From: Bacteroidia bacterium
Lineage (GTDB): Bacteria > Bacteroidota > Bacteroidia > NS11-12g > UBA955
DNA length: 64,000 nucleotides
Direction: 5' to 3'
NCBI GenBank assembly: GCA_044368575.1
Contig: JBIPPH010000001.1
Span: 65,663-129,662 of the forward strand
Within the stretch, counting starts at the first letter, position 1; every line of letters starts with the position of its first letter. The notes under the pieces were generated by a model. That model was not told the origin of the DNA, made no database searches, and saw only the letters and a list, made by a program, of their open reading frames with translations. Below, one piece after another: positions 1-64,000 of the stretch. The position numbers and the translations under genes are program-made.

Positions 1-61
1 CAGCGGTTAAGCCAAGCCCTATACCTATCATTAAGTGTTTTCTTGAACTGATCCAATTCAT
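1..61 (-). CDS. 5' end of an unidentified protein (partial, continues beyond window start)
   Basis: ATG at 61-59 on the minus strand gives MNWISSRKHLMIGIGLGLTA (basic n-region then hydrophobic segment). A perfect TAAATTTG box lies 4 nt upstream. Confidence 0.4.
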   Translation of the reverse strand, partial: MNWISSRKHLMIGIGLGLTA

Positions 62-65
62 AGTG

Positions 66-73
66 CAAATTTA
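66..73 (-). promoter_or_regulatory. Bacteroidota -7 type promoter box TAAATTTG
   Basis: Plus strand reads caaattta, the reverse complement of TAnnTTTG, 4 nt before the ATG at 61. Confidence 0.45.
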
Positions 74-114
74 AATGGTCAATCTAAGCGCTTTAGTAAC
101 TTTTGTTACACTTG

Positions 115-711
115 TTATTTTTTTCCAATCAATCTAATGATTTCGGCTGCACCAATATGGTAGGTACCTTCATTTAGTGTTATACTATGGTATTCATTAT
201 GGAGCATTTTGATACCGGAAAAATCGTTGTTTAACATTTCTATGTCATACAACATATCGATTTGTTTGGGGCCACCTGAGGCTTTGCCTAATTGAGCAGG
301 TTGAAAGGCTTCTAATATAAGCAAGCCATCTGTCTTCAGCCATGAAATGGTTTTTGAATGAAGCAGAGTTCTTATTGATGTAGGCAGGTGGGCATAGATT
401 AAAAAGATGGCATCAAAAGAGTCTTTTAGATAATCTACCTCTGCTGCATTTGCAATATTAAATTGAATTTGAGTGGCTTCTTTTAGCGCTAATTGATTGG
501 CTTTTATTTGGCCTTCACTACTTTGGTCAAAGGCATATACCTCATGGCCTAAACTTGCAGCATAAACAGCATTTCGCCCTTCTCCCTCACAACAAAATAA
601 TAATTTGCCTTTAGGTAGATGATTCAATTGTTCTTTAACAAAATCATTGGGAGCTGTTCCATAAGCATAATCCGATGCTTGATAACGTTCGTTCCAAAAA
701 GCTGTATCCAT
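115..711 (-). CDS. class I SAM-dependent methyltransferase
   Basis: 198-aa ORF with N-terminal FWNERY and a glycine-rich SAM motif-I-like segment (LLFCCEGEGRNAVY); size and layout fit small TehB/thiopurine-type methyltransferases. Confidence 0.7.
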   Translation of the reverse strand: MDTAFWNERYQASDYAYGTAPNDFVKEQLNHLPKGKLLFCCEGEGRNAVYAASLGHEVYAFDQSSEGQIKANQLALKEATQIQFNIANAAEVDYLKDSFDAIFLIYAHLPTSIRTLLHSKTISWLKTDGLLILEAFQPAQLGKASGGPKQIDMLYDIEMLNNDFSGIKMLHNEYHSITLNEGTYHIGAAEIIRLIGKK

Positions 712-755
712 CCTTCAAATTACGGCATTTAAACGCAGTATAATTGTGACAAAAA

Positions 756-2716
<1,961 letters not shown>

Positions 2717-2806
2717 TTATGGTTAAATGAAGGCCTGTAAAATCAATGATTCCAGCGTATCTGGATGAAAATTAAAACTGTACAGTTGGAGCAGATAACC
2801 GGATGA

Positions 2807-2814
2807 CAAAGGTA
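2807..2814 (-). promoter_or_regulatory. candidate -7 box TACCTTTG upstream of pyrG
   Basis: Plus strand reads caaaggta, about 97 nt upstream of the pyrG ATG, in the 111-nt kdsB-pyrG spacer. Confidence 0.3.
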
Positions 2815-2821
2815 GGGCTTT

Positions 2822-3580
2822 TTAGCCGGCAAATTCAGGATGTATTTTCAAGAAATTGTCAACAGTTTTTAAATCCTCAGGAGAATCCACAGCTGGACTA
2901 GAAAAATCGGTTGTACTCACATGTATTTTATAGCCATTTTCAAGCCAGCGCAATTGTTCTAAAGATTCTAATTGTTCTAAAGGGCTTAATGGTAAATGCA
3001 TTAATTGAGGAATGATGTTGCTGTTGAAACCATACATTCCAATATGTCTGTAGTATTGGTGTTTTAGATGCCATTCAGCTTGCTCAGTGCCTCTGATATA
3101 GGGTATGCTTTGTCTTGAAAACAGCAGGGCCATACCAGATAAATTACTGATGACTTTAACCACGTTGGGATTGAATAATTCTTCAGAACTTTGAATGGGT
3201 AACTGCAGGGTAGCAATGTCAGCATCGGTATGGTTTATGGCTTTGTACAAGAGTTCAATTTGTTGAGGTTGAATAAAAGGTTCATCACCTTGGAGATTGA
3301 TAACACAAGAATATGCTTGAGGTAAACTGCTAAACACTTCGAAACATCTATCTGAACCGCTTTGGTGTTCAGGGCTGGTCATTATACAATGACCAAATTG
3401 CGAAACATGGTCGAATATGCGTTGGTCATCAGTGGCCACATAAACGTCTTTCTCAAATGGCGCTTTGAGGGCTTGTTCATAGGTGCGTTGAATCATTGAT
3501 TTACCGGCAATGTTAACTAATGGTTTGCCTTCAAATCTTGTAGAGGCAAATCGAGCAGGGATAACAATTAATGCTTTCAT
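2822..3580 (-). CDS. kdsB: 3-deoxy-manno-octulosonate cytidylyltransferase (CMP-KDO synthetase)
   Basis: 252 aa with N-terminal ALIVIPARFASTRFEGKPL and an internal NLQGDEPF motif characteristic of KdsB. Confidence 0.9.
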   Translation of the reverse strand: MKALIVIPARFASTRFEGKPLVNIAGKSMIQRTYEQALKAPFEKDVYVATDDQRIFDHVSQFGHCIMTSPEHQSGSDRCFEVFSSLPQAYSCVINLQGDEPFIQPQQIELLYKAINHTDADIATLQLPIQSSEELFNPNVVKVISNLSGMALLFSRQSIPYIRGTEQAEWHLKHQYYRHIGMYGFNSNIIPQLMHLPLSPLEQLESLEQLRWLENGYKIHVSTTDFSSPAVDSPEDLKTVDNFLKIHPEFAG

Positions 3581-3585
3581 AATTT

Positions 3586-6090
3586 TTAAAATGATACACT
3601 TAAACCTAGTTTGATGCCAAATTTTCTGACCGTACTGCCATCTAACTGAGTTAATCTATGGACAAAGGCTATTTGCATTACTTTAAATACATTTTCAAGT
3701 CCGTAGGCCATTTCTATATAGGGCTCTTTGTTGATTTTATTTTCCAGTTGACTAATAGGTCTGTTGTAGTCATCTGTTTTTGGTATCAATGCTTTGTTGG
3801 CATCACTGATTGTGCCCATTACTGCTCTGGCTTCGAAAAATTCTCTCCATTTTAATTTTTTCATGATTGGCACTCTGTTTAAAATGGCACCATTAAAGTG
3901 GTGTTCCATTTTTAAGAATACACTTTGGTCAGTAATGAATTCAAAGAAGTTCATTAAGTTGTAAGCACTTGTGCTGTATACAAAAGATTGATTCCCTCTG
4001 TGAACCTCTAAAAGCGGATAGGGTAAGGTTTCGAAAATTTTTGTTGCACTTAATGTAAAATCTGTTCTTCCCCAATACCCAAAACTAAGCCCTTTTTCAA
4101 TAGAGGCTGTTACTCTGTTGTAATCAAATCGACTGCCAAAAACGCCTTTAAAACCATGGGTATAATTGAGGGATAATGCAAAGCCCCCTGGTTTAGACTG
4201 TTTCACCCTTTCGTTATCGTTTTGAAGGTAATATTCCTTGGGCGCCCATCTTAATCCAAGAGTCATAGTTGAATTGGTGAAATCACTTGATATGGATTGT
4301 GTGTCGTTTAGCTGGTCGAAATAGGCAAAATTGAATTGTCTAACAGGTTGAAATTGGTATTCTTTGTGCATCATTACCAATTTAAAGTTCCAACCTTTTT
4401 TAAATTCACTATTGAACCACACCTTGCTTTCTTTCGTTCTATTGAGTTGGCTGGCGGCAAAAACAGATACGGCTGTAAATAAATTACTAGAACCATAATA
4501 GTCATCAGTAACCCCAATTTGCTCCACATCTTTTTTGTAAGAGGCCCCCACCATAGTCCAATGCTTACGGTTTAAAACCCTTTCGGTTTGCAATTTGAAT
4601 TTGAATTGAGAATCAGAGAAGCCGTAAGCAGTATACGCACTTAAAATGTAATTTTTGCTAAAATGAAAATTGGTTTTCATGCCCAATCTCAAACGATGTC
4701 CTTCAAGTACATTGTATCCATACATCATGGCATATGGCCCCCAATCAATTTTTCCTATTGTTTTGTAGCCATTGAAAGCGATGTTGATGAATTCGACATA
4801 GTTCTTAATCACTTTGACATTGGTTAAAGTGTCTATTTTAGATAAAACTCTTTTTTCATCAGCGCTGAGGGCTTCATGTCTAGCAGTATCCCAATACTCA
4901 TTAGAATGCGTAGTAGCCCCATCTGTCATAATAATAGGGTAGTCATAAAAAGTGTTTGGGTGATCAATGTTAACGGCAATTTTTTCATAAGAATTGCTAA
5001 ACATAGCAATCATACCTGCAGATTTTTTTGACATTTCTGCAATGTCTATTAATATCCTAGATTTCACTGGTACATATGCACCCGCTGCCGTAGGCGCAAG
5101 TTCCTGAGTGATTTTTAGTTTTTCAATAAAGTTAAGATTGGCTTTGTTGGTAATGCTCAGAGATAAAGACCTTAAAGCAAACGTTGAATCCTCTATCCAA
5201 ACATAACCCGTAAAGACTAGGTCAAGTGGGTTTTTTGGCGTCACTTCAATTTGATAGATTTTTTTTCGACTGCCTTCAGGGTAATGAGAACCTACTAATT
5301 TGTAGTTGTAATAAGTGAATGATGATTTACTGATTGGAGATATAAAACTCTTTTCCAAAATCGGTAAAATATTGTCGTTGAAATTATATTGCTGAAAGGT
5401 GGATCCTAATAGCTGTGATAGAAATGTGCCATCTTCAACACCAACCCCTTTAACCCTTGAAGCTAAAATGACTTCTTTATTTTGTTTTGGATTTTTTTTG
5501 AAATAAAATTGGCTTAAATTTTCAGATAAAAATATCGGTAATACTAATTTATCGCGGTCTTCACTTAAATAGGAAATGGTATCAAAAATGCCTTCAACTT
5601 GTTTTAATAATTTCTTGTTTTTGAGTTCTTCAGAAACATTGTTAACTGCTATTTGGACCTTGGTGAAACTCTCACATTCAAAGGCGTCTAATTTTTCGAA
5701 ATTATAATTTTGTTTGTTGTTTTGAGCCTTTTCTATCACCATAATGGCTCTGTTGATTTTATTGGTGGTTTTGACACCTGCCAAGGTGGTTTCTTTAACC
5801 ACCATTTGCACCTTTAGGGTTTGTGTGCTACCTATTTGCACTTTAAAGTACTGAGTGGCATAGCCAACATAAGAAACCGACAAACTATCAGCACTCATTT
5901 GTGTTTTGATTTGAAAATAGCCTTCAAAATTACTAAAGGCTCTATTCTCTGTGCCAATAAAATGGACCATAGCACCAGACATCGGCTCCCCAGTTTTTTG
6001 ATCCATAACGCGCCCTTTCACTATGGTCCAGTCTTGTGCAGACACAGATGTGAAAAGCGAAATCAATAACATTAAATACAAATAGCGCAT
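3586..6090 (-). CDS. CarboxypepD_reg-like plus DUF5686-type outer-membrane protein
   Basis: Signal peptide MRYLYLMLLISLFTSVSAQ. An N-terminal VKGRVMDQKTGEPMSGAMV carboxypeptidase-regulatory-like fold is followed by a long beta-rich region ending in an aromatic residue (LSVSF). Start moved to the ATG at 6090; the GTG at 6096 lies inside a promoter box. Confidence 0.6.
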   Translation of the reverse strand: MRYLYLMLLISLFTSVSAQDWTIVKGRVMDQKTGEPMSGAMVHFIGTENRAFSNFEGYFQIKTQMSADSLSVSYVGYATQYFKVQIGSTQTLKVQMVVKETTLAGVKTTNKINRAIMVIEKAQNNKQNYNFEKLDAFECESFTKVQIAVNNVSEELKNKKLLKQVEGIFDTISYLSEDRDKLVLPIFLSENLSQFYFKKNPKQNKEVILASRVKGVGVEDGTFLSQLLGSTFQQYNFNDNILPILEKSFISPISKSSFTYYNYKLVGSHYPEGSRKKIYQIEVTPKNPLDLVFTGYVWIEDSTFALRSLSLSITNKANLNFIEKLKITQELAPTAAGAYVPVKSRILIDIAEMSKKSAGMIAMFSNSYEKIAVNIDHPNTFYDYPIIMTDGATTHSNEYWDTARHEALSADEKRVLSKIDTLTNVKVIKNYVEFINIAFNGYKTIGKIDWGPYAMMYGYNVLEGHRLRLGMKTNFHFSKNYILSAYTAYGFSDSQFKFKLQTERVLNRKHWTMVGASYKKDVEQIGVTDDYYGSSNLFTAVSVFAASQLNRTKESKVWFNSEFKKGWNFKLVMMHKEYQFQPVRQFNFAYFDQLNDTQSISSDFTNSTMTLGLRWAPKEYYLQNDNERVKQSKPGGFALSLNYTHGFKGVFGSRFDYNRVTASIEKGLSFGYWGRTDFTLSATKIFETLPYPLLEVHRGNQSFVYSTSAYNLMNFFEFITDQSVFLKMEHHFNGAILNRVPIMKKLKWREFFEARAVMGTISDANKALIPKTDDYNRPISQLENKINKEPYIEMAYGLENVFKVMQIAFVHRLTQLDGSTVRKFGIKLGLSVSF

Positions 6091-6095
6091 CCTCA

Positions 6096-6103
6096 CAAAA
6101 ATA
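6096..6103 (-). promoter_or_regulatory. -7 type promoter box TATTTTTG
   Basis: Plus strand reads caaaaata, 5 nt upstream of the ATG at 6090 (minus strand). Confidence 0.45.
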
Positions 6104-6259
6104 TTTCATTTTTAAACGTCTTCCCTAATTGCTTCATGATATTTTATCCCATTTTGTGAATAAGTCTATGCTTTTGCTTGTAAAAAAGAGTGCCTTGTTT
6201 TGTTTCATGATTGTTGAAAAATAATTCAACAAAAAAAACAGGGCACTAGGTTTATACTC

Positions 6260-6267
6260 TATCTTTG
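6260..6267 (+). promoter_or_regulatory. -7 type promoter box TATCTTTG for the riboswitch transcript
   Basis: Exact TAnnTTTG match just upstream of the cobalamin riboswitch aptamer. Confidence 0.5.
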
Positions 6268-6269
6268 CA

Positions 6270-6500
6270 TCGAGTATTGGTTTTTGATTGACTGGCAAAG
6301 TCAATTAAAATTAAAAGGGAATTGGGTGTAAATCCCAAACATTTCCCGATGCTGTAAACACTCGCCTTGTGCGATTTTTGGACTTATGCCACTGTCTGTA
6401 AAGATGGGAAGGTTCCAAAAGTTTGAGTGTAAGTCAGAAGACCTGCCATACCCATTTTAAATCAAGACTTTCGGTGAAAAGGTCTGAGGTGTCATACAAA
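6270..6500 (+). promoter_or_regulatory. cobalamin (B12) riboswitch; boundaries approximate
   Basis: Conserved core elements appear in the canonical order: AGGGAA 6316-6321, GGGTGTAAATCCC 6324-6336, CCCG 6345-6348, GCTGTAA 6351-6357, GCCACTG 6388-6394, GGGAAGG 6406-6412, and the B12 box AGTCAGAAGACCTGCC 6432-6447. It sits directly upstream of a TonB-dependent receptor gene. Confidence 0.85.
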
Positions 6501-6551
6501 TTGTTTGTACATTTCATTGTTTTCCCTTTAGTCTGTTGATAAACAAACAGA

Positions 6552-8429
6552 ATGAAGAAGACCATTTGTCTCATAGCTATTAGCCTGTTTGCCATGCTAT
6601 TACATGGTAAGGGGATAGATACTTCTGTTTGGCGTAACTTCGAGTTAATTGCTAGTAAAGACCATATTAATCCGGGTTCCATTCGCATCAATCTACCACA
6701 ACAGCAAGATGGCAGCATAGCGGATGTGCTCTCAAAGAACAGTGCATTGTTTATTAAAACCTATGCGCCTGGTAGTTTAGCTACAACATCTATGCGGGGC
6801 ATGGGGGCTCAACATACGGCGGTTTTATGGAATGGTATCAATTTGCAAAGTTCAATGAATGGTGTCATAGACTTAAATATTCTACCCATGTTTTTTATAG
6901 ATAAGGCGGCCATTGAAACAGGGGTTAATGCCTCATTGTGTGGCAATGGAGCCCTAGCTGGAGCCATTGTTACCAATACAGATTTTCAATCACCCAAAAA
7001 ATTAATTGGCGAAATGGCATATGGTAGTTTTGGTCAGAAACAATTGGCTTTGGGTTTTACCACAAAAATTAAACAACTGGTTTTACATACTAGATTGTTT
7101 AATAAATCTGCCAACAATGATTTTGAATACTACAATGCCTTTAAAATAGGTCAACCTTTAGAACGTATACAAAACAATCAGTTTCAACAGGCTGGGGTCA
7201 TGCAAAGTATTCGCTTGAAATTATCTGATTCTAAGAAAATACAAGCTTCTTGGTGGTACCTGAATACACAGAGAGGTTTGCCAGCCGTAATGGGTGCTGC
7301 CTCGCACAATGAACATCAAAACGATTACAATGCCATAGCTTGTGTACAATACGATTACACCTTGCCGAATAAACAAGTCTTCAATAGCAAATTGGCCTTT
7401 AATTCAGAAATGATCAATTACTTCAATGATTTGTTGTCGCCAGCCTTAAACACCGCACGGTCTTTGATTTCTGAATCTCAATACACGATTAAATTCAAAC
7501 GCCATTTAGAATGGTATAATAGCTTCAATGCGACTTATCAAAAAGCATGGACAGACGGTTACAGACAAGGTGTTGATCGTTTGGGTTTATCGTGGCACAG
7601 TCGATTGACTTGGTTGGCGAACAAGACCTTTAAATTACACATGGGCAATAGGCAAATGATGGTTCAGGATTTAATGGCGCCTTCTACACCAGATGTAAGC
7701 ACTGAATGGGCTTTTCATCCCAATTGGAAACACAAATTAAATGCAGCTTATAGCTTTAGATTGCCTTCCTTTAATGATTTGTATTGGATGGGAGGGGGCA
7801 ACCCGGATTTAAAATCCGAGAAAGGTAAAAAAGTAGAAAGCAGTATTGAATTTAAACAATCAGGATTTAAACTAGGGCTTACAGGTTTCTTTCATCATGT
7901 GAATGATTGGATCATGTGGGTGCCAGCAACTGGTGCTTCACTTTGGAAAGCAATTAATGCTAAGACTGTGGAAAGTAAAGGCTGTGAATTGTCTTCTGAA
8001 CTTAAATGGAATATCAGTAAACAATTGCTTGTTAAATGGTTTTCCAAGTACCAATATGTTAACAGTGTCAACAAAGCGGTGTATGGCACTGATCAAAGCA
8101 TTATAGGAAAGCAGTTGTTTTATACACCTCAGCATACAGGGATAAGCCAAATACAGTGTCTATTCAATAAATACCGAATTGCAACTGCTTGTCAATATGT
8201 AGGTCAAAGATTTACTACAGCAGATAATGCTATAACAGGTCAATTACCGGCCTACTTAATTTGGCAACTAGCTTTGTCAAGAGAAATGGATTTTGGGCAG
8301 TGGCATTCAAGCCTTGAACTCACCATTAATAATTTAAGCAATGTCAATTATATGGTCTTTGAAAATAGACCAATGCCACTCCGCAATATATACTTAACTT
8401 ATAAATTCAATATCAATTATGAACATTAG
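6552..8429 (+). CDS. btuB: TonB-dependent outer-membrane receptor, BtuB-like (cobalamin)
   Basis: 625 aa with a signal peptide and a plug-domain motif (SMRGMGAQHTAVLWNGINLQS), followed by a beta-barrel. BtuB-like size and position behind a cobalamin riboswitch. Confidence 0.75.
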   Translation: MKKTICLIAISLFAMLLHGKGIDTSVWRNFELIASKDHINPGSIRINLPQQQDGSIADVLSKNSALFIKTYAPGSLATTSMRGMGAQHTAVLWNGINLQSSMNGVIDLNILPMFFIDKAAIETGVNASLCGNGALAGAIVTNTDFQSPKKLIGEMAYGSFGQKQLALGFTTKIKQLVLHTRLFNKSANNDFEYYNAFKIGQPLERIQNNQFQQAGVMQSIRLKLSDSKKIQASWWYLNTQRGLPAVMGAASHNEHQNDYNAIACVQYDYTLPNKQVFNSKLAFNSEMINYFNDLLSPALNTARSLISESQYTIKFKRHLEWYNSFNATYQKAWTDGYRQGVDRLGLSWHSRLTWLANKTFKLHMGNRQMMVQDLMAPSTPDVSTEWAFHPNWKHKLNAAYSFRLPSFNDLYWMGGGNPDLKSEKGKKVESSIEFKQSGFKLGLTGFFHHVNDWIMWVPATGASLWKAINAKTVESKGCELSSELKWNISKQLLVKWFSKYQYVNSVNKAVYGTDQSIIGKQLFYTPQHTGISQIQCLFNKYRIATACQYVGQRFTTADNAITGQLPAYLIWQLALSREMDFGQWHSSLELTINNLSNVNYMVFENRPMPLRNIYLTYKFNINYEH

Positions 8430-9444
8430 ATCATTTTACTTTTGTTTTCTGCTATCAATAGCCTTGTTCGCTTGTAAGCCAGATGCCCAACAAACCATTA
8501 TAACAGACGATTTTAAAGGTATTTTTGTTGTCAATGAAGGTGGTTTTGGTAAATCCAATGGCAGCATTGGTTTATACAAACCAGGAAGTCAACAGTATTT
8601 TGATGCTTATAAAACTGCCAATGGCATTGGTCTTGGAGATGTGGTACAATCTATGACTTTAATTGATGGTAAATATTATATAGCGGTCAATAATTCTAAT
8701 AAAATTGAAGTGGTCAACCAGTCAGATTTTAAATCCGTTGCTAGCATTGCAACAACCTCTCCAAGATATGTTTTAAAAACAGCCACCAATAAAGCCTTTG
8801 TTAGTAATCTATACAGCAATACCGTTAAGGTTGTAAATACTAGCAATTATGCTATTGAGTCAAGTGTTGATGTTCACCACAATACAGATCAACTAATGCT
8901 GTTTAATAGCAAAGTGCTTGCCAGTACCTTTGATCAAAAAATCATGGTGATAGATCCTAGCAGCAACAGTTTAATAGACTCTATTAGCTCAGCTTCAGGA
9001 CTCAGTAAAATGGTAGCAGCTAATCAAGGTGTATACTTACTCTGCACAGGATTGTTAGATTGGAACACAGGCGCCACAATAGAAAAGGGAGCCATTCAAT
9101 TTGTGAATGATACTTTTGGTGTTGAACAATCTTGGCCGTTAATGTCTGCTAGTTATGGCGGCTCAATGGTGTATGCTAATAGTTTGAACGCACTGTTGTT
9201 CAGCTTAGGAGATAATAAAATCATTAAAATGGCATTTGACGGTACTATGACAGATTGGTTGGTGTTACCTACAGGTCAATCTGTTTATGGTCTTAATTGG
9301 GATGCGCAAAACGCCCAATTATACATCAGTGATGCAGGCGATTTTAATGCCAATGGTAAGGTATATGTATATGATGCCACTGCCAATAAAGTTAAGGAAA
9401 TTAGTGCAGGCATAGCCCCTAATGGTGTTGTATTAAATCCTTAA
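8419..9444 (+). CDS. surface lipoprotein, YncE/DUF5074-like beta-propeller
   Basis: Lipobox LSIALFAC followed by the FVVNEGGFGKSNGSIGLY motif; repeated beta-strand-rich blades. It overlaps the receptor gene by 11 nt. Confidence 0.55.
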   Translation: MNIRSFYFCFLLSIALFACKPDAQQTIITDDFKGIFVVNEGGFGKSNGSIGLYKPGSQQYFDAYKTANGIGLGDVVQSMTLIDGKYYIAVNNSNKIEVVNQSDFKSVASIATTSPRYVLKTATNKAFVSNLYSNTVKVVNTSNYAIESSVDVHHNTDQLMLFNSKVLASTFDQKIMVIDPSSNSLIDSISSASGLSKMVAANQGVYLLCTGLLDWNTGATIEKGAIQFVNDTFGVEQSWPLMSASYGGSMVYANSLNALLFSLGDNKIIKMAFDGTMTDWLVLPTGQSVYGLNWDAQNAQLYISDAGDFNANGKVYVYDATANKVKEISAGIAPNGVVLNP

Positions 9445-10514
9445 TGTGGCGTTTCCTTTTTTTTGCTCTCTTGCTCACGTCTTGCCTTGAGCGCCCCAAT
9501 ACAGTTAGAGTTGTATCCCAGCAGTTTTTACCTGTAAACTACAGCCAATCTTTTACTTTAGCCAGTAATGATTCTGAGTTTCAGGTCAACTATCTGTTAG
9601 CAAATGATACCCAATATGGACCTGTTTTTAAAAAGGCCCGTCTACCAAAACGAATAGTCGTTTTGTCTTCTGTTTTTGCCGGTTTTATTGAGGCCCTTAA
9701 CGCTAGCCATTGTATTATTGGGGTTGATAGAATAGCTTATTACAGTCATCCAGACTTAATTAATGCTTTTAAGAAACAACAAATCGTTGAGTTGGGCGAA
9801 GAGTCACAATTGAATGAGCAGCTCTTATATGATCTTAAACCGGATTTAATAGTGTCCAGTTCTGCATTGTTAAAGCAGACCGCTTTAATGGAACGTTGTA
9901 AGCAAGCTAATATTCCCATACTAGTCTGCGATAATTACTTGGAGCAAGAGCCTTTAGCAAGGGCAGAATGGATTAAAGTATTTGGTTGTGTATTGGGTAA
10001 AACTCAAGCTGCCAATAATTTGTTCGACACTGTTGCTTTTAATTACAACGCACTCAAACAGCAGAATCAATTGCTGAACATTAAACCCAAGGTTTTAACT
10101 GATGCACTTTACAGCGATGCTTGGAATGTGCCAGGTGGCAAGAGTTATACAGCTCAATTAATTCAAGATGCAGGAGGTGAATATATTTTTAAAGCTTTCA
10201 ATCAAAGATTTTCTTATGCTTTTAATTTAGAGAAAGTCATCACTTTAGCTTCTGATGCTGATATTTGGATCAATATGAATCGCTATGCTAGTAAGCAAGC
10301 ACTTTTGGCGGCAGATTCAAGATATCAAGTTTTTAAAGCCTTTCAATTGGGACAAATGTTTAATAACCATAAAAGGGAATTGCGCTCAGGGGCTAATGAT
10401 TTTTGGGAAACAGGACCCGTGAGGCCAGATTGGGTTTTAAACGATTTGACTTGGATAATGGCGCACCCAAATATTTCTACTGATAAATTGTTTTTTTATC
10501 AAAAGCTAGAGTAA
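9444..10514 (+). CDS. periplasmic-binding-protein type lipoprotein (BtuF/FecB-like ABC substrate-binding component)
   Basis: Lipobox LLLTSC. RIVVLSSVFAGFIEALNASHCIIGV and DLKPDLIVSS are typical of class III (Peripla_BP_2) binding proteins. TAATG stop/start overlap with the previous gene. Confidence 0.65.
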   Translation: MWRFLFFALLLTSCLERPNTVRVVSQQFLPVNYSQSFTLASNDSEFQVNYLLANDTQYGPVFKKARLPKRIVVLSSVFAGFIEALNASHCIIGVDRIAYYSHPDLINAFKKQQIVELGEESQLNEQLLYDLKPDLIVSSSALLKQTALMERCKQANIPILVCDNYLEQEPLARAEWIKVFGCVLGKTQAANNLFDTVAFNYNALKQQNQLLNIKPKVLTDALYSDAWNVPGGKSYTAQLIQDAGGEYIFKAFNQRFSYAFNLEKVITLASDADIWINMNRYASKQALLAADSRYQVFKAFQLGQMFNNHKRELRSGANDFWETGPVRPDWVLNDLTWIMAHPNISTDKLFFYQKLE

Positions 10515-10519
10515 ATTTG
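10512..10519 (+). promoter_or_regulatory. -7 type promoter box TAAATTTG for the MBOAT cassette
   Basis: Exact TAnnTTTG overlapping the TAA stop of the binding-protein gene, 10 nt before the GTG at 10530. Confidence 0.4.
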
Positions 10520-10529
10520 ACGGTTTAAG

Positions 10530-11924
10530 GTGCTGTTCAACTCCTGGATATTTTTCTTGTTTTTGCCATTGGTAATGGCATTGAATTTTGCTTTACCACA
10601 TAGGTATAGGTGGATACTCTTGTTGTTGGCCTCTTATGTGTTTTATGGTTGGTGGCGAGCGGAGTTTTTGGTCATGATTGCCTTTTCAACTGCATTGGAC
10701 TACACCTGTGCCTTGAAAATTGAAGATGCCCAATCAGATATTGTTAGGCGGCGATGGATGTTGCTGAGCGTGATTACCAACCTCAGTATTTTATTCCTGT
10801 TCAAATATTTTTATTTCTTCGTCGGCACTGCGCCATTTATGCAAGGGCTAATGAATGAGCATCAGTCTATAAAAACGGCGGTTGAGTTTTTAGGTCAGTC
10901 ATTGCCGGTGGGTATATCTTTTTATACGTTTCAAACCATGAGCTACACGCTCGATGTGTATTACAGACGAGCTAGGGCTGAACGCAAGCTTGGTCAGTTA
11001 GCTTTATTTGTGTCGTTTTTTCCGCAACTAGTGGCAGGTCCTATTGAGCGCTATTCGCATTTGAATGAGCAATTAAAACAACGGCAGTTTTTAAATTATG
11101 CCAATATTCAGCAAGGATTAAGATTGATGCTCTATGGTTTTTTTGTAAAAATGGTGATCGCAGACAATCTATCTTACACAGTAACTTCAGTGTTTTCAGA
11201 ACCAGGTAAATGGGTATACTATTGGAACATTATTGGGGTTTTGAGTTTTGGTTTCCAAATTTATGCTGATTTTTTTGGTTACTCTCTAATTGCACAAGGG
11301 GCTGCAAAATGTTTTGGCATTGATTTAATGGATAATTTTAAAAGACCTTATCTGTCTAAAAACATCAGTGAATTTTGGCAGCGATGGCACATATCACTTA
11401 GTACTTGGTTCAGAGATTATGTATACATTCCATTAGGCGGCAACCGCGTGAGTAATCGCAAATGGGTGTTTAATGTTTTAATGGTGTTTCTGTTGAGTGG
11501 TCTTTGGCATGGGGCCAATTACACCTTTATTGTTTGGGGTGGATTGCATGGTTTGTATTATTTAATAGAAAGGTATTTTCCTTTAACCATTCGCTTCAGC
11601 TTAATCAAAGGCTTGATGACTTTTTTAGCGGTCGCATTTGCTTGGATATTTTTCAGAGCTGCTTCCATGCAAGAGGCTTATGCAGTGATACAAGGTTGTA
11701 TAAACAGTCTTCACGGCACAAAAGCATTAGATACGCAACCGTTTATTTTTTTACTCTTATTCTTGTTTGGTGTATTTGAATGGCAAAAAGGCGATCTCAG
11801 ATTTGATGGCTATTGCGCTCAATTGCCGGCATTCAAACGTTGGACCTTATATTGTTTTATGTTGTTTTGTATTTTGGTGGTTTGTGGATCAGAATACAAT
11901 GCCTTTATTTATTTTAAATTCTAA
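10530..11924 (+). CDS. MBOAT family O-acyltransferase (AlgI/DltB/PatA-like)
   Basis: 464 aa, polytopic. MLFNSWIFFLF start, FYTFQTMSYTLDVY, FFPQLVAGPIERY, FWQRWHISLSTWFRDYVYIPLGG, and the LSGLWHGANY catalytic His motif. Confidence 0.9.
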   Translation: MLFNSWIFFLFLPLVMALNFALPHRYRWILLLLASYVFYGWWRAEFLVMIAFSTALDYTCALKIEDAQSDIVRRRWMLLSVITNLSILFLFKYFYFFVGTAPFMQGLMNEHQSIKTAVEFLGQSLPVGISFYTFQTMSYTLDVYYRRARAERKLGQLALFVSFFPQLVAGPIERYSHLNEQLKQRQFLNYANIQQGLRLMLYGFFVKMVIADNLSYTVTSVFSEPGKWVYYWNIIGVLSFGFQIYADFFGYSLIAQGAAKCFGIDLMDNFKRPYLSKNISEFWQRWHISLSTWFRDYVYIPLGGNRVSNRKWVFNVLMVFLLSGLWHGANYTFIVWGGLHGLYYLIERYFPLTIRFSLIKGLMTFLAVAFAWIFFRAASMQEAYAVIQGCINSLHGTKALDTQPFIFLLLFLFGVFEWQKGDLRFDGYCAQLPAFKRWTLYCFMLFCILVVCGSEYNAFIYFKF

Positions 11925-12925
11925 TGTATCAGTGCGTTAAATATGGCATAAAATTAGGCTTAATCGGATTAACGGTAGGGCTCAGTGCATTTGTATACAA
12001 GGCCATTTATTGGGAGCCCGAATTAAAAGATCAAGGGCATATGCTGTTCAATGTTTTAGAATTTGAGTGGCATAACGATGCGCTTTATATTGGCGAATCT
12101 TCTAATTATTGGACCTCCCCAAATGATTCTGATAAACGCAGCATCAGTGAAATGATCAATGCGCAATTAGCGCATGGACGCTTGAGTGGGACTCAAGTGC
12201 CTGCTTATCATGCTGGCATGTTTTTGCCAGTCATCAAACAGATCGATCCTAAAAGCCGTGTTAAGCATTTGGTGGTCACTATGAATTTAAGGTCCTTCGG
12301 TCAAGCATGGATATACTCTACTCAAGAAGCCGCTCTTATGCGTTCAAAATGTTTTTACGGCGATCAGCATCCATTGTTCAATAGAATGGCTGCAGCCTTA
12401 GGGTACTATGAACAACCAAGTGCCGCAGAGCAAGAAGCCAAAATGTTAGCCGCCTTTGAACATGATCGCATACAAAGTCAAGTGGCTTTGCCCTATACTA
12501 CCATCAATACTTGGAAAGACCACATTGTGTTCGATGATCCTGCTAAGCAAGCATTGGCCCATCATTATGTTAAGGCCTATGCCTTTTCTATCGATACCTT
12601 AAACAATCCTAGGGTAGCAGATTTTGATGAAATGGTTAATGTGTGCCGCTCAAAAGGCATTCGCTTGTATTTTAATGTCATGTCTGAAAATACCGCTTGG
12701 GCCGATAGTTTGGTTGGTCCGGCTTTGTCTGGTTTGATGCGTGAAAACGTAGCTAAACTGGTTAAGCGCTATGCTTCTAAAGGCGTGGTCATGATTGATA
12801 ATTTAAACCTTGTGCCTGCCGAATGTTTTGGTGAGAAGGATTGGACCACTGAGCACTATGATCAAAGAGGCAGACAAATCATTGCCCAACAAGTAGCAAC
12901 CACTCTTAACCGATATGTGCACTAA
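11924..12925 (+). CDS. membrane-anchored DltD/SGNH-like partner of the MBOAT (putative acyl-transfer/esterase)
   Basis: N-terminal TM helix. A GESS motif (ALYIGESSNY) sits near residue 60 and a C-terminal TEHYDQRGRQIIA motif resembles SGNH block V. This topology matches DltD. TAATG overlap with the MBOAT gene. Motif reading by eye only. Confidence 0.4.
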   Translation: MYQCVKYGIKLGLIGLTVGLSAFVYKAIYWEPELKDQGHMLFNVLEFEWHNDALYIGESSNYWTSPNDSDKRSISEMINAQLAHGRLSGTQVPAYHAGMFLPVIKQIDPKSRVKHLVVTMNLRSFGQAWIYSTQEAALMRSKCFYGDQHPLFNRMAAALGYYEQPSAAEQEAKMLAAFEHDRIQSQVALPYTTINTWKDHIVFDDPAKQALAHHYVKAYAFSIDTLNNPRVADFDEMVNVCRSKGIRLYFNVMSENTAWADSLVGPALSGLMRENVAKLVKRYASKGVVMIDNLNLVPAECFGEKDWTTEHYDQRGRQIIAQQVATTLNRYVH

Positions 12926-13424
12926 GTGGATTTATGGGCTATTGCTTTTGACTTTGATGGCCTGTCAGCAAAAAACTTCCAAGATGCAAACGGTTTTGCA
13001 GGCAGATTCTATGCAATTGTTTGTGTTTTTAAATTTGGATTGTCCGATATGTCAAAAATACCAAGGTCAATTCAAGTCTATAGAAGACAGCGCTTATACC
13101 ACCTATTATGTATTTCCGGGTCAAAGTCAGAATAAACAATTAAGCCATTGGATGCAATACAATCAGATTGATCCTGCTTATGTTATCCAAGATTCAAACT
13201 TTGTTTGGACAGATTTTACAAAGGCAAGCAATACCCCAGAGGCGATACTGTATCACCGAGAGCAAGTCATATACAGGGGTTTGTTAACGGATCAATTTAG
13301 AGGTGTTGGAGCGTTTCAATCCGAAGGGCATATTAATTATGTTCATAATGCCCTAAATTCGCTGCGTCAACATGTTCCGATTCAAAACACCAAACCTGTG
13401 GGTTGTTTTATTGAGCCTCATTAG
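12915..13424 (+). CDS. thioredoxin-fold lipoprotein with CPxC motif
   Basis: Lipobox LLLTLMAC. A redox-type motif FLNLDCPICQKY and TPEAILYH...VIYRG (cis-Pro region) are typical of TlpA/redoxin-like proteins. Confidence 0.55.
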   Translation: MCTKWIYGLLLLTLMACQQKTSKMQTVLQADSMQLFVFLNLDCPICQKYQGQFKSIEDSAYTTYYVFPGQSQNKQLSHWMQYNQIDPAYVIQDSNFVWTDFTKASNTPEAILYHREQVIYRGLLTDQFRGVGAFQSEGHINYVHNALNSLRQHVPIQNTKPVGCFIEPH

Positions 13425-14733
13425 TGCTTTGTTTTTGGCCTGTCAGCCAAACAAGGTAGAATTTTGTAAAGATGTTGCACCCATAATTGAAAAGCATTGC
13501 ACACCCTGTCATAATTCAAAGGGAGCAGCCCCTTTTGAACTTTCCAATTATTGGCAAGTCAAACAAAAGGCTAAAATGATTGCTTTTGTTACCCAAAAAA
13601 GAATAATGCCACCTTGGCCGGCAGATCCTGAATACACTCATTTTATAGGCGAACGTTTATTGACTGAAGCGGAGATTCAAACCCTTAAGGATTGGTATCA
13701 GCAGGGTTGTCCTAAGGGCGATGATACGCATTTGAAACTGCATTATGCAGACAACTCCTCAATGAGTTTGGGGCCAGCTGATATGGTAATCAATCTTGAA
13801 CCGATTGCCATTAAAAACAACAATAAAGACCAGTTTTTGGTGGTAAAAATACCTTATGAAATGCCTGAGGCCAAATTTGTAAAGGCCGTTGAATTTTTGC
13901 CAGGTCAAATGGCTTATTTGCACCATGTGAATGGTCATTATCTGCGCTTAAACAATACCAGTCATCCCTTTGAAGGCAATAGAGTAGTAGATGTAGAAAG
14001 TCCTCAATATGAAAAGGCATTTATGGATTTACAATTATTAAATGCAGATGGCTCAATACCTGAACGTGTGCATTCTGCTTTTAATTTTTTACCCGGTGCT
14101 TATGGGGTAGCTTATCCAAATGGTATTGGAGGTTTTTGGATGAGTCCAAAGGGCATTTTTGTGGCCAATGATATGCACATAGGGCCATCAACAAAATCAT
14201 GTATTGACTCTTCAAAGTTATTATTGTATTTTTCAAAGACACCTAATCAAAGACCTACTTTTGAAATAATGATGGGTACCAATGGGATCAGTCCTGTAGA
14301 GCCTGCATTGCAAATAGCACCTAATACCATCAGTAAACATCTATCAAGAACACGTATCTATACTGATATGTCTGTTTTAACGGTCAATCCGCACATGCAT
14401 TTACTTGGTAAATCATTTAAAGCCTATGCCATTTTACCCAATGGTGATACTACTAAATTGATTCATATTCCTCAGTGGCAATTCCGTTGGCAATATTTTT
14501 ACACTTTTACCCATCCGGTTCGCATACCAAGAGGCAGTGAACTTATTGTGGAGGCTGTTTTTGACAATACACTAAAGAATCCTAATAATCCGTTTAATCC
14601 ACCACGCTTAATTGGTGAAAGAACAGATAGAGGGGGAGCCAGTATGCGCACTACAGATGAAATGTTGCAGTTCATTATCACCTATTTGCCTTACCAAAAG
14701 AACGATGAGTTAATCGATTTAACCCAACCATGA
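13372..14733 (+). CDS. lipoprotein with N-terminal CxxCH haem-c motif and PHM/DBH-like copper type II monooxygenase domain
   Basis: Lipobox LFLAC and CTPCH at 13498-13512, followed by RIMPPW. HH at 13921-13926, H at 14176-14178, HMH at 14392-14400 and TDEM (Met at 14662-14664) match the CuH (H,H,H) and CuM (H,H,M) ligand pattern of peptidylglycine alpha-hydroxylating monooxygenase. Confidence 0.65.
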   Translation: MFRFKTPNLWVVLLSLISALFLACQPNKVEFCKDVAPIIEKHCTPCHNSKGAAPFELSNYWQVKQKAKMIAFVTQKRIMPPWPADPEYTHFIGERLLTEAEIQTLKDWYQQGCPKGDDTHLKLHYADNSSMSLGPADMVINLEPIAIKNNNKDQFLVVKIPYEMPEAKFVKAVEFLPGQMAYLHHVNGHYLRLNNTSHPFEGNRVVDVESPQYEKAFMDLQLLNADGSIPERVHSAFNFLPGAYGVAYPNGIGGFWMSPKGIFVANDMHIGPSTKSCIDSSKLLLYFSKTPNQRPTFEIMMGTNGISPVEPALQIAPNTISKHLSRTRIYTDMSVLTVNPHMHLLGKSFKAYAILPNGDTTKLIHIPQWQFRWQYFYTFTHPVRIPRGSELIVEAVFDNTLKNPNNPFNPPRLIGERTDRGGASMRTTDEMLQFIITYLPYQKNDELIDLTQP

Positions 14734-15377
14734 AAACCCTAAAGCCATTATTTTGGATATGTTTGTTTTTACTCATACTGAGTGTGGGGTTGGCTTATAT
14801 TAAACCCATTATAAGAGCGGTTCAAAATTATACTTCAGACGATTATAAAGGGGGACTTGATATGGTTGAAAAACATTTTGGCTCTGACATCGATAGTGCA
14901 GCTCAAGTATTTCAAATAGAACCAGCCTATTTAAAGGCACTTTGTATGTTAGAGTGCAGTGGAAAAAAAGCAATAAGCCCAAGGTTTGAAGCCCATGTGT
15001 ATAAGCAACTTAAACGTGTGCAAGCAGGCACTATACAAAACTATGAGCATGTACAAGCGAGTATGTTGAAGGATGCTAACGATGATGCAATTCGCAATTT
15101 GGCGAGTAGTTGGGGGCCTTTCCAATTAATGGGTTATAAATGTTTGCTTTTAGATATTAAGATCAGAGACATTAGAGGGCCTGATGCAGTTTTTTATGCT
15201 GTGAAATGGATTCATTTGACTTACGGTGATTATTTAAAAAAGCATCAATATAAAGATGCTTTTCACATTCACAATACAGGACAAAAATTTCCAAGTAACG
15301 GCAAAGCCAAAACCTATGATCCAAAGTATTGCCAACGGGGTTTACAATACATGAAACATTTTCAAGCCCCAAATTAA
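14730..15377 (+). CDS. membrane-anchored lysozyme-like protein (SLT or DUF3380 muramidase-like)
   Basis: N-terminal TM helix. A candidate catalytic Glu lies in LKALCMLECSG...RFEAHVY, followed by SSWGPFQLMGYK, resembling the E-S...GxxQ(I/L)MG signature of lytic transglycosylase/muramidase folds. ATGA overlap with the previous gene. Confidence 0.45.
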   Translation: MKTLKPLFWICLFLLILSVGLAYIKPIIRAVQNYTSDDYKGGLDMVEKHFGSDIDSAAQVFQIEPAYLKALCMLECSGKKAISPRFEAHVYKQLKRVQAGTIQNYEHVQASMLKDANDDAIRNLASSWGPFQLMGYKCLLLDIKIRDIRGPDAVFYAVKWIHLTYGDYLKKHQYKDAFHIHNTGQKFPSNGKAKTYDPKYCQRGLQYMKHFQAPN

Positions 15378-17014
15378 TAGACTTTTTGTCCTAAGGCATA
15401 AGTAGCAATTACCTTGCTCGTTAAAAGGTCCTTTGGCTGTTTTAAATGATAAAAATCTCTGTCTATTATCACCAAGTCGGCATCTTTACCTTTACATAAA
15501 CTGCCTTTCCTATGTTCCAAGCGACAAGCTTTGGCTGCCCAAATGGTCATGCCTTTGAGGGTTTGATCCATACTCAGTGCTTCATCTTTTAAAAAAGGTT
15601 GATCATTGCTTCTTTGTGCGCTGAGTCTAAAAACTGCGCTGTAAATCGTATAGAATGGGTCAATGTATTCAACAGGAAAATCAGTGCCCAATGCTAAATA
15701 GCCATTTTGTTTAAGCAAAGATTGATAAGCGTATGCAGAGGCCATTCTGTTGTCGCAAATACGAGCACTCACCCAAGGTGCATCACTGGTGGCATGTGTG
15801 GGTTGCACACTTGGAATAATACTAAATTGTTTGAAGAGGGCTCTGTCTTTAGGCTCTACCAATTGAGCATGCTCAATCCGCCAACGTCTGTCATTAGGGC
15901 CTTTTAACTGTTGTCCATACAAATCCAAAAGCAGAATATTGGCAGAATCACCAATGCAATGGGTATTGATTTGGTAGTTGGTGTTTTCGTAAATGTCTTT
16001 ACAAAAAGCTTGTAACATGCTCTTTGAACTGACCCAGTAGCCATTGTGATGCGCTCTGTCACAGTAGTCTTGTTTTAATTTTGCGCCTCTGCTGCCAAGT
16101 GCGCCATCTGCATACAATTTAAAGGAGGCAATTTGACTGAATTGATTTTCATAAAGCCCCTTGCTTTTGGCAAATTGTATTGCCGCTTGTTCTGGAGTAA
16201 GCATCATGTACAAAAAGATACGGCGCTGTGCCGCCTTGCCCAAACTGTCAAGGTACAAACATTCTTTAAGCGGAAGGCCTGCATCAGCAAGGGTTGTTAG
16301 GCCTTTGCTAAAGCATAATTGCTCCGCAGTTTGTATGGCTTTTAAAAGTTTTTGATCATGATGATAAGTGAAATAATGGTCTACTAAGTTGACGGCATTG
16401 TCAACTAAAACACCAGTTAAAGAATTGTTTTTGCTGATAATTTCACCACCAATTACTTTTGTGTTGTTGACAATGTTTGCGGCAGAAAGTGCTGCTTGAT
16501 TGCAAATGACAGCGTGTCCATCAATGCGTTTTAGAACTACAACTCTGTTAGGAAATAAGGTGTTTAATAATGCGTTGTCAGGGAAAGTTTTGTTGGCCCA
16601 ATCATTTTGGTCCCAACCTCTGCCCAACAAAGGTTCATTGTCCGCTAAAGTTTTTTCAAATTGTTTAAGTGAATCCAGAACGGCTTCCCATGAAGGACTG
16701 CCAATTAAATTGCATTGTAACTGGTTATTGGCATAACCCAAAAAATGACAGTGGGCATCTATGAAACCTGGGTATACCCATTGTGATTTTAAGTCTGTAG
16801 TGGTTTTGCCGCTGTATTGTTTCAAAAGTGCTTTTCCACCTATATCTATAATTTTGCCTTTATCTATAATAATAACTTCTGCTAGTGGCATAGAATCATT
16901 CATGGTATAAATATGCCCATTGAAAAGAACGGTATCAACTAACTGAGTTGATCTTTGACAACTTTGAGTGATCAAGATGCTCATCAATACAACAATAAAG
17001 TGCTTTGCTTTCAT
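15374..17014 (-). CDS. amidohydrolase family lipoprotein (Amidohydro_3 / YtcJ-like)
   Basis: Lipobox LITQSC and the metal-binding motif GFIDAHCHFLGY, with C-terminal GTDFPVE and GKDADLVIID motifs. Start set to the ATG at 17014. Confidence 0.8.
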   Translation of the reverse strand: MKAKHFIVVLMSILITQSCQRSTQLVDTVLFNGHIYTMNDSMPLAEVIIIDKGKIIDIGGKALLKQYSGKTTTDLKSQWVYPGFIDAHCHFLGYANNQLQCNLIGSPSWEAVLDSLKQFEKTLADNEPLLGRGWDQNDWANKTFPDNALLNTLFPNRVVVLKRIDGHAVICNQAALSAANIVNNTKVIGGEIISKNNSLTGVLVDNAVNLVDHYFTYHHDQKLLKAIQTAEQLCFSKGLTTLADAGLPLKECLYLDSLGKAAQRRIFLYMMLTPEQAAIQFAKSKGLYENQFSQIASFKLYADGALGSRGAKLKQDYCDRAHHNGYWVSSKSMLQAFCKDIYENTNYQINTHCIGDSANILLLDLYGQQLKGPNDRRWRIEHAQLVEPKDRALFKQFSIIPSVQPTHATSDAPWVSARICDNRMASAYAYQSLLKQNGYLALGTDFPVEYIDPFYTIYSAVFRLSAQRSNDQPFLKDEALSMDQTLKGMTIWAAKACRLEHRKGSLCKGKDADLVIIDRDFYHLKQPKDLLTSKVIATYALGQKVY

Positions 17015-17078
17015 GTAGTACAATATTATTACTTCTACTGAGTTTTAACAAGCAGATAATGAGTCTAAGTTATTTTGT

Positions 17079-17086
17079 TATTTTTG
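17079..17086 (+). promoter_or_regulatory. -7 type promoter box TATTTTTG
   Basis: Exact match 4 nt upstream of the ATG at 17091. Confidence 0.5.
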
Positions 17087-17090
17087 CAAC

Positions 17091-18512
17091 ATGAAATGGC
17101 CGAGTGATTCTTTGTTTGTTGCGCACAATGATTTGTTTAAAAGCATTGGGCAAATTGCAGACAAGGCTGGCATTGAGGCCTATGTAATTGGCGGTTTTGT
17201 TCGCGACACCATCTTGTACAGGCCATCAAAAGACATAGACATTGTTGTATTGGGCAGTGGAATTGAATTTGCAAAGCAAGTGGCCTCTGCTTTCAAAAAC
17301 GTCAAGTTGAGTTATTTTGAACACTTTGGCACAGCCCAAATCATTTATCAAGATTGGATTTTGGAATTTGTTGGAGCACGTAAAGAAAGTTACAGACAAG
17401 ACAGCCGCAATCCTATTGTAGAGTCGGGAACGCTAAGAGATGATCAAGAGCGAAGAGATTTAACCATTAATGCCATGAGTATTGGCTTGAATCAAGCTAA
17501 TTTTGGTCAATTAATAGATCCCTTTAATGGCTTAGATGACATCGATAAGCAATTGGTAAGAACGCCACTTGACCCGGATAAAACCTTTAGTGACGATCCT
17601 TTGCGCATGCTTAGGGCCATTCGTTTTGCCAGTCAATTGGGCTTTAGAATTGACGCAATTACCTTAGAGGGTATTGAGCGCAATAAAGACCGAATTGCTA
17701 TCATTTCACAAGAGCGTATTACTGATGAGCTCAACAAAATTATTTTATCGCCAGTGCCATCAATTGGCTTCGAGTATTTGTTTGACACAGGCTTGTTGAA
17801 ATTAATTTTCCCTGAAATGGTTGACTTATACGGGGTTGAAACGGTGAATGGTTTAAGCCATAAAGATAATTTTTATCACACGCTTCAAGTCCTTGATAAT
17901 TTAGCCTTAATGACTCAAGATTTGTGGCTTAGATGGGCAGCTATACTGCACGATATCGCTAAACCTGCTACAAAGCGATTTGAACCAGGCATTGGTTGGA
18001 CTTTTCATGGTCACGAAGACAAGGGTAGTAGAATGGTAAAACCCATTTTTTCAAAACTCAAATTGCCTTTGAATGAGAAAATGAAGTTTGTTCAAAAATT
18101 AGTGCTTTTACATTTAAGACCAATTGTTTTGTCTCAAGATGTAGTGACTGACAGCGCAGTCAGACGCTTAATGATGGAGGTTGGAGAAGACATTGATGCC
18201 CTCATGCTTTTATGTAAAAGTGATATTACCAGTAAAAATGAAAAAAAGGTAGAACGCATCAAAAAGAACTTCTCATTAGTTGAGCAAAAAATGAAGGCAG
18301 TTCAAGAAAAGGATTACCTCAGAAATTGGCAGCCACCTATTACAGGTAATGATATACTTGAGTTGTTTCATATTCAAGATAAAGCCCATATTGGAGTGCT
18401 TAAATCTGCAGTCAAAGCTGCAATTTTAGAGGGTCGTTTAGCAGATGATCAAATGGCTTGTGTTGAGTTTCTAAAACAAGAAGCCAAAGCCCTTAACATT
18501 TCTGAAAAATAA
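17091..18512 (+). CDS. CCA tRNA nucleotidyltransferase / poly(A) polymerase family with HD domain
   Basis: 473 aa; GGFVRDTILYRPSKDIDIVV nucleotidyltransferase motif, RRDLTINAM, DPLRMLRAIRFASQL, and a later HD-type region (LHDIAKP). Confidence 0.85.
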   Translation: MKWPSDSLFVAHNDLFKSIGQIADKAGIEAYVIGGFVRDTILYRPSKDIDIVVLGSGIEFAKQVASAFKNVKLSYFEHFGTAQIIYQDWILEFVGARKESYRQDSRNPIVESGTLRDDQERRDLTINAMSIGLNQANFGQLIDPFNGLDDIDKQLVRTPLDPDKTFSDDPLRMLRAIRFASQLGFRIDAITLEGIERNKDRIAIISQERITDELNKIILSPVPSIGFEYLFDTGLLKLIFPEMVDLYGVETVNGLSHKDNFYHTLQVLDNLALMTQDLWLRWAAILHDIAKPATKRFEPGIGWTFHGHEDKGSRMVKPIFSKLKLPLNEKMKFVQKLVLLHLRPIVLSQDVVTDSAVRRLMMEVGEDIDALMLLCKSDITSKNEKKVERIKKNFSLVEQKMKAVQEKDYLRNWQPPITGNDILELFHIQDKAHIGVLKSAVKAAILEGRLADDQMACVEFLKQEAKALNISEK

Positions 18513-18515
18513 TCT

Positions 18516-18523
18516 TACATTTG
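18516..18523 (+). promoter_or_regulatory. -7 type promoter box TACATTTG
   Basis: Exact match 6 nt upstream of the ATG at 18530. The longest-ORF TTG start at 18521 lies inside the box. Confidence 0.45.
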
Positions 18524-18529
18524 CGAAGT

Positions 18530-19114
18530 ATGATCTACCGTTTCAAAGTATGGTTTGAAGAGGAGGAAGAAGTCTTCAGAGTAATTGACATTCAGCCCGC
18601 TTCAAGTTTTTTAGACTTTCACAATACAATTTTGGATTCTATTGGCTTTAAAAAAGATATGCCAAGTGCGTTTTACGTATCAGATGACAATTGGAGAAAA
18701 GGAAAAGAGATTAGCTTTCATGATGCTTCTAAACTCAAAATGTCTGAGGTAAAATTGAAAGACTGTATCAATGATCCCCACCAAAAGTTTGTATACATTA
18801 CAGATTTCAATGAGCAATGGACCTTCTGTATTGAATTGCAGAATATCAATAATGATGCTCCTGGAGCAGTCTATCCTTTAGTGTTTAAAACCGTAGGCAA
18901 AGCGCCTAAGCAACACGAAGGTTTAAGTCGATTCAAAACGGTTGATGAAAATGAATTTGATGAGATCGCTAATAAATTGGTCAGTAAACATGCCCCAATG
19001 GTAGACGAGGATTTTGATGAAGATGGATTTGGTCAAGAAGGGGATGATGATGACAATGACAGCGATGAATTTTCAGATGAATTTGCTGGCTCTGATGAGC
19101 ATTACGATGATTAA
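18530..19114 (+). CDS. pRiA4b ORF-3-like domain protein with acidic C-terminal tail
   Basis: The N-terminal IYRFKVWFEEEEEVFRVIDIQPASSFLDFHNTILDSIGF pattern resembles the PRiA4_ORF3 family. The last ~40 residues are D/E-rich. Confidence 0.45.
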   Translation: MIYRFKVWFEEEEEVFRVIDIQPASSFLDFHNTILDSIGFKKDMPSAFYVSDDNWRKGKEISFHDASKLKMSEVKLKDCINDPHQKFVYITDFNEQWTFCIELQNINNDAPGAVYPLVFKTVGKAPKQHEGLSRFKTVDENEFDEIANKLVSKHAPMVDEDFDEDGFGQEGDDDDNDSDEFSDEFAGSDEHYDD

Positions 19115-19128
19115 TCTTAGCTGAGTTT

Positions 19129-19902
19129 ATGGCATTTAAAATAAGCTTTTTAGGCACCGGCACATCACAGGGCGTCCCTTTGATAGCCTGTGCTTGTAAA
19201 GTTTGTCAAAGCCATGACAGCAAAGATAAACGCTTACGCAGCAGCATTAAAATTGATAATGAGGGTTCTGTTATAGTCATCGATTCTGGTCCTGACTTCA
19301 GACAACAAATGCTCAGAACCAATACCCAGCGTTTAGATGCATTACTCTTCACGCATGAGCATAAAGACCATATTGCTGGCATGGACGATATCCGCGCTTT
19401 TAATTACAGCTTAAAACAAGCCATAGATGTTTATGCCCATGAGCGTGTTCAAGAAGCGCTTAAGCGAGAGTTTCAGTACATTTTTTCGGACTTTAAATAC
19501 CCTGGCGTACCAGAAGTTAATTTACATGAATTAAAAGCCAACCAAGCTTTATCGCTCTGCGGTTTAAACATAATGCCTATTGAAGTCATGCATTATAAAT
19601 TGCCTGTATTAGGCTTTAGAATCAATGACTTTACTTATATCACAGATGCTAATAGCATTTCTGATGCCAGTAAAGATTTGATCAGAGGGAGTAAAGTTTT
19701 GGTGCTCAATGCGCTAAGACACGAAACCCACATCAGTCATTTTACACTAGACGAAGCCATTGGGTTGGCACACGAGTTACAAATCCCGCAAGTCTATTTA
19801 ACGCATATTAGTCATCAATTGGGCTTGCATGAGCAAGTACAAGCAACTTTGCCAGCAGGTATCAGTTTGGCATATGATGGTCTAGAGATTTTAATGGATT
19901 AA
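19129..19902 (+). CDS. MBL-fold metallo-hydrolase (PhnP-like)
   Basis: 257 aa with the HxHxDH motif THEHKDHIAG and an N-terminal Cys cluster CACKVCQS, as in PhnP-type enzymes. Confidence 0.8.
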   Translation: MAFKISFLGTGTSQGVPLIACACKVCQSHDSKDKRLRSSIKIDNEGSVIVIDSGPDFRQQMLRTNTQRLDALLFTHEHKDHIAGMDDIRAFNYSLKQAIDVYAHERVQEALKREFQYIFSDFKYPGVPEVNLHELKANQALSLCGLNIMPIEVMHYKLPVLGFRINDFTYITDANSISDASKDLIRGSKVLVLNALRHETHISHFTLDEAIGLAHELQIPQVYLTHISHQLGLHEQVQATLPAGISLAYDGLEILMD

Positions 19903-21105
19903 ACCCTCATACAATGTTTTCCAAGCGGAACTAACCGCTGTGTTTTCGTAGTTTTTGATGGCAGTCAATTGTCCGTTTTCGGCTATTTCAGTTCTCAATT
20001 CAGGATTGAGAATTAATTGAGACAATGCCGCTGCAAATGATTGAGCATCATGAGCAATTAAGCAATCTTTGTCTTTTTCTACATTTAATCCATTAGCGCC
20101 AATTACAGTGGTAACAACGGCTTTGCCTTCCATCATGGCTTCAATGGTTTTCATTCGGATACCACTTCCGCTATTCAATGGCACAACTAAAATGCCTTTA
20201 TCTTTGGCAAATTCACTGGCAGAATCGACCTCGCCTTGAACATGAAAATGTGTTGTATTCCATTTGAAATAGCGTGCAGGCATGCCTTTGCCAGCCATAT
20301 AAAAATGAACCGAGGGGTGTTGTTTGTGTAAGATAGGCCAAACCTCTGAATGAAACCATTCCATTGCTTCTTGATTAGGCATCCAATTCATGTAAGCCAA
20401 ATGGTATAAGTTATCATTAGGACTAATTGTTGTTGCATGGTGAGCAATAATTCCCCCAGGTAATTGAAGTAATTTAGCTTTTAGCCCCCATGTTTGACAG
20501 TCTTTGAGGTCAATAGGGGAAATGCAGACGATTGCCTCAAATCGTTTGCTAATAGAAGTTTCAAAGGTCTTTAAACGTTTTGCAAGAAGTTTTAAGTACC
20601 AACGCTTAATTGGATTATTAGTGGTTTGAGCCAGTAATTCCCAAATTTTGTATTCAATATTATGGCTCCTGTATACACAAGGTATGCTATCTAATCCTGC
20701 TCCTTTTTGGGTTTGTAACCACTGAACATATTGCGTTATAAACAAGCTTTCAAAATGGATCAAGTCAAATTGTTCTTGGTCAATAGTTGATTGTATCAGT
20801 TGGGTGAATCCAGGGTCGGTAAAACGATCAATGTGGTAGGAGCGCTTTGAAAATAAATTTAACAGCGCTTTGAATACGGACAAACTAGTGTCTATTTCAT
20901 AGGTTTTAACCACTTTACAAAAGGAAAATGCCTTTTGAATGGTATCTGCCTCTACAAAATGTTTTTTGGTGTTAAGGGTAATGAAGTGAATTTCAACCCC
21001 TAATTGACTTAAACCTAGCAACATATTATAAGTTGCTATGGCGCCGCCATCTTTGAGTGGCCATGGTACTCTATTGCCTATGACTAAGACTTTCAAACGC
21101 TTCAA
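19891..21105 (-). CDS. glycosyltransferase family 4-like
   Basis: 404 aa; N-terminal KVLVIGNRVPWPLKDGG and a C-terminal GT-B region with EAMMEGKAVVTT (E-x7-E-like). TTG start. Confidence 0.75.
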   Translation of the reverse strand: MKRLKVLVIGNRVPWPLKDGGAIATYNMLLGLSQLGVEIHFITLNTKKHFVEADTIQKAFSFCKVVKTYEIDTSLSVFKALLNLFSKRSYHIDRFTDPGFTQLIQSTIDQEQFDLIHFESLFITQYVQWLQTQKGAGLDSIPCVYRSHNIEYKIWELLAQTTNNPIKRWYLKLLAKRLKTFETSISKRFEAIVCISPIDLKDCQTWGLKAKLLQLPGGIIAHHATTISPNDNLYHLAYMNWMPNQEAMEWFHSEVWPILHKQHPSVHFYMAGKGMPARYFKWNTTHFHVQGEVDSASEFAKDKGILVVPLNSGSGIRMKTIEAMMEGKAVVTTVIGANGLNVEKDKDCLIAHDAQSFAAALSQLILNPELRTEIAENGQLTAIKNYENTAVSSAWKTLYEGLIH

Positions 21106-21170
21106 ATTTAACCAAAATCTGAAGCCGTCAGGAATTTTTAAAAAATATTTTGTTTTTAATCATTATTCAT

Positions 21171-21178
21171 TACCTTTG
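21171..21178 (+). promoter_or_regulatory. -7 type promoter box TACCTTTG upstream of rpsT
   Basis: Exact match 18 nt upstream of the rpsT ATG. Confidence 0.5.
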
Positions 21179-21196
21179 CAGTCCTATTTTTAGAAA

Positions 21197-21451
21197 ATGG
21201 CAAATCACAAATCATCGATCAAAAGGATCAGACAAACTGAAGTAAAGAACGAAAGAAACCGTTACCAACACAAAACCACTCGTAACTTGGTAAGAAAACT
21301 TCGTGAAACAACTGATAAATCTGCAGCTGCTGCATTGTATGTAGAAACAGCTAGCATGTTAGATAAATTAGCTAAGCGTAATGTTATCCACAAAAACAAA
21401 GCTTCAAACTTGAAGTCTAGTTTGTCTGTGCACGTTAATAGCTTGAAATAA
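21197..21451 (+). CDS. rpsT: 30S ribosomal protein S20
   Basis: 84 aa; [13 protein letters not shown] start and a basic composition typical of S20. Confidence 0.95.
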
Positions 21452-21473
21452 CAAGACATTCCCACATGGGACA

Positions 21474-21499
21474 AGCCTCCGGAAACGGGGGCTTTTTTT
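21474..21499 (+). terminator. intrinsic terminator after rpsT
   Basis: 8-bp stem (21474-21481 pairs with 21486-21493, one G-U) with a GAAA loop, followed by seven T. Confidence 0.75.
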
Positions 21500-21524
21500 G
21501 TTTATATCCCTGCTATAATTTTTG

Positions 21525-21532
21525 TATTTTTG
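21525..21532 (+). promoter_or_regulatory. -7 type promoter box TATTTTTG
   Basis: Exact match 25 nt upstream of the ATG at 21558. Confidence 0.4.
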
Positions 21533-21557
21533 TAGCTCGAATAGTAAATTATTGATT

Positions 21558-22808
21558 ATGGTAGATATTTTTGAAAAAGTAATTAAGAACATGGGCCCAT
21601 TGGGTTCACACATCAAGGAAGCTCACGGGTATTTCACATTCCCGAAATTAGAAGGTGATATTGGACCAACTATGGTCTTTAATGGCAGAGAAAAATTAAA
21701 CTGGAGCTTAAACAATTATTTAGGTTTAGCCAATCATCCAGAAGTAAGAAAAGCTGATGCTGATGCAGCAGCTCAATATGGTTTAGCTTACCCAATGGGT
21801 GCTAGAATGATGAGTGGCAACAGCAATCCTCACGAACAACTTGAAAGAGAATTGGCGGAGTTTTGTGGTAAAGAAGATTCAATTTTATTGAACTACGGTT
21901 ATCAAGGTGTCGTATCCATCATTGATGCAATGGTTGACAGACATGATGTGATCGTATATGATGCGGAGTCTCATGCTTGTATAGTGGATGGTGTTAGATT
22001 GCACCAAGGTCAGCGTTTTATGTTCAAACACAACGATATGGAGAGTTGTGAAAAACAATTACAGAGAGCAACAAGATTGGTTGAAAAATCAGGTGGCGGC
22101 ATTTTTGTGATTACTGAGGGCGTGTTTGGTATGAGTGGTAATCAAGGCAATTTAAAAGGTATTGTAGCCCTTAAAGACAAATACAGTTTCAGATTATTCG
22201 TTGACGATGCTCACGGTTTTGGTACTATGGGTAAACGCGGTTCTGGAACAGCAGAGGAGCAAGGTGTTATTGATCAAGTGGATTTACACTTTTCAACTTT
22301 TGCTAAATCTATGGCAAGCATAGGCGCTTTCGTAGCAGGTCCTAAAGCCATTTTAAATTTCTTAAGATACAATTTGCGTTCTCAAATTTATGCTAAATCA
22401 TTGCCTATGCCTCTAGTTGTGGGTGCGCTTAAGCGTTTGGATTTGATTAGAACTCAGCCTGAGTTAAAAGACAACCTTTGGAAAATCGTTAATGCTTTGC
22501 AAGGCGGTTTAAGAGAAGCTGGTTTTGAAATAGGAACTACTTCAACGCCTGTAACCCCAGTTATATTAAATGGTACTGTTGCTGAATCTACTCACTTGAC
22601 TTTCGACTTGAGAGAGAACTATGATATTTTCTGCTCTATAGTGGTATACCCTGTAATACCTAAAGGCTTAATCATTCTAAGATTAATCCCTACAGCAGTT
22701 CATACCATGGCAGATGTTGAAAGAACAATTGCAGCATTCAAAGACATCAAAGCCAATTTGTTGGCAGGTAAATATCAGCATGATCAATTGGTGAATGCTG
22801 CTTTATAA
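21558..22808 (+). CDS. alpha-oxoamine synthase family PLP enzyme (Kbl/BioF/serine palmitoyltransferase/cysteate acyltransferase-like)
   Basis: 416 aa; NNYLGLANHPEV, DDAHGFG and FSTFAKSMAS (PLP lysine) motifs. Start set to the ATG at 21558 (MVDIFEKV). Confidence 0.8.
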   Translation: MVDIFEKVIKNMGPLGSHIKEAHGYFTFPKLEGDIGPTMVFNGREKLNWSLNNYLGLANHPEVRKADADAAAQYGLAYPMGARMMSGNSNPHEQLERELAEFCGKEDSILLNYGYQGVVSIIDAMVDRHDVIVYDAESHACIVDGVRLHQGQRFMFKHNDMESCEKQLQRATRLVEKSGGGIFVITEGVFGMSGNQGNLKGIVALKDKYSFRLFVDDAHGFGTMGKRGSGTAEEQGVIDQVDLHFSTFAKSMASIGAFVAGPKAILNFLRYNLRSQIYAKSLPMPLVVGALKRLDLIRTQPELKDNLWKIVNALQGGLREAGFEIGTTSTPVTPVILNGTVAESTHLTFDLRENYDIFCSIVVYPVIPKGLIILRLIPTAVHTMADVERTIAAFKDIKANLLAGKYQHDQLVNAAL

Positions 22809-22862
22809 GCCGCTTATCAAATCAATTTAATAAGTTTTATTAAGGTCCATAATTTGCGAATT

Positions 22863-23687
22863 ATGGACTTTTTTTTTGGGTATTTTGCGGCCAGTAAAGC
22901 TCAAATTCACAGCAGTTTGGTCTTGATTGTATTGATCATTATTCTGCTCTTTTGGCCTTTTCTTGAATCTCTTTTTACAAGTAAAAACTTAACTTTGTTA
23001 GCGCCTCAGACAGTCTTTACATCTCACTCTAGTCCTAAACTTTTAACTAAACGAAGAGCATGTAGGCCATTTATACCAGAGCAATTAAAGGTCGAAGACT
23101 GGGTTGATCTAGGTTTTTCAAAGTTTATTGCAGAAAGGATTTTACGTTATCAACTCAGGCACCGCATTAAAAATTTCAAGGATTTAACTTGCGTTTATGG
23201 CATAGATACTTTGTTGTTGCAGGCTTTAAAACCTTGCATGCGGTTCGACGCTCAAGTCAATAAACAACTTTATAAAAGTCAAACCAACCAGCTTGCATTA
23301 GAAATCAATACTGCTGATACCCAAGCATTAGAACAACTGCCTTTTATTGGAATGAAATTGGCTAAGCGCATAGTTGATTATAGAACGCGATTAGGGGGCT
23401 TCGTGAGTTTAGACCAACTCATGGAATTATATGGCTTAAAACAAGAGCAGTTTGAACAGATGACTAAGTATTTAAAAGTTGATCCAAAATTGATACAATA
23501 TATTGCAATTAATTTAGTGGCATTTGATCAATTGCGCCTTCATCCTTATTTAACCTATTCGCAGGCCAAGGCGATTATCAATTTTAGAACCCAACATGGT
23601 CCGTTTGCTTCTTCAATTGACTTGCAAAAAACCTTAGTTTTAGATGACGTTCAACTGAATAAATTGTTACCTTATCTTAAATTTTAA
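22863..23687 (+). CDS. ComEA-like helix-hairpin-helix domain membrane protein
   Basis: N-terminal TM helix and two HhH-type segments (LEQLPFIGMKLAKRIVDYR and LTYSQAKAIINFRTQHGPF). The start is uncertain (ATG 22863 versus TTG 22854). Confidence 0.55.
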   Translation: MDFFFGYFAASKAQIHSSLVLIVLIIILLFWPFLESLFTSKNLTLLAPQTVFTSHSSPKLLTKRRACRPFIPEQLKVEDWVDLGFSKFIAERILRYQLRHRIKNFKDLTCVYGIDTLLLQALKPCMRFDAQVNKQLYKSQTNQLALEINTADTQALEQLPFIGMKLAKRIVDYRTRLGGFVSLDQLMELYGLKQEQFEQMTKYLKVDPKLIQYIAINLVAFDQLRLHPYLTYSQAKAIINFRTQHGPFASSIDLQKTLVLDDVQLNKLLPYLKF

Positions 23688-23716
23688 AAACCCTGTACAT
23701 TGCATGGTTTTTTTAG

Positions 23717-23724
23717 TAAATTTG
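23717..23724 (+). promoter_or_regulatory. -7 type promoter box TAAATTTG
   Basis: Exact match 8 nt upstream of the ATG at 23733. It lies inside the longest-ORF extension, which argues for the shorter start. Confidence 0.45.
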
Positions 23725-23732
23725 CCGTAAAT

Positions 23733-24872
23733 ATGAACTTTCAAGCTACTGAAAATCAGTTAATGATTCGACAAATGTGTAAAGACTTTGCCGAAAAAAA
23801 CATCCGCCCTCATGTAATGGAATGGGACGAATCACAAACCTTTCCAACCCATGTGTTTAAACAAATGGGCGAATTGGGATTAATGGGAGTTTTGGTGCCT
23901 CAAGAATTTGGTGGTTCAGGCATGGGTTATTATGAATACTTGGAAGCGATTGTTGAAATCGCTAAAGTATGTGGCTCTGTTGGATTAAGCCTTGCCGCTC
24001 ACAACAGTTTATGTACAGGGCACATCATGATGTTTGGAAATCACGAACAAAAAAGCAAATGGTTGCCAAAATTAGCAAGTGGTGAATGGATCGGAGCTTG
24101 GGGCTTAACGGAGGCCAATACAGGTAGTGATGCATTGCGCATGCAAGTCACTGCCAAAAAAGTTGGTGATGAATGGATTTTGAATGGGGCTAAAAATTGG
24201 ATCACTCATGGCGCTACTGGCGACATAGCTGTTGTATTGGCAAGAACAGGTGATTTGTTAGATTCAAGAGGGATAACTGCTTTTGTAGTAGAACGCGGTA
24301 CACCTGGTTTCAAAGCTGGCAAAAAAGAAAATAAATTGGGCATGAGAGCAAGTGAAACTGCAGAGATGATTTTTGAAGATTGTCATATTCCTGCGGCTAA
24401 TATGTTAGGTCAAGAAGGAGAGGGTTTTATCCAAGCCATGAAGATACTTGATGGAGGAAGAATCTCAATTGCGGCACTGTCTTTAGGCATTGCTAAAGGC
24501 GCCTATGAGGCGGCATTGAAATATGCTCAAGAAAGACAACAGTTTGGTCAACCAATAGCTCAATTTCAAGGAATAGGGTTTAAATTGGCAGATATGGCGA
24601 CCCAAATTGAAGCTGCAGAGCTATTGATTTTAGAGGCCTGTCATTTGAAAAACACTGGTCAAAACGTTAATAAAGTATCGGCTATGGCTAAATATTATGC
24701 CAGTGAAGTCAGTGTCAAAGTTGCTACTGAAGCGGTGCAAATTTTTGGCGGTTATGGCTATACCAAAGACTTTCCAGTTGAGAAATATTACAGAGACAGT
24801 AAACTATGTACAATAGGCGAAGGGACCTCTGAAATTCAAAAGTTGGTAATTTCTAGAGCAATTTTGAAATAA
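23733..24872 (+). CDS. acyl-CoA dehydrogenase
   Basis: 379 aa; GAWGLTEANTGSD, FGGYGYTKDFPVEKYYRDSKLCTIGEGTSEIQ C-terminal signature. Confidence 0.93.
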   Translation: MNFQATENQLMIRQMCKDFAEKNIRPHVMEWDESQTFPTHVFKQMGELGLMGVLVPQEFGGSGMGYYEYLEAIVEIAKVCGSVGLSLAAHNSLCTGHIMMFGNHEQKSKWLPKLASGEWIGAWGLTEANTGSDALRMQVTAKKVGDEWILNGAKNWITHGATGDIAVVLARTGDLLDSRGITAFVVERGTPGFKAGKKENKLGMRASETAEMIFEDCHIPAANMLGQEGEGFIQAMKILDGGRISIAALSLGIAKGAYEAALKYAQERQQFGQPIAQFQGIGFKLADMATQIEAAELLILEACHLKNTGQNVNKVSAMAKYYASEVSVKVATEAVQIFGGYGYTKDFPVEKYYRDSKLCTIGEGTSEIQKLVISRAILK

Positions 24873-24898
24873 AAGCTTTGGAGAATTAAAAATTTCAT

Positions 24899-24906
24899 TA
24901 TCTTTG
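24899..24906 (+). promoter_or_regulatory. -7 type promoter box TATCTTTG upstream of rpsU
   Basis: Exact match 23 nt upstream of the rpsU ATG. Confidence 0.5.
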
Positions 24907-24929
24907 CACTCCTAATTGAGAAATTACAC

Positions 24930-25124
24930 ATGATTTATATCAACGTAAAAGACAACGAAAACTTAGACAAAGCCTTAAAGAAGTACAAAAAGAAGTACGA
25001 AAAAATTGGCGTAATGAAAGAATTAAGAAGCCGTCAAGCTTTTGAAAAACCATCTATCACAAGAAGAATGGAAATCAAAAGAGCTGCTTACAGAACTTTC
25101 GTTCAAAGTCAAGAAAATAAATAA
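24930..25124 (+). CDS. rpsU: 30S ribosomal protein S21
   Basis: 64 aa; the highly basic ALKKYKKKYEKIGVMKELRSRQAFEKPS is typical of S21. Confidence 0.93.
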   Translation: MIYINVKDNENLDKALKKYKKKYEKIGVMKELRSRQAFEKPSITRRMEIKRAAYRTFVQSQENK

Positions 25125-25145
25125 TTCACTTTTTTAGTGTAAATT

Positions 25146-25180
25146 AGCGTCCGATAATTCTATTGTCGGACGCTTTTTTT
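25146..25180 (+). terminator. intrinsic terminator after rpsU
   Basis: 12-bp stem (25146-25157 pairs with 25163-25174, one G-U) with a 5-nt loop, followed by a run of seven T (25174-25180). Confidence 0.8.
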
Positions 25181-26083
25181 ATACAGCAATTTGAACAATA
25201 CTTGAGAGCAGAGAAAAAGCTCTCCAAGCATTCTGTGGTAGCATACATCAATGATGTTAGCACATGTGTTAATTACGCCATTAATGCTTTCGATATCCAG
25301 GCAATTTCAGAACTAAAGCATCTTTTTATTAAGTCTTGGTTGAGCCAAATGCTTTCAGACGGCATAGATCCCCGCTCTGTTAGGCGTAAAATATCCTCTC
25401 TTAAAACCTATTACAAATATTTATTGAAGCACAGTTTGGTTTCAACTGATCCTATGCTCAAGGTAACATCGCCTAAAATGGCTAAGAAATTACCCGATTT
25501 CATTGAACTCCATAAGATGGATCAGATCATAGAGGGTATGTCAACAGACGCCGACGACAGTAAACATCGGTTAGCAAATGATATACTTTTAACGCTTTAT
25601 CATACTGGCATGCGTTTAAGTGAATTGATTCAACTCAAAAAACAAGATATAGACTTACACCAAAAAACGCTTAAAGTATTGGGCAAACGCAACAAAGAAA
25701 GAATCATTCCTATTGCCCAAGAATTAGTGGAATTGTTACAATACTATTTGCCGCTTATGCCTGATAGTCCGCTGGTATTTCATACCCATACTAGCGCACC
25801 ATTATACCCTAATTACGTTTACAGATGCGTTAAGCAATTGTTGAGTGAACACCATGCCATTCGCAAGAAAAGCCCCCATGTTTTGAGGCATACATATGCT
25901 ACCCATTTGCTCAACAATGGTGGTGATTTGAACGCTATTAAGGAATTATTAGGGCATGCCAATTTATCAGCCACTCAAGTTTATACTCATAACAGCGTTG
26001 AGCGTCTAAAATCAATACACAAACAAGCACATCCGAGAAGCGGACAATCAAAAGTTTCAAAAGAGAAAGCACCAGACAATTGA
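25163..26083 (+). CDS. tyrosine site-specific recombinase, XerC/XerD family
   Basis: 306 aa. N-terminal SAM-like core-binding region (FEQYLRAEKKLSKHSVVAYINDV) and catalytic R...HxLRH...Y residues (GMRLSEL, HVLRHTYATHLL, LGHANLSATQVYTH). The only plausible start is the TTG at 25163, inside the terminator stem. Confidence 0.85.
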   Translation: MSDAFFIQQFEQYLRAEKKLSKHSVVAYINDVSTCVNYAINAFDIQAISELKHLFIKSWLSQMLSDGIDPRSVRRKISSLKTYYKYLLKHSLVSTDPMLKVTSPKMAKKLPDFIELHKMDQIIEGMSTDADDSKHRLANDILLTLYHTGMRLSELIQLKKQDIDLHQKTLKVLGKRNKERIIPIAQELVELLQYYLPLMPDSPLVFHTHTSAPLYPNYVYRCVKQLLSEHHAIRKKSPHVLRHTYATHLLNNGGDLNAIKELLGHANLSATQVYTHNSVERLKSIHKQAHPRSGQSKVSKEKAPDN

Positions 26084-26452
26084 TCTGACATTTAAAAAAG
26101 GAATCAATTCCTTAAGTCTTAGCGGCTTAAATCCATCCTTACAGCAATATTTATATTTTTTTTTCAATTTTTTTGGAGAAAGGACTTATTGCTCTACTTA
26201 GTCTTATTAAAAAGGAATAAATTTGTCTAAAGCAATGATTTATCAATGGTTTAATGTAAATTTACCTCGGTAAAATTTAGTCAAAAAATCCTCAAAAAAG
26301 GACAGGCTTGAACGTTTTGGAGTTTACTTAGGGGGTTTTTTATGAATATTTTTTCTGCAAACGCTTTGAAATATCAATCTTTTTGTCTTTTTTTGCAGTC
26401 CTTTTTGCAGAAAACCAATTTGGTCAAATGTAAAAATTAAGTTCTTTAACAC

Positions 26453-26525
26453 GCCACTTTAGCTCAGCTGGTAGAGCAACTGATTTGTAATCAGTAGGTC
26501 GTTGGTTCGATCCCGACAAGTGGCT
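26453..26525 (+). tRNA. tRNA-Thr (anticodon UGU)
   Basis: 73-nt cloverleaf folded by hand: acceptor gccactt/aagtggc, anticodon arm actga-tttgtaa-tcagt, T-loop ttcgatc. CCA is encoded (26526-26528). Confidence 0.93.
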
Positions 26526-26538
26526 CCAAATTGTAATT

Positions 26539-26619
26539 GGGAAGTTTCCAGAGTGGCTAAATGGGACAGACTGTAAATCTGTTGCTTCGGCTTCGGTGGT
26601 TCGAATCCACCACTTCCCA
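26539..26619 (+). tRNA. tRNA-Tyr (anticodon GUA)
   Basis: 81 nt with a long variable arm, acceptor gggaagt/acttccc, anticodon loop ctgtaaa, T-loop ttcgaat. CCA is encoded. Confidence 0.9.
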
Positions 26620-26661
26620 CCACGACAATTGACACAACATTTTAGACTCTGTGTTTGAATT

Positions 26662-26734
26662 GCGGGAGTAGCTCAGTTGGTAGAGCGACAGCCTTCCAAG
26701 CTGTAGGTCGCGGGTTCGAGCCTCGTCTCCCGCT
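26662..26734 (+). tRNA. tRNA-Gly (anticodon UCC)
   Basis: 73 nt; acceptor gcgggag/ctcccgc, anticodon arm acagc-cttccaa-gctgt. CCA is not encoded. Confidence 0.92.
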
Positions 26735-26771
26735 CTGCTCAGGCGAGTTTCGGTGTTGAGAATTTAAACCA

Positions 26772-26843
26772 GCCGTTGTAGCTCAGGGGTAGAGCACTTC
26801 CTTGGTAAGGAAGAGGCCAAGGGTTCAAATCCCTTCAATGGCT
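26772..26843 (+). tRNA. tRNA-Thr (anticodon GGU)
   Basis: 72 nt; acceptor gccgttg/caatggc (one G-U), anticodon arm cttcc-ttggtaa-ggaag. CCA is not encoded. Confidence 0.92.
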
Positions 26844-26903
26844 CAGATAGATAAAAGAAAAAGTAAAAATTAGAATATAATAACATAAAAAAACAAATTA
26901 ATC

Positions 26904-28091
26904 ATGGCAAAAGAAACATTTGACCGCTCTAAAGCCCACGTTAACATTGGAACTATTGGTCACGTTGACCACGGTAAAACCACATTAACTGCGGCTATTA
27001 CTACAGTTTTATCTACAAAAGGTTTAGCTGAAAAATCATCTTTTGAATCTATCGACTCTGCTCCAGAGGAAAAAGAAAGAGGTATCACAATCAACACTGC
27101 ACACGTTGAGTACAATACCGAAACTAGACACTACGCACACGTTGACTGTCCGGGCCACGCTGACTATGTTAAAAACATGGTAACTGGTGCTGCTCAAATG
27201 GACGGTGCCATCCTAGTTGTTGCTGCAACTGATGGTCCAATGCCACAAACTCGTGAGCACATCTTGTTAGCTCGTCAGGTTGGTGTACCTCGCTTGGTTG
27301 TTTTCTTAAACAAATGCGACATGGTAGACGATGCTGAATTATTAGACTTAGTTGAAATGGAAGTTCGTGAATTATTGAGCTTCTACCAATTCGACGGTGA
27401 CAATACTCCAATCATCCGTGGTTCTGCTTTAGGTGGATTAAACGGTGAGCCTGCTTGGGTTGAAAAAATCATGGAATTAATGAATGCAGTTGATACTTGG
27501 ATTCCAATTCCTCCACGTTTGGTTGACCAACCATTCTTGATGCCAGTTGAAGACGTGTTCTCAATCACTGGTCGTGGTACAGTTGCTACAGGTCGTATCG
27601 AAAGAGGTGTAGTTAACGTAGGTGAAGCAGTTGACATTATCGGTCTTGGTGATGAAAAATTATCTTCTACTATTACTGGTGTAGAAATGTTCCGTAAACT
27701 CCTTGATAGAGGTGAAGCTGGTGACAACGCAGGTTTATTATTGCGTGGTATCGACAAAACCCAAATCAAAAGAGGTATGGTTATTTGCAAACCAGGTTCA
27801 GTAACTCCACACGCTAAATTTAAAGCTGAGGTATACGTATTGAGCAAAGAAGAAGGTGGTCGTCACACGCCATTCTTTAACAAATACCGTCCACAATTCT
27901 ATTTCCGTACCACGGACATCACTGGTGAAGTATCTTTACCAGAAGGTGTAGAAATGTGTATGCCTGGTGATAACATCACTATCACAGTTCAATTGATCGC
28001 TCCAATCGCTATGGAAAAATCTCTACGTTTCGCTATCCGCGAAGGTGGTAGAACCATCGGTGCTGGTCAGGTAACTGAAATTTTAGACTAA
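26904..28091 (+). CDS. tuf: elongation factor Tu
   Basis: 395 aa; [18 protein letters not shown] and NKCD GTPase motifs, with full-length EF-Tu similarity. Confidence 0.99.
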
Positions 28092-28109
28092 TCACTAAAT
28101 GTAAATACT

Positions 28110-28149
28110 GTTAGTCACCTTGATTTTAATCAGGGTGACTAACGTTTTT
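28110..28149 (+). terminator. strong hairpin plus T-run after tuf (terminator or attenuator), abutting tRNA-Trp
   Basis: 14-bp stem (28110-28123 pairs with 28030+100 to 28143, i.e. 28130-28143) with a 6-nt loop, then GTTTTT. tRNA-Trp starts at the next base. Confidence 0.7.
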
Positions 28150-28220
28150 ACGAGAGTAGTTCAAGGGTAGAATAGAGGTCTCCAAAACCTTTGATGGGAG
28201 TTCGAATCTCTCCTCTCGTG
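28150..28220 (+). tRNA. tRNA-Trp (anticodon CCA)
   Basis: 71 nt; acceptor acgagag/ctctcgt, anticodon arm gaggt-ctccaaa-acctt, T-loop ttcgaat. CCA is not encoded. Confidence 0.9.
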
Positions 28221-28235
28221 CAAAAAGACAACAAA

Positions 28236-28430
28236 ATGGAAAAAATTAAAAACATGTGGAACCAGTCTGTAGACGAGTTGCTTAATAAAGTAACTTGGCC
28301 AACCTGGGATGAATTGCGCGAAAGTGCTATCATCGTTTTGATTGCCTCATTGGTTTTCGCATTAATGGTATGGGGTTTAGATTACGGTTTAGGTAACGGA
28401 CTCAACTTTTTTTATAGTTTGTTTAAATAA
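28236..28430 (+). CDS. secE: preprotein translocase subunit SecE
   Basis: 64 aa with a single C-terminal TM helix (IIVLIASLVFALMVWGL) and the KVTWPTWDEL motif, located before nusG. The longest-ORF start at 28191 would read through the tRNA and is rejected. Confidence 0.88.
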   Translation: MEKIKNMWNQSVDELLNKVTWPTWDELRESAIIVLIASLVFALMVWGLDYGLGNGLNFFYSLFK

Positions 28431-28435
28431 GAACA

Positions 28436-28978
28436 ATGGAAGTGAACGAATTACAATGGTATGTTGTCAGAGCAGTCTCTGGTCAAGAAAAGAAGGTGAA
28501 AGCCAATCTTGAAAGTGAATTGATCAAAGCTAAGCTAACTGACTATGTGCCACAAATCTTGATTCCAATGGAAAAAGTTTACCAAATTAAAAATGGTAAA
28601 AAAATCGCTAAGGAAAGAAACTATTTCCCTGGCTATATTCTCATTCAAGCTAAATTTCACGGTGAAGTTGCTGCCACTATTAAAGGCATCAATGGTGTTG
28701 TTGGTTTCTTGGGGTCTAAAGACCATCCAGTGCCACTTCGTCAAGCTGAAGTAAACAGAATTTTAGGTAACGCTGATGAAAACGGTGGGGTTGACGTAGA
28801 AACTGTTGAACCATTCATAGTAGGAGAGCCTATCAAAGTTATTGATGGTCCTTTCTCTGGTTTCAGTGGTGTGATTGAAGAAGTGAATGAAGAGAAGAAA
28901 AAATTGAAGGTAATGGTTAAAATCTTCGGAAGAAGAACTCCATTAGAATTGAATTACAATCAAGTAGAAAAAGAATAA
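28436..28978 (+). CDS. nusG: transcription termination/antitermination factor NusG
   Basis: 180 aa; WYVVRAVSGQEKKV NGN start, FPGYILI, and a C-terminal KOW region (GEPIKVIDGPFSGFSGVIEEV). Confidence 0.96.
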   Translation: MEVNELQWYVVRAVSGQEKKVKANLESELIKAKLTDYVPQILIPMEKVYQIKNGKKIAKERNYFPGYILIQAKFHGEVAATIKGINGVVGFLGSKDHPVPLRQAEVNRILGNADENGGVDVETVEPFIVGEPIKVIDGPFSGFSGVIEEVNEEKKKLKVMVKIFGRRTPLELNYNQVEKE

Positions 28979-28997
28979 ACAATTAATATAGCTAATT

Positions 28998-29435
28998 ATG
29001 GCAAAAGAAGTAACAGGTTACGTAAAACTACAAGTAAAAGGCGGACAAGCAAATCCCGCACCTCCCATTGGACCTGCATTGGGCTCAAAAGGTGTAAACA
29101 TCATGGAATTTTGTAAGCAGTTTAACGCGCGTACACAGGACAAAATGGGTAAAGTATTACCAGTAGTTTTGACTGTATACTCCGACAAATCTTTCGATTT
29201 CATCATCAAAACGCCACCAGTGGCCGTTCAAATCATTGAAGCAACTAAAGCGGCTAAAGGTTCTGCTGAGCCTAACCGTAAAAAAGTAGCTGAAATGACT
29301 TGGGATCAAGTAAGAAAAATTGCAGAAGACAAAATGCCTGATTTAAACTGTTTTAAAGTTGAATCAGCAATGAACATGGTAGCAGGAACTGCCAGAAGTA
29401 TGGGTATCACAATCGCAGGCGAAAAACCATTTTAA
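28998..29435 (+). CDS. rplK: 50S ribosomal protein L11
   Basis: 145 aa; [20 protein letters not shown] signature. Confidence 0.98.
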
Positions 29436-29448
29436 TTAATCAGACATC

Positions 29449-30144
29449 ATGGCACTTACAAAGAATAGAAAGAAAGTATTAGAAAAAGTAGATACAACTA
29501 AAGTATACAGCTTAGAAGAAGCTTCTAAATTAATGAAAGACATTTCTTTCACTAAGTTTGATTCTTCAGTGGACATTGACGTTCGTTTGGGCGTTGATCC
29601 AAAACAAGCCAGCCAAATGGTTAGAGGTGTAGCCACATTGCCACATGGTACAGGTAAAACTGTTCGTGTGTTAGTATTGTGTACACCAGATAAAGAAGCA
29701 GAAGCCAAAGCGGCTGGTGCTGACCATGTAGGTTTAGACGATTATATCGAAAAAATCGCTGGTGGCTGGTTAGACATAGACATCATCATTACCATGCCAG
29801 CTGTTATGGCAAAGCTTGGTAAGTTGGGTAAAATATTGGGACCAAGAAACCTAATGCCAAATCCAAAGTCAGGAACTGTTACACCTGATGTGGCTAAAGC
29901 TGTGACTGAAGTGAAAGCTGGTAAAATCGACTTTAAAGTTGACAAAACCGGTATCATTCATACTTCAATCGGAAAAGTTAGCTTCCAACCCAATCAAATC
30001 GCAGAAAACGCTGTGGAAATCATTCAAACGCTTAGCAAGTTAAAGCCTTCGTCTTCCAAAGGTACCTACTTTAAGAGTGTGTATTTAAGTACAACGATGA
30101 GCCCAGGTTTATGCATCGACATCAAATCAATTCCAGGAATTTAA
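29449..30144 (+). CDS. rplA: 50S ribosomal protein L1
   Basis: 231 aa; [25 protein letters not shown] signature. Confidence 0.98.
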
Positions 30145-30153
30145 ATTAATTAA

Positions 30154-30672
30154 ATGAACAGAGAAGAAAAAAATGCAGCAATTGCCGAACTAACCGAAAA
30201 GTTCAAAACTGCAAATTGTTTGTACATTGCTGATACTTCTAGTATCGGTGCAATTGATACAAATAACTTCAGAAGAGAACTCTTCAAAAACGGCGTTGAA
30301 ATGCTCGTAGCCAAAAATACTTTGATATTAAAGGCTATGCGAAATTCCGGTAAAGAATTCAGTGAATTAGAGGGTGCTTTAAAAGGTACCAGTGCATTGT
30401 TGTTCAGTGACAACTTTAAAGCTCCAGCTCAAGCTATTCTTAAATTTAGAAAGAATGGCAAAAAGCCAGCTTTAAAAGGCGCTTACATCGATAGTGCTGT
30501 GTTCTTAGGCGACAACCAATTGGAAGCGCTAAGCAAACTCAAATCTAAAGAAGACTTAATCGGCGACATCGTAGGAATGTTACAAACTCCTGCACGCAAT
30601 GTAGTATCTGCATTGCAAAGTGGTGGTGGCAAGTTGGCCGGCATCATTAAAACATTATCAGAAAAAAATTAA
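30154..30672 (+). CDS. rplJ: 50S ribosomal protein L10
   Basis: 172 aa, positioned between rplA and rplL, with L10-like sequence. Confidence 0.95.
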   Translation: MNREEKNAAIAELTEKFKTANCLYIADTSSIGAIDTNNFRRELFKNGVEMLVAKNTLILKAMRNSGKEFSELEGALKGTSALLFSDNFKAPAQAILKFRKNGKKPALKGAYIDSAVFLGDNQLEALSKLKSKEDLIGDIVGMLQTPARNVVSALQSGGGKLAGIIKTLSEKN

Positions 30673-30702
30673 CAAAACAATTAAAAAAAACAATTAAAAA
30701 AA

Positions 30703-31080
30703 ATGGCAGACTTAAAAGCATTTGCTGAACAATTGGTTAATCTTACAGTTAAAGAAGTAAACGAATTAGCCACAATTTTGAAAGACGAGTATGGTATCGA
30801 ACCAGCTGCTGCTGCTGCAGTAGCCGTGGCAGCTCCTGCTGCTGCTGCTGGTGATGCTGGTGCAGCTCAAACTGAGTTCACCGTTATCTTAAAAAGCGCA
30901 GGCCCTAACAAATTAAACGTTGTTAAGGTTGTTAAAGACTTGACAGGTCTTGGCTTAAAAGAAGCTAAAGATCTAGTTGACGGAGCTCCAAAAACTGTAA
31001 AAGAAAACATTGCTAAAGACGAAGCTGAAGCTTTGAAAGCAAAACTTACAGAAACTGGTGCTGAAGTTGAAATCAAGTAA
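30703..31080 (+). CDS. rplL: 50S ribosomal protein L7/L12
   Basis: 125 aa; Ala-rich hinge and C-terminal [23 protein letters not shown] motif. Confidence 0.98.
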
Positions 31081-31104
31081 TTCAATATTTAGCTCTATTT
31101 AACG

Positions 31105-31143
31105 CCAATAGACCCACGTAACCGATGGGTCTATTGGTGTTTA
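31105..31143 (+). terminator. hairpin (probable partial terminator/attenuator) between rplL and rpoB
   Basis: 12-bp perfect stem (31105-31116 pairs with 31126-31137) with a 9-nt loop, then TGTTT. The position matches the rplL-rpoB attenuator known in other bacteria. Confidence 0.6.
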
Positions 31144-31198
31144 TGTATTTTTCGAAAAAAATCGGTTAAAAACACACCATATTTAACATTTTACAAAA

Positions 31199-34100
31199 TT
31201 GGCAACAAAAGTAAAACAACAAAAAAGAATCAATTTCGCCTCAATAGACAAGGTGATTGATTATCCGGATTTCCTTGACGTACAATTGCAGTCATTCAAA
31301 GAGTTTTTTCAGTTAGAAACCCACGTTGATAAAAGAAAAGATGAAGGATTGTTCAAGGTTTTCCAAGAAAATTTCCCAATCAACGATACTAGGAATATTT
31401 TTAACTTAGAATTTTTAGACTACTTTGTTGACCCACCAAGATACGACATTAAAGAGTGTATTGAAAGAGGTTTAACCTACTCAGTGCCTCTTAAGGCTAA
31501 ATTGAAATTGTCTTGTAACGATCCTGAACATGAAGATTTTGAAACCATCGTTCAAGATGTGTACTTAGGTACTATTCCTTACATGACTCCAAGCGGTACA
31601 TTTGTGATCAACGGTGCAGAGCGCGTAATCGTTTCTCAATTACACCGTTCACCAGGTGTATTCTTTGGTCAATCTTACCACACCAACGGTACTAAATTAT
31701 ACTCAGCCCGTGTTATCCCTTTCAAAGGTTCATGGATTGAATTTGCTACAGACGTTAACAACGTTATGTACGCATACATTGATAGAAAAAAGAAGTTCCC
31801 TGTAACGACTTTATTAAGAGCTATTGGCTTTGAATCAGATAAAGACATCTTAAACATCTTCGGTTTAGCTGAAGAAGTTAAAGTGTCTAAATCAGGTTTG
31901 AAAAAATACATCGGCAGAAAATTATCTGCAAGGGTATTGCGCACTTGGGTTGAAGACTTCGTTGACGAAGACACCGGTGAGGTAGTATCTATCGAACGTA
32001 ACGAAGTCATCATTGAACGCGATACGATTTTAGAAGCTTCGCACATTGATGAAATCGTTGAAGCAGGTGTTAAAACCATCATCTTAAACAAAGAAGAAGA
32101 AGGTAAAAATGATTTCACTATCATATACAACACTTTGCAAAAAGACACATCTAACAATGGTAAAGAGGCTGTAGAGCACATCTACCGTCAGTTAAGAAAT
32201 ACTGATCCACCAGATGAAGAAACAGCTCGTGGTATCATTGAGCGTTTGTTCTTCTCAGATAAACGTTATGATTTAGGTGAAGTTGGTCGTTACAGAATCA
32301 ACAAAAAGTTGAACCTAAGCACTGGCATGGAAGTGAAAGTGTTAACCAACGAAGACATCATTAAAATCATTTCTTACTTAATTGAGTTAAGCAATAGCCG
32401 CTCTGAGGTCGACGATATTGACCATTTAAGTAACAGACGTGTGAGAACGGTTGGTGAGCAATTGTATGCTCAATTCGGTGTTGGTTTGGCTAGAATGGCT
32501 AGAACCATCCGTGAAAAAATGAACATCCGTGACAACGAGGTGTTTACTCCAACTGATTTGATCAACGCAAGATCATTGTCATCTGTGATCAACTCATTCT
32601 TCGGAACCAATCAATTATCTCAGTTCATGGATCAAACCAATCCATTGGCTGAAATCACTCACAAGCGTAGAATGTCTGCCCTTGGACCAGGTGGTTTATC
32701 AAGAGAGAGAGCAGGTTTCGAGGTGCGTGACGTTCACTATACTCACTATGGTCGTTTATGTACAATTGAAACACCTGAAGGACCAAACATTGGTTTGATT
32801 TCTTCATTGTGTGTGCACGCTAAAATCAACAGCATGGGCTTTATCGAAACCCCTTACAGAAAAGTGGCAAACGGTAAAGTGAATATGAAAGATGCAGTGG
32901 TGTATTTAAGTGCAGAAGAAGAAGATGGTAAAATGATTGCACAATGTAACGTGGATGTAACTGAAAAAGGTGAATTCAAAACCAAAGAAGTTAAAGCCCG
33001 TTACGAAGGTGACTTCCCATTGGTTGAACCAGATAAAGTTCAATTCATGGACGTTGCACCTAACCAAATTGTGTCTATCGCTGCTTCTTTGATTCCTTTC
33101 CTAGAGCATGATGACGCGAACAGAGCCTTGATGGGATCTAACATGCAACGTCAAGCTGTACCTTTGTTAAGACCAGAAGCACCAATCGTAGGAACAGGCT
33201 TAGAAGAGCGTGTTGCTAGAGATTCTCGTGCATTGGTTATGGCTGAAGGTGACGGTGTTGTTGACTATGTTGATGCCAACGAGATTAAAATTAAATACGA
33301 TTATACTGCAGATGATGAATTACTCAATTTTGCAAGTAATATCAAAACCTATACACTTACAAAATTCTTAAGAACCAACCAAAGTACTTGTATCAATTTG
33401 AAACCTATCGTAAGAAAAGGTCAAAGAGTATCAAAAGGCGATGTGTTGTGCGAAGGTTATGCTACTCAAGATGGCGAATTGGCTATCGGTAGAAACTTGA
33501 AAGTGGCCTTTATGCCATGGCAAGGTTACAACTTTGAGGATGCGATCGTAATTTCTGAAAAGGTTGTAAGTGATGATTGGTATACTTCAATCCACATCGA
33601 TGAATTCGAATTGGAAGTAAGAGATACTAAACGCGGTGAAGAAGAATTAACCAATGATATTCCAAACGTAAGCGAAGAGGCTACTAAAAACCTTGACGAA
33701 AACGGTTTGATCAGAATTGGTGCTGAGTTAAAAGAAGGCGATATCATTATCGGTAAAATCACCCCTAAAGGTGAAACTGAACCTTCACCAGAAGAAAAGT
33801 TGTTAAGAGCTATCTTTGGTGATAAAGCTGGTGATGTGAAAGATGCTTCATTGAAAGCGCCACCATCAACTGAGGGTGTTGTTATAGACAAGAAATTGTT
33901 TACCAAAACCAAGAAAGAAAAAGGGGCTAAAACTGAAGAGAAAGCCAAATTAGCTAAGAATGAATTAGAGTTCAAAAAGAACAAAGAGAAATTAACTGAA
34001 GTGTTGGTTCAAAAATTATTTAAAGTTTTGAACGGTAAAACATCTGCAGGTGTTAAAGCTGTATACGGCGACGACATGATACCAAAGGGCACTAAATTTA

Positions 34101-35014
34101 CATTGAAGAACTTATCTTCTGTAGATTATGACAACGTCAACTTTGCCAACTGGACTTCAGATGCAGACAAAAACATCCAAGTTAACACCATTCTTAAAAA
34201 CTACAAATCTCAGTTAACTGAAGTATACGCTGCGTTCAGAAGAGAATACTATGCGATTACTGTTGGTGATGAATTGCCAACTGGTATTTTGAAAATGGCT
34301 AAAGTTTATGTAGCGGTTAAACGTAAGTTGAAAGTGGGTGATAAGATGGCAGGTAGACACGGTAACAAAGGTATTGTTGCTAGAATTACCCGTGCTGAAG
34401 ACATGCCGTTCTTAGAAGATGGAACTCCAGTAGATATCGTGTTGAATCCACTAGGTGTACCTTCAAGGATGAACTTGGGTCAGATATATGAAACCGTATT
34501 AGGTTGGGCAGGTAAAGAGTTAGGTTTGAAATTTGCTACACCAATTTTTGATGGTGCTAGTGCAGATGAGATCGAATCTTATACTAAGAAAGCCAATGTG
34601 CCAACCAATGGTCAAGTATACTTGTACGATGGTTTAACTGGTGAAAGATTCCACCAACCAACTACAGTAGGTATCATTTATATGTTGAAATTGGGTCACA
34701 TGGTTGACGATAAGATGCACGCGCGTTCAATCGGACCATACTCAATGATTACTCAACAACCACTTGGTGGTAAAGCTCAATTTGGTGGTCAACGTTTTGG
34801 TGAGATGGAGGTTTGGGCATTGGAAGCATTTGGTGCTGCCAATATCCTTAGAGAAATCTTAACCATTAAGTCAGACGACATCATGGGCCGTGCTAAAACC
34901 TACGAGGCAATTGTCAAAGGCGATAACATTACACAAATCGGTATTCCTGAATCATTCAATGTATTGATCCATGAATTAAGAGGTTTGGGTATCGATATGA
35001 ACTTTGAGGAATAA
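31199..35014 (+). CDS. rpoB: DNA-directed RNA polymerase subunit beta
   Basis: 1271 aa with full-length RpoB motifs ([37 protein letters not shown]). Apparent TTG start. Confidence 0.99.
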
Positions 35015-35052
35015 GTCACTTTAACTAACACAATTAAAAGAACATCACATTA

Positions 35053-38000
35053 ATGTCAACGATTAAAAAGAATCAAAAAATAAAAAGTAATTTCACCAAA
35101 ATTCGTATTGGTTTAGCCTCTCCTGAGAGCATACTCCAAAAGTCGTTTGGTGAGGTCATTAAACCTGAAACCATCAATTACAGAAGTTATAAGCCAGAAA
35201 TGGGCGGATTATTCTGTGAGAGAATTTTCGGGCCAATCAAAGATTACGAATGTCATTGCGGTAAATACAAACGCATTCGTTACAAAGGCATTGTTTGCGA
35301 CCGTTGCGGCGTAGAAGTGACTGAGAAAAAAGTCAGACGTGAACGTATGGGCCACATCAATTTAGTGGTTCCAGTTGCTCACATTTGGTATTTCCGTTCA
35401 TTGCCTAACAAAATTGGTTACTTATTGGGTTTGAGCAGTAAGAAATTAGACTTAGTCATTTATTACGAGCGTTACATTGTTATTCAAACCGGTGAGTACG
35501 AAGGTGTCAACAAATTAGATTTATTAAGCGAAGAAGAGTATTTAGACATACTTGATAAATTACCAAAAGAAAACCAATACCTTGACGACAACGATCCTAA
35601 GAAATTCGTTGCTAAGATGGGTGCTGATGCTCTTTGGGAATTATTAACTACCATTGATTTAGATGGTTTAAGTTACAGCTTAAGAAACCAAGCAGCAACA
35701 GAAACTTCACAACAACGTAAAGCTGAAGCTTTGAAGCGTTTGAAAGTGATTGAAAGTTTCCGTGCAGCCAACAGAGAAGGTAATATCAACCGTCCTGAGT
35801 GGATGATCATGAAAATGTTGCCTGTTATTCCACCAGAATTAAGACCATTGGTGCCATTAGAAGGTGGACGTTTTGCGACTTCAGATTTGAACGATTTATA
35901 CAGAAGAGTAATCATCCGTAACAACCGTTTGAAGCGTTTGATGGAAATCAAAGCGCCTGAAGTGATCTTAAGAAACGAGAAAAGGATGTTGCAAGAATCA
36001 GTGGATTCATTGCTTGACAACACCAGAAGATCAAGTGCCGTTAAATCTGATGGTAACAGACCATTAAAGTCTTTAAGTGATATGCTTAAAGGTAAACAAG
36101 GTCGTTTCCGTTTAAACTTATTGGGTAAACGTGTTGACTATTCAGGTCGTTCGGTTATTGTGGTTGGTCCTAAATTAAAATTAAGCGAGTGTGGCTTGCC
36201 TAAAGCCATGGCTGCTGAGTTATTTAAGCCATTCATTATTCGTAAACTGATTGAAAGAGGTGTTGTAAAAACCGTTAAATCAGCTAAGAAAATTGTAGAT
36301 AAAAAAGAGCCAGTAATTTGGGAGATTCTTGAAAATATTTTGAAAGGACATCCTGTGTTGCTAAACCGTGCTCCTACACTCCACAGATTGGGTATTCAAG
36401 CATTCCAACCAAAGTTAATTGAAGGTAAAGCAATTCAATTGCACCCATTAACTTGTACAGGTTTTAACGCTGACTTTGACGGTGACCAAATGGCTGTTCA
36501 CGTTCCACTAGGTAACGCGGCAATCTTGGAAGCCCAATTGTTAATGTTAGCGCCTCACAATATCTTGAACCCAGCTAACGGTTCTCCTATCACAGTTCCT
36601 TCTCAGGACATGGTGTTGGGCTTATACTACATCACAAAAGGTAGAAAGAGCACCAAAGAAAGAAAAGTAAAAGGCGAAGGCATTACTTTCTATTCTCCAG
36701 AAGAAGTGATCATTGCATTCAATGAAGGCAGAGCAGATTTGCATGCTCACATTAAGTGTAAACACATTGATAAAGATGAGCATGGTAACATGGTGTACCG
36801 TATTATCGAATCAACTGTTGGTAGAGTTATCTTCAACCAAGTGGTTCCTGAAGGTGTTGGATACATCAATCAGTTATTAACTAAAAAATCTTTACGTGAT
36901 ATCATCAGCAACTTTGTAAAAGAAGTAGGTGTGGCAAGAACTGCTAAATTCCTTGATGACATTAAAGATTTAGGTTTCCACTATGCATTTAAAGGCGGTT
37001 TGTCGTTCAACTTGAACTATGTTCAAATTCCTGATGCAAAAGAGAAATTAATTGATAAAGCTAGAGCAGAAGTAGAAGAAATTAAATTCAACTACGAAAA
37101 CGGTTTCATTACCAATAACGAAAGATACAACCAAGTAATTGATATCTGGACCAGAATCAACTCTCAAGTAGGCGAAATCCTATTAAAAGAATTGGCTGAA
37201 AACGATCAAGGTTTCAACCCAATTTACATGATGTTGGATTCAGGGGCGAGGGGTTCTAAAGAACAAATTCGTCAGTTAGGAGGTATGAGAGGTTTGATGG
37301 CAAAACCACAAAAGAACATTGGTGGTGGTGTTGGTGAAATCATTGAAAACCCAATTTTGTCAAACTTTAAAGAAGGTTTGTCAGTATTGGAATACTTCAT
37401 CTCTACTCACGGTGCTCGTAAAGGTTTGGCCGATACAGCGTTAAAAACTGCTGACGCGGGTTACCTAACCAGAAGATTACACGACGTTGCTCAAGACGTT
37501 ATCATTACAGAAGAAGACTGTGATACTTTAAGAGGTATTTCATTGTCAGCTTTAAAAGACAACGATGATGTTGTAGAAAGCTTATACGAAAGAATTTTAG
37601 GTAGAACAGGTTTATACGATACTTATCACCCTGAAACTGGTGCTTTACTAGTTGCTGCAGGTTCTGAGATTACAGAAGAAATTGCTAGAGCAATTGAAGA
37701 TGCAGGTATTGAAGAATTAGAAATTCGTTCTGTATTGACTTGTGAGACTAAGAGTGGTGTTTGTGCTAAATGTTATGGTAGAAACCTAACCAATGGTAGA
37801 ATGGTTCAAAGAGGTGAGGCTGTAGGTGTAATTGCTGCTCAGTCTATCGGTGAACCTGGTACACAGTTAACACTTCGTACCTTCCACGTGGGTGGTACTG
37901 CATCTAGTATTGCGGCTGAATCTCAAATCGTTTCTAGATTTGAAGGTGTGGTTAGCTTTGATGCATTAAAGACTGTAGCCATTGACAAAGTGGACGAAAG

Positions 38001-39372
38001 TTCAGGCGAAAAGCAAAAAGTAGAATTGAACTTAAGCAGAAGTGCTGAAGTTCGTGTACTTGATCCAAAAACTAAAAACATCTTAATCACTTTGGTAGTG
38101 CCTTACGGTTCTACAGTATTCGTAAAAGAAGGTCAAAAAGTGAAGAAAGGTGATTTGATCTGTTCTTGGGATCCATATAACGCTGTAATCTTATCTGATC
38201 AAGCTGGTAAAATTCAATACGAAAACATCTTGGATGGTATTACCTTCAGAGAAGAGAATGACGAAGTAACAGGTTATGGTGAAAAGGTTATCATTGAAAC
38301 CAAAGATAAAACCAAATCGCCTACCATTAAGGTATTAGGTAAAGATAAAACAGTGATTAAAGAAATCAACTTGCCAGTAGGTGCACACATTTCTGTGGCT
38401 GATGGTAAATCGATTAACGCTGGTGATATCATTGCTAAAATTCCAAGATCTGCTCGTGGTACTCGAGATATCACAGGTGGTTTGCCACGTGTAACAGAAT
38501 TGTTTGAAGCTAGAAATCCTTCTAATCCTTCAACAGTTGCTGAAATCGACGGTGTAGTAAGCTACGGTGGTATTAAACGTGGTAACAGAGAAATCACCAT
38601 CACAAGTAAAGATGGCGAAACCAAGCACTACATGATTCCATTGTCTAAACATATTTTTGTTCAAGACAATGACTATATCAAAGCTGGTGCGCCTTTGTCT
38701 GATGGTGCAATCACGCCTCAAGATATCCTAAGAATTCAAGGTCCAACTGCAGTTCAACGTTACATTTTGAATGGTATTCAAGAAGTATACAGATTGCAAG
38801 GTGTAAAAATCAACGATAAGCACATCGAAATCATTGTGCGTCAAATGATGCAAAAAATGGTGATTGAACAACCTGGTGACACTCAATTCTTGGAAGGTGA
38901 AGTAGTTGAAAAACGCGAATTGTTTGAAGAGAACGATTGGGTATTCGACAAAAAAGTTGTACTCGATAACGGAGACTCTGAAAAGCTTAAAGTAGGACAA
39001 ATCGTTTCACTTAGAGAATTAAGAGAAGAAAACAGCTCATTAAAGCGTCAAGACAAAAAGCAAGTATTGGTAAGAGATGCTGTTACAGCTACTGCTGATG
39101 CAGTGTTGCAAGGTATTACCAGAGCGTCATTGGCTACTAGAAGCTTTATGAGTGCTGCATCGTTCCAAGAAACAACCAAAGTATTGAACGAAGCTGCTAT
39201 TGCTGGTAAAGTAGACTATATGAGAGGTTTGAAAGAAAACGTTATCGTAGGTCATTTGATTCCTGCAGGTACAGGTATGAGAGAATACGAAAAGATTGTA
39301 GTTGGTAGCAAAGAAGAGTATGAGCGTTTAATGGCATCAAAGTCTGAAGGCGAAACTGCTGCATCTAACTAA
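35053..39372 (+). CDS. rpoC: DNA-directed RNA polymerase subunit beta'
   Basis: 1439 aa; zinc motif [20 protein letters not shown], catalytic [12 protein letters not shown]. Confidence 0.99.
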
Positions 39373-39390
39373 TCGATAAATAAGATTGAT

Positions 39391-39419
39391 AAAAGGCCCT
39401 CCATGGAGGGCCTTTTTTT
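39391..39419 (+). terminator. intrinsic terminator after rpoC
   Basis: The GC-rich stem ggccctc/gagggcc is flanked by an A-run and a seven-T run. Confidence 0.85.
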
Positions 39420-39488
39420 ATGCACTTAATTTACTTGTAGAACTTGTTTTTACTTAGTTTTTGGGCTATTTTCGCATCAAATAATTTT

Positions 39489-40052
39489 ATGGCAACAGCA
39501 TCAGATTTATCAGTAGGACAATTCATTCGTCACAATGGCGAATTGGTTCAAATCATTGAATTCATTCACCGTACCCCAGGTAACCTTAGAGCCTTTTATC
39601 AAGGTAAAATGAAAAATGTTAAAACCGGAAAATCAGTTGAATACCGTTTTAACACAGGTGAAAAGGTTGACGTAGTAAGAGTAGAAGTAAGAGAATTGGC
39701 TTATTTGTACAAAGAAGGCAATGCCTTGGTTTGTATGGATAACGAATCTTTTGAGCAATACAATATTCAAGAGAGCTTTTTTGGTGATGCTGCGCCGTTT
39801 ATGGTTGAAGGTATGACCGTTCTAGTATCATTTGAAGATGGTGAAAATCCAATTGGAGCAACACCTCCAACCCACGTAGAACTTGAAGTAACATACACTG
39901 AGCCAGGAGTCAGAGGTGATACTGCAACCAATTCTTTGAAACCAGCTACAGTTTCTACCGGAGCCAATATCATGGTGCCTTTATTTGTTGACATCAACGA
40001 CAAAATCAAAATTGATTTAAGAACTATAGAATACGTAGAAAGGGTTAAATAA
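39489..40052 (+). CDS. efp: elongation factor P
   Basis: 187 aa; the C-terminal YTEPGVRGDTATNSLKPATVSTGANIMVPLF signature. Start set to ATG 39489 (MATASDL). Confidence 0.92.
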   Translation: MATASDLSVGQFIRHNGELVQIIEFIHRTPGNLRAFYQGKMKNVKTGKSVEYRFNTGEKVDVVRVEVRELAYLYKEGNALVCMDNESFEQYNIQESFFGDAAPFMVEGMTVLVSFEDGENPIGATPPTHVELEVTYTEPGVRGDTATNSLKPATVSTGANIMVPLFVDINDKIKIDLRTIEYVERVK

Positions 40053-40059
40053 TTTCTGT

Positions 40060-40953
40060 ATGAAGGTATTAGACACCGAGCATAATTTTTTAGGCATAGA
40101 AGAGCCTGAATTGTATCAATATGATCAGGCCAAAGTGGTGATTCAGTCTGCGCCCTATGAACATACTTCATCTTACGTTCAAGGTAGTGATAAAGGGCCA
40201 TCAGCCATAATTGATGCCAGTCATTTCGTGGAGTTTTTTGATGAAGAAACCAATCAAGAAGCTTATAAAAAATTTGGCATAGCTACTCTAGAGCCTATGG
40301 ATTTTACCGGTAAAGTAAATAAAGCTGCGGTAGATCACATCGAAGCAGAAACTTTAAAACATTTGAATAACGGTAAGTATGTTGTCTCTTTGGGCTCTGA
40401 ACATACCGTTACCTTAGGTTTTGTGTCAGCCTTTATGAAGCATCACAGTGAGTTTTCAGTTTTGCAAATTGATGCTCATTCTGATTTAAGATCAGCATAC
40501 CATGACAATCCGTATTCACATGCCAGTGTATTGGCCAGAATCCACGATTTAAATGTGCCTATATGTCAAGTTGGTATTCGTGCTCAATGTAAAGAGGAAT
40601 ACGATTTGATTCAATCTTCGCCGTTGATCAATACTTGGTATGCCCATCAAATTCAAGACAACGATGATTGGATGGATGCTTGTATCGCAGCCTTAAAAGA
40701 TAAAGTGTATTTAACCATTGATGCTGACGGCTTTGACCCATCTGTTATGCCAGCTGTAGGAACGGCTGAGCCTGGTGGTTTAATGTGGCACCAAGGTTTG
40801 AAGTTCTTTAAAAAATTAGCTGCTAAAAAACAAATCATTGGATTTGATATAGTTGAGTGTGCGCCAAAAGAAGGCGAAATATTAACCCAATTCAATTTGG
40901 CCAAATTGCTCTACAAAATTTTAGGCTATTGTAGTCATAACGGTCAATTATAA
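40060..40953 (+). CDS. arginase-family ureohydrolase (agmatinase-like)
   Basis: 297 aa; Mn-binding motifs GSEHTVT, QIDAHSDLR, LTIDADGFDP and VECAP. Confidence 0.8.
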   Translation: MKVLDTEHNFLGIEEPELYQYDQAKVVIQSAPYEHTSSYVQGSDKGPSAIIDASHFVEFFDEETNQEAYKKFGIATLEPMDFTGKVNKAAVDHIEAETLKHLNNGKYVVSLGSEHTVTLGFVSAFMKHHSEFSVLQIDAHSDLRSAYHDNPYSHASVLARIHDLNVPICQVGIRAQCKEEYDLIQSSPLINTWYAHQIQDNDDWMDACIAALKDKVYLTIDADGFDPSVMPAVGTAEPGGLMWHQGLKFFKKLAAKKQIIGFDIVECAPKEGEILTQFNLAKLLYKILGYCSHNGQL

Positions 40954-40954
40954 C

Positions 40955-42103
40955 ATGAAAGTCTATTTGGATAATGCCGCAACAACTCCCCTTGATTCTG
41001 AGGTGATAGAGGTTATGTTGCCGGTAATGCGCAATGATTTTGGCAATCCTTCATCATCGCATGCATTTGGCAGAAAGGTTAAAGCTCATATTGAGACCAG
41101 TCGCAAAACCATTGCGAAATTATTAAACGTTAGTCCTGCAGAAATTATCTTTACTTCTGGCGGAACAGAGGCAGATAATACCGCCATTCGTTCTAGTGTA
41201 GAATTAATGGGGGTTAGACACATCATTACTTCGCCCATTGAACACCATGCTGTTTTACATACTGTAGAGGAATTAGCCCACAGTGGAGCGGTTCAAATGC
41301 ATTTGGTAAATTTGCTTCCAGATGGTCATGTTGATCTTCAGGATTTAGAAGCATTATTAAAGTCACATCAAAATGTATTGGTGTCTTTGATGCACGGTAA
41401 TAATGAAGTTGGCAATCTTTTAGACATTGAAGCAGTTAGTCAACTTTGTAGACAAAACAATGCATTGTTCCATTGCGATACCGTTCAAACCATGGCCCAT
41501 TACGCATTTGATTTTAAAGCCTTAGATTTGGATTTTGCAGTAGGTGCTGCTCATAAATTCAATGGCCCAAAAGGTGTAGGGTTTTTATATTACAATAAAC
41601 GCAATAAGATCAGACCACTCATTACTGGCGGTGCTCAAGAACGTGAGTTAAGAGCCGGTACAGAAAATGTATACGGTATAGTAGGTTTGGCTAAGGCAAT
41701 GGAAATAGCTTACCGCGATTTGACTAAAAAACAAGCCCATATTAAAGGCTTGAAAGATTATTTTATTGAGCAAGTTAAAGCTGAATTTCCGAGCATACAA
41801 TTTAATGGCGATACAGCTGGTAGAAGTTTGTATACGGTTTTAAGTTTAGCTTTTCCTCCAGAAGTGTCAAGTGATATTTTACTGTTCAGTTTTGATTTAC
41901 AAGGCATAGCTGTTTCAGGTGGTAGTGCTTGCAGCTCAGGTAGTAACACAGGCTCTCATGTTATTAGAGGTATTGGTAAACATCTGGATTGTGCGCCCGT
42001 AAGATTTTCTTTTGGAAAACACAATACCAAAGCCGAAGTGGATTACGTATTAGGCTTTATTCGCAGTTTGTTTGAACAGAGCAAAAAGAAAGCATCACTC
42101 TAA
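40955..42103 (+). CDS. cysteine desulfurase (class V aminotransferase, NifS/IscS-like)
   Basis: 382 aa; VYLDNAATTP start, FTSGGTEADN, HKFNGPKG (PLP Lys) and SGGSACSSG active-site Cys loop. Confidence 0.88.
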   Translation: MKVYLDNAATTPLDSEVIEVMLPVMRNDFGNPSSSHAFGRKVKAHIETSRKTIAKLLNVSPAEIIFTSGGTEADNTAIRSSVELMGVRHIITSPIEHHAVLHTVEELAHSGAVQMHLVNLLPDGHVDLQDLEALLKSHQNVLVSLMHGNNEVGNLLDIEAVSQLCRQNNALFHCDTVQTMAHYAFDFKALDLDFAVGAAHKFNGPKGVGFLYYNKRNKIRPLITGGAQERELRAGTENVYGIVGLAKAMEIAYRDLTKKQAHIKGLKDYFIEQVKAEFPSIQFNGDTAGRSLYTVLSLAFPPEVSSDILLFSFDLQGIAVSGGSACSSGSNTGSHVIRGIGKHLDCAPVRFSFGKHNTKAEVDYVLGFIRSLFEQSKKKASL

Positions 42104-42783
42104 TGCCTAAAATCAACATAGCCATAGACGGTTATTCAAGTTGCGGTAAAGGGACTTTAGCCAGTATGTTGGCAAAAGCTTTCAACTACACTATGATTGA
42201 TACTGGTGCTATGTACAGAGCGGTAACTTTGTATTTAATGCAGCATGGCATTGATATCAATGACCACAAGGCCATAGAAGCTGTATTGCCCCAAATTCAT
42301 ATTTCCTGGCAAACCATTGATCAGAAGCAGGTCACTTTTTTAAACGGCAATAACGTGGAAGACCAAATTCGCAGTATGGCTGTGGCCAATATGGTTAGTC
42401 CTGTTAGTCAGATAGATGTTGTAAGACATTTTTTAGTGCAGCAACAACAACAACTCGGACAATCTAAGGGGGTAGTGATGGATGGAAGAGATATTGGCAC
42501 TGTAGTGTTTCCGGATGCAGAGGTTAAATTTTTTATGACAGCTTCTGCTGAGGTTCGCGCTCAACGCCGCTATTCAGAAATGCAACAAAAAGGGCAAACC
42601 TCGCTCAGCTTTGATCAAGTTTTGCAGAACTTGAATGAACGCGATTATTTAGACACTCACAGAGCGCATAGTCCATTGCAACAAGCACCTGATGCTATTG
42701 TGATTGATAATTCACAATTAAGCATTCAAGCCCAATTGGATTTGGCCATTGAAATAGTTCAAGCTAAAATCAATAGCCTTTGA
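42103..42783 (+). CDS. cmk: cytidylate kinase
   Basis: 226 aa; IAIDGYSSCGKGT P-loop, DTGAMYRA, MDGRDIGTVVFPDA. Confidence 0.93.
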   Translation: MPKINIAIDGYSSCGKGTLASMLAKAFNYTMIDTGAMYRAVTLYLMQHGIDINDHKAIEAVLPQIHISWQTIDQKQVTFLNGNNVEDQIRSMAVANMVSPVSQIDVVRHFLVQQQQQLGQSKGVVMDGRDIGTVVFPDAEVKFFMTASAEVRAQRRYSEMQQKGQTSLSFDQVLQNLNERDYLDTHRAHSPLQQAPDAIVIDNSQLSIQAQLDLAIEIVQAKINSL

Positions 42784-42838
42784 TTTGGTTTTAGGAATTC
42801 AATCAGAATAATTGCACTTTTGTAAACACTATTGATTT

Positions 42839-44023
42839 ATGGAATCTAGCATTAAGCAATTAGCTAAAGCCATTCGCGAGGACATCATTGCCATTCGCCA
42901 TGACATTCATCAACATCCAGAATTGTCTTTTCAAGAAGAAAGAACAGCTCAGAAAGTAGAAACCTATTTAAAAGGTTTAGGGCTCGAAACCCATCGCATT
43001 TCTAATACTGGTGTTTGGGCCATGATACAAGGGGAGGCCGGTCCAGGCAAAACCCTTGCGCTTAGAGCCGACCTTGATGCTTTGCCTATTCAAGAAGCAA
43101 CGCAAAAAGACTATAAATCTGTAAATGATGGCGTAATGCATGCCTGTGGTCATGATGTGCACACCAGTGCCTTGTTAGGCGCTGCAACTATTTTGGTTCA
43201 ATTGAAGGCTCAACTTAAAGGGCAAGTCAAATTGATTTTTCAACCGGGTGAAGAAAAGTTGCCAGGTGGCGCGAGTTTACTTATTAAAGAAGGCGTTTTA
43301 AGCCATCCGCCAGTCGATGCCATTATTGGCCAGCATGTAATGCCATTAATTCCTTCAGGAAAAGTTGGGTTTAGACAAGGTTTGTATATGGCCAGTACAG
43401 ATGAAATTTACATCACTATTCATGGTAAAGGTGGTCATGGCGCAATGCCTCACTTATGTGTTGATCCGGTAGCCATTACCGCTCAGCTACTGGTGAATTT
43501 ACAACAGATAGTGAGCCGTCAGGCCAAGCCTATTTTGCCCACTGTATTAAGCTTCGGGAAGTTATATTCTCATGGAGGGGCTACTAATGTTATCCCTAAT
43601 GCGGTAAGCGTTGAAGGCACACTTAGAACCTTAGATGAAAGCTGGAGAGCTGAGGTAAAAACCCTAATCAGCAAGATGTGTCATAGCATTGCAGAAGCCA
43701 ATGGTGCTAAAGCTGAGGTCAGAATTGAAAATGGCTATCCATTCTTAAAAAATGATGAAGCGCTTACCGTTTTTTTTACACAAGCGGCTAAAACATATAT
43801 GGGAGAAGCACAAGTTGAACCATTGGATATTTGGATGGCGGCAGAAGATTTTGCATACTACAGCCAAGAAGTACCAGCCTGTTTTTATAGACTAGGTACC
43901 CGCAACGAAGCTAAAGGCATAGTGTCTTCTGTGCACACCAATACCTTTGATATTGATGAAGATGCTATCGAAGACGGTTGTGGTTTAATGGCTTATCTTG
44001 CTTTTCAGTACTTGAATGCCTAA
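42839..44023 (+). CDS. M20 family amidohydrolase (N-acyl-amino-acid amidohydrolase type)
   Basis: 394 aa; HQHPELSFQE, MHACGHDVHT, FQPGEE motifs. Confidence 0.88.
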   Translation: MESSIKQLAKAIREDIIAIRHDIHQHPELSFQEERTAQKVETYLKGLGLETHRISNTGVWAMIQGEAGPGKTLALRADLDALPIQEATQKDYKSVNDGVMHACGHDVHTSALLGAATILVQLKAQLKGQVKLIFQPGEEKLPGGASLLIKEGVLSHPPVDAIIGQHVMPLIPSGKVGFRQGLYMASTDEIYITIHGKGGHGAMPHLCVDPVAITAQLLVNLQQIVSRQAKPILPTVLSFGKLYSHGGATNVIPNAVSVEGTLRTLDESWRAEVKTLISKMCHSIAEANGAKAEVRIENGYPFLKNDEALTVFFTQAAKTYMGEAQVEPLDIWMAAEDFAYYSQEVPACFYRLGTRNEAKGIVSSVHTNTFDIDEDAIEDGCGLMAYLAFQYLNA

Positions 44024-44091
44024 ACGCCTTTTTATTGGACGTTTATAGCAGCAAGTGGATATCTCAAAACAGGCCAAAATGCGTTAAGCTT

Positions 44092-44099
44092 TAATTTTG
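44092..44099 (+). promoter_or_regulatory. -7 type promoter box TAATTTTG
   Basis: Exact match 5 nt upstream of the ddl GTG at 44105. Confidence 0.45.
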
Positions 44100-44104
44100 T
44101 TGAT

Positions 44105-45169
44105 GTGAAAACATTAGCCATTATTACTGGGGGAAAATCGCCTGAACACGATGTTGCCATCATTTCTTCAAGAAATATTTTTAAAGCAGTTGATACAACT
44201 CAATACGAGATTAAAGTTGTAGGGATATCTAAAAGTGGTCAATGGTATTTATTGCCTGATCAAACCCTATTTGAAGAAGGTATAAAAATTGGCGAACAGT
44301 CGTCGCATTTGCCATTATGTGTTTTACCTTTTGATGACTATCCCATTCGATTGCAAAATGGTTTAGAACCAGTTAAAATTGATGTGTTTTTTCCTATTGC
44401 ACATGGTGTTTATGGGGAGGATGGTATACTTCAAGGCGTACTTGAGAATACCAATAAACCTTATGTAGGACCAGGTGTTTTGGGTTCAGCCATTGGCATG
44501 GATAAAGATGTTGCCAAACAATTGTTGGCTTTTAATGGTATTCAAGTAACACCTTGGGTAACCTTGTATAAAGGAGATGAAATTCCTTGGGCTAACATAG
44601 AAGCTCTTGGCTTTCCTGTTTTTGTTAAACCTGCCAATATGGGTTCTGGTGTTGGGGTTGAAAAAGCGAGTACTTTAGAGGAATTAAAAAGTTGTATAGA
44701 GCGCGCTTTTACTTATGATATTAAACTCTTAATAGAAAAGGGCATAAATGGAAGAGAGGTTGAGACTGCTGTATTAGGCAACTTAAAAACCAAAGGTACT
44801 GGCGTAGGGGAAATCATAGTAGAATCAGGTTTCTATACCTATGAAAACAAATACATTAATGCAGCCACCAAGGTAGTGATTCCTGCAGAAAACTTATCTG
44901 AAGCAAGCATTGCTTTGATTCAATCAACGGCTTTAAAAGCCTATAGGGTTTTACAGTTAGAGGGTATGAGTAGAGTAGACTTTTTCTATGTAAATGATGA
45001 TACTTTTTACTTGAATGAGGTGAATACCCTGCCAGGCTTTACCAATATTAGTATGTATCCTAAGTTGTGGGAAGCAGCAGGATTGCCTTACACAGCTTTA
45101 ATTAGTGAACTAATAGCTGTTGCAATCGAGCGTTTTAATATGCGCCAATCGCTTAATAGAAGCCTATAA
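44105..45169 (+). CDS. ddl: D-alanine--D-alanine ligase
   Basis: 354 aa; ATP-grasp, with GGKSPEHDVAI start, HGVYGEDGILQG and C-terminal EVNTLPGFT. Confidence 0.93.
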   Translation: MKTLAIITGGKSPEHDVAIISSRNIFKAVDTTQYEIKVVGISKSGQWYLLPDQTLFEEGIKIGEQSSHLPLCVLPFDDYPIRLQNGLEPVKIDVFFPIAHGVYGEDGILQGVLENTNKPYVGPGVLGSAIGMDKDVAKQLLAFNGIQVTPWVTLYKGDEIPWANIEALGFPVFVKPANMGSGVGVEKASTLEELKSCIERAFTYDIKLLIEKGINGREVETAVLGNLKTKGTGVGEIIVESGFYTYENKYINAATKVVIPAENLSEASIALIQSTALKAYRVLQLEGMSRVDFFYVNDDTFYLNEVNTLPGFTNISMYPKLWEAAGLPYTALISELIAVAIERFNMRQSLNRSL

Positions 45170-45619
45170 TTACCAGGTGTGGTCTACCACAATCTTCCAT
45201 GCTTTTGATTGTTCTTGAAAAATCAATGAAAAGTAGCCACCGCTGTTTTGATTACTAACAATCTGCCATTTGCCGGTTACTTGATAGGTTTTAGGTTGAT
45301 CTGCTAATTTGAAAATACTCAGGTCTTCAAAGCTTAATTTACCCATCTTTTCTGAAGAGGAGTAATGGCGTTTATAATTGGCTGCAACTGAGTCATAATT
45401 GAATCTTGTACCATTTTTACCAATAAACTTTAAGGCAGCATTGTGCCAATAACCTTGCATGAATCCATCTATACTGCCATTGTTCCAATCCCTCACTTGT
45501 TGATCCAATACAGCTATAATGGCAGTAGAATCTGCTGATTGTGTATTGGCGGTTTGGCTTGTGCTAGTTTGGCATGACATCATACCACAGACGATAAAAA
45601 GGCATAGAATTGCTTTCAT
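45170..45619 (-). CDS. SnoaL/DUF4440-like (NTF2 fold) lipoprotein
   Basis: Lipobox CGMMSC, then WNNGSIDGFMQGYW and a C-terminal WKIVVDHTW typical of NTF2-like folds. Start set to the ATG at 45619. Confidence 0.5.
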   Translation of the reverse strand: MKAILCLFIVCGMMSCQTSTSQTANTQSADSTAIIAVLDQQVRDWNNGSIDGFMQGYWHNAALKFIGKNGTRFNYDSVAANYKRHYSSSEKMGKLSFEDLSIFKLADQPKTYQVTGKWQIVSNQNSGGYFSLIFQEQSKAWKIVVDHTW

Positions 45620-45631
45620 ATTCAATTAAAG

Positions 45632-45647
45632 TATCTTTGCAAAGATA
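45632..45647. promoter_or_regulatory. perfect 16-nt palindrome carrying a TATCTTTG box on each strand (candidate divergent promoters)
   Basis: TATCTTTGCAAAGATA is its own reverse complement. It lies in the 29-nt spacer between the ATG at 45619 (minus) and the ATG at 45649 (plus). Confidence 0.5.
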
Positions 45648-45648
45648 A

Positions 45649-46719
45649 ATGAACGCCATGCAAAACGAAGCAAAAGTAGATGTTATAGTGGTAGGAGGCG
45701 GTTTGGCTGGCATTTGGACTTGCTTCAGGCTGATTGCGTTAAATAAAAAAGTTGCCTTAATTGATTTGCCTGAGGGCAATTGTAGTTCAAGTATTGCTGC
45801 AGGCATTTATAATCCCTTATTGGCTAAACATCAAAAGTTATCCTACAAGGCCCATGAAATTTATCCTCATATAGCTGAAGAATATGCCAGAATCGAAGCA
45901 TATATAAATGAGCAGGTTCACCATGCTATGCCTATAGCGTATATCATCGATCAATTAAAAACACTAAATGATTGGGCTGGCTTATGTAGTGATGATCGAT
46001 TCAAACCTTTTGTTAGCCTAAACAATGAAAGGTTATCTGATAACATCATTTCAGAGCTTGGGTATTTAAGCATACAATCATCTGCTTGGGTTGATATTCC
46101 GCATTTGATGAAAGCCTTTAACACTGCCATACAATCAAAGCACATCTATCTTAATCAAACATTTGATTACACTTCACTTCAGATACATGAAGACCATCTT
46201 CGTTATCAAAACCTTTTTGCGGATAAAATTGTGTTTTGTGAGGGCATTGGCATACAACAGAATCCTTTCGCAAGTCATATTCGCCTAAAACCGGCAAAAG
46301 GAGAGATATTGCTTATTAATAGTCAATGTGCGGTCAATGATTGTATCCCTCAACAAGGGGTGTTTTTGTTGCCTGTAGCACCTAATACCTTTAAAGTCGG
46401 CTCAAACTTTGAATGGCAACAATTAGATACACAAATAACTGATTCAGCAAAGCAAGAAATAGTAGACAAACTTTGTGAGTGGTTTAAAGAACCTTTTGAG
46501 ATCACAGATCATAAAGCTGGTATAAGACCCTCCAGTCATGACCGCAGACCAATACTTGGCGCCTTAGATGCCCATCAACAATTGTTTGTATTCAATGGAT
46601 TAGGGTCCAAAGGTGTGGCCTTATCGCCTTATTACAGTCAGTGTTTAGTTGATCACATGTACAATGGAACGCAGATTGACGATGAAGTATCTGTTAATCG
46701 TTACAAGCCTAAATGCTGA
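45649..46719 (+). CDS. FAD-dependent oxidoreductase (DAO family)
   Basis: 356 aa; the dinucleotide-binding VDVIVVGGGLAGIW lies at the N-terminus. Confidence 0.8.
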   Translation: MNAMQNEAKVDVIVVGGGLAGIWTCFRLIALNKKVALIDLPEGNCSSSIAAGIYNPLLAKHQKLSYKAHEIYPHIAEEYARIEAYINEQVHHAMPIAYIIDQLKTLNDWAGLCSDDRFKPFVSLNNERLSDNIISELGYLSIQSSAWVDIPHLMKAFNTAIQSKHIYLNQTFDYTSLQIHEDHLRYQNLFADKIVFCEGIGIQQNPFASHIRLKPAKGEILLINSQCAVNDCIPQQGVFLLPVAPNTFKVGSNFEWQQLDTQITDSAKQEIVDKLCEWFKEPFEITDHKAGIRPSSHDRRPILGALDAHQQLFVFNGLGSKGVALSPYYSQCLVDHMYNGTQIDDEVSVNRYKPKC

Positions 46720-47429
46720 CAAGCTTTAACACAAGCCATTTCTTCAGCTGTTTTTTTACTGATGTTGCTGACGGAAGCAATTTGTTCTCCCTCTAAAACA
46801 ACTGCCATTTCATAGACCTTTCTTTTTTGAGAGTCATCAACGTTCAACAATACCATTTCCAGGGTTCTTTTTTCTTTTTGAGCCCATTTAATGAGTTTGG
46901 CTTTATAGCTCAGTTCTTCTTGCAGTAATGTGTCAAAATCAATGTGCTGAACCAAGATGGTATTTAAGATAAATTTTCTGGTAAAGTTGAAACCTTTGTC
47001 GAGGTAAATAGCGCCAATCAAGCTCTCAAAAGCATTGCCTGCGACACCCTCTAAAAAGGCAGGATTATTCTTTAATTTTTGATCGTAAAACAACAATTGA
47101 TGAATACCCATCTTCTTGGCTATTTGATTGAGTTTATTGCGACCAACAATTTTAGATCTGGTTTCTGTTAAGAAACCCTCATTTTGATAGGGAAACTTTA
47201 AATACAATTTTTCGGCAATGACCATTCCCAAAACCGCATCCCCTAAAAATTCCAAACGTTCATTATTGCTTTTTCCTCTAGAACTTAAATGCCGATAAGA
47301 ATTGTGCGTGATAGCTATTTTGTATAAACTAATGGCATTAGGGTAGAACCCTAACACATTGTATAACTTCTCATAAAGCGCTTTGTCTTTAGACCATCGC
47401 GTCTTAAAGAAGTTAAATAACCGAATCAA
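46701..47429 (-). CDS. rnc: ribonuclease III
   Basis: 242 aa; NERLEFLGDAVLG signature and a C-terminal dsRBD. Confidence 0.95.
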   Translation of the reverse strand: MIRLFNFFKTRWSKDKALYEKLYNVLGFYPNAISLYKIAITHNSYRHLSSRGKSNNERLEFLGDAVLGMVIAEKLYLKFPYQNEGFLTETRSKIVGRNKLNQIAKKMGIHQLLFYDQKLKNNPAFLEGVAGNAFESLIGAIYLDKGFNFTRKFILNTILVQHIDFDTLLQEELSYKAKLIKWAQKEKRTLEMVLLNVDDSQKRKVYEMAVVLEGEQIASVSNISKKTAEEMACVKACQHLGL

Positions 47430-47435
47430 AGTGTA

Positions 47436-48683
47436 TTACAGTTTTTTGAAAATAACAGTGGCATTGTGACCTCCAAAACCAAATGTATTACTCACTGCCA
47501 CATTGATGTTTCTTTGTTGGGCAGTGTTAAACGTTAAATTCAATTTAGGATCGATGTTTTCATCGTCCGTAAAATGATTGATGGTTGGGGGAACAAGACT
47601 GTGTTGCATTGCCATGATAGAGGCCACAGCTTCAACAGCTCCAGCGCCTCCTAATAAATGGCCAGTCATAGATTTGGTTGAACTAATGTTCATCTTATAA
47701 GAATGCTCACCAAAAACGGATTGAATGGCTTTTAGTTCAGCAATATCACCCAATGGGGTAGATGTACCGTGAACATTGATGTAATCAATATCAGTTGTGC
47801 TTAATTGAGCATCTTCTAAAGCCCAGTTCATACATCTGATAACCCCTAAACCTTCAGGGTGTGGTGCAGTCATGTGATAGGCGTCAGCACTTAAACCAGC
47901 GCCAGCTACTTCACAATATATTTTAGCTCCTCTAGCAATGGCGTGTTCATATTCTTCCAACACCAAGGCTGCGGAGCCTTCTCCCAATACAAACCCATCT
48001 CTGTCTTTGTCAAAAGGACGAGAAGCTGTTTTCGGAGAGTCGTTTCTTTCACTAAGGGCTTTCATGTTGCAGAATCCGCCAACGGCAGGTTCATTCACAC
48101 AAGCTTCAGATCCGCCAGTAATGATCAATGGACTTTTACCCATTCTTATCATGTTAAAGGCATCAATTAATGCATTGTTACTAGATGCACATGCAGAAAC
48201 TGTGGTGTAATTTGGCCCACCAAAGCCATACTTAATACTCACCAAACCTCCAGCAATATCTGAAATCATTTTGGTGATAAAGAAAGGAGAGAATCTAGGC
48301 GTTCCATCGCCTTTAGCAAATTCTACACTTTCATTGAAAAAGGATGTTAATCCACCAATGCCTGAACCCCATATTACCCCGATTTTTGATTTGTCAATCT
48401 TTTCAAGATCTAAACCAGCATCTTTAATGGCTTCTTCTGTTGTTACATGTGCAAATTGGGCAAATCTATCCATTTTTCTAGCCTCTTTACGGTCCATAAA
48501 GTCTTCAGGGTTGAAGCCTTTAACTTCGCAAGCAAAGGTGGACTTAAATTTAGAGGTGTCAAACAATGTGATTTTGTCGGCTCCACTCACACCATTAGAC
48601 AAACCATTCCAATACGATTGGAGATCGTTGCCTAACGGTGTAAGAGCACCCATACCCGTAACGACTACACGTTTTAACTGCAT
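47436..48683 (-). CDS. fabF: beta-ketoacyl-ACP synthase II
   Basis: 415 aa; RVVVTGMG start, active-site ACASS, HGTSTPLGD, and GHLLGGAG/FGFGGHN motifs. Confidence 0.97.
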   Translation of the reverse strand: MQLKRVVVTGMGALTPLGNDLQSYWNGLSNGVSGADKITLFDTSKFKSTFACEVKGFNPEDFMDRKEARKMDRFAQFAHVTTEEAIKDAGLDLEKIDKSKIGVIWGSGIGGLTSFFNESVEFAKGDGTPRFSPFFITKMISDIAGGLVSIKYGFGGPNYTTVSACASSNNALIDAFNMIRMGKSPLIITGGSEACVNEPAVGGFCNMKALSERNDSPKTASRPFDKDRDGFVLGEGSAALVLEEYEHAIARGAKIYCEVAGAGLSADAYHMTAPHPEGLGVIRCMNWALEDAQLSTTDIDYINVHGTSTPLGDIAELKAIQSVFGEHSYKMNISSTKSMTGHLLGGAGAVEAVASIMAMQHSLVPPTINHFTDDENIDPKLNLTFNTAQQRNINVAVSNTFGFGGHNATVIFKKL

Positions 48684-48705
48684 GTGTTGTTAGAGGGAAT
48701 AAAAA

Positions 48706-48942
48706 TTACTTTGCGTTGTTTTCGATGTATGAAATGGCATCGCCAACAGTGCCGATTTTCTCAGCTTGCTCATCAGGAATGGCGATATTGAATTCTTTTT
48801 CAAATTCCATGATCAACTCTACAGTGTCTAATGAATCTGCACCTAGGTCGTTGGTGAAACTTGCTTCTGGCGTAACTTCACTTGCTTCAACGCCTAATTT
48901 GTCAACGATGATTGACTTTACTTTTTCTGCTACTTCTGACAT
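48706..48942 (-). CDS. acpP: acyl carrier protein
   Basis: 78 aa; [17 protein letters not shown] phosphopantetheine site. Confidence 0.98.
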
Positions 48943-49126
48943 GATGTATTATTTTTTAATTTGCTGCAAATAACCATATTTTTTGAAACATAAACACATT
49001 TTTTTTTGGGAATTTGTATACCAATAGGCCGATGATAAAGCGACAAAAAATAGCTTAAGTATTTGTTTTACAGTGTTTTATGTGCAATGTATAGGTTTTG
49101 GGTCATTGTTGAAAACAATTCCAGAT

Positions 49127-50272
49127 TTATGCTTTTTCGAGCGCTTGACTTAAATCAGCTAATAAATCTTCAATGTCTTCAACCCCAACACTTAGTCTTA
49201 ATAAGCCATCTACAACGCCTGCTTTCTCTCTCTCAGCCTTTGGAATACTAGCATGGGTCATGCTAGCAGGATGGTTGACTAAACTTTCAACGCCACCAAG
49301 AGACTCAGCAAGTGAAAAGACTTTGACATTGGTGGCAAAACGCATGGCTGCCTCAAAATCATCCCCTTTTAATGTGAATGAAACCATACCGCCAAAACCA
49401 CGCATTTGTTTTTTGGCAATGGCATGTCCTGATGCATCCTCAAAACCTGGCCAATACACTTTGCCAATTTTAGGATGTTGTTTTAAAAACTGAGCGACTT
49501 CAGCACCATTTTCACAATGGGCTTTCATTCTAAGGTGTAAGGTTTTGATTCCTCTGATGACTAAGAAACAATCCATAGGACCCGGGTTGGCGCCACAACT
49601 ATTTAATATGAAATGCAATTGCTCATACAGCGATTTTGAATTCATTACCAAAGCTCCCATGACCACATCACTGTGCCCACCTAAGTATTTTGTAGCACTA
49701 TGCATCACAATATCAGCGCCGAGATCCAAAGGGTTTTGTAAATAAGGTGAAGCAAAAGTATTGTCAATGGCCAATAACAACTGATGTTGTTTGGCAATTG
49801 CTGCAACGGCTGCTATGTCTACAATTTTAAGGGTAGGGTTGGTGGGTGTTTCTGCCCATATCATTTTGGTGTTTGAATTGATGTAGGGCAAAATAGTCTG
49901 AGCATCGTATAAATTCACGTAGTGAAATTTTACACCCATAGGCTCATATATTTTTGAAAACAATCTGTAAGATCCACCATAAATGTCATCACCAGTAATG
50001 ACCTCGTCGCCAGGTCTTAGTGTGCGCATAACGGCATCTACTGCTCCCATTCCACTGCTAAAACAAATGGCATGTTGTGCATTTTCTAATGCGGCTAAAT
50101 TATTTTCTAATTGCGTACGGGTTGGGTTTTTACCTCTCGCGTAGGCATAGCCTTTGTGTTGGCCTGGGTATTCTTGAACAAACGTAGAGGTTTGAAATAT
50201 AGGGGTCATAATGGCGCCTGTTGTAGGGTCAGCCTCAATGCCCGCGTGCAATGCTTTGGTACCGAATTTCAT
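49127..50272 (-). CDS. Cys/Met-metabolism PLP enzyme (cystathionine gamma-lyase/beta-lyase/gamma-synthase family)
   Basis: 381 aa; HSATKYLGGHSD (PLP Lys) and LAESLGGVESL motifs. Confidence 0.88.
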   Translation of the reverse strand: MKFGTKALHAGIEADPTTGAIMTPIFQTSTFVQEYPGQHKGYAYARGKNPTRTQLENNLAALENAQHAICFSSGMGAVDAVMRTLRPGDEVITGDDIYGGSYRLFSKIYEPMGVKFHYVNLYDAQTILPYINSNTKMIWAETPTNPTLKIVDIAAVAAIAKQHQLLLAIDNTFASPYLQNPLDLGADIVMHSATKYLGGHSDVVMGALVMNSKSLYEQLHFILNSCGANPGPMDCFLVIRGIKTLHLRMKAHCENGAEVAQFLKQHPKIGKVYWPGFEDASGHAIAKKQMRGFGGMVSFTLKGDDFEAAMRFATNVKVFSLAESLGGVESLVNHPASMTHASIPKAEREKAGVVDGLLRLSVGVEDIEDLLADLSQALEKA

Positions 50273-50276
50273 AATT

Positions 50277-50930
50277 TTATAATTGTATGGTTTTTAAATT
50301 GGGTGATATGGTTAAACGGCCTTCCGTTTTGGATTGAACATATTCTACACTGACTTCAGGTGCAATCTCAATCAATTCAAATCCGTTTTCTGTTATGTCG
50401 AAAACCCCAAGTTCAGTTACTACTTTTTTTACACAAGCAATGCCAGTGATAGGTAATGTACAAGCCTTTAATAATTTGGACTCACCAGCTTTGTTAACGT
50501 GTTGCATGGCTACAATGATGTTTTTAGCACTGGCCACCAAATCCATAGCGCCTCCCATACCTTTGACCATTTTTCCTGGAATTTTCCAGTTGGCAATATC
50601 ACCTTGGTCATTCACTTCCATTGCCCCTAAAACAGTTAAGTCGACTTTGCCTGCTCTTATCATGCCAAAACTCATTGCAGAATCAAAAAACGCAGAGCCA
50701 GGAACTGTCGTTATGGTTTGTTTGCCAGCATTGATTAAATCTGGGTCTTCTTCACCATCAAACGGGAAAGGACCCATGCCCAACAATCCATTTTCTGATT
50801 GTAATACCACTTCAACTCCTTCCGGAATATAGTTGGCCACTAGTGTAGGAATACCTATACCTAAATTGACATAATAGCCATCTTTTAATTCTAAAGCTAT
50901 GCGCTTGGCAATTTGTTCTTTGGTTAGCAT
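50277..50930 (-). CDS. 3-oxoacid CoA-transferase subunit B
   Basis: 217 aa; the LQSENGLLGMGP catalytic Glu motif and MVKGMGGAMDL. Confidence 0.9.
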   Translation of the reverse strand: MLTKEQIAKRIALELKDGYYVNLGIGIPTLVANYIPEGVEVVLQSENGLLGMGPFPFDGEEDPDLINAGKQTITTVPGSAFFDSAMSFGMIRAGKVDLTVLGAMEVNDQGDIANWKIPGKMVKGMGGAMDLVASAKNIIVAMQHVNKAGESKLLKACTLPITGIACVKKVVTELGVFDITENGFELIEIAPEVSVEYVQSKTEGRLTISPNLKTIQL

Positions 50931-51018
50931 GATGTTTACTGCAAAACAATGTATTTTTTACGTAAAATAATTAACAGATTTTGGGCATTTGCGAATTATT
51001 ATCTGAAATTTGCAAGCC

Positions 51019-51486
51019 ATGAGCAAGCAAAGTGAATTAACTGTTGAGGCCTATATCAATGCGTTAGATAGTCAACGTCAAGCTGATTTTAAAACCTTAT
51101 TTGAAGTGATTCAAGCTAACATACCCAATGATTTTGAGACAATCATTCAATACAAAATGATTGCTTGGGTAGTGCCGTTTTCAATCTATCCACAGGGGTA
51201 TCATTGTCAACCCAATTTACAATTGCCTTTTGCTAATTTAGCCGCTCAGAAAAGCCATTTTGCTATTTACCACATGGGCTTGTATGCAAATCCTGAATTA
51301 ATGGATTGGTTTGTAACTGAGCACAGCAAACGATCATCTAAAAAATTAGATATTGGTAAAAGTTGTATTCGTTATAAAAAGATAGAAGATGTGCCTCTAG
51401 ACTTAATAGCCGAATTGTTTCAAAAAATCGATGCTAAAGCCTGGGTTAAACTTTACACACAAGCTTTTTTAAAATCAAAGGCCTAG
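51019..51486 (+). CDS. DUF1801 domain protein (second paralog in window)
   Basis: 155 aa; VEAYINAL...FKTLFEVIQ...IAWVVPF...HFAIYHMGLY pattern. Start set to the ATG at 51019. Confidence 0.5.
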   Translation: MSKQSELTVEAYINALDSQRQADFKTLFEVIQANIPNDFETIIQYKMIAWVVPFSIYPQGYHCQPNLQLPFANLAAQKSHFAIYHMGLYANPELMDWFVTEHSKRSSKKLDIGKSCIRYKKIEDVPLDLIAELFQKIDAKAWVKLYTQAFLKSKA

Positions 51487-54306
51487 GCTTTTGTAAATGA
51501 TGTCTTGGATTCTGGTTCTGTAATTGCCATTAATTAGTTCCTTATTTTCTTCATCTGGGCAAATGCGATTGCTTAAAAACACATAGACCAAACCGTGTTT
51601 TGGATCTGCCCAAGCACAAGTGCCAGTAAAGCCAGTATGACCAAACATATTACTACTGCCTTTAGTGCTTGCAGGGCTAGTCTTGCCTGAAAAATCAGGT
51701 TTATCAAAGCCCAAACCCCTTCTTGAGTCTAAATTTTGATAGGCAGTGAAGTGTTTGATCGTAGAGAGTTTTAAATACGTTTTACCATTGTATCTGCCGC
51801 TGTCCAAAAGCATTTGCATGAGGGCCGCTAAGTCATAGGCATTAGAAAATAAACCGGCGTGACCACTCACACCGCCCAACATGGCTGCTGCTGGATCATG
51901 CACATAACCGCAAAGCATTTGCTGTCTGAATTGTCTGTCCATTTGAGTGGGAGCAATGTCATGCAAGGGCCTGTGCTGCCATGGATTATAAGTGATATGT
52001 GTTAAGCCCATTGGTGTGTAAAATTGGGTTTTAACATATTCGTCTAATCCCATACCTGAAATCTGCTCAACAACTAACTGCATCAAAATCATGCTGAGGT
52101 CGCTGTAACGGTATACCTTACTCTCTAAGGGCGATTCAAAAATGCGTTTATAAATAGTGTCTTTGTTGGCTTTCAACATAAACAACTGATCCGCAACCTT
52201 AATGCTGTACAAGGTGTCTGATGCCTTGGCATAAACACTGTCAATATGGGGAAGAGACTCCTTGTAAAATGGGATCCAGGCAGTTAGACCAGCGCGGTGT
52301 TGTAAAATATCACTGATTTTTAAATCGGCTTTATTCGTTCCAATAGCTTGTGGTAAATAGTCTTTTAAAGTTTTGTTTAAATGCAATTCACCATTTTCGT
52401 ATAGCTTCATCACTGCTAATGTAGTAGCGGCAATTTTTGTGATAGAGGCAATGTCATACACTGTGCTATCATTCACTTTTTTAAGCTTGTCGTAATTTAA
52501 ATAGCCATAAGCCTTGTCAAAAACGGCTTTGCCATCTTTTAATACCAAAACACGGCAACCAGGGCTTGCTTTTTTGCTTAATAATTGATCCACAACGCCG
52601 TCAATTAAATTCAATTGGTTGAGGTCCATTTTTGAACTACTGCTCTTGCTTGATAGGTATTGGAATTGTATGGGTAAATGGCTGCTAGTTGTTTGATGCT
52701 CAAATAGCAGTTTAGAGGCAGTCATTTGAAACTCAGTCAAATCCTCATAAGCCGCTATGATGTTTGCGTTTTTGGGTAGATACTTTAATGTATACGGATT
52801 GCAAAATCCTACTATGGTCGATGGTTTCTCATTGACTATTGTTTGAATGTTTTTGAAATCAAGATCAGAATAGCCCGATTTGAGTTGTTTCCAAACTTTA
52901 GGTTGGTGCAAACTAATTACCACATTTTGGTAGGGTTTTATGTTTCTTGTGAGTTTGTGAATCACATCACTGTTGGCCTCACGTGGCAGGTTTAAATATT
53001 GAATGCCATGAGCTTTTGCGGCTAATTCCCAGGCAGATCCTGGTTGAGCATCAAGTGCAATAAATACAGTTTGATTAGCATCAATCATTGGGATTTGTTT
53101 TGGGGTATTAATATAACCAACAACGCCTTCAGCTACCTTTTGAATAATTGTGCTGCTAGAGCTTGGATTCAAATCAGATTGAAGTTGGTTGATGTCAATT
53201 GCTTGGTAATTGTTTAAGCCGACTCTTTGTTTCCAATATAAAATCTTTAATACACTCTGATTCAATTTATCTTCACTGATTTTACCGCTCAAAATGGCTT
53301 GCTTGATCTTGTCAAAACCTTCAGCCACGTGTTCACTGAACAATAAAATATCATTGCCAGCCATGAAGGCTTCTAATTCTAAATCACCAGCAAGATAGTA
53401 TTTGCTAACACCTTTCATGTTTAGGGCATCAGTAATGACTAAGCCCGTAAAACCCATCTGCTGCTTAAGTAAAGTGTCAATGATTAAATGAGATAAAGAG
53501 GCAGGTCTATTGGGTCTATTGTCTAATTGAGGAAGGTGCAAATGCCCTGTCATTATAGAGGGGATGCCGTCCTTAATTAAAGCTTTGTAGGGGAATAATT
53601 CAGAACTGTCTAATGATGATAATGGTTTGTCAATTTCTGGCATGTCGAGGTGAGAGTCCGTGTATACATCGCCATGACCTGGAAAATGTTTGGCACAACC
53701 CAAAACCCCTTCACTTAATAACCCCCTGTGGTATGCTAAAGCATGCATGGCCACTCGGTGTTTGTTTTCTCCAAATGATCTAAAGCCAATGATTGGATTA
53801 TTGGGGTTTGAATTAATATCTACATCTGGAGCGAAATTCATGTGAATACCCAAGCGGTGCATTTGTTTGCCAATTTCAGAAGCCACCGCATAGGTGCTAC
53901 TGCTGTCGTTGAGTGCACCAAGGGTAATGGCATATGGAAAACGTTGGGTTTTTTGCAGTCTCATTGCCAAGCCCCATTCGCCATCAATGCCTATAAGTAA
54001 AGGTGTATTTGAAAGCGATTGCAAATAGTTGCTCATGTAGGCTTGTTTGAGGGCATCGTTTTGAAAAAAACACATACCACCAATATGGTATTGGTCGATT
54101 AAGTTTTCAAGTTGTTGAATATGCTGCGCATCTTTGTTGGTGTAGGCAGCCACCATGAATAATTGCCCAATTTTTTCGTCCAAGCTCATCTGCTTGAACT
54201 TTTGCTCATACCATTGTTCTGGTTGTTTAGCAGACAATTGAGTTGCGCCTAATACCCATAAGCATATGCTTAAGACCAAAAAAGATGTATTGATTTTAAC
54301 GCTCAA
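51475..54306 (-). CDS. secreted fusion of GH3 N-terminal domain (NagZ-like beta-N-acetylhexosaminidase) and beta-lactamase/PBP-like serine hydrolase
   Basis: 943 aa with a signal peptide. GH3 motifs are KHFPGHGD and GLVITDALNM. The C-terminal half has SxxK (ASITK) and HTGFTG (KTG-equivalent) motifs. Confidence 0.85.
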   Translation of the reverse strand: MSVKINTSFLVLSICLWVLGATQLSAKQPEQWYEQKFKQMSLDEKIGQLFMVAAYTNKDAQHIQQLENLIDQYHIGGMCFFQNDALKQAYMSNYLQSLSNTPLLIGIDGEWGLAMRLQKTQRFPYAITLGALNDSSSTYAVASEIGKQMHRLGIHMNFAPDVDINSNPNNPIIGFRSFGENKHRVAMHALAYHRGLLSEGVLGCAKHFPGHGDVYTDSHLDMPEIDKPLSSLDSSELFPYKALIKDGIPSIMTGHLHLPQLDNRPNRPASLSHLIIDTLLKQQMGFTGLVITDALNMKGVSKYYLAGDLELEAFMAGNDILLFSEHVAEGFDKIKQAILSGKISEDKLNQSVLKILYWKQRVGLNNYQAIDINQLQSDLNPSSSSTIIQKVAEGVVGYINTPKQIPMIDANQTVFIALDAQPGSAWELAAKAHGIQYLNLPREANSDVIHKLTRNIKPYQNVVISLHQPKVWKQLKSGYSDLDFKNIQTIVNEKPSTIVGFCNPYTLKYLPKNANIIAAYEDLTEFQMTASKLLFEHQTTSSHLPIQFQYLSSKSSSSKMDLNQLNLIDGVVDQLLSKKASPGCRVLVLKDGKAVFDKAYGYLNYDKLKKVNDSTVYDIASITKIAATTLAVMKLYENGELHLNKTLKDYLPQAIGTNKADLKISDILQHRAGLTAWIPFYKESLPHIDSVYAKASDTLYSIKVADQLFMLKANKDTIYKRIFESPLESKVYRYSDLSMILMQLVVEQISGMGLDEYVKTQFYTPMGLTHITYNPWQHRPLHDIAPTQMDRQFRQQMLCGYVHDPAAAMLGGVSGHAGLFSNAYDLAALMQMLLDSGRYNGKTYLKLSTIKHFTAYQNLDSRRGLGFDKPDFSGKTSPASTKGSSNMFGHTGFTGTCAWADPKHGLVYVFLSNRICPDEENKELINGNYRTRIQDIIYKSLGL

Positions 54307-55069
54307 AGTTGGCTTTTCTTTTGGTTAAAAATGCTTCAGTCCCTTCTTTGAAATCTTTGCTGCCAAAGGCATTAGCAAAGGCATTGATTTCTGTGTCAAA
54401 TCCATTTTTGCCTGTTTCGAAATAGGCATTGATACAGGTAATAACATCCGCTATAGCCATAGGTGATTTACTGGCGATGGTGTTAATGATGTCAATGCAT
54501 CTTGGGATTAAATCTTCTAAGGGTACTACCTCGTTGACTAAACCATATTCATGAGCAACATTGGCCCCAATGGTTTCTGCTGTTAACAACATTTGAGTGG
54601 CTTTTCCTTTGCCTATTAATTGAATTAATCTTTGAGTGCCAGCATAGCCCGGAGGTAAGCCAAGATTAACTTCTGGTTGACCAAACTTAGCATTTTCAGA
54701 GGCAATTCTCATATGACAAGCCATGGCGAGTTCGCAGCCGCCACCTAAGGCAAATCCGTTTACTGCAGCAATAACCGGAATGCTTGATTGTTCTATACTG
54801 TTCATGACAGCATGGCCATCAGACGACATTTTATGGGCTTCAGTAGTTGAAAAATTGACGAATTCAGAGATGTCAGCACCTGCAGCAAAAGCTTTGCTTC
54901 CTGCACCAGTTAAGATTATACCGCGAATAGATTGGTCTTTGTTGGCCGCTTCAACAGCCTGTTTAATTTCTTGAAGGGTTAATATGTTTAGGGCGTTTAA
55001 TTTGGCCTCTCTGTTAATGGTAATATGAGCAATGCCTTGTTCTTGTTGCAGTAAAATGTTTTGATACAT
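54296..55069 (-). CDS. enoyl-CoA hydratase/isomerase family protein
   Basis: 257 aa; ILTGAGSKAFAAGADI and AAVNGFALGGGCELAMACH crotonase signature. Confidence 0.92.
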   Translation of the reverse strand: MYQNILLQQEQGIAHITINREAKLNALNILTLQEIKQAVEAANKDQSIRGIILTGAGSKAFAAGADISEFVNFSTTEAHKMSSDGHAVMNSIEQSSIPVIAAVNGFALGGGCELAMACHMRIASENAKFGQPEVNLGLPPGYAGTQRLIQLIGKGKATQMLLTAETIGANVAHEYGLVNEVVPLEDLIPRCIDIINTIASKSPMAIADVITCINAYFETGKNGFDTEINAFANAFGSKDFKEGTEAFLTKRKANFER

Positions 55070-55209
55070 AATCTGCGAATTTAATCATTTAAGCTAGCAT
55101 TCAACCAAGCCTAAAGGCCATAATTGTAAACAAATTATTAAATGCTATAGAGCTGTTGACAACTCAGTTTTTATAAGCGCATATTAGGCGGTAATATTGT
55201 GAATAGGCT

Positions 55210-55848
55210 ATGTATTTATTTCCTATTTTAAATGGTGTTTGGCAGGGATTTATAATCAGCATCTTGTTGTTTGGGCCAGCTTTTTTCAAACTGATTCACA
55301 CCAGTATACAGGAGGGTTTTAAAAAAGGAGTATTGCTGGCTTCAGGTGTTTTTTTTAGCGATTTATTGGTTGTAGGGCTTTGTATTTTTGGTGTAGCTGA
55401 CTTTATGCAATCTGCGCCCTTTCAAAAGATTTACAGTGTTTGTGGGGCAATCGTTTTATTGTTGATGGGCATTAAATCATTTAGACATCCCTACAAAGCC
55501 TTTCTGCAATCTTATTCTTCGCGTGTGCCTGCGTCCAAGAATGTTTTTAAAGGGTTTTGGTTGAATCTGATCAATCCGTTTACATTTATCTTATGGTTCA
55601 ATGTTATGGGGTCTATCAGTTTAAAGTATGCAGATGAACCTCAATATAAAAATTTGTTGACAGTCAATCTTGTAACCATTCTATTGGTCTTGTTTTTAAT
55701 GGATGTACTCAAAGTCTTTTTGTCTCATTTGATTGGCAAGAAATTAAATGCCAGAATATTTTTTATGATTAACAAATATTTCGGGGTTCTACTTATGTTG
55801 ATCGGGGCCTTCTTTATGGCCAGATTTATTGGATTGGTGATCAGGTAA
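55210..55848 (+). CDS. LysE family translocator
   Basis: 212 aa with about six TM segments; NLINPFTFILW motif typical of the LysE/RhtB family. Confidence 0.7.
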   Translation: MYLFPILNGVWQGFIISILLFGPAFFKLIHTSIQEGFKKGVLLASGVFFSDLLVVGLCIFGVADFMQSAPFQKIYSVCGAIVLLLMGIKSFRHPYKAFLQSYSSRVPASKNVFKGFWLNLINPFTFILWFNVMGSISLKYADEPQYKNLLTVNLVTILLVLFLMDVLKVFLSHLIGKKLNARIFFMINKYFGVLLMLIGAFFMARFIGLVIR

Positions 55849-56596
55849 TAACGCAATAAACGATTCCATACAAACCAATAAAACCATCTAATCGCCAAGC
55901 AAAATCCGCTGATTCGGTATAGTTTGATTGTTTGATCATTGTATAAAGCGCCATCACAAAATAGAGGCAAAGGCCAATGATAAATAATAATGTATTAGCA
56001 GTTATTAAATGAGCGATTAAAGCTGTAAGCATGCTCAAACAACTACTAATTAAAAGGGGGCGTTTTAAGGCAATTTGGTCTCTGATTTCAAAGTTTAAAG
56101 CAATGCCAAACAATAGCATACCTTGGCCGAAAAGGAGTGTTTTGTTCATGTTTTTGACCCAGATTAAATTAGGGATTTCAAGCATTAGCCACCAAGTTAT
56201 AGCCAATAAACCTGCTTTCATAATCTTGAAACTTAATCTGTTTTGGCGGGTTTGATTCATGGTCTTTACAATTGTCCCATAAAGCAATAAGCCAAACAAT
56301 GAGGTTACAATCAAAAAGCTGTATTGATGATCTACCCATTGCCAAATGACCATTGACAGTATTGAGCTAATGGCCAGCATGAATAAACTGAATGGTTGAT
56401 GGGTTTGACTCCATTGATAATCAGTTCTTAAGTAAGTAATGGTTTTGAGTTTAAATAATCTATAGGAGGTATAGACCAATAACGTGGCAAAAAACAACCA
56501 AATGCTGTAAGTTACATCATGGTTTTTACTGATTCCGTATGTGCCAATGCCGGCCATTAAAGCAATCCACACATGACTATGACTCAAAATCCTCAC
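55841..56596 (-). CDS. polytopic integral membrane protein, function unknown
   Basis: 251 aa with about eight hydrophobic helices and no recognisable catalytic motif. The GTG start is preceded by a promoter box. Confidence 0.5.
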   Translation of the reverse strand: MRILSHSHVWIALMAGIGTYGISKNHDVTYSIWLFFATLLVYTSYRLFKLKTITYLRTDYQWSQTHQPFSLFMLAISSILSMVIWQWVDHQYSFLIVTSLFGLLLYGTIVKTMNQTRQNRLSFKIMKAGLLAITWWLMLEIPNLIWVKNMNKTLLFGQGMLLFGIALNFEIRDQIALKRPLLISSCLSMLTALIAHLITANTLLFIIGLCLYFVMALYTMIKQSNYTESADFAWRLDGFIGLYGIVYCVIT

Positions 56597-56600
56597 TGTG

Positions 56601-56608
56601 CAAAATTA
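56601..56608 (-). promoter_or_regulatory. -7 type promoter box TAATTTTG
   Basis: Plus strand reads caaaatta, 4 nt upstream of the GTG at 56596 (minus strand). Confidence 0.4.
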
Positions 56609-56662
56609 ACAACCTGTGCATACAAAATCGCATAAAAGCCAAAGTCTTTTAAAGTCTTTTTG

Positions 56663-56670
56663 TATGTTTG
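56663..56670 (+). promoter_or_regulatory. -7 type promoter box TATGTTTG
   Basis: Exact match 5 nt upstream of the asd ATG at 56676; it lies inside the longest-ORF extension. Confidence 0.5.
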
Positions 56671-56675
56671 CAATC

Positions 56676-57671
56676 ATGAAAGTTGCTGTTGTTGGCGCCA
56701 CTGGTTTAGTAGGGACCAAAATGTTAGAGGTATTAGAAGAAAGACATTTCCCAGTTTCAGAATTAATTCCTGTTGCTTCCTCAAAATCAATTGGTCAAGT
56801 CATACAATTCAAAGGCCAATCCTATGAAGTGGTTGGCGTTGAATCAGCTATAGCCTCTAGGCCAGACTTGGCCTTATTCTCGGCTGGTGGTAGTACCAGT
56901 CTTGAATGGGCCCCTAAATTTGCTGAAATTGGTTGTTTTGTGGTTGATAATTCATCAGCTTGGCGTATGCAAGAAGATGTGCCATTAGTTGTGCCAGAGG
57001 TGAATCCGCAGGCAATTAGCTCAGAAAGTAAAATCATCGCCAATCCTAATTGTTCTACCATTCAAATGGTAGTGGCCTTGCAGCCGCTTCACATCAAATG
57101 GGGTATTAAGCGCATTGTTGTGTCAACCTATCAAAGCGTTACTGGGACCGGAAAAAAAGCAGTAGATCAACTCATGAATGAACGCGCCAACCTAGTAGGA
57201 GAGATGGCTTACAAGCATAAAATAGATCTAAATTTAATCCCTCAAATAGATGTCTTCCTTGATAATGCTTACACCAAAGAGGAAATGAAAATGGTTCTTG
57301 AAACCAAGAAAATCATGGGCTCAAATGCCATTCAATTAACAGCAACTGCAGTAAGAGTGCCAGTACTTGGGGGGCATAGTGAAAGCATTAATGTGGAGTT
57401 TGAAAACGAATTTGAATTAGCCGATGTGTATGCTGCATTGAGCAGTTTTCCGGGTATTGTTGTAGTAGACGATATTGCTCAAGCCCAATACCCAATGCCG
57501 ATAACCGCACACAATCAAGATGCTGTTTTTGTAGGTCGTATTAGACGAGACGAAACCCAAGCTAAAACCTTAAACCTTTGGGTGGTATCTGATAACCTCA
57601 GAAAAGGGGCAGCTAGTAATGCTGTTCAAATTGCCGAATTGCTTTTGCAACAAGGCTTGATAAATCTATAA
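56676..57671 (+). CDS. asd: aspartate-semialdehyde dehydrogenase
   Basis: 331 aa; MKVAVVGATGLVG start, active-site IANPNCSTI, and SDNLRKGAA near the C-terminus. Confidence 0.95.
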   Translation: MKVAVVGATGLVGTKMLEVLEERHFPVSELIPVASSKSIGQVIQFKGQSYEVVGVESAIASRPDLALFSAGGSTSLEWAPKFAEIGCFVVDNSSAWRMQEDVPLVVPEVNPQAISSESKIIANPNCSTIQMVVALQPLHIKWGIKRIVVSTYQSVTGTGKKAVDQLMNERANLVGEMAYKHKIDLNLIPQIDVFLDNAYTKEEMKMVLETKKIMGSNAIQLTATAVRVPVLGGHSESINVEFENEFELADVYAALSSFPGIVVVDDIAQAQYPMPITAHNQDAVFVGRIRRDETQAKTLNLWVVSDNLRKGAASNAVQIAELLLQQGLINL

Positions 57672-57690
57672 CTACTTTTTTTCGCTATAT

Positions 57691-60600
57691 TTGAATATCA
57701 AACGTTGGGTATTCATAGCTTTTTTGGTCCTTGCCAGTTTTAAACTGCAGGCTCAATGTTACATTGTTGTAAAAGGATTGCCCTGTAAAAACAACCCGAT
57801 TCAATTTTCTGTTACCCCAAATGGCACCACCAATCCCAGTTGGAACTTTAACAATGAAGGCTTCAATAACAGTAACGTTAATCCTACATTTACGTTCTCA
57901 ACAATTGGGACTAAAACCATAACCTATTCTTGTCGATTGCCTAATGGTCAGGTTTGCAATGCCTCCACTACAATCGTTATAAAAGATCAACCCAAAGTCA
58001 ATTTGAGGTTGTTGAATGCCTCCATACAGTGTTATGACAATAACCAGTTTTGCTTTGTCGATTCAAGTATGTCTGGCGATAATAATTACTGTATTAAAAC
58101 CATTAAATATCTGTTTAGCGATGGGGAGTTGATTACACGCTATGGGAGTAAAAACGCGCCAGTGAAAATGCCATTTAGTTTTTGTAAATCCTATTTGGAT
58201 CCTCAAGGGGGCGCCTATTCATTAACTGTTGAAATTGAGGATTGCAATGGCTGTATCATCAAACAGCAATTGCCATTTGTAATGAAGGTTGAACTTTTGC
58301 CAGTGCTTTTTGCCACATCAGATGAAAAGACCAGTCATTGCAGTGGATCAGTGAATGTTAAATTCACGAATAGTTCTCAAATAACTAAATCCAATATCAA
58401 ATCCTTTTATTGGGATTTTGGAGATGGAACTAAAGATTCCACACAATGGGATAGTGTTTACCATCAATACAGCTCCTGTTCAGATATGTCTAAAGGCTTT
58501 AGCCCTAAGTTGGTGGTGTATACCTTAAATGGCTGCAGAACAGAATTTGCCTTAAAAGATGTTATTGTATACAATTTTAAACCCTATATCACCAAAGATA
58601 AAGATTCCATATGTGTAGGCGATGTGATCCACTTTGAATTGCATCCCAGTGCTATGAAGACCTACATTGATGATTCAAAAGTGCGTTGGGACTTTGATCC
58701 AGGTTTGCAATATGGGTATGATGTTACCAATGGGTTTTCCGAATTAGGCCCTCATATTATTGGGTGTTATGTGCCCCATGCTTGTGGCCCTTATATTTTG
58801 AAAGACACAGTAGTTGTAATTGGTCCTAAGGCGAGAATTGAACCAGATTTTATATCCAGTTTAGAGCGTTACCAATGTAAAATTAGAGACACCGTAAATG
58901 TGGTGGACCGTTCTGAGTTTTACCACAATGACTCCAATTTTTTAAACGACGATAGTCTACTTGATGAAACCCCCAATCATTTCAAGTATGCCTTTAAATA
59001 CGATCCTAAATTAGGGCGTATGGTCACCATACATCCTTACGATTATTTGCGTTCAAAAGATCATGTTAAAAGGTTGTGGGATTTTGATGATCCCTATTGT
59101 TTGCCTTGTACCACAGATAGAAAAAAAGGACAAAATGTTGATCGCAATTGTCGCTATTCATTAGACAGTTCCGAGCAACACATCTACAGTGATTGGGATT
59201 CTGTGTATGCCTATTGGTATGCCAAGTTGCCATTGCAGTGGCAGTTCTATGATCCTGTTACAAAGTCATGTAGAAAAGGCGCTGTTTGGACCCAAGATTC
59301 ATTGTTGGCAGTTGTGGATTCGGTTGTGTATTATGGCGATAATGTATTGGGTATTGCCGCTAAAGACAGTAGTATTTTCTCTGGCAAAAAACGCAAGATT
59401 AAAATAGCTTCTGGTTTATTCAATCAGGGCAGTTATTCAGTGTATTCAGATTTGTTGGTATATGTTCCGAATGGGTCATCTGTATTAATCAATCCAATGA
59501 ATGGGAATCCAGGGTATTCAGTGCCAGGGCCTCAATATTACAAGGTTTTAGCCAATCAAACCCTTGAGGTGCAAAATGGGCAATCCTGCTATTTTGTGTA
59601 TGGCCTTAAGCAATTTTACGACACCCTTTTACCCAATGCGGTTAAGCCATATCATAGTTTAGTGCACAAGGTGGCTTTGCCAATAGCACAAACGGATACA
59701 ATTAATGCCAATTTGCACAGAAGATTGTTTTATAAAACCATCGCTAGGTGTTTTAAAATCAGTTTAACCTTAAAAGACACAGTGCATCCGTTCAAATGTG
59801 AGAGTAGAGCGGGGGCAGATTTAGCGCTTATGCCGCCATCTGCAAAACGATTGTCCATTGACGATCAATATTGTTATGGCTATGATTTTAAAGTCATTGA
59901 ATTCAATTTAGAGGACACCAAGCCCGGTTGCATGGCGTCCTTTGTTCAATTTAATCCAGATTATGTCAAAAACCCTAATAATTGGCTATTGTTAAACAAC
60001 CTGACCTATGGTGAAATCAATAGAAATGTGTTTTTAAATGCAACTGGACCCTATACTGGTTATGCTAAAGAAGGTCCCAATGGCGGTAAATTCTTTTGGG
60101 TATACAATGACAGTATATTAGATAAAAATGCTTATCAAGCGTTGAATATTGGTTTAATCATTGGTAATGGTATTCAACCCAATGAATGTGTTGATACAGT
60201 TTTGTATCAAAACTTTGCGAGTTTCCCGCGTTTAAAACCTGATATTGTTTTTGCCACTAATAATGCCTCAGAAGAACACACTTGTAAAGATACCTTTGTG
60301 TATGTTACCCTGCCTTTTGATCGCAAAGATGCCAATGCCTTGGCAGATGCTTCTAGTTGGTACATTATAGATAATTGGAAGGGCGATACATTAGAACAAA
60401 TAGACGAACAATACAGAAGGGTAGTGGATCATTGGGCTTACCCTGGCAAAAAAGTCAATTACACAGTGATTGTGCGTTATAAATGGGTGAATGCTTGGCC
60501 AACGGAATACAAGCGCGACACGATAGTGACTGCCATTGTAAATGCTTATAAGCCATTTGCATTGCCAGGTGTTGGTTTGAAACAGTTAAGACAACGCTTG

Positions 60601-62802
60601 GCGCTATTGGGCATAGATATCAATGATGTTAATGATACCAGTATTTTAGATTTGATATGGAACGGCAAAGGCACACTTGGGAATCCATTAACAGGCAGCA
60701 GAGGCTGTATTGATACCACAGGCTTTGGTCATCAAATTCATTACCGATACCAAATATTAAAGGCAACAGTTTTACATTTCAGAGACAGTAGCTTAATGCC
60801 CTATGATACCTTTAGCATTCACAATATTGATCGCCAAGCCTATGCTTTTAGAGTAAAGCGTCAATCCTCTTATAACATATACAGGGCAGTGTCGTCATTG
60901 TATCCTGGCTTTTGTACTTTGAGTGATTTTGTAACAGTAGCAGTTGGTTTTAAATCAAAAATCACCTTTTCAGACTCCATTATTTGCAGAGGGCAAACCA
61001 TTGAAGCCAAACCTGAATTCAAATATTTCAGTACCGACTCAGCCACCTTTAATGCCTATGATAGCAACGATTATTGGTACAGTCGAAGAGCTCAAGCAGG
61101 CAGTTGGCATAGAGAAGGTGTTACTATTTGGGATTATTCTAAAGCAGACGACAATCCCAATCAACCCAATACGGTTTTTGGCAATTTTCCATATGTTAAA
61201 AAAGGATATGCGCCTTCTGTTTTGTTAGGCAATGAACCAAATGGTATTTATTACCGTACACCAGGTGTTTTCACTTTAAGAGTATTAGGCATAGATAGTA
61301 ATCAATGTACTGATACTTTTAAGCAAAACATCTATGTTACAGGGCCTAAAGCTGGGTTTTATACTGATATCGTTACCCCTAATTGTAAGACCATTTTAGA
61401 GTTTTTTGACACCTCTTACATCGTTGATCCATGTCAAAAAGCAGGGCTTTCACCTTGTGATTTTATTTATCAATGGACCATTGATTTTGGAGATGGCTCA
61501 CCGGTATTAGATTATTTTAAACAATTGCCTAAGCAAATTGGTCACGACTATACTAAGAATGGCTATTATCAAATTAAATTGACCATTCAATCTGTATTAG
61601 GGTGTGTTGACACCGTTTCTCATTGGGTATTTATTCCTGGTCCAAGCCCTGACTTTAAGCCGATTAGTTCAGTTTACATTTGTGTAGGTGATTCAGTACA
61701 ATTTAAAAATTTAGGGAAGAACTTTACTGGCTCTTCTCAATGGTTATGGAATTTTGGTGACACCTACTTTGCGCCTCAAAAAGACACCAGTAGCATAGCT
61801 CATAGGTATATGAAAGCAGGTGTTTACGATGTCTACCTCACTCAATTTGATAGCATACCTCAAACCGGAAAATACTGCGCAAATACTTTCCCTGATACTG
61901 CCAAACAGCAGGCAAAAATTACGGTTTACGTAAGTGATTGGGATCAATTCAATTTGAAAGCCAATCCGATGATTGTTTGTGTAGGAGACTCTATTCGTAT
62001 TCAAGCCCAATTAACTTCTGTACATGCCTATAAGCAATACCATTGGCAAGTCAATCAAATGAACATTACCAATCAAACATTAAACTGGGGATTTGTGCCT
62101 CAACAATCAGGGGCTTACACCATTACATGGCAGCCAGATACTGCAGGCATTGGATTGCCTTATTGCCCTGATAACGATACTGTAACAGTATACGCTGATA
62201 GTGTACTGGCAGACTTTACCATTGATGAAAGTCAAAAGCCGATTTATTGTTTTGATAATACTTCAAAATATGCAGTGGAGTATAGATGGGGCTTCTATCA
62301 TGATACGGATATCACATTTAAGCATTTAGCGTTTAAGCAGGATCAGCAACAATTTGAACCTGAAAGAAGGATTTGTCAGAATTTTTCAGAGCACCAAGGG
62401 GTTAATTGGATTTGTTTAGAAGCGATTAATCCTAGAGGCTGTGTCGATACAGTTTGTAAAAAAATCAACAATGATTTTGAAGTGGCCATATTACCACCCA
62501 ATGTGTTTACACCTTCAGGAAATGATGGATTTAAAGGCACAGATAGAGAAGGCTTAGAGGGGAATAACGTCTTTAATATCTACACTAAGAATGTAGCGGA
62601 TTACCATTTGCAAGTATTTGATCGCTGGGGCGTGAAGGTGTTTGAAAGTGATCATTGGTCATATGATTGGAATGGCAAAGTCATGAATACTGGAACAGAT
62701 TGCCCAGACGGCACTTATTATTATATTTTGAATTACCGCTATGTTGGTCGTGATAAAGATGAACCAATTTTAAATGGGGTTGTTCGATTGATCAGAGAAT
62801 AA
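57691..62802 (+). CDS. giant secreted Cys-rich PKD-repeat protein with T9SS type-B (gliding-motility-associated) C-terminal sorting domain
   Basis: 1703 aa with a signal peptide (ASFKLQA-QC). PKD-like WxFGDG modules occur (YWDFGDGTKDS, WTIDFGDGSPV, WNFGDTYF). The C-terminal ~100 aa (about 62491-62799), NVFTPSGNDGFKG...YYYILNY...GVVRLIRE, matches the type-B CTD pattern. Confidence 0.8.
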   Translation: MNIKRWVFIAFLVLASFKLQAQCYIVVKGLPCKNNPIQFSVTPNGTTNPSWNFNNEGFNNSNVNPTFTFSTIGTKTITYSCRLPNGQVCNASTTIVIKDQPKVNLRLLNASIQCYDNNQFCFVDSSMSGDNNYCIKTIKYLFSDGELITRYGSKNAPVKMPFSFCKSYLDPQGGAYSLTVEIEDCNGCIIKQQLPFVMKVELLPVLFATSDEKTSHCSGSVNVKFTNSSQITKSNIKSFYWDFGDGTKDSTQWDSVYHQYSSCSDMSKGFSPKLVVYTLNGCRTEFALKDVIVYNFKPYITKDKDSICVGDVIHFELHPSAMKTYIDDSKVRWDFDPGLQYGYDVTNGFSELGPHIIGCYVPHACGPYILKDTVVVIGPKARIEPDFISSLERYQCKIRDTVNVVDRSEFYHNDSNFLNDDSLLDETPNHFKYAFKYDPKLGRMVTIHPYDYLRSKDHVKRLWDFDDPYCLPCTTDRKKGQNVDRNCRYSLDSSEQHIYSDWDSVYAYWYAKLPLQWQFYDPVTKSCRKGAVWTQDSLLAVVDSVVYYGDNVLGIAAKDSSIFSGKKRKIKIASGLFNQGSYSVYSDLLVYVPNGSSVLINPMNGNPGYSVPGPQYYKVLANQTLEVQNGQSCYFVYGLKQFYDTLLPNAVKPYHSLVHKVALPIAQTDTINANLHRRLFYKTIARCFKISLTLKDTVHPFKCESRAGADLALMPPSAKRLSIDDQYCYGYDFKVIEFNLEDTKPGCMASFVQFNPDYVKNPNNWLLLNNLTYGEINRNVFLNATGPYTGYAKEGPNGGKFFWVYNDSILDKNAYQALNIGLIIGNGIQPNECVDTVLYQNFASFPRLKPDIVFATNNASEEHTCKDTFVYVTLPFDRKDANALADASSWYIIDNWKGDTLEQIDEQYRRVVDHWAYPGKKVNYTVIVRYKWVNAWPTEYKRDTIVTAIVNAYKPFALPGVGLKQLRQRLALLGIDINDVNDTSILDLIWNGKGTLGNPLTGSRGCIDTTGFGHQIHYRYQILKATVLHFRDSSLMPYDTFSIHNIDRQAYAFRVKRQSSYNIYRAVSSLYPGFCTLSDFVTVAVGFKSKITFSDSIICRGQTIEAKPEFKYFSTDSATFNAYDSNDYWYSRRAQAGSWHREGVTIWDYSKADDNPNQPNTVFGNFPYVKKGYAPSVLLGNEPNGIYYRTPGVFTLRVLGIDSNQCTDTFKQNIYVTGPKAGFYTDIVTPNCKTILEFFDTSYIVDPCQKAGLSPCDFIYQWTIDFGDGSPVLDYFKQLPKQIGHDYTKNGYYQIKLTIQSVLGCVDTVSHWVFIPGPSPDFKPISSVYICVGDSVQFKNLGKNFTGSSQWLWNFGDTYFAPQKDTSSIAHRYMKAGVYDVYLTQFDSIPQTGKYCANTFPDTAKQQAKITVYVSDWDQFNLKANPMIVCVGDSIRIQAQLTSVHAYKQYHWQVNQMNITNQTLNWGFVPQQSGAYTITWQPDTAGIGLPYCPDNDTVTVYADSVLADFTIDESQKPIYCFDNTSKYAVEYRWGFYHDTDITFKHLAFKQDQQQFEPERRICQNFSEHQGVNWICLEAINPRGCVDTVCKKINNDFEVAILPPNVFTPSGNDGFKGTDREGLEGNNVFNIYTKNVADYHLQVFDRWGVKVFESDHWSYDWNGKVMNTGTDCPDGTYYYILNYRYVGRDKDEPILNGVVRLIRE

Positions 62803-62844
62803 GCCTATAGAAGTTTTTGATGCTAATTTAAGCCAAATTGAGCT

Positions 62845-62852
62845 TAACTTTG
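62845..62852 (+). promoter_or_regulatory. -7 type promoter box TAACTTTG
   Basis: Exact match 4 nt upstream of the ATG at 62857. Confidence 0.5.
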
Positions 62853-62856
62853 TGGC

Positions 62857-63741
62857 ATGGAATCACCTATTAAACCCTTAGAATTAATTGTAGCTCCCCC
62901 TGCTTATCATATGGTAGGCGATGGATTTAGAGTGCATAATTTTATACCATCCGTTTATCGATTAGACATGCACCGCATGGATCCTTTTATCATGATGGAT
63001 TACAATTCTAAGTTTATGTTTCAGCCAAGTCCTCAACAAAGAGGCGTTGGTGTGCATCCGCACAGAGGGTTTGAAACCGTTACCTTGGCCTACCATGGAA
63101 GGGTAGCGCATCATGACAGTGCAGGCAATAGCGGCATAATAGGCGAAGGAGAAGTCCAATGGATGACTGCTGCCTCAGGGGTTTTGCACAAAGAATACCA
63201 TGAAAAATCCTTCAGTGAATCAGGAGGGTATTTTCAGATGGTTCAATTGTGGGTTAATTTACCTGCCAAAGACAAAATGAGCCCGCCCAAATACCAAGCC
63301 ATTACAAGATCTGATATTCAGCCTGTCATTTTGGATGAACAGGGCAGCCGTTTGGAATTAGTCGCAGGGTTTTATAAAGATCAAAAAGGACCTGCCTCCA
63401 CTTTTACACCAGTGCATATTTCTTCGGCTTATCTCAAACAAAATGGCGAAATAAGCATGCAATTTCCTGCTCATTATACAGTGTGTGTAGTGGCAATAGA
63501 AGGCGAAGTCATTGTTAACGCTGAAGATGTCTTGCCTCAAGACCATTTGGGTTTGTTTCAAAATCAAGGTGAAAGTTTTACGCTTCAGGCAAAAGGAGAT
63601 GCGGCTATTTTAATTTTGGCTGGCGAACCAATCAAAGAACCAATTGCCGCTCATGGCCCATTTGTAATGAATACAAGAGCTGAATTGGTTCAAGCCTTTA
63701 ATGATTTTAATGCAGGCCTGTTCGGAGAATTAGCCGATTAA
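62857..63741 (+). CDS. pirin family protein
   Basis: 294 aa; the cupin metal site GVHPHRGFETVT...AHHDS and the WVNLP motif. Confidence 0.9.
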   Translation: MESPIKPLELIVAPPAYHMVGDGFRVHNFIPSVYRLDMHRMDPFIMMDYNSKFMFQPSPQQRGVGVHPHRGFETVTLAYHGRVAHHDSAGNSGIIGEGEVQWMTAASGVLHKEYHEKSFSESGGYFQMVQLWVNLPAKDKMSPPKYQAITRSDIQPVILDEQGSRLELVAGFYKDQKGPASTFTPVHISSAYLKQNGEISMQFPAHYTVCVVAIEGEVIVNAEDVLPQDHLGLFQNQGESFTLQAKGDAAILILAGEPIKEPIAAHGPFVMNTRAELVQAFNDFNAGLFGELAD

Positions 63742-63770
63742 TAGTTTAGACTTTTTCTTATCTTCGCAGC

Positions 63771-64000
63771 ATGGAAATGGAATCTGTGCTGAAGTCTGAT
63801 ATTGCTCATGTATTGAATAAATTATATGGGCATACCCTCAGTCTTGAATCGATTAAACTGGAGCAAACCAATGCCGATTTTAAAGGCGATTACACTTTAG
63901 TTACTTTTCCTTTCGTTAGGCTATCTAAACAAAGCCCCGAACAAACGGCCAATGCTATAGGCGAGGCATTAATGGAGCAAAGTACTATGCTCAACAGCTT
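63771..64000 (+). CDS. argS: arginine--tRNA ligase, N-terminal part (partial, runs off window)
   Basis: An open frame from ATG 63771 to the window end, MEMESVLKSDIAHVLNKLYGHTLSLESIKLEQTNADFKGDYTLVTFPF, resembles the ArgRS N-terminal additional domain. A near-consensus box TATCTTCG lies 4 nt upstream. Confidence 0.65.
   Translation, partial: MEMESVLKSDIAHVLNKLYGHTLSLESIKLEQTNADFKGDYTLVTFPFVRLSKQSPEQTANAIGEALMEQSTMLNS

Follow-up and report, generated by a model that had tools for sequence, protein, structure and literature searches.

A probable lineage-specific fusion of three extracytoplasmic gene modules behind a cobalamin riboswitch-headed btuB-btuG-btuF array in a Bacteroidia bacterium

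Bacteroides species carry BtuB-BtuG-BtuF loci for B12 uptake under the control of cobalamin riboswitches (Wexler 2018, PMC6143338; Abellon-Ruiz 2023, PMC10404256). We analyzed a 64,000-nucleotide stretch of DNA from a Bacteroidia bacterium (the window) that has a similar array, in which a riboswitch is followed by overlapping genes for a TonB receptor, a BtuG-type propeller lipoprotein, and a BtuF-type protein. Unlike the loci described in those two papers, the window array is without btuCD and btuH and has an MBOAT/SGNH gene pair 15 nt downstream. An earlier sequence-only reading of this DNA had described the genes from 10512 to 15377 as a cassette; the riboswitch and btuB-btuG-btuF genes directly 5' of it were absent from that account. 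We propose, with a probability of about 0.7, that 10512 to 15377 unites three extracytoplasmic modules, each conserved independently of the others, in a fusion specific to this lineage, tightly packed as one transcription unit behind the riboswitch-controlled btu genes. We refer to MBOAT and P2 as module A, to P3 and P4 as module B, and to P5 as module C. The features, with ORF starts given as longest-ORF calls, are as follows.

6261 to 6463, plus strand: cobalamin riboswitch aptamer that heads the same-strand array (Rfam RF00174, 100.1 bits versus a gathering score of 31.5)
6552 to 8429, plus strand: BtuB-like TonB-dependent receptor (Pfam Plug and TonB_dep_Rec_b-barrel)
8419 to 9444, plus strand: BtuG-like beta-propeller lipoprotein (Pfam DUF5074, 5e-17)
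9444 to 10514, plus strand: BtuF-like periplasmic binding lipoprotein (Peripla_BP_2, PF01497, 1.6e-16)
10512 to 10519, plus strand: TAAATTTG, a probable Bacteroidota -7-type promoter box overlying the btuF-like stop and conserved in orthologous loci
10530 to 11924, plus strand, GTG start: MBOAT, a membrane-bound O-acyltransferase of the AlgI/DltB/PatA type (PF03062, 105.2 bits versus a cutoff of 27)
11924 to 12925, plus strand: P2, an N-terminally anchored, SGNH-fold MBOAT partner, DltD/PatB-like (AF2 model and Foldseek)
12915 to 13424, plus strand: P3, a thioredoxin-fold lipoprotein with DCPxC, a cis-Pro, and a C-terminal VGCxIE (profile against the PDB)
13372 to 14733, plus strand: P4, a lipoprotein with an N-terminal mono-haem cytochrome c and a PHM/DBH-type two-domain dicopper monooxygenase core (PF03712, Foldseek, and hhalign)
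14730 to 15377, plus strand: P5, a membrane-anchored lysozyme-fold protein whose nearest family is N-acetylmuramidase (PF11860, endolysin type; sub-threshold matches)
15374 to 17023, minus strand: convergent Amidohydro_3 gene, the array boundary (ORF call; an orthologue carries PF07969/PF01979)

The five plus-strand ORFs from 10530 to 15377 overlap end to end. The junctions, read from the sequence, are a TAATG between MBOAT and P2 (11922 to 11926), 11 nt between P2 and P3 (12915 to 12925), 53 nt between P3 and P4 (13372 to 13424), and an ATGA between P4 and P5 (14730 to 14733), and all four lie where the sequence-only reading had placed them. It had also been right that a convergent gene closes the array at 15374, where a 549-amino-acid minus-strand ORF overlaps P5 by 4 nt, and that every product is extracytoplasmic: P3 and P4 have lipoboxes (LTLMAC and ALFLAC), P2 and P5 have N-terminal hydrophobic helices, all as judged by eye from the sequences alone, and MBOAT is membrane bound. 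The stretch from 10512 to 15377 is not an isolated unit, since the same-strand btuF-like gene stops 15 nt before MBOAT and the array begins at the riboswitch at 6261.

The same reading had taken the five genes to work together, as one functional module, on a single envelope polymer and had made the co-localisation of their homologues its test; the homologues did not stay together. We compared 165 loci, all from metagenome-assembled genomes or metagenome contigs, many of them closely related and therefore not independent samples. MBOAT with P2, P3 with P4, and P5 occur apart in many of these genomes. Four loci (L089, L090, L102, and L106) have the riboswitch, btuBGF, MBOAT, and P2 with no P3-P4-P5 downstream, and the genome that contributes L090 carries P3-P4-P5 on a separate contig (L024). 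P2 and P3 are not adjacent in most close relatives, the interval being occupied by a second TonB receptor or by divergently oriented ECF-sigma genes (L002, L008 to L010, L014, L017, L019, L057, L098, and L101), and where the two are separated, P3 is preceded by its own TAnnTTTG box. The direct P2-P3 junction was found only in the window and its near-identical closest relatives (L001 and L015), and it coincides with loss of that box. The close relatives L014 and L017 keep the TonB receptor that L015 lacks, which indicates that the junction arose by deletion. The joining of the three modules is probably recent.

These comparisons bear on a single pathway in which all five proteins O-acylate and oxidise one envelope polymer, most obviously peptidoglycan, with the muramidase-like member processing the same substrate. 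Complete translational coupling in the window and the extracytoplasmic location of every product fit such a pathway, as do the fusion of a distant P5 relative with an L,D-transpeptidase domain, a link between the P5 family and peptidoglycan, and one locus (L043) with an MBOAT pair divergent from a P4 homologue. We nevertheless consider it very unlikely, given that the modules are separate in most genomes sampled, that the only direct P2-P3 junction is a deletion product, and that the gene after P4 in another clade is GNAT-like and unrelated. In many loci of the window's own clade, the modules are still same-strand neighbors within a few kilobases, and P4 and P5 share the ATGA overlap in 22 loci, so some functional cooperation there may exist.

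The distribution of promoter boxes is consistent with the proposed fusion. The sequence-only reading had pointed to an exact box on the stop codon of the upstream gene; we verified its position, the TAA within TAAATTTG being the stop of the btuF-like ORF. The octamer is found in the window at chance frequency (10 copies versus 10.9 expected), but the box is conserved 5' of MBOAT at all orthologous loci examined, which makes a genuine internal promoter probable. In the orthologous loci examined first, TA[AG]ATTTG lies 18 to 22 nt 5' of the conserved GTG/M-L-F MBOAT start (12/12). In L089 (TAGATTTG) and L090 (TAGTTTTG), a TAnnTTTG box lies 29 to 32 nt 5' of this start, and L089 retains it despite a different upstream gene. 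Overall, TAnnTTTG precedes the MBOAT start by 18 to 32 nt in 14 orthologous loci, with a variable spacer sequence after the box. A TAnnTTTG box also lies 12 to 32 nt 5' of P3 in 13 loci with intergenic DNA before P3, whereas there is none within 100 nt upstream in the fused window, L006, or L015, and the closest box in the fused L001 is 86 nt upstream. We infer that the box on the btuF stop codon drives MBOAT-P2 and that this lineage lost both the second TonB receptor and the separate promoter of P3 by deletion, which would leave P3-P4-P5 under the MBOAT promoter. Transcripts initiated at the B12-repressed promoter farther upstream probably read through and contribute to their expression.

Module A resembles DltB/DltD, PatA/PatB, and AlgI/AlgJ-AlgX in that an MBOAT gene is followed by an overlapping gene for an anchored SGNH-fold protein. 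The MBOAT sequence has an N-terminal MLFNSW motif and a WHG histidine motif, and its PF03062 match upheld the earlier assignment. Unlike DltB, it falls far under the DltB equivalog cutoff (145.6 bits versus 375 required), and we rejected that assignment. The AF2 model of P2 (pLDDT of 94.3, with an N-terminal helix at residues 2 to 37) matched GDSL/SGNH hydrolases, DltD (6pfx at 2.5e-5, 6o93, and 3bma), and PatB (7tjb) in Foldseek, in agreement with the DltD-like label that the protein had been given. In contrast to the partners in the described systems, P2 has no assigned Pfam or NCBIfam family, and its triad is not cleanly SGNH, with GESS and E-H in place of GDS and DxxH; its invariant residues include G-E58-S59-S60, N121, and E310-H311. 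MBOAT lies directly 5' of the P2 homologue in 74/74 loci, including four distant ones (L086, L087, L088, and L091) without btu, P3, P4, or P5 genes. The two are an obligate pair. They would form a two-component O-acyltransferase of the AlgI/AlgJ, PatA/PatB, or DltB/DltD type, in which MBOAT moves an acyl group over the inner membrane for its SGNH partner to add to a hydroxyl of an envelope polymer.

In one clade, and again unlike the described acyltransferases, the pair sits behind btuBGF. The btu genes themselves are well matched: the BtuG-like lipoprotein hits PDB 8BMX, the BtuG2-CNCbl entry (PMC10404256), at 9.6e-27 by phmmer, the BtuB-like receptor has TonB-B12 as its top NCBIfam match (4e-26, under the cutoff), and the btuF-like start overlaps the btuG-like stop as TAATG. 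Orthologous riboswitches scored 79 to 91 bits in L002, L009, L015, L089, and L090, and nhmmer detected the riboswitch at additional loci. A weak hairpin with a U-run (z = -1.3), kept in orthologues, lies 3' of the aptamer, and a terminator-type expression platform is plausible. The order riboswitch-btuB-btuG-btuF-MBOAT-P2 is kept with 15- to 29-nt gaps in about 20 loci of this clade (P2 identity of at least 53%), whose flanking genes are of at least three kinds (DUF5686/amidohydrolase, PriA/HD-LpxD, and DapF/MurC). This conservation, with no convincing terminator found between btuF and MBOAT, could mean that the pair serves B12 acquisition, for instance if corrinoid capture needs a surface polymer or lipoprotein that the pair acylates, and that 6261 to 15377 is a cobalamin-riboswitch regulon that remodels the envelope under corrinoid limitation. 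We regard this as improbable, because MBOAT has its own conserved promoter box, btu genes occur at 0/38 of the more distant P2 loci with sufficient upstream sequence and are absent from one clade member (L103), and the literature that we searched contained no link between MBOAT and cobalamin riboswitches. We know of no B12 chemistry that requires O-acylation. The linkage between B12 genes and MBOAT is clade specific.

Module C is a membrane-anchored, muramidase-like protein. P5 shares with the PF11860 (DUF3380) endolysin domain and goose-type lysozymes an invariant catalytic-type Glu (E75 in the P5 family), SWGxxQ(I/L)MG, and HNxG. Its PF11860 score was 13.3 bits against a threshold of 22.3; across the family, 18/40 and 15/39 members matched, with a best value of 3.7e-5, at sub-threshold levels only. 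The top PDB matches of a P5 profile, all weak (E values of 0.02 to 0.7), were either endolysins (5NM7, 7RUM, and 7Q4S) or goose-type lysozymes, in which the SWG motif recurs, and NCBI labels one homologue (P0308) an "N-acetylmuramidase family protein." The earlier lysozyme-like call thus stands on these matches and the shared motif, but it remains below curated thresholds. Unlike the endolysins, P5 is N-terminally membrane anchored and chromosomal in a nonphage context, and in other genomes it is a stand-alone, housekeeping-like gene (L092 and L094); in L094 it has the same convergent 4-nt overlap with no P3-P4 upstream.

In module B, the first protein could be placed by profile comparison. 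A P3 profile matched 2YWI at 2.9e-16 and 2CVB at 1.1e-12, bearing out the CPxC thioredoxin-fold assignment, and among 32 family members, Pfam found Thioredoxin_2 in 24, Redoxin in 19, and AhpC-TSA in 16. P3 shares CPxC, the cis-Pro, and YxGxIDD...GCxI(E/K) with the 2YWI/2CVB type (structural-genomics entries named "probable thiol-disulfide isomerase") and with ResA/CcsX/TlpA-type periplasmic reductases. Unlike these, it is lipid anchored, the second Cys of CPxC varies across its family, and its gene is specifically coupled to that of a haem-copper protein. The solved proteins closest to P3 have, to our knowledge, no established function. Of 85 P4 loci, most have a P3-like ORF directly 5' of P4, in otherwise unrelated contexts (histidine kinase, mutS, skp/murI, and ornithine-lipid genes).

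P4 has the two-jelly-roll core and the CuH His3 and CuM His2Met ligands of PHM and dopamine beta-hydroxylase. The best 30 Foldseek matches of its AF2 model (pLDDT of 87) are all PHM or DBH, the best at 7.6e-13 with a TM score of 0.61 to PHM. In an hhalign alignment with rat PHM (E = 1.7e-4, about 16% identity), H184/H185/H269 align with CuH ligands H107/H108/H172 and H341/H343/M431 with CuM ligands H242/H244/M314. These six residues, C43xxC46H47, and M79, the candidate axial Met of the haem, are invariant in 52 P4 sequences at 48 to 77% identity, which supports the haem-c/PHM-like assignment. Sequence similarity is remote: P4 had no PDB match by sequence, barely exceeded the PF03712 cutoff (24.9 bits versus 23), and did not match the PF01082 N-domain model, and the PHM fold is also found in the non-redox PNGase F (PMC8812541). 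P4 might accordingly be a redox-inactive or copper-handling or -binding PHM-fold lipoprotein, with P3 a general periplasmic thiol-disulfide oxidoreductase, but the invariant copper and haem ligands, and best structural matches to PHM and DBH rather than PNGase F, make this unlikely.

We thus favor module B as most likely a periplasmic dicopper monooxygenase. Unlike PHM and DBH, P4 is a bacterial lipoprotein whose gene is coupled to that of a thioredoxin-fold lipoprotein, and its N-terminal mono-haem cytochrome c, the likely electron source, stands in place of DOMON or free ascorbate. The CuH site would be reduced via this fused domain, and P3 may serve P4 maturation, through CxxCH cysteine reduction or copper handling, or redox supply. 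In the literature that we searched, we found no characterized bacterial protein of the PHM/DBH type. Two points are novel: the clade-specific linkage of B12 genes to MBOAT and, as the most interesting part, P4 as a putative haem-copper monooxygenase family not yet characterized.

We called ORFs across the window, with gene starts taken as longest-ORF calls, and found five overlapping genes on one strand:

10530-11924, plus strand, ORF1, the MBOAT gene, with a GTG start
11924-12925, plus strand, ORF2, encoding the SGNH/DltD-like protein P2
12915-13424, plus strand, ORF3, encoding the thioredoxin-fold lipoprotein P3
13372-14733, plus strand, ORF4, encoding the haem-c/PHM-like lipoprotein P4
14730-15377, plus strand, ORF5, encoding the lysozyme-like protein P5

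A sequence-only reading had proposed these genes as one functional module that modifies the envelope. The ORF calls and direct reading of the sequence confirmed all five ORFs and every junction between them: a TAATG at 11922-11926, overlaps of 11 and 53 nt, and an ATGA at 14730-14733. The last ORF overlaps a convergent 549-aa gene by 4 nt. The interval 10530-15377 is not isolated, since three more overlapping same-strand genes lie upstream (6552-8429, 8419-9444, and 9444-10514), the last of which stops 15 nt ahead of ORF1. Elsewhere in the window, five tRNA genes cluster around an EF-Tu-sized ORF (26904-28091) at 26453-28220, followed by rpoB- and rpoC-sized ORFs at 31199-39372, which looks like the conserved tuf-rpl-rpoBC region.

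The ORF1 product scored 105.2 bits against the MBOAT model PF03062 (gathering score, 27) and 28.9 bits against MBOAT_2 (25), and it fell below the DltB equivalog cutoff (TIGR04091; 145.6 bits against 375). By these scores, ORF1 reads as an MBOAT protein and not as DltB proper. P2 gave no Pfam or NCBIfam match, the DltD and Lipase_GDSL models included, and none of the 120 P2 homologues listed of the 312 found had a precomputed Pfam domain. Sequence-profile searches of the PDB with P2 (alignment A2), P4 (A1 and A4), and P5 (A3) returned nothing significant, so fold comparison was needed. An AlphaFold2 model of P2 built from 36 sequences (pLDDT 94.3) has a long N-terminal helix (residues 2 to 37) and an alpha/beta core, and its Foldseek matches were GDSL/SGNH hydrolases, DltD (6pfx at 2.5e-5, 6o93, 3bma, and 7dxm), and PatB (7tjb). 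The model predicts that P2 has an SGNH (flavodoxin-like alpha/beta) fold and is anchored to the membrane at its N terminus. The invariant residues of P2 include G-E58-S59-S60, N121, and E310-H311, with GESS and E310-H311 where canonical SGNH blocks have GDS and DxxH, suggesting an active site that resembles the SGNH type but is noncanonical. An MBOAT gene adjoins P2 in 74/74 P2 loci having upstream sequence, and MBOAT-P2 also occurs in distant genomes (Brumimicrobium oceani and a Bacteroidales metagenome-assembled genome [MAG]) without other genes of the array nearby. MBOAT-P2 is therefore an obligate pair, and the DltD-like description of P2 held for the fold, the anchor, and the MBOAT adjacency but not for the family models or the GDS and DxxH blocks.

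Many distant P2 homologues (P0198-P0239; loci L111, L117, L127, and others) are about 500 aa long with a C-terminal extension, and a few of these are named "DUF4843 domain-containing" by NCBI. One Bacteroidales contig (L088, 2369-8975) carries two tandem MBOAT pairs, with an ALGX-like partner in one and a P2-like partner in the other.

P3 carries a DCPIC motif, a TP cis-Pro loop (TPE), and a C-terminal VGCxIE. By itself, the P3 of the window had no Pfam match; among the 32 P3 family members, Thioredoxin_2, Redoxin, and AhpC-TSA models matched 24, 19, and 16, respectively. The family profile matched the thioredoxin-fold structure 2YWI at 2.9e-16, and 2CVB also matched. With its CxxC and cis-Pro, P3 conforms to the CPxC thioredoxin-fold lipoprotein described for it previously.

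P4 is a lipoprotein by its signal, as read from the sequence. Its first ~110 residues are helical in an AlphaFold2 model (52 sequences, pLDDT 87) and contain CxxCH (C43-x-x-C46-H47) and M79, all invariant in the 52 sequences; the Pfam models Cytochrome_CBB3 and Haem_bd matched P4 below threshold only. This small, helical, exported domain, with CxxCH and with M79 as candidate axial ligand, has the characteristics of a c-type cytochrome. Beyond it, P4 scored marginally above threshold against the PHM C-domain model (PF03712; 24.9 bits against 23) and did not match the PHM N-domain model (PF01082). The best 30 PDB matches of the P4 model in Foldseek were all PHM or DBH (best, 7.6e-13; target TM score, 0.61), and the model predicts a two-domain jelly-roll PHM/DBH catalytic core. 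Using the rat PHM catalytic-core sequence as a reference, validated against PDB 4E4Z/1SDW, we aligned P4 by hhalign (E = 1.7e-4). H184, H185, and H269 of P4 aligned with the PHM CuH ligands H107, H108, and H172, and H341, H343, and M431 aligned with the CuM ligands H242, H244, and M314. All six putative copper ligands are invariant across the 52 homologues, which are 48 to 77% identical. The PHM/DBH fold, these ligands, and the invariant CxxCH bear out the haem-c/PHM-like assignment.

P5 matched the N-acetylmuramidase model PF11860 below threshold (13.3 bits against 22.3). This sub-threshold match recurred in 18/40 and 15/39 P5 family members, the best at 3.7e-5, and none reached the curated cutoff. 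A broad P5 profile gave weak PDB matches (endolysins 5NM7, 7RUM, and 7Q4S at E values of 0.02 to 0.06), and all of the best of these were endolysins or goose-type lysozymes that share an SWGxxQ(I/L)MG motif with P5. E75 is invariant in the family, and NCBI names one 55%-identical homologue (P0308) "N-acetylmuramidase family protein." Distant P5-profile matches of 300 to 590 aa were without a Pfam domain; one distant relative (alignment A8) has a YkuD_2 L,D-transpeptidase domain (1.2e-31), which ties the P5 family to peptidoglycan. The lysozyme-like label, which falls short of the PF11860 threshold, stays tentative and is the weakest of the five assignments. Based on this protein evidence, the five original assignments stand.

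The comparison covered 85 P4-homologue loci and 80 P2-homologue loci, together with look-ups of P2 and P5 homologues; we called ORFs in these loci and searched them with the proteins of the window. All of the relatives are metagenome derived, many are phylogenetically close, and their taxon labels are unreliable. Co-localization of the five genes was not kept. MBOAT-P2, P3-P4, and P5 lie apart in eight loci (L018, L024, L089, L090, L092, L094, L102, and L106) and also in every distant locus. Four of these (L089, L090, L102, and L106) have nothing related 3' of P2, and the MAG containing L090 carries P3-P4-P5 on a separate contig, L024. Outside the closest clade (22 loci), P5 does not follow P4, and it stands alone in L092 and L094. 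L094 shares its sample, and apparently its MAG, with L018/L089, and P5 there again converges on the amidohydrolase gene that faces it in the window. These results argue against a single module. A single-pathway model, in which all five proteins act together, retains some low probability, since within the clade P4 and P5 stay coupled and the modules stay neighbors. The best reading of the cassette is as three envelope modules independent of one another, which would be an MBOAT/SGNH O-acyltransferase pair, a thioredoxin-like and haem-copper monooxygenase pair, and a muramidase-like gene.

Within the clade, P2 and P3 are usually separated by a second TonB receptor (~730 aa) or by divergent ECF-sigma genes, neither of which has a homologue within the window. 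The receptor lies between P2 and P3 at 7280-9478 of L002 and also in L014, L017, L019, and L057, with its end abutting P3; its specificity is generic siderophore/FecA-like, without a copper clue. A direct P2-P3 junction was found only in the window, in its 95 to 97% identical copies (L006, L095, and L096), in L001, and in L015. Since L014 and L017, close relatives of L015, retain the receptor, the direct junction arose by deletion, and more than once: the window and L015 lost the second receptor in independent deletions. In many relatives, the ECF-sigma gene lies with two small unannotated ORFs, possibly anti-sigma components that likewise lack a homologue in the window, divergent from P3-P4-P5 (L008 7869-9448, minus strand; L009-L012; L020-L029). 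Some relatives also have, 5' of this region, pairs of arylsulfotransferase-like proteins (~890 aa) that contain Big_5 repeats and end in a T9SS sorting tail (L011 2149-7653, L020, and L029).

The family defined by the P3-P4 pair is large, with 2,942 homologues in the database and 561 matches in species-representative genomes, and is apparently confined to Bacteroidota. A P3-like ORF lies immediately 5' of P4 in most of the 85 P4 loci, and what flanks the pair differs among loci: a sensor kinase, mutS, skp-skp-murI, ornithine-lipid genes, the second TonB receptor, or a divergent ECF sigma. Several candidates were discarded. A 1174-aa ORF 5' of the pair in one clade, taken for a SusC-like receptor, is a sensor histidine kinase; the first of two apparent P3 copies in one gene order is a SpoU methylase that clustered through run-on ORFs; and a check of oversized P3- and P4-like ORFs, of which the 616-aa ORF in L080 is an upstream run-on, turned up no true P3-P4 fusion. 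A 370-aa gene 3' of P4 in another clade has a cytoplasmic GNAT look and was uninformative.

Other MBOAT genes lie near a P4 homologue or a P3-P4 pair. L043 (7371-11305) has an MBOAT gene (6e-97 to that of the window) and a 341-aa partner, with no match to the P2 profile or Pfam, divergently adjoining a P4 homologue; this is the sole MBOAT/P4 adjacency outside the clade of the window in the sampled loci. In L039 (15017-19655) and L041 (15745-20374; minus strand), an MBOAT gene adjoins two GDSL-lipase proteins, one or both of which have tandem LysM domains; the group resembles a set for peptidoglycan O-acetylation and lies ~4 kb from a P3-P4 pair on the opposite strand.

The sequence-only reading missed the context upstream of the array. 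A full-length cobalamin riboswitch (RF00174; 100.1 bits against a gathering score of 31.5, model positions 1 to 189) lies at 6261-6463, 5' of B12 transport genes. The gene after it encodes a TonB-dependent receptor that matched a B12 receptor model best, a DUF5074 protein matched BtuG2 structures (8BMX, 3DSM, and 8P97) at ~1e-26, and the third gene encodes a BtuF-type binding protein. A hairpin followed by a U-run 3' of the aptamer (6485-6530) is kept in orthologous loci, with a folding-energy z-score of only -1.3; it would fit transcription attenuation and resembles an expression platform of the terminator type. A TATCTTTG box at 6260-6267 abuts the 5' edge of the riboswitch. There was no convincing terminator between the btuF-like and MBOAT genes.

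Linkage of MBOAT-P2 to riboswitch-btuB-btuG-btuF was confined to a single clade, defined as P2 identity of at least 53%. Within it, the linkage was present in 7/8 metagenome loci with enough upstream sequence, in 12 P4-derived loci, and in L089/L090, with btuF-to-MBOAT gaps of 15 to 29 nt, at least three different flanking gene sets, and riboswitches confirmed by Rfam or nhmmer. None of the 38 more distant P2 loci had it. The riboswitch might govern more than uptake, with btuB-btuG-btuF-MBOAT-SGNH a functional unit in which O-acylation is turned on at corrinoid starvation, joined in the lineage of the window by the haem-copper monooxygenase and the muramidase. We consider this unlikely. The acyltransferase pair has a clade-specific position within the B12-riboswitch array; if the model were true, it would be a B12-responsive envelope-remodeling program without described precedent. 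The literature searched contained no relevant paper on MBOAT in B12 loci or with a cobalamin riboswitch, which is not proof of absence.

The MBOAT gene probably has a promoter of its own. TAAATTTG at 10512-10519 overlaps the TAA stop codon of the btuF-like gene, and this octamer occurs at chance frequency in the window (10 copies; 10.9 expected). TA[AG]ATTTG is present 18 to 22 nt 5' of the conserved M-L-F start of MBOAT in 12/12 orthologous loci, and a TAnnTTTG box is present 29 to 32 nt 5' of that start in L089 and L090. The box is conserved even though the spacer 3' of it differs among loci and L089 has a different upstream gene; as first proposed, it is thus likely to be a true -7 element of the Bacteroidota type, which implies a very short leader. 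TAnnTTTG also lies 12 to 32 nt 5' of P3 in 13 loci having intergenic DNA ahead of P3 and is missing from the fused loci of the window, L006, and L015. A sigma-70 consensus scan stayed at chance level, this consensus being unsuited to Bacteroidota. A terminator scan found a perfect 7-bp hairpin (TGCCATTGGTAATGGCA) with a T-rich run at 10564-10580, 35 nt into the MBOAT ORF, which could be chance or an attenuator right after the putative internal promoter.

We propose that deletion packed the three independent modules into one transcription unit behind the B12-repressed uptake operon, from which it is probably partly read through. The MBOAT/SGNH pair would act as a trans-membrane acyl relay, by analogy with DltB/DltD and PatA/PatB. 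P4 would activate O2 at CuM, with electrons reaching CuH from the fused cytochrome c, and P3 may have a maturation or redox-supply role, both again by analogy.

Overall, the array is an ordinary-looking but instructive operon fusion with one uncharacterized enzyme family and a testable B12 link. Tight overlap can come from recent deletion-driven fusion of unrelated modules, which urges caution in reading function from translational coupling alone. The Pfam-less P2 adds one more MBOAT two-component acyltransferase to those of Bacteroidota. In textbooks, PHM-type enzymes are animal enzymes that depend on ascorbate, and the literature searched contained no paper on bacterial PF03712/PHM-like enzymes, which again is not proof of absence. 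The P3-P4 family combines the full PHM/DBH dicopper ligand set with a built-in cytochrome c. If a bacterial periplasmic PHM-type enzyme drew its electrons from cytochrome c, this would be a new electron-supply route for PHM/DBH chemistry and would point to a hydroxylated envelope or peptide substrate.
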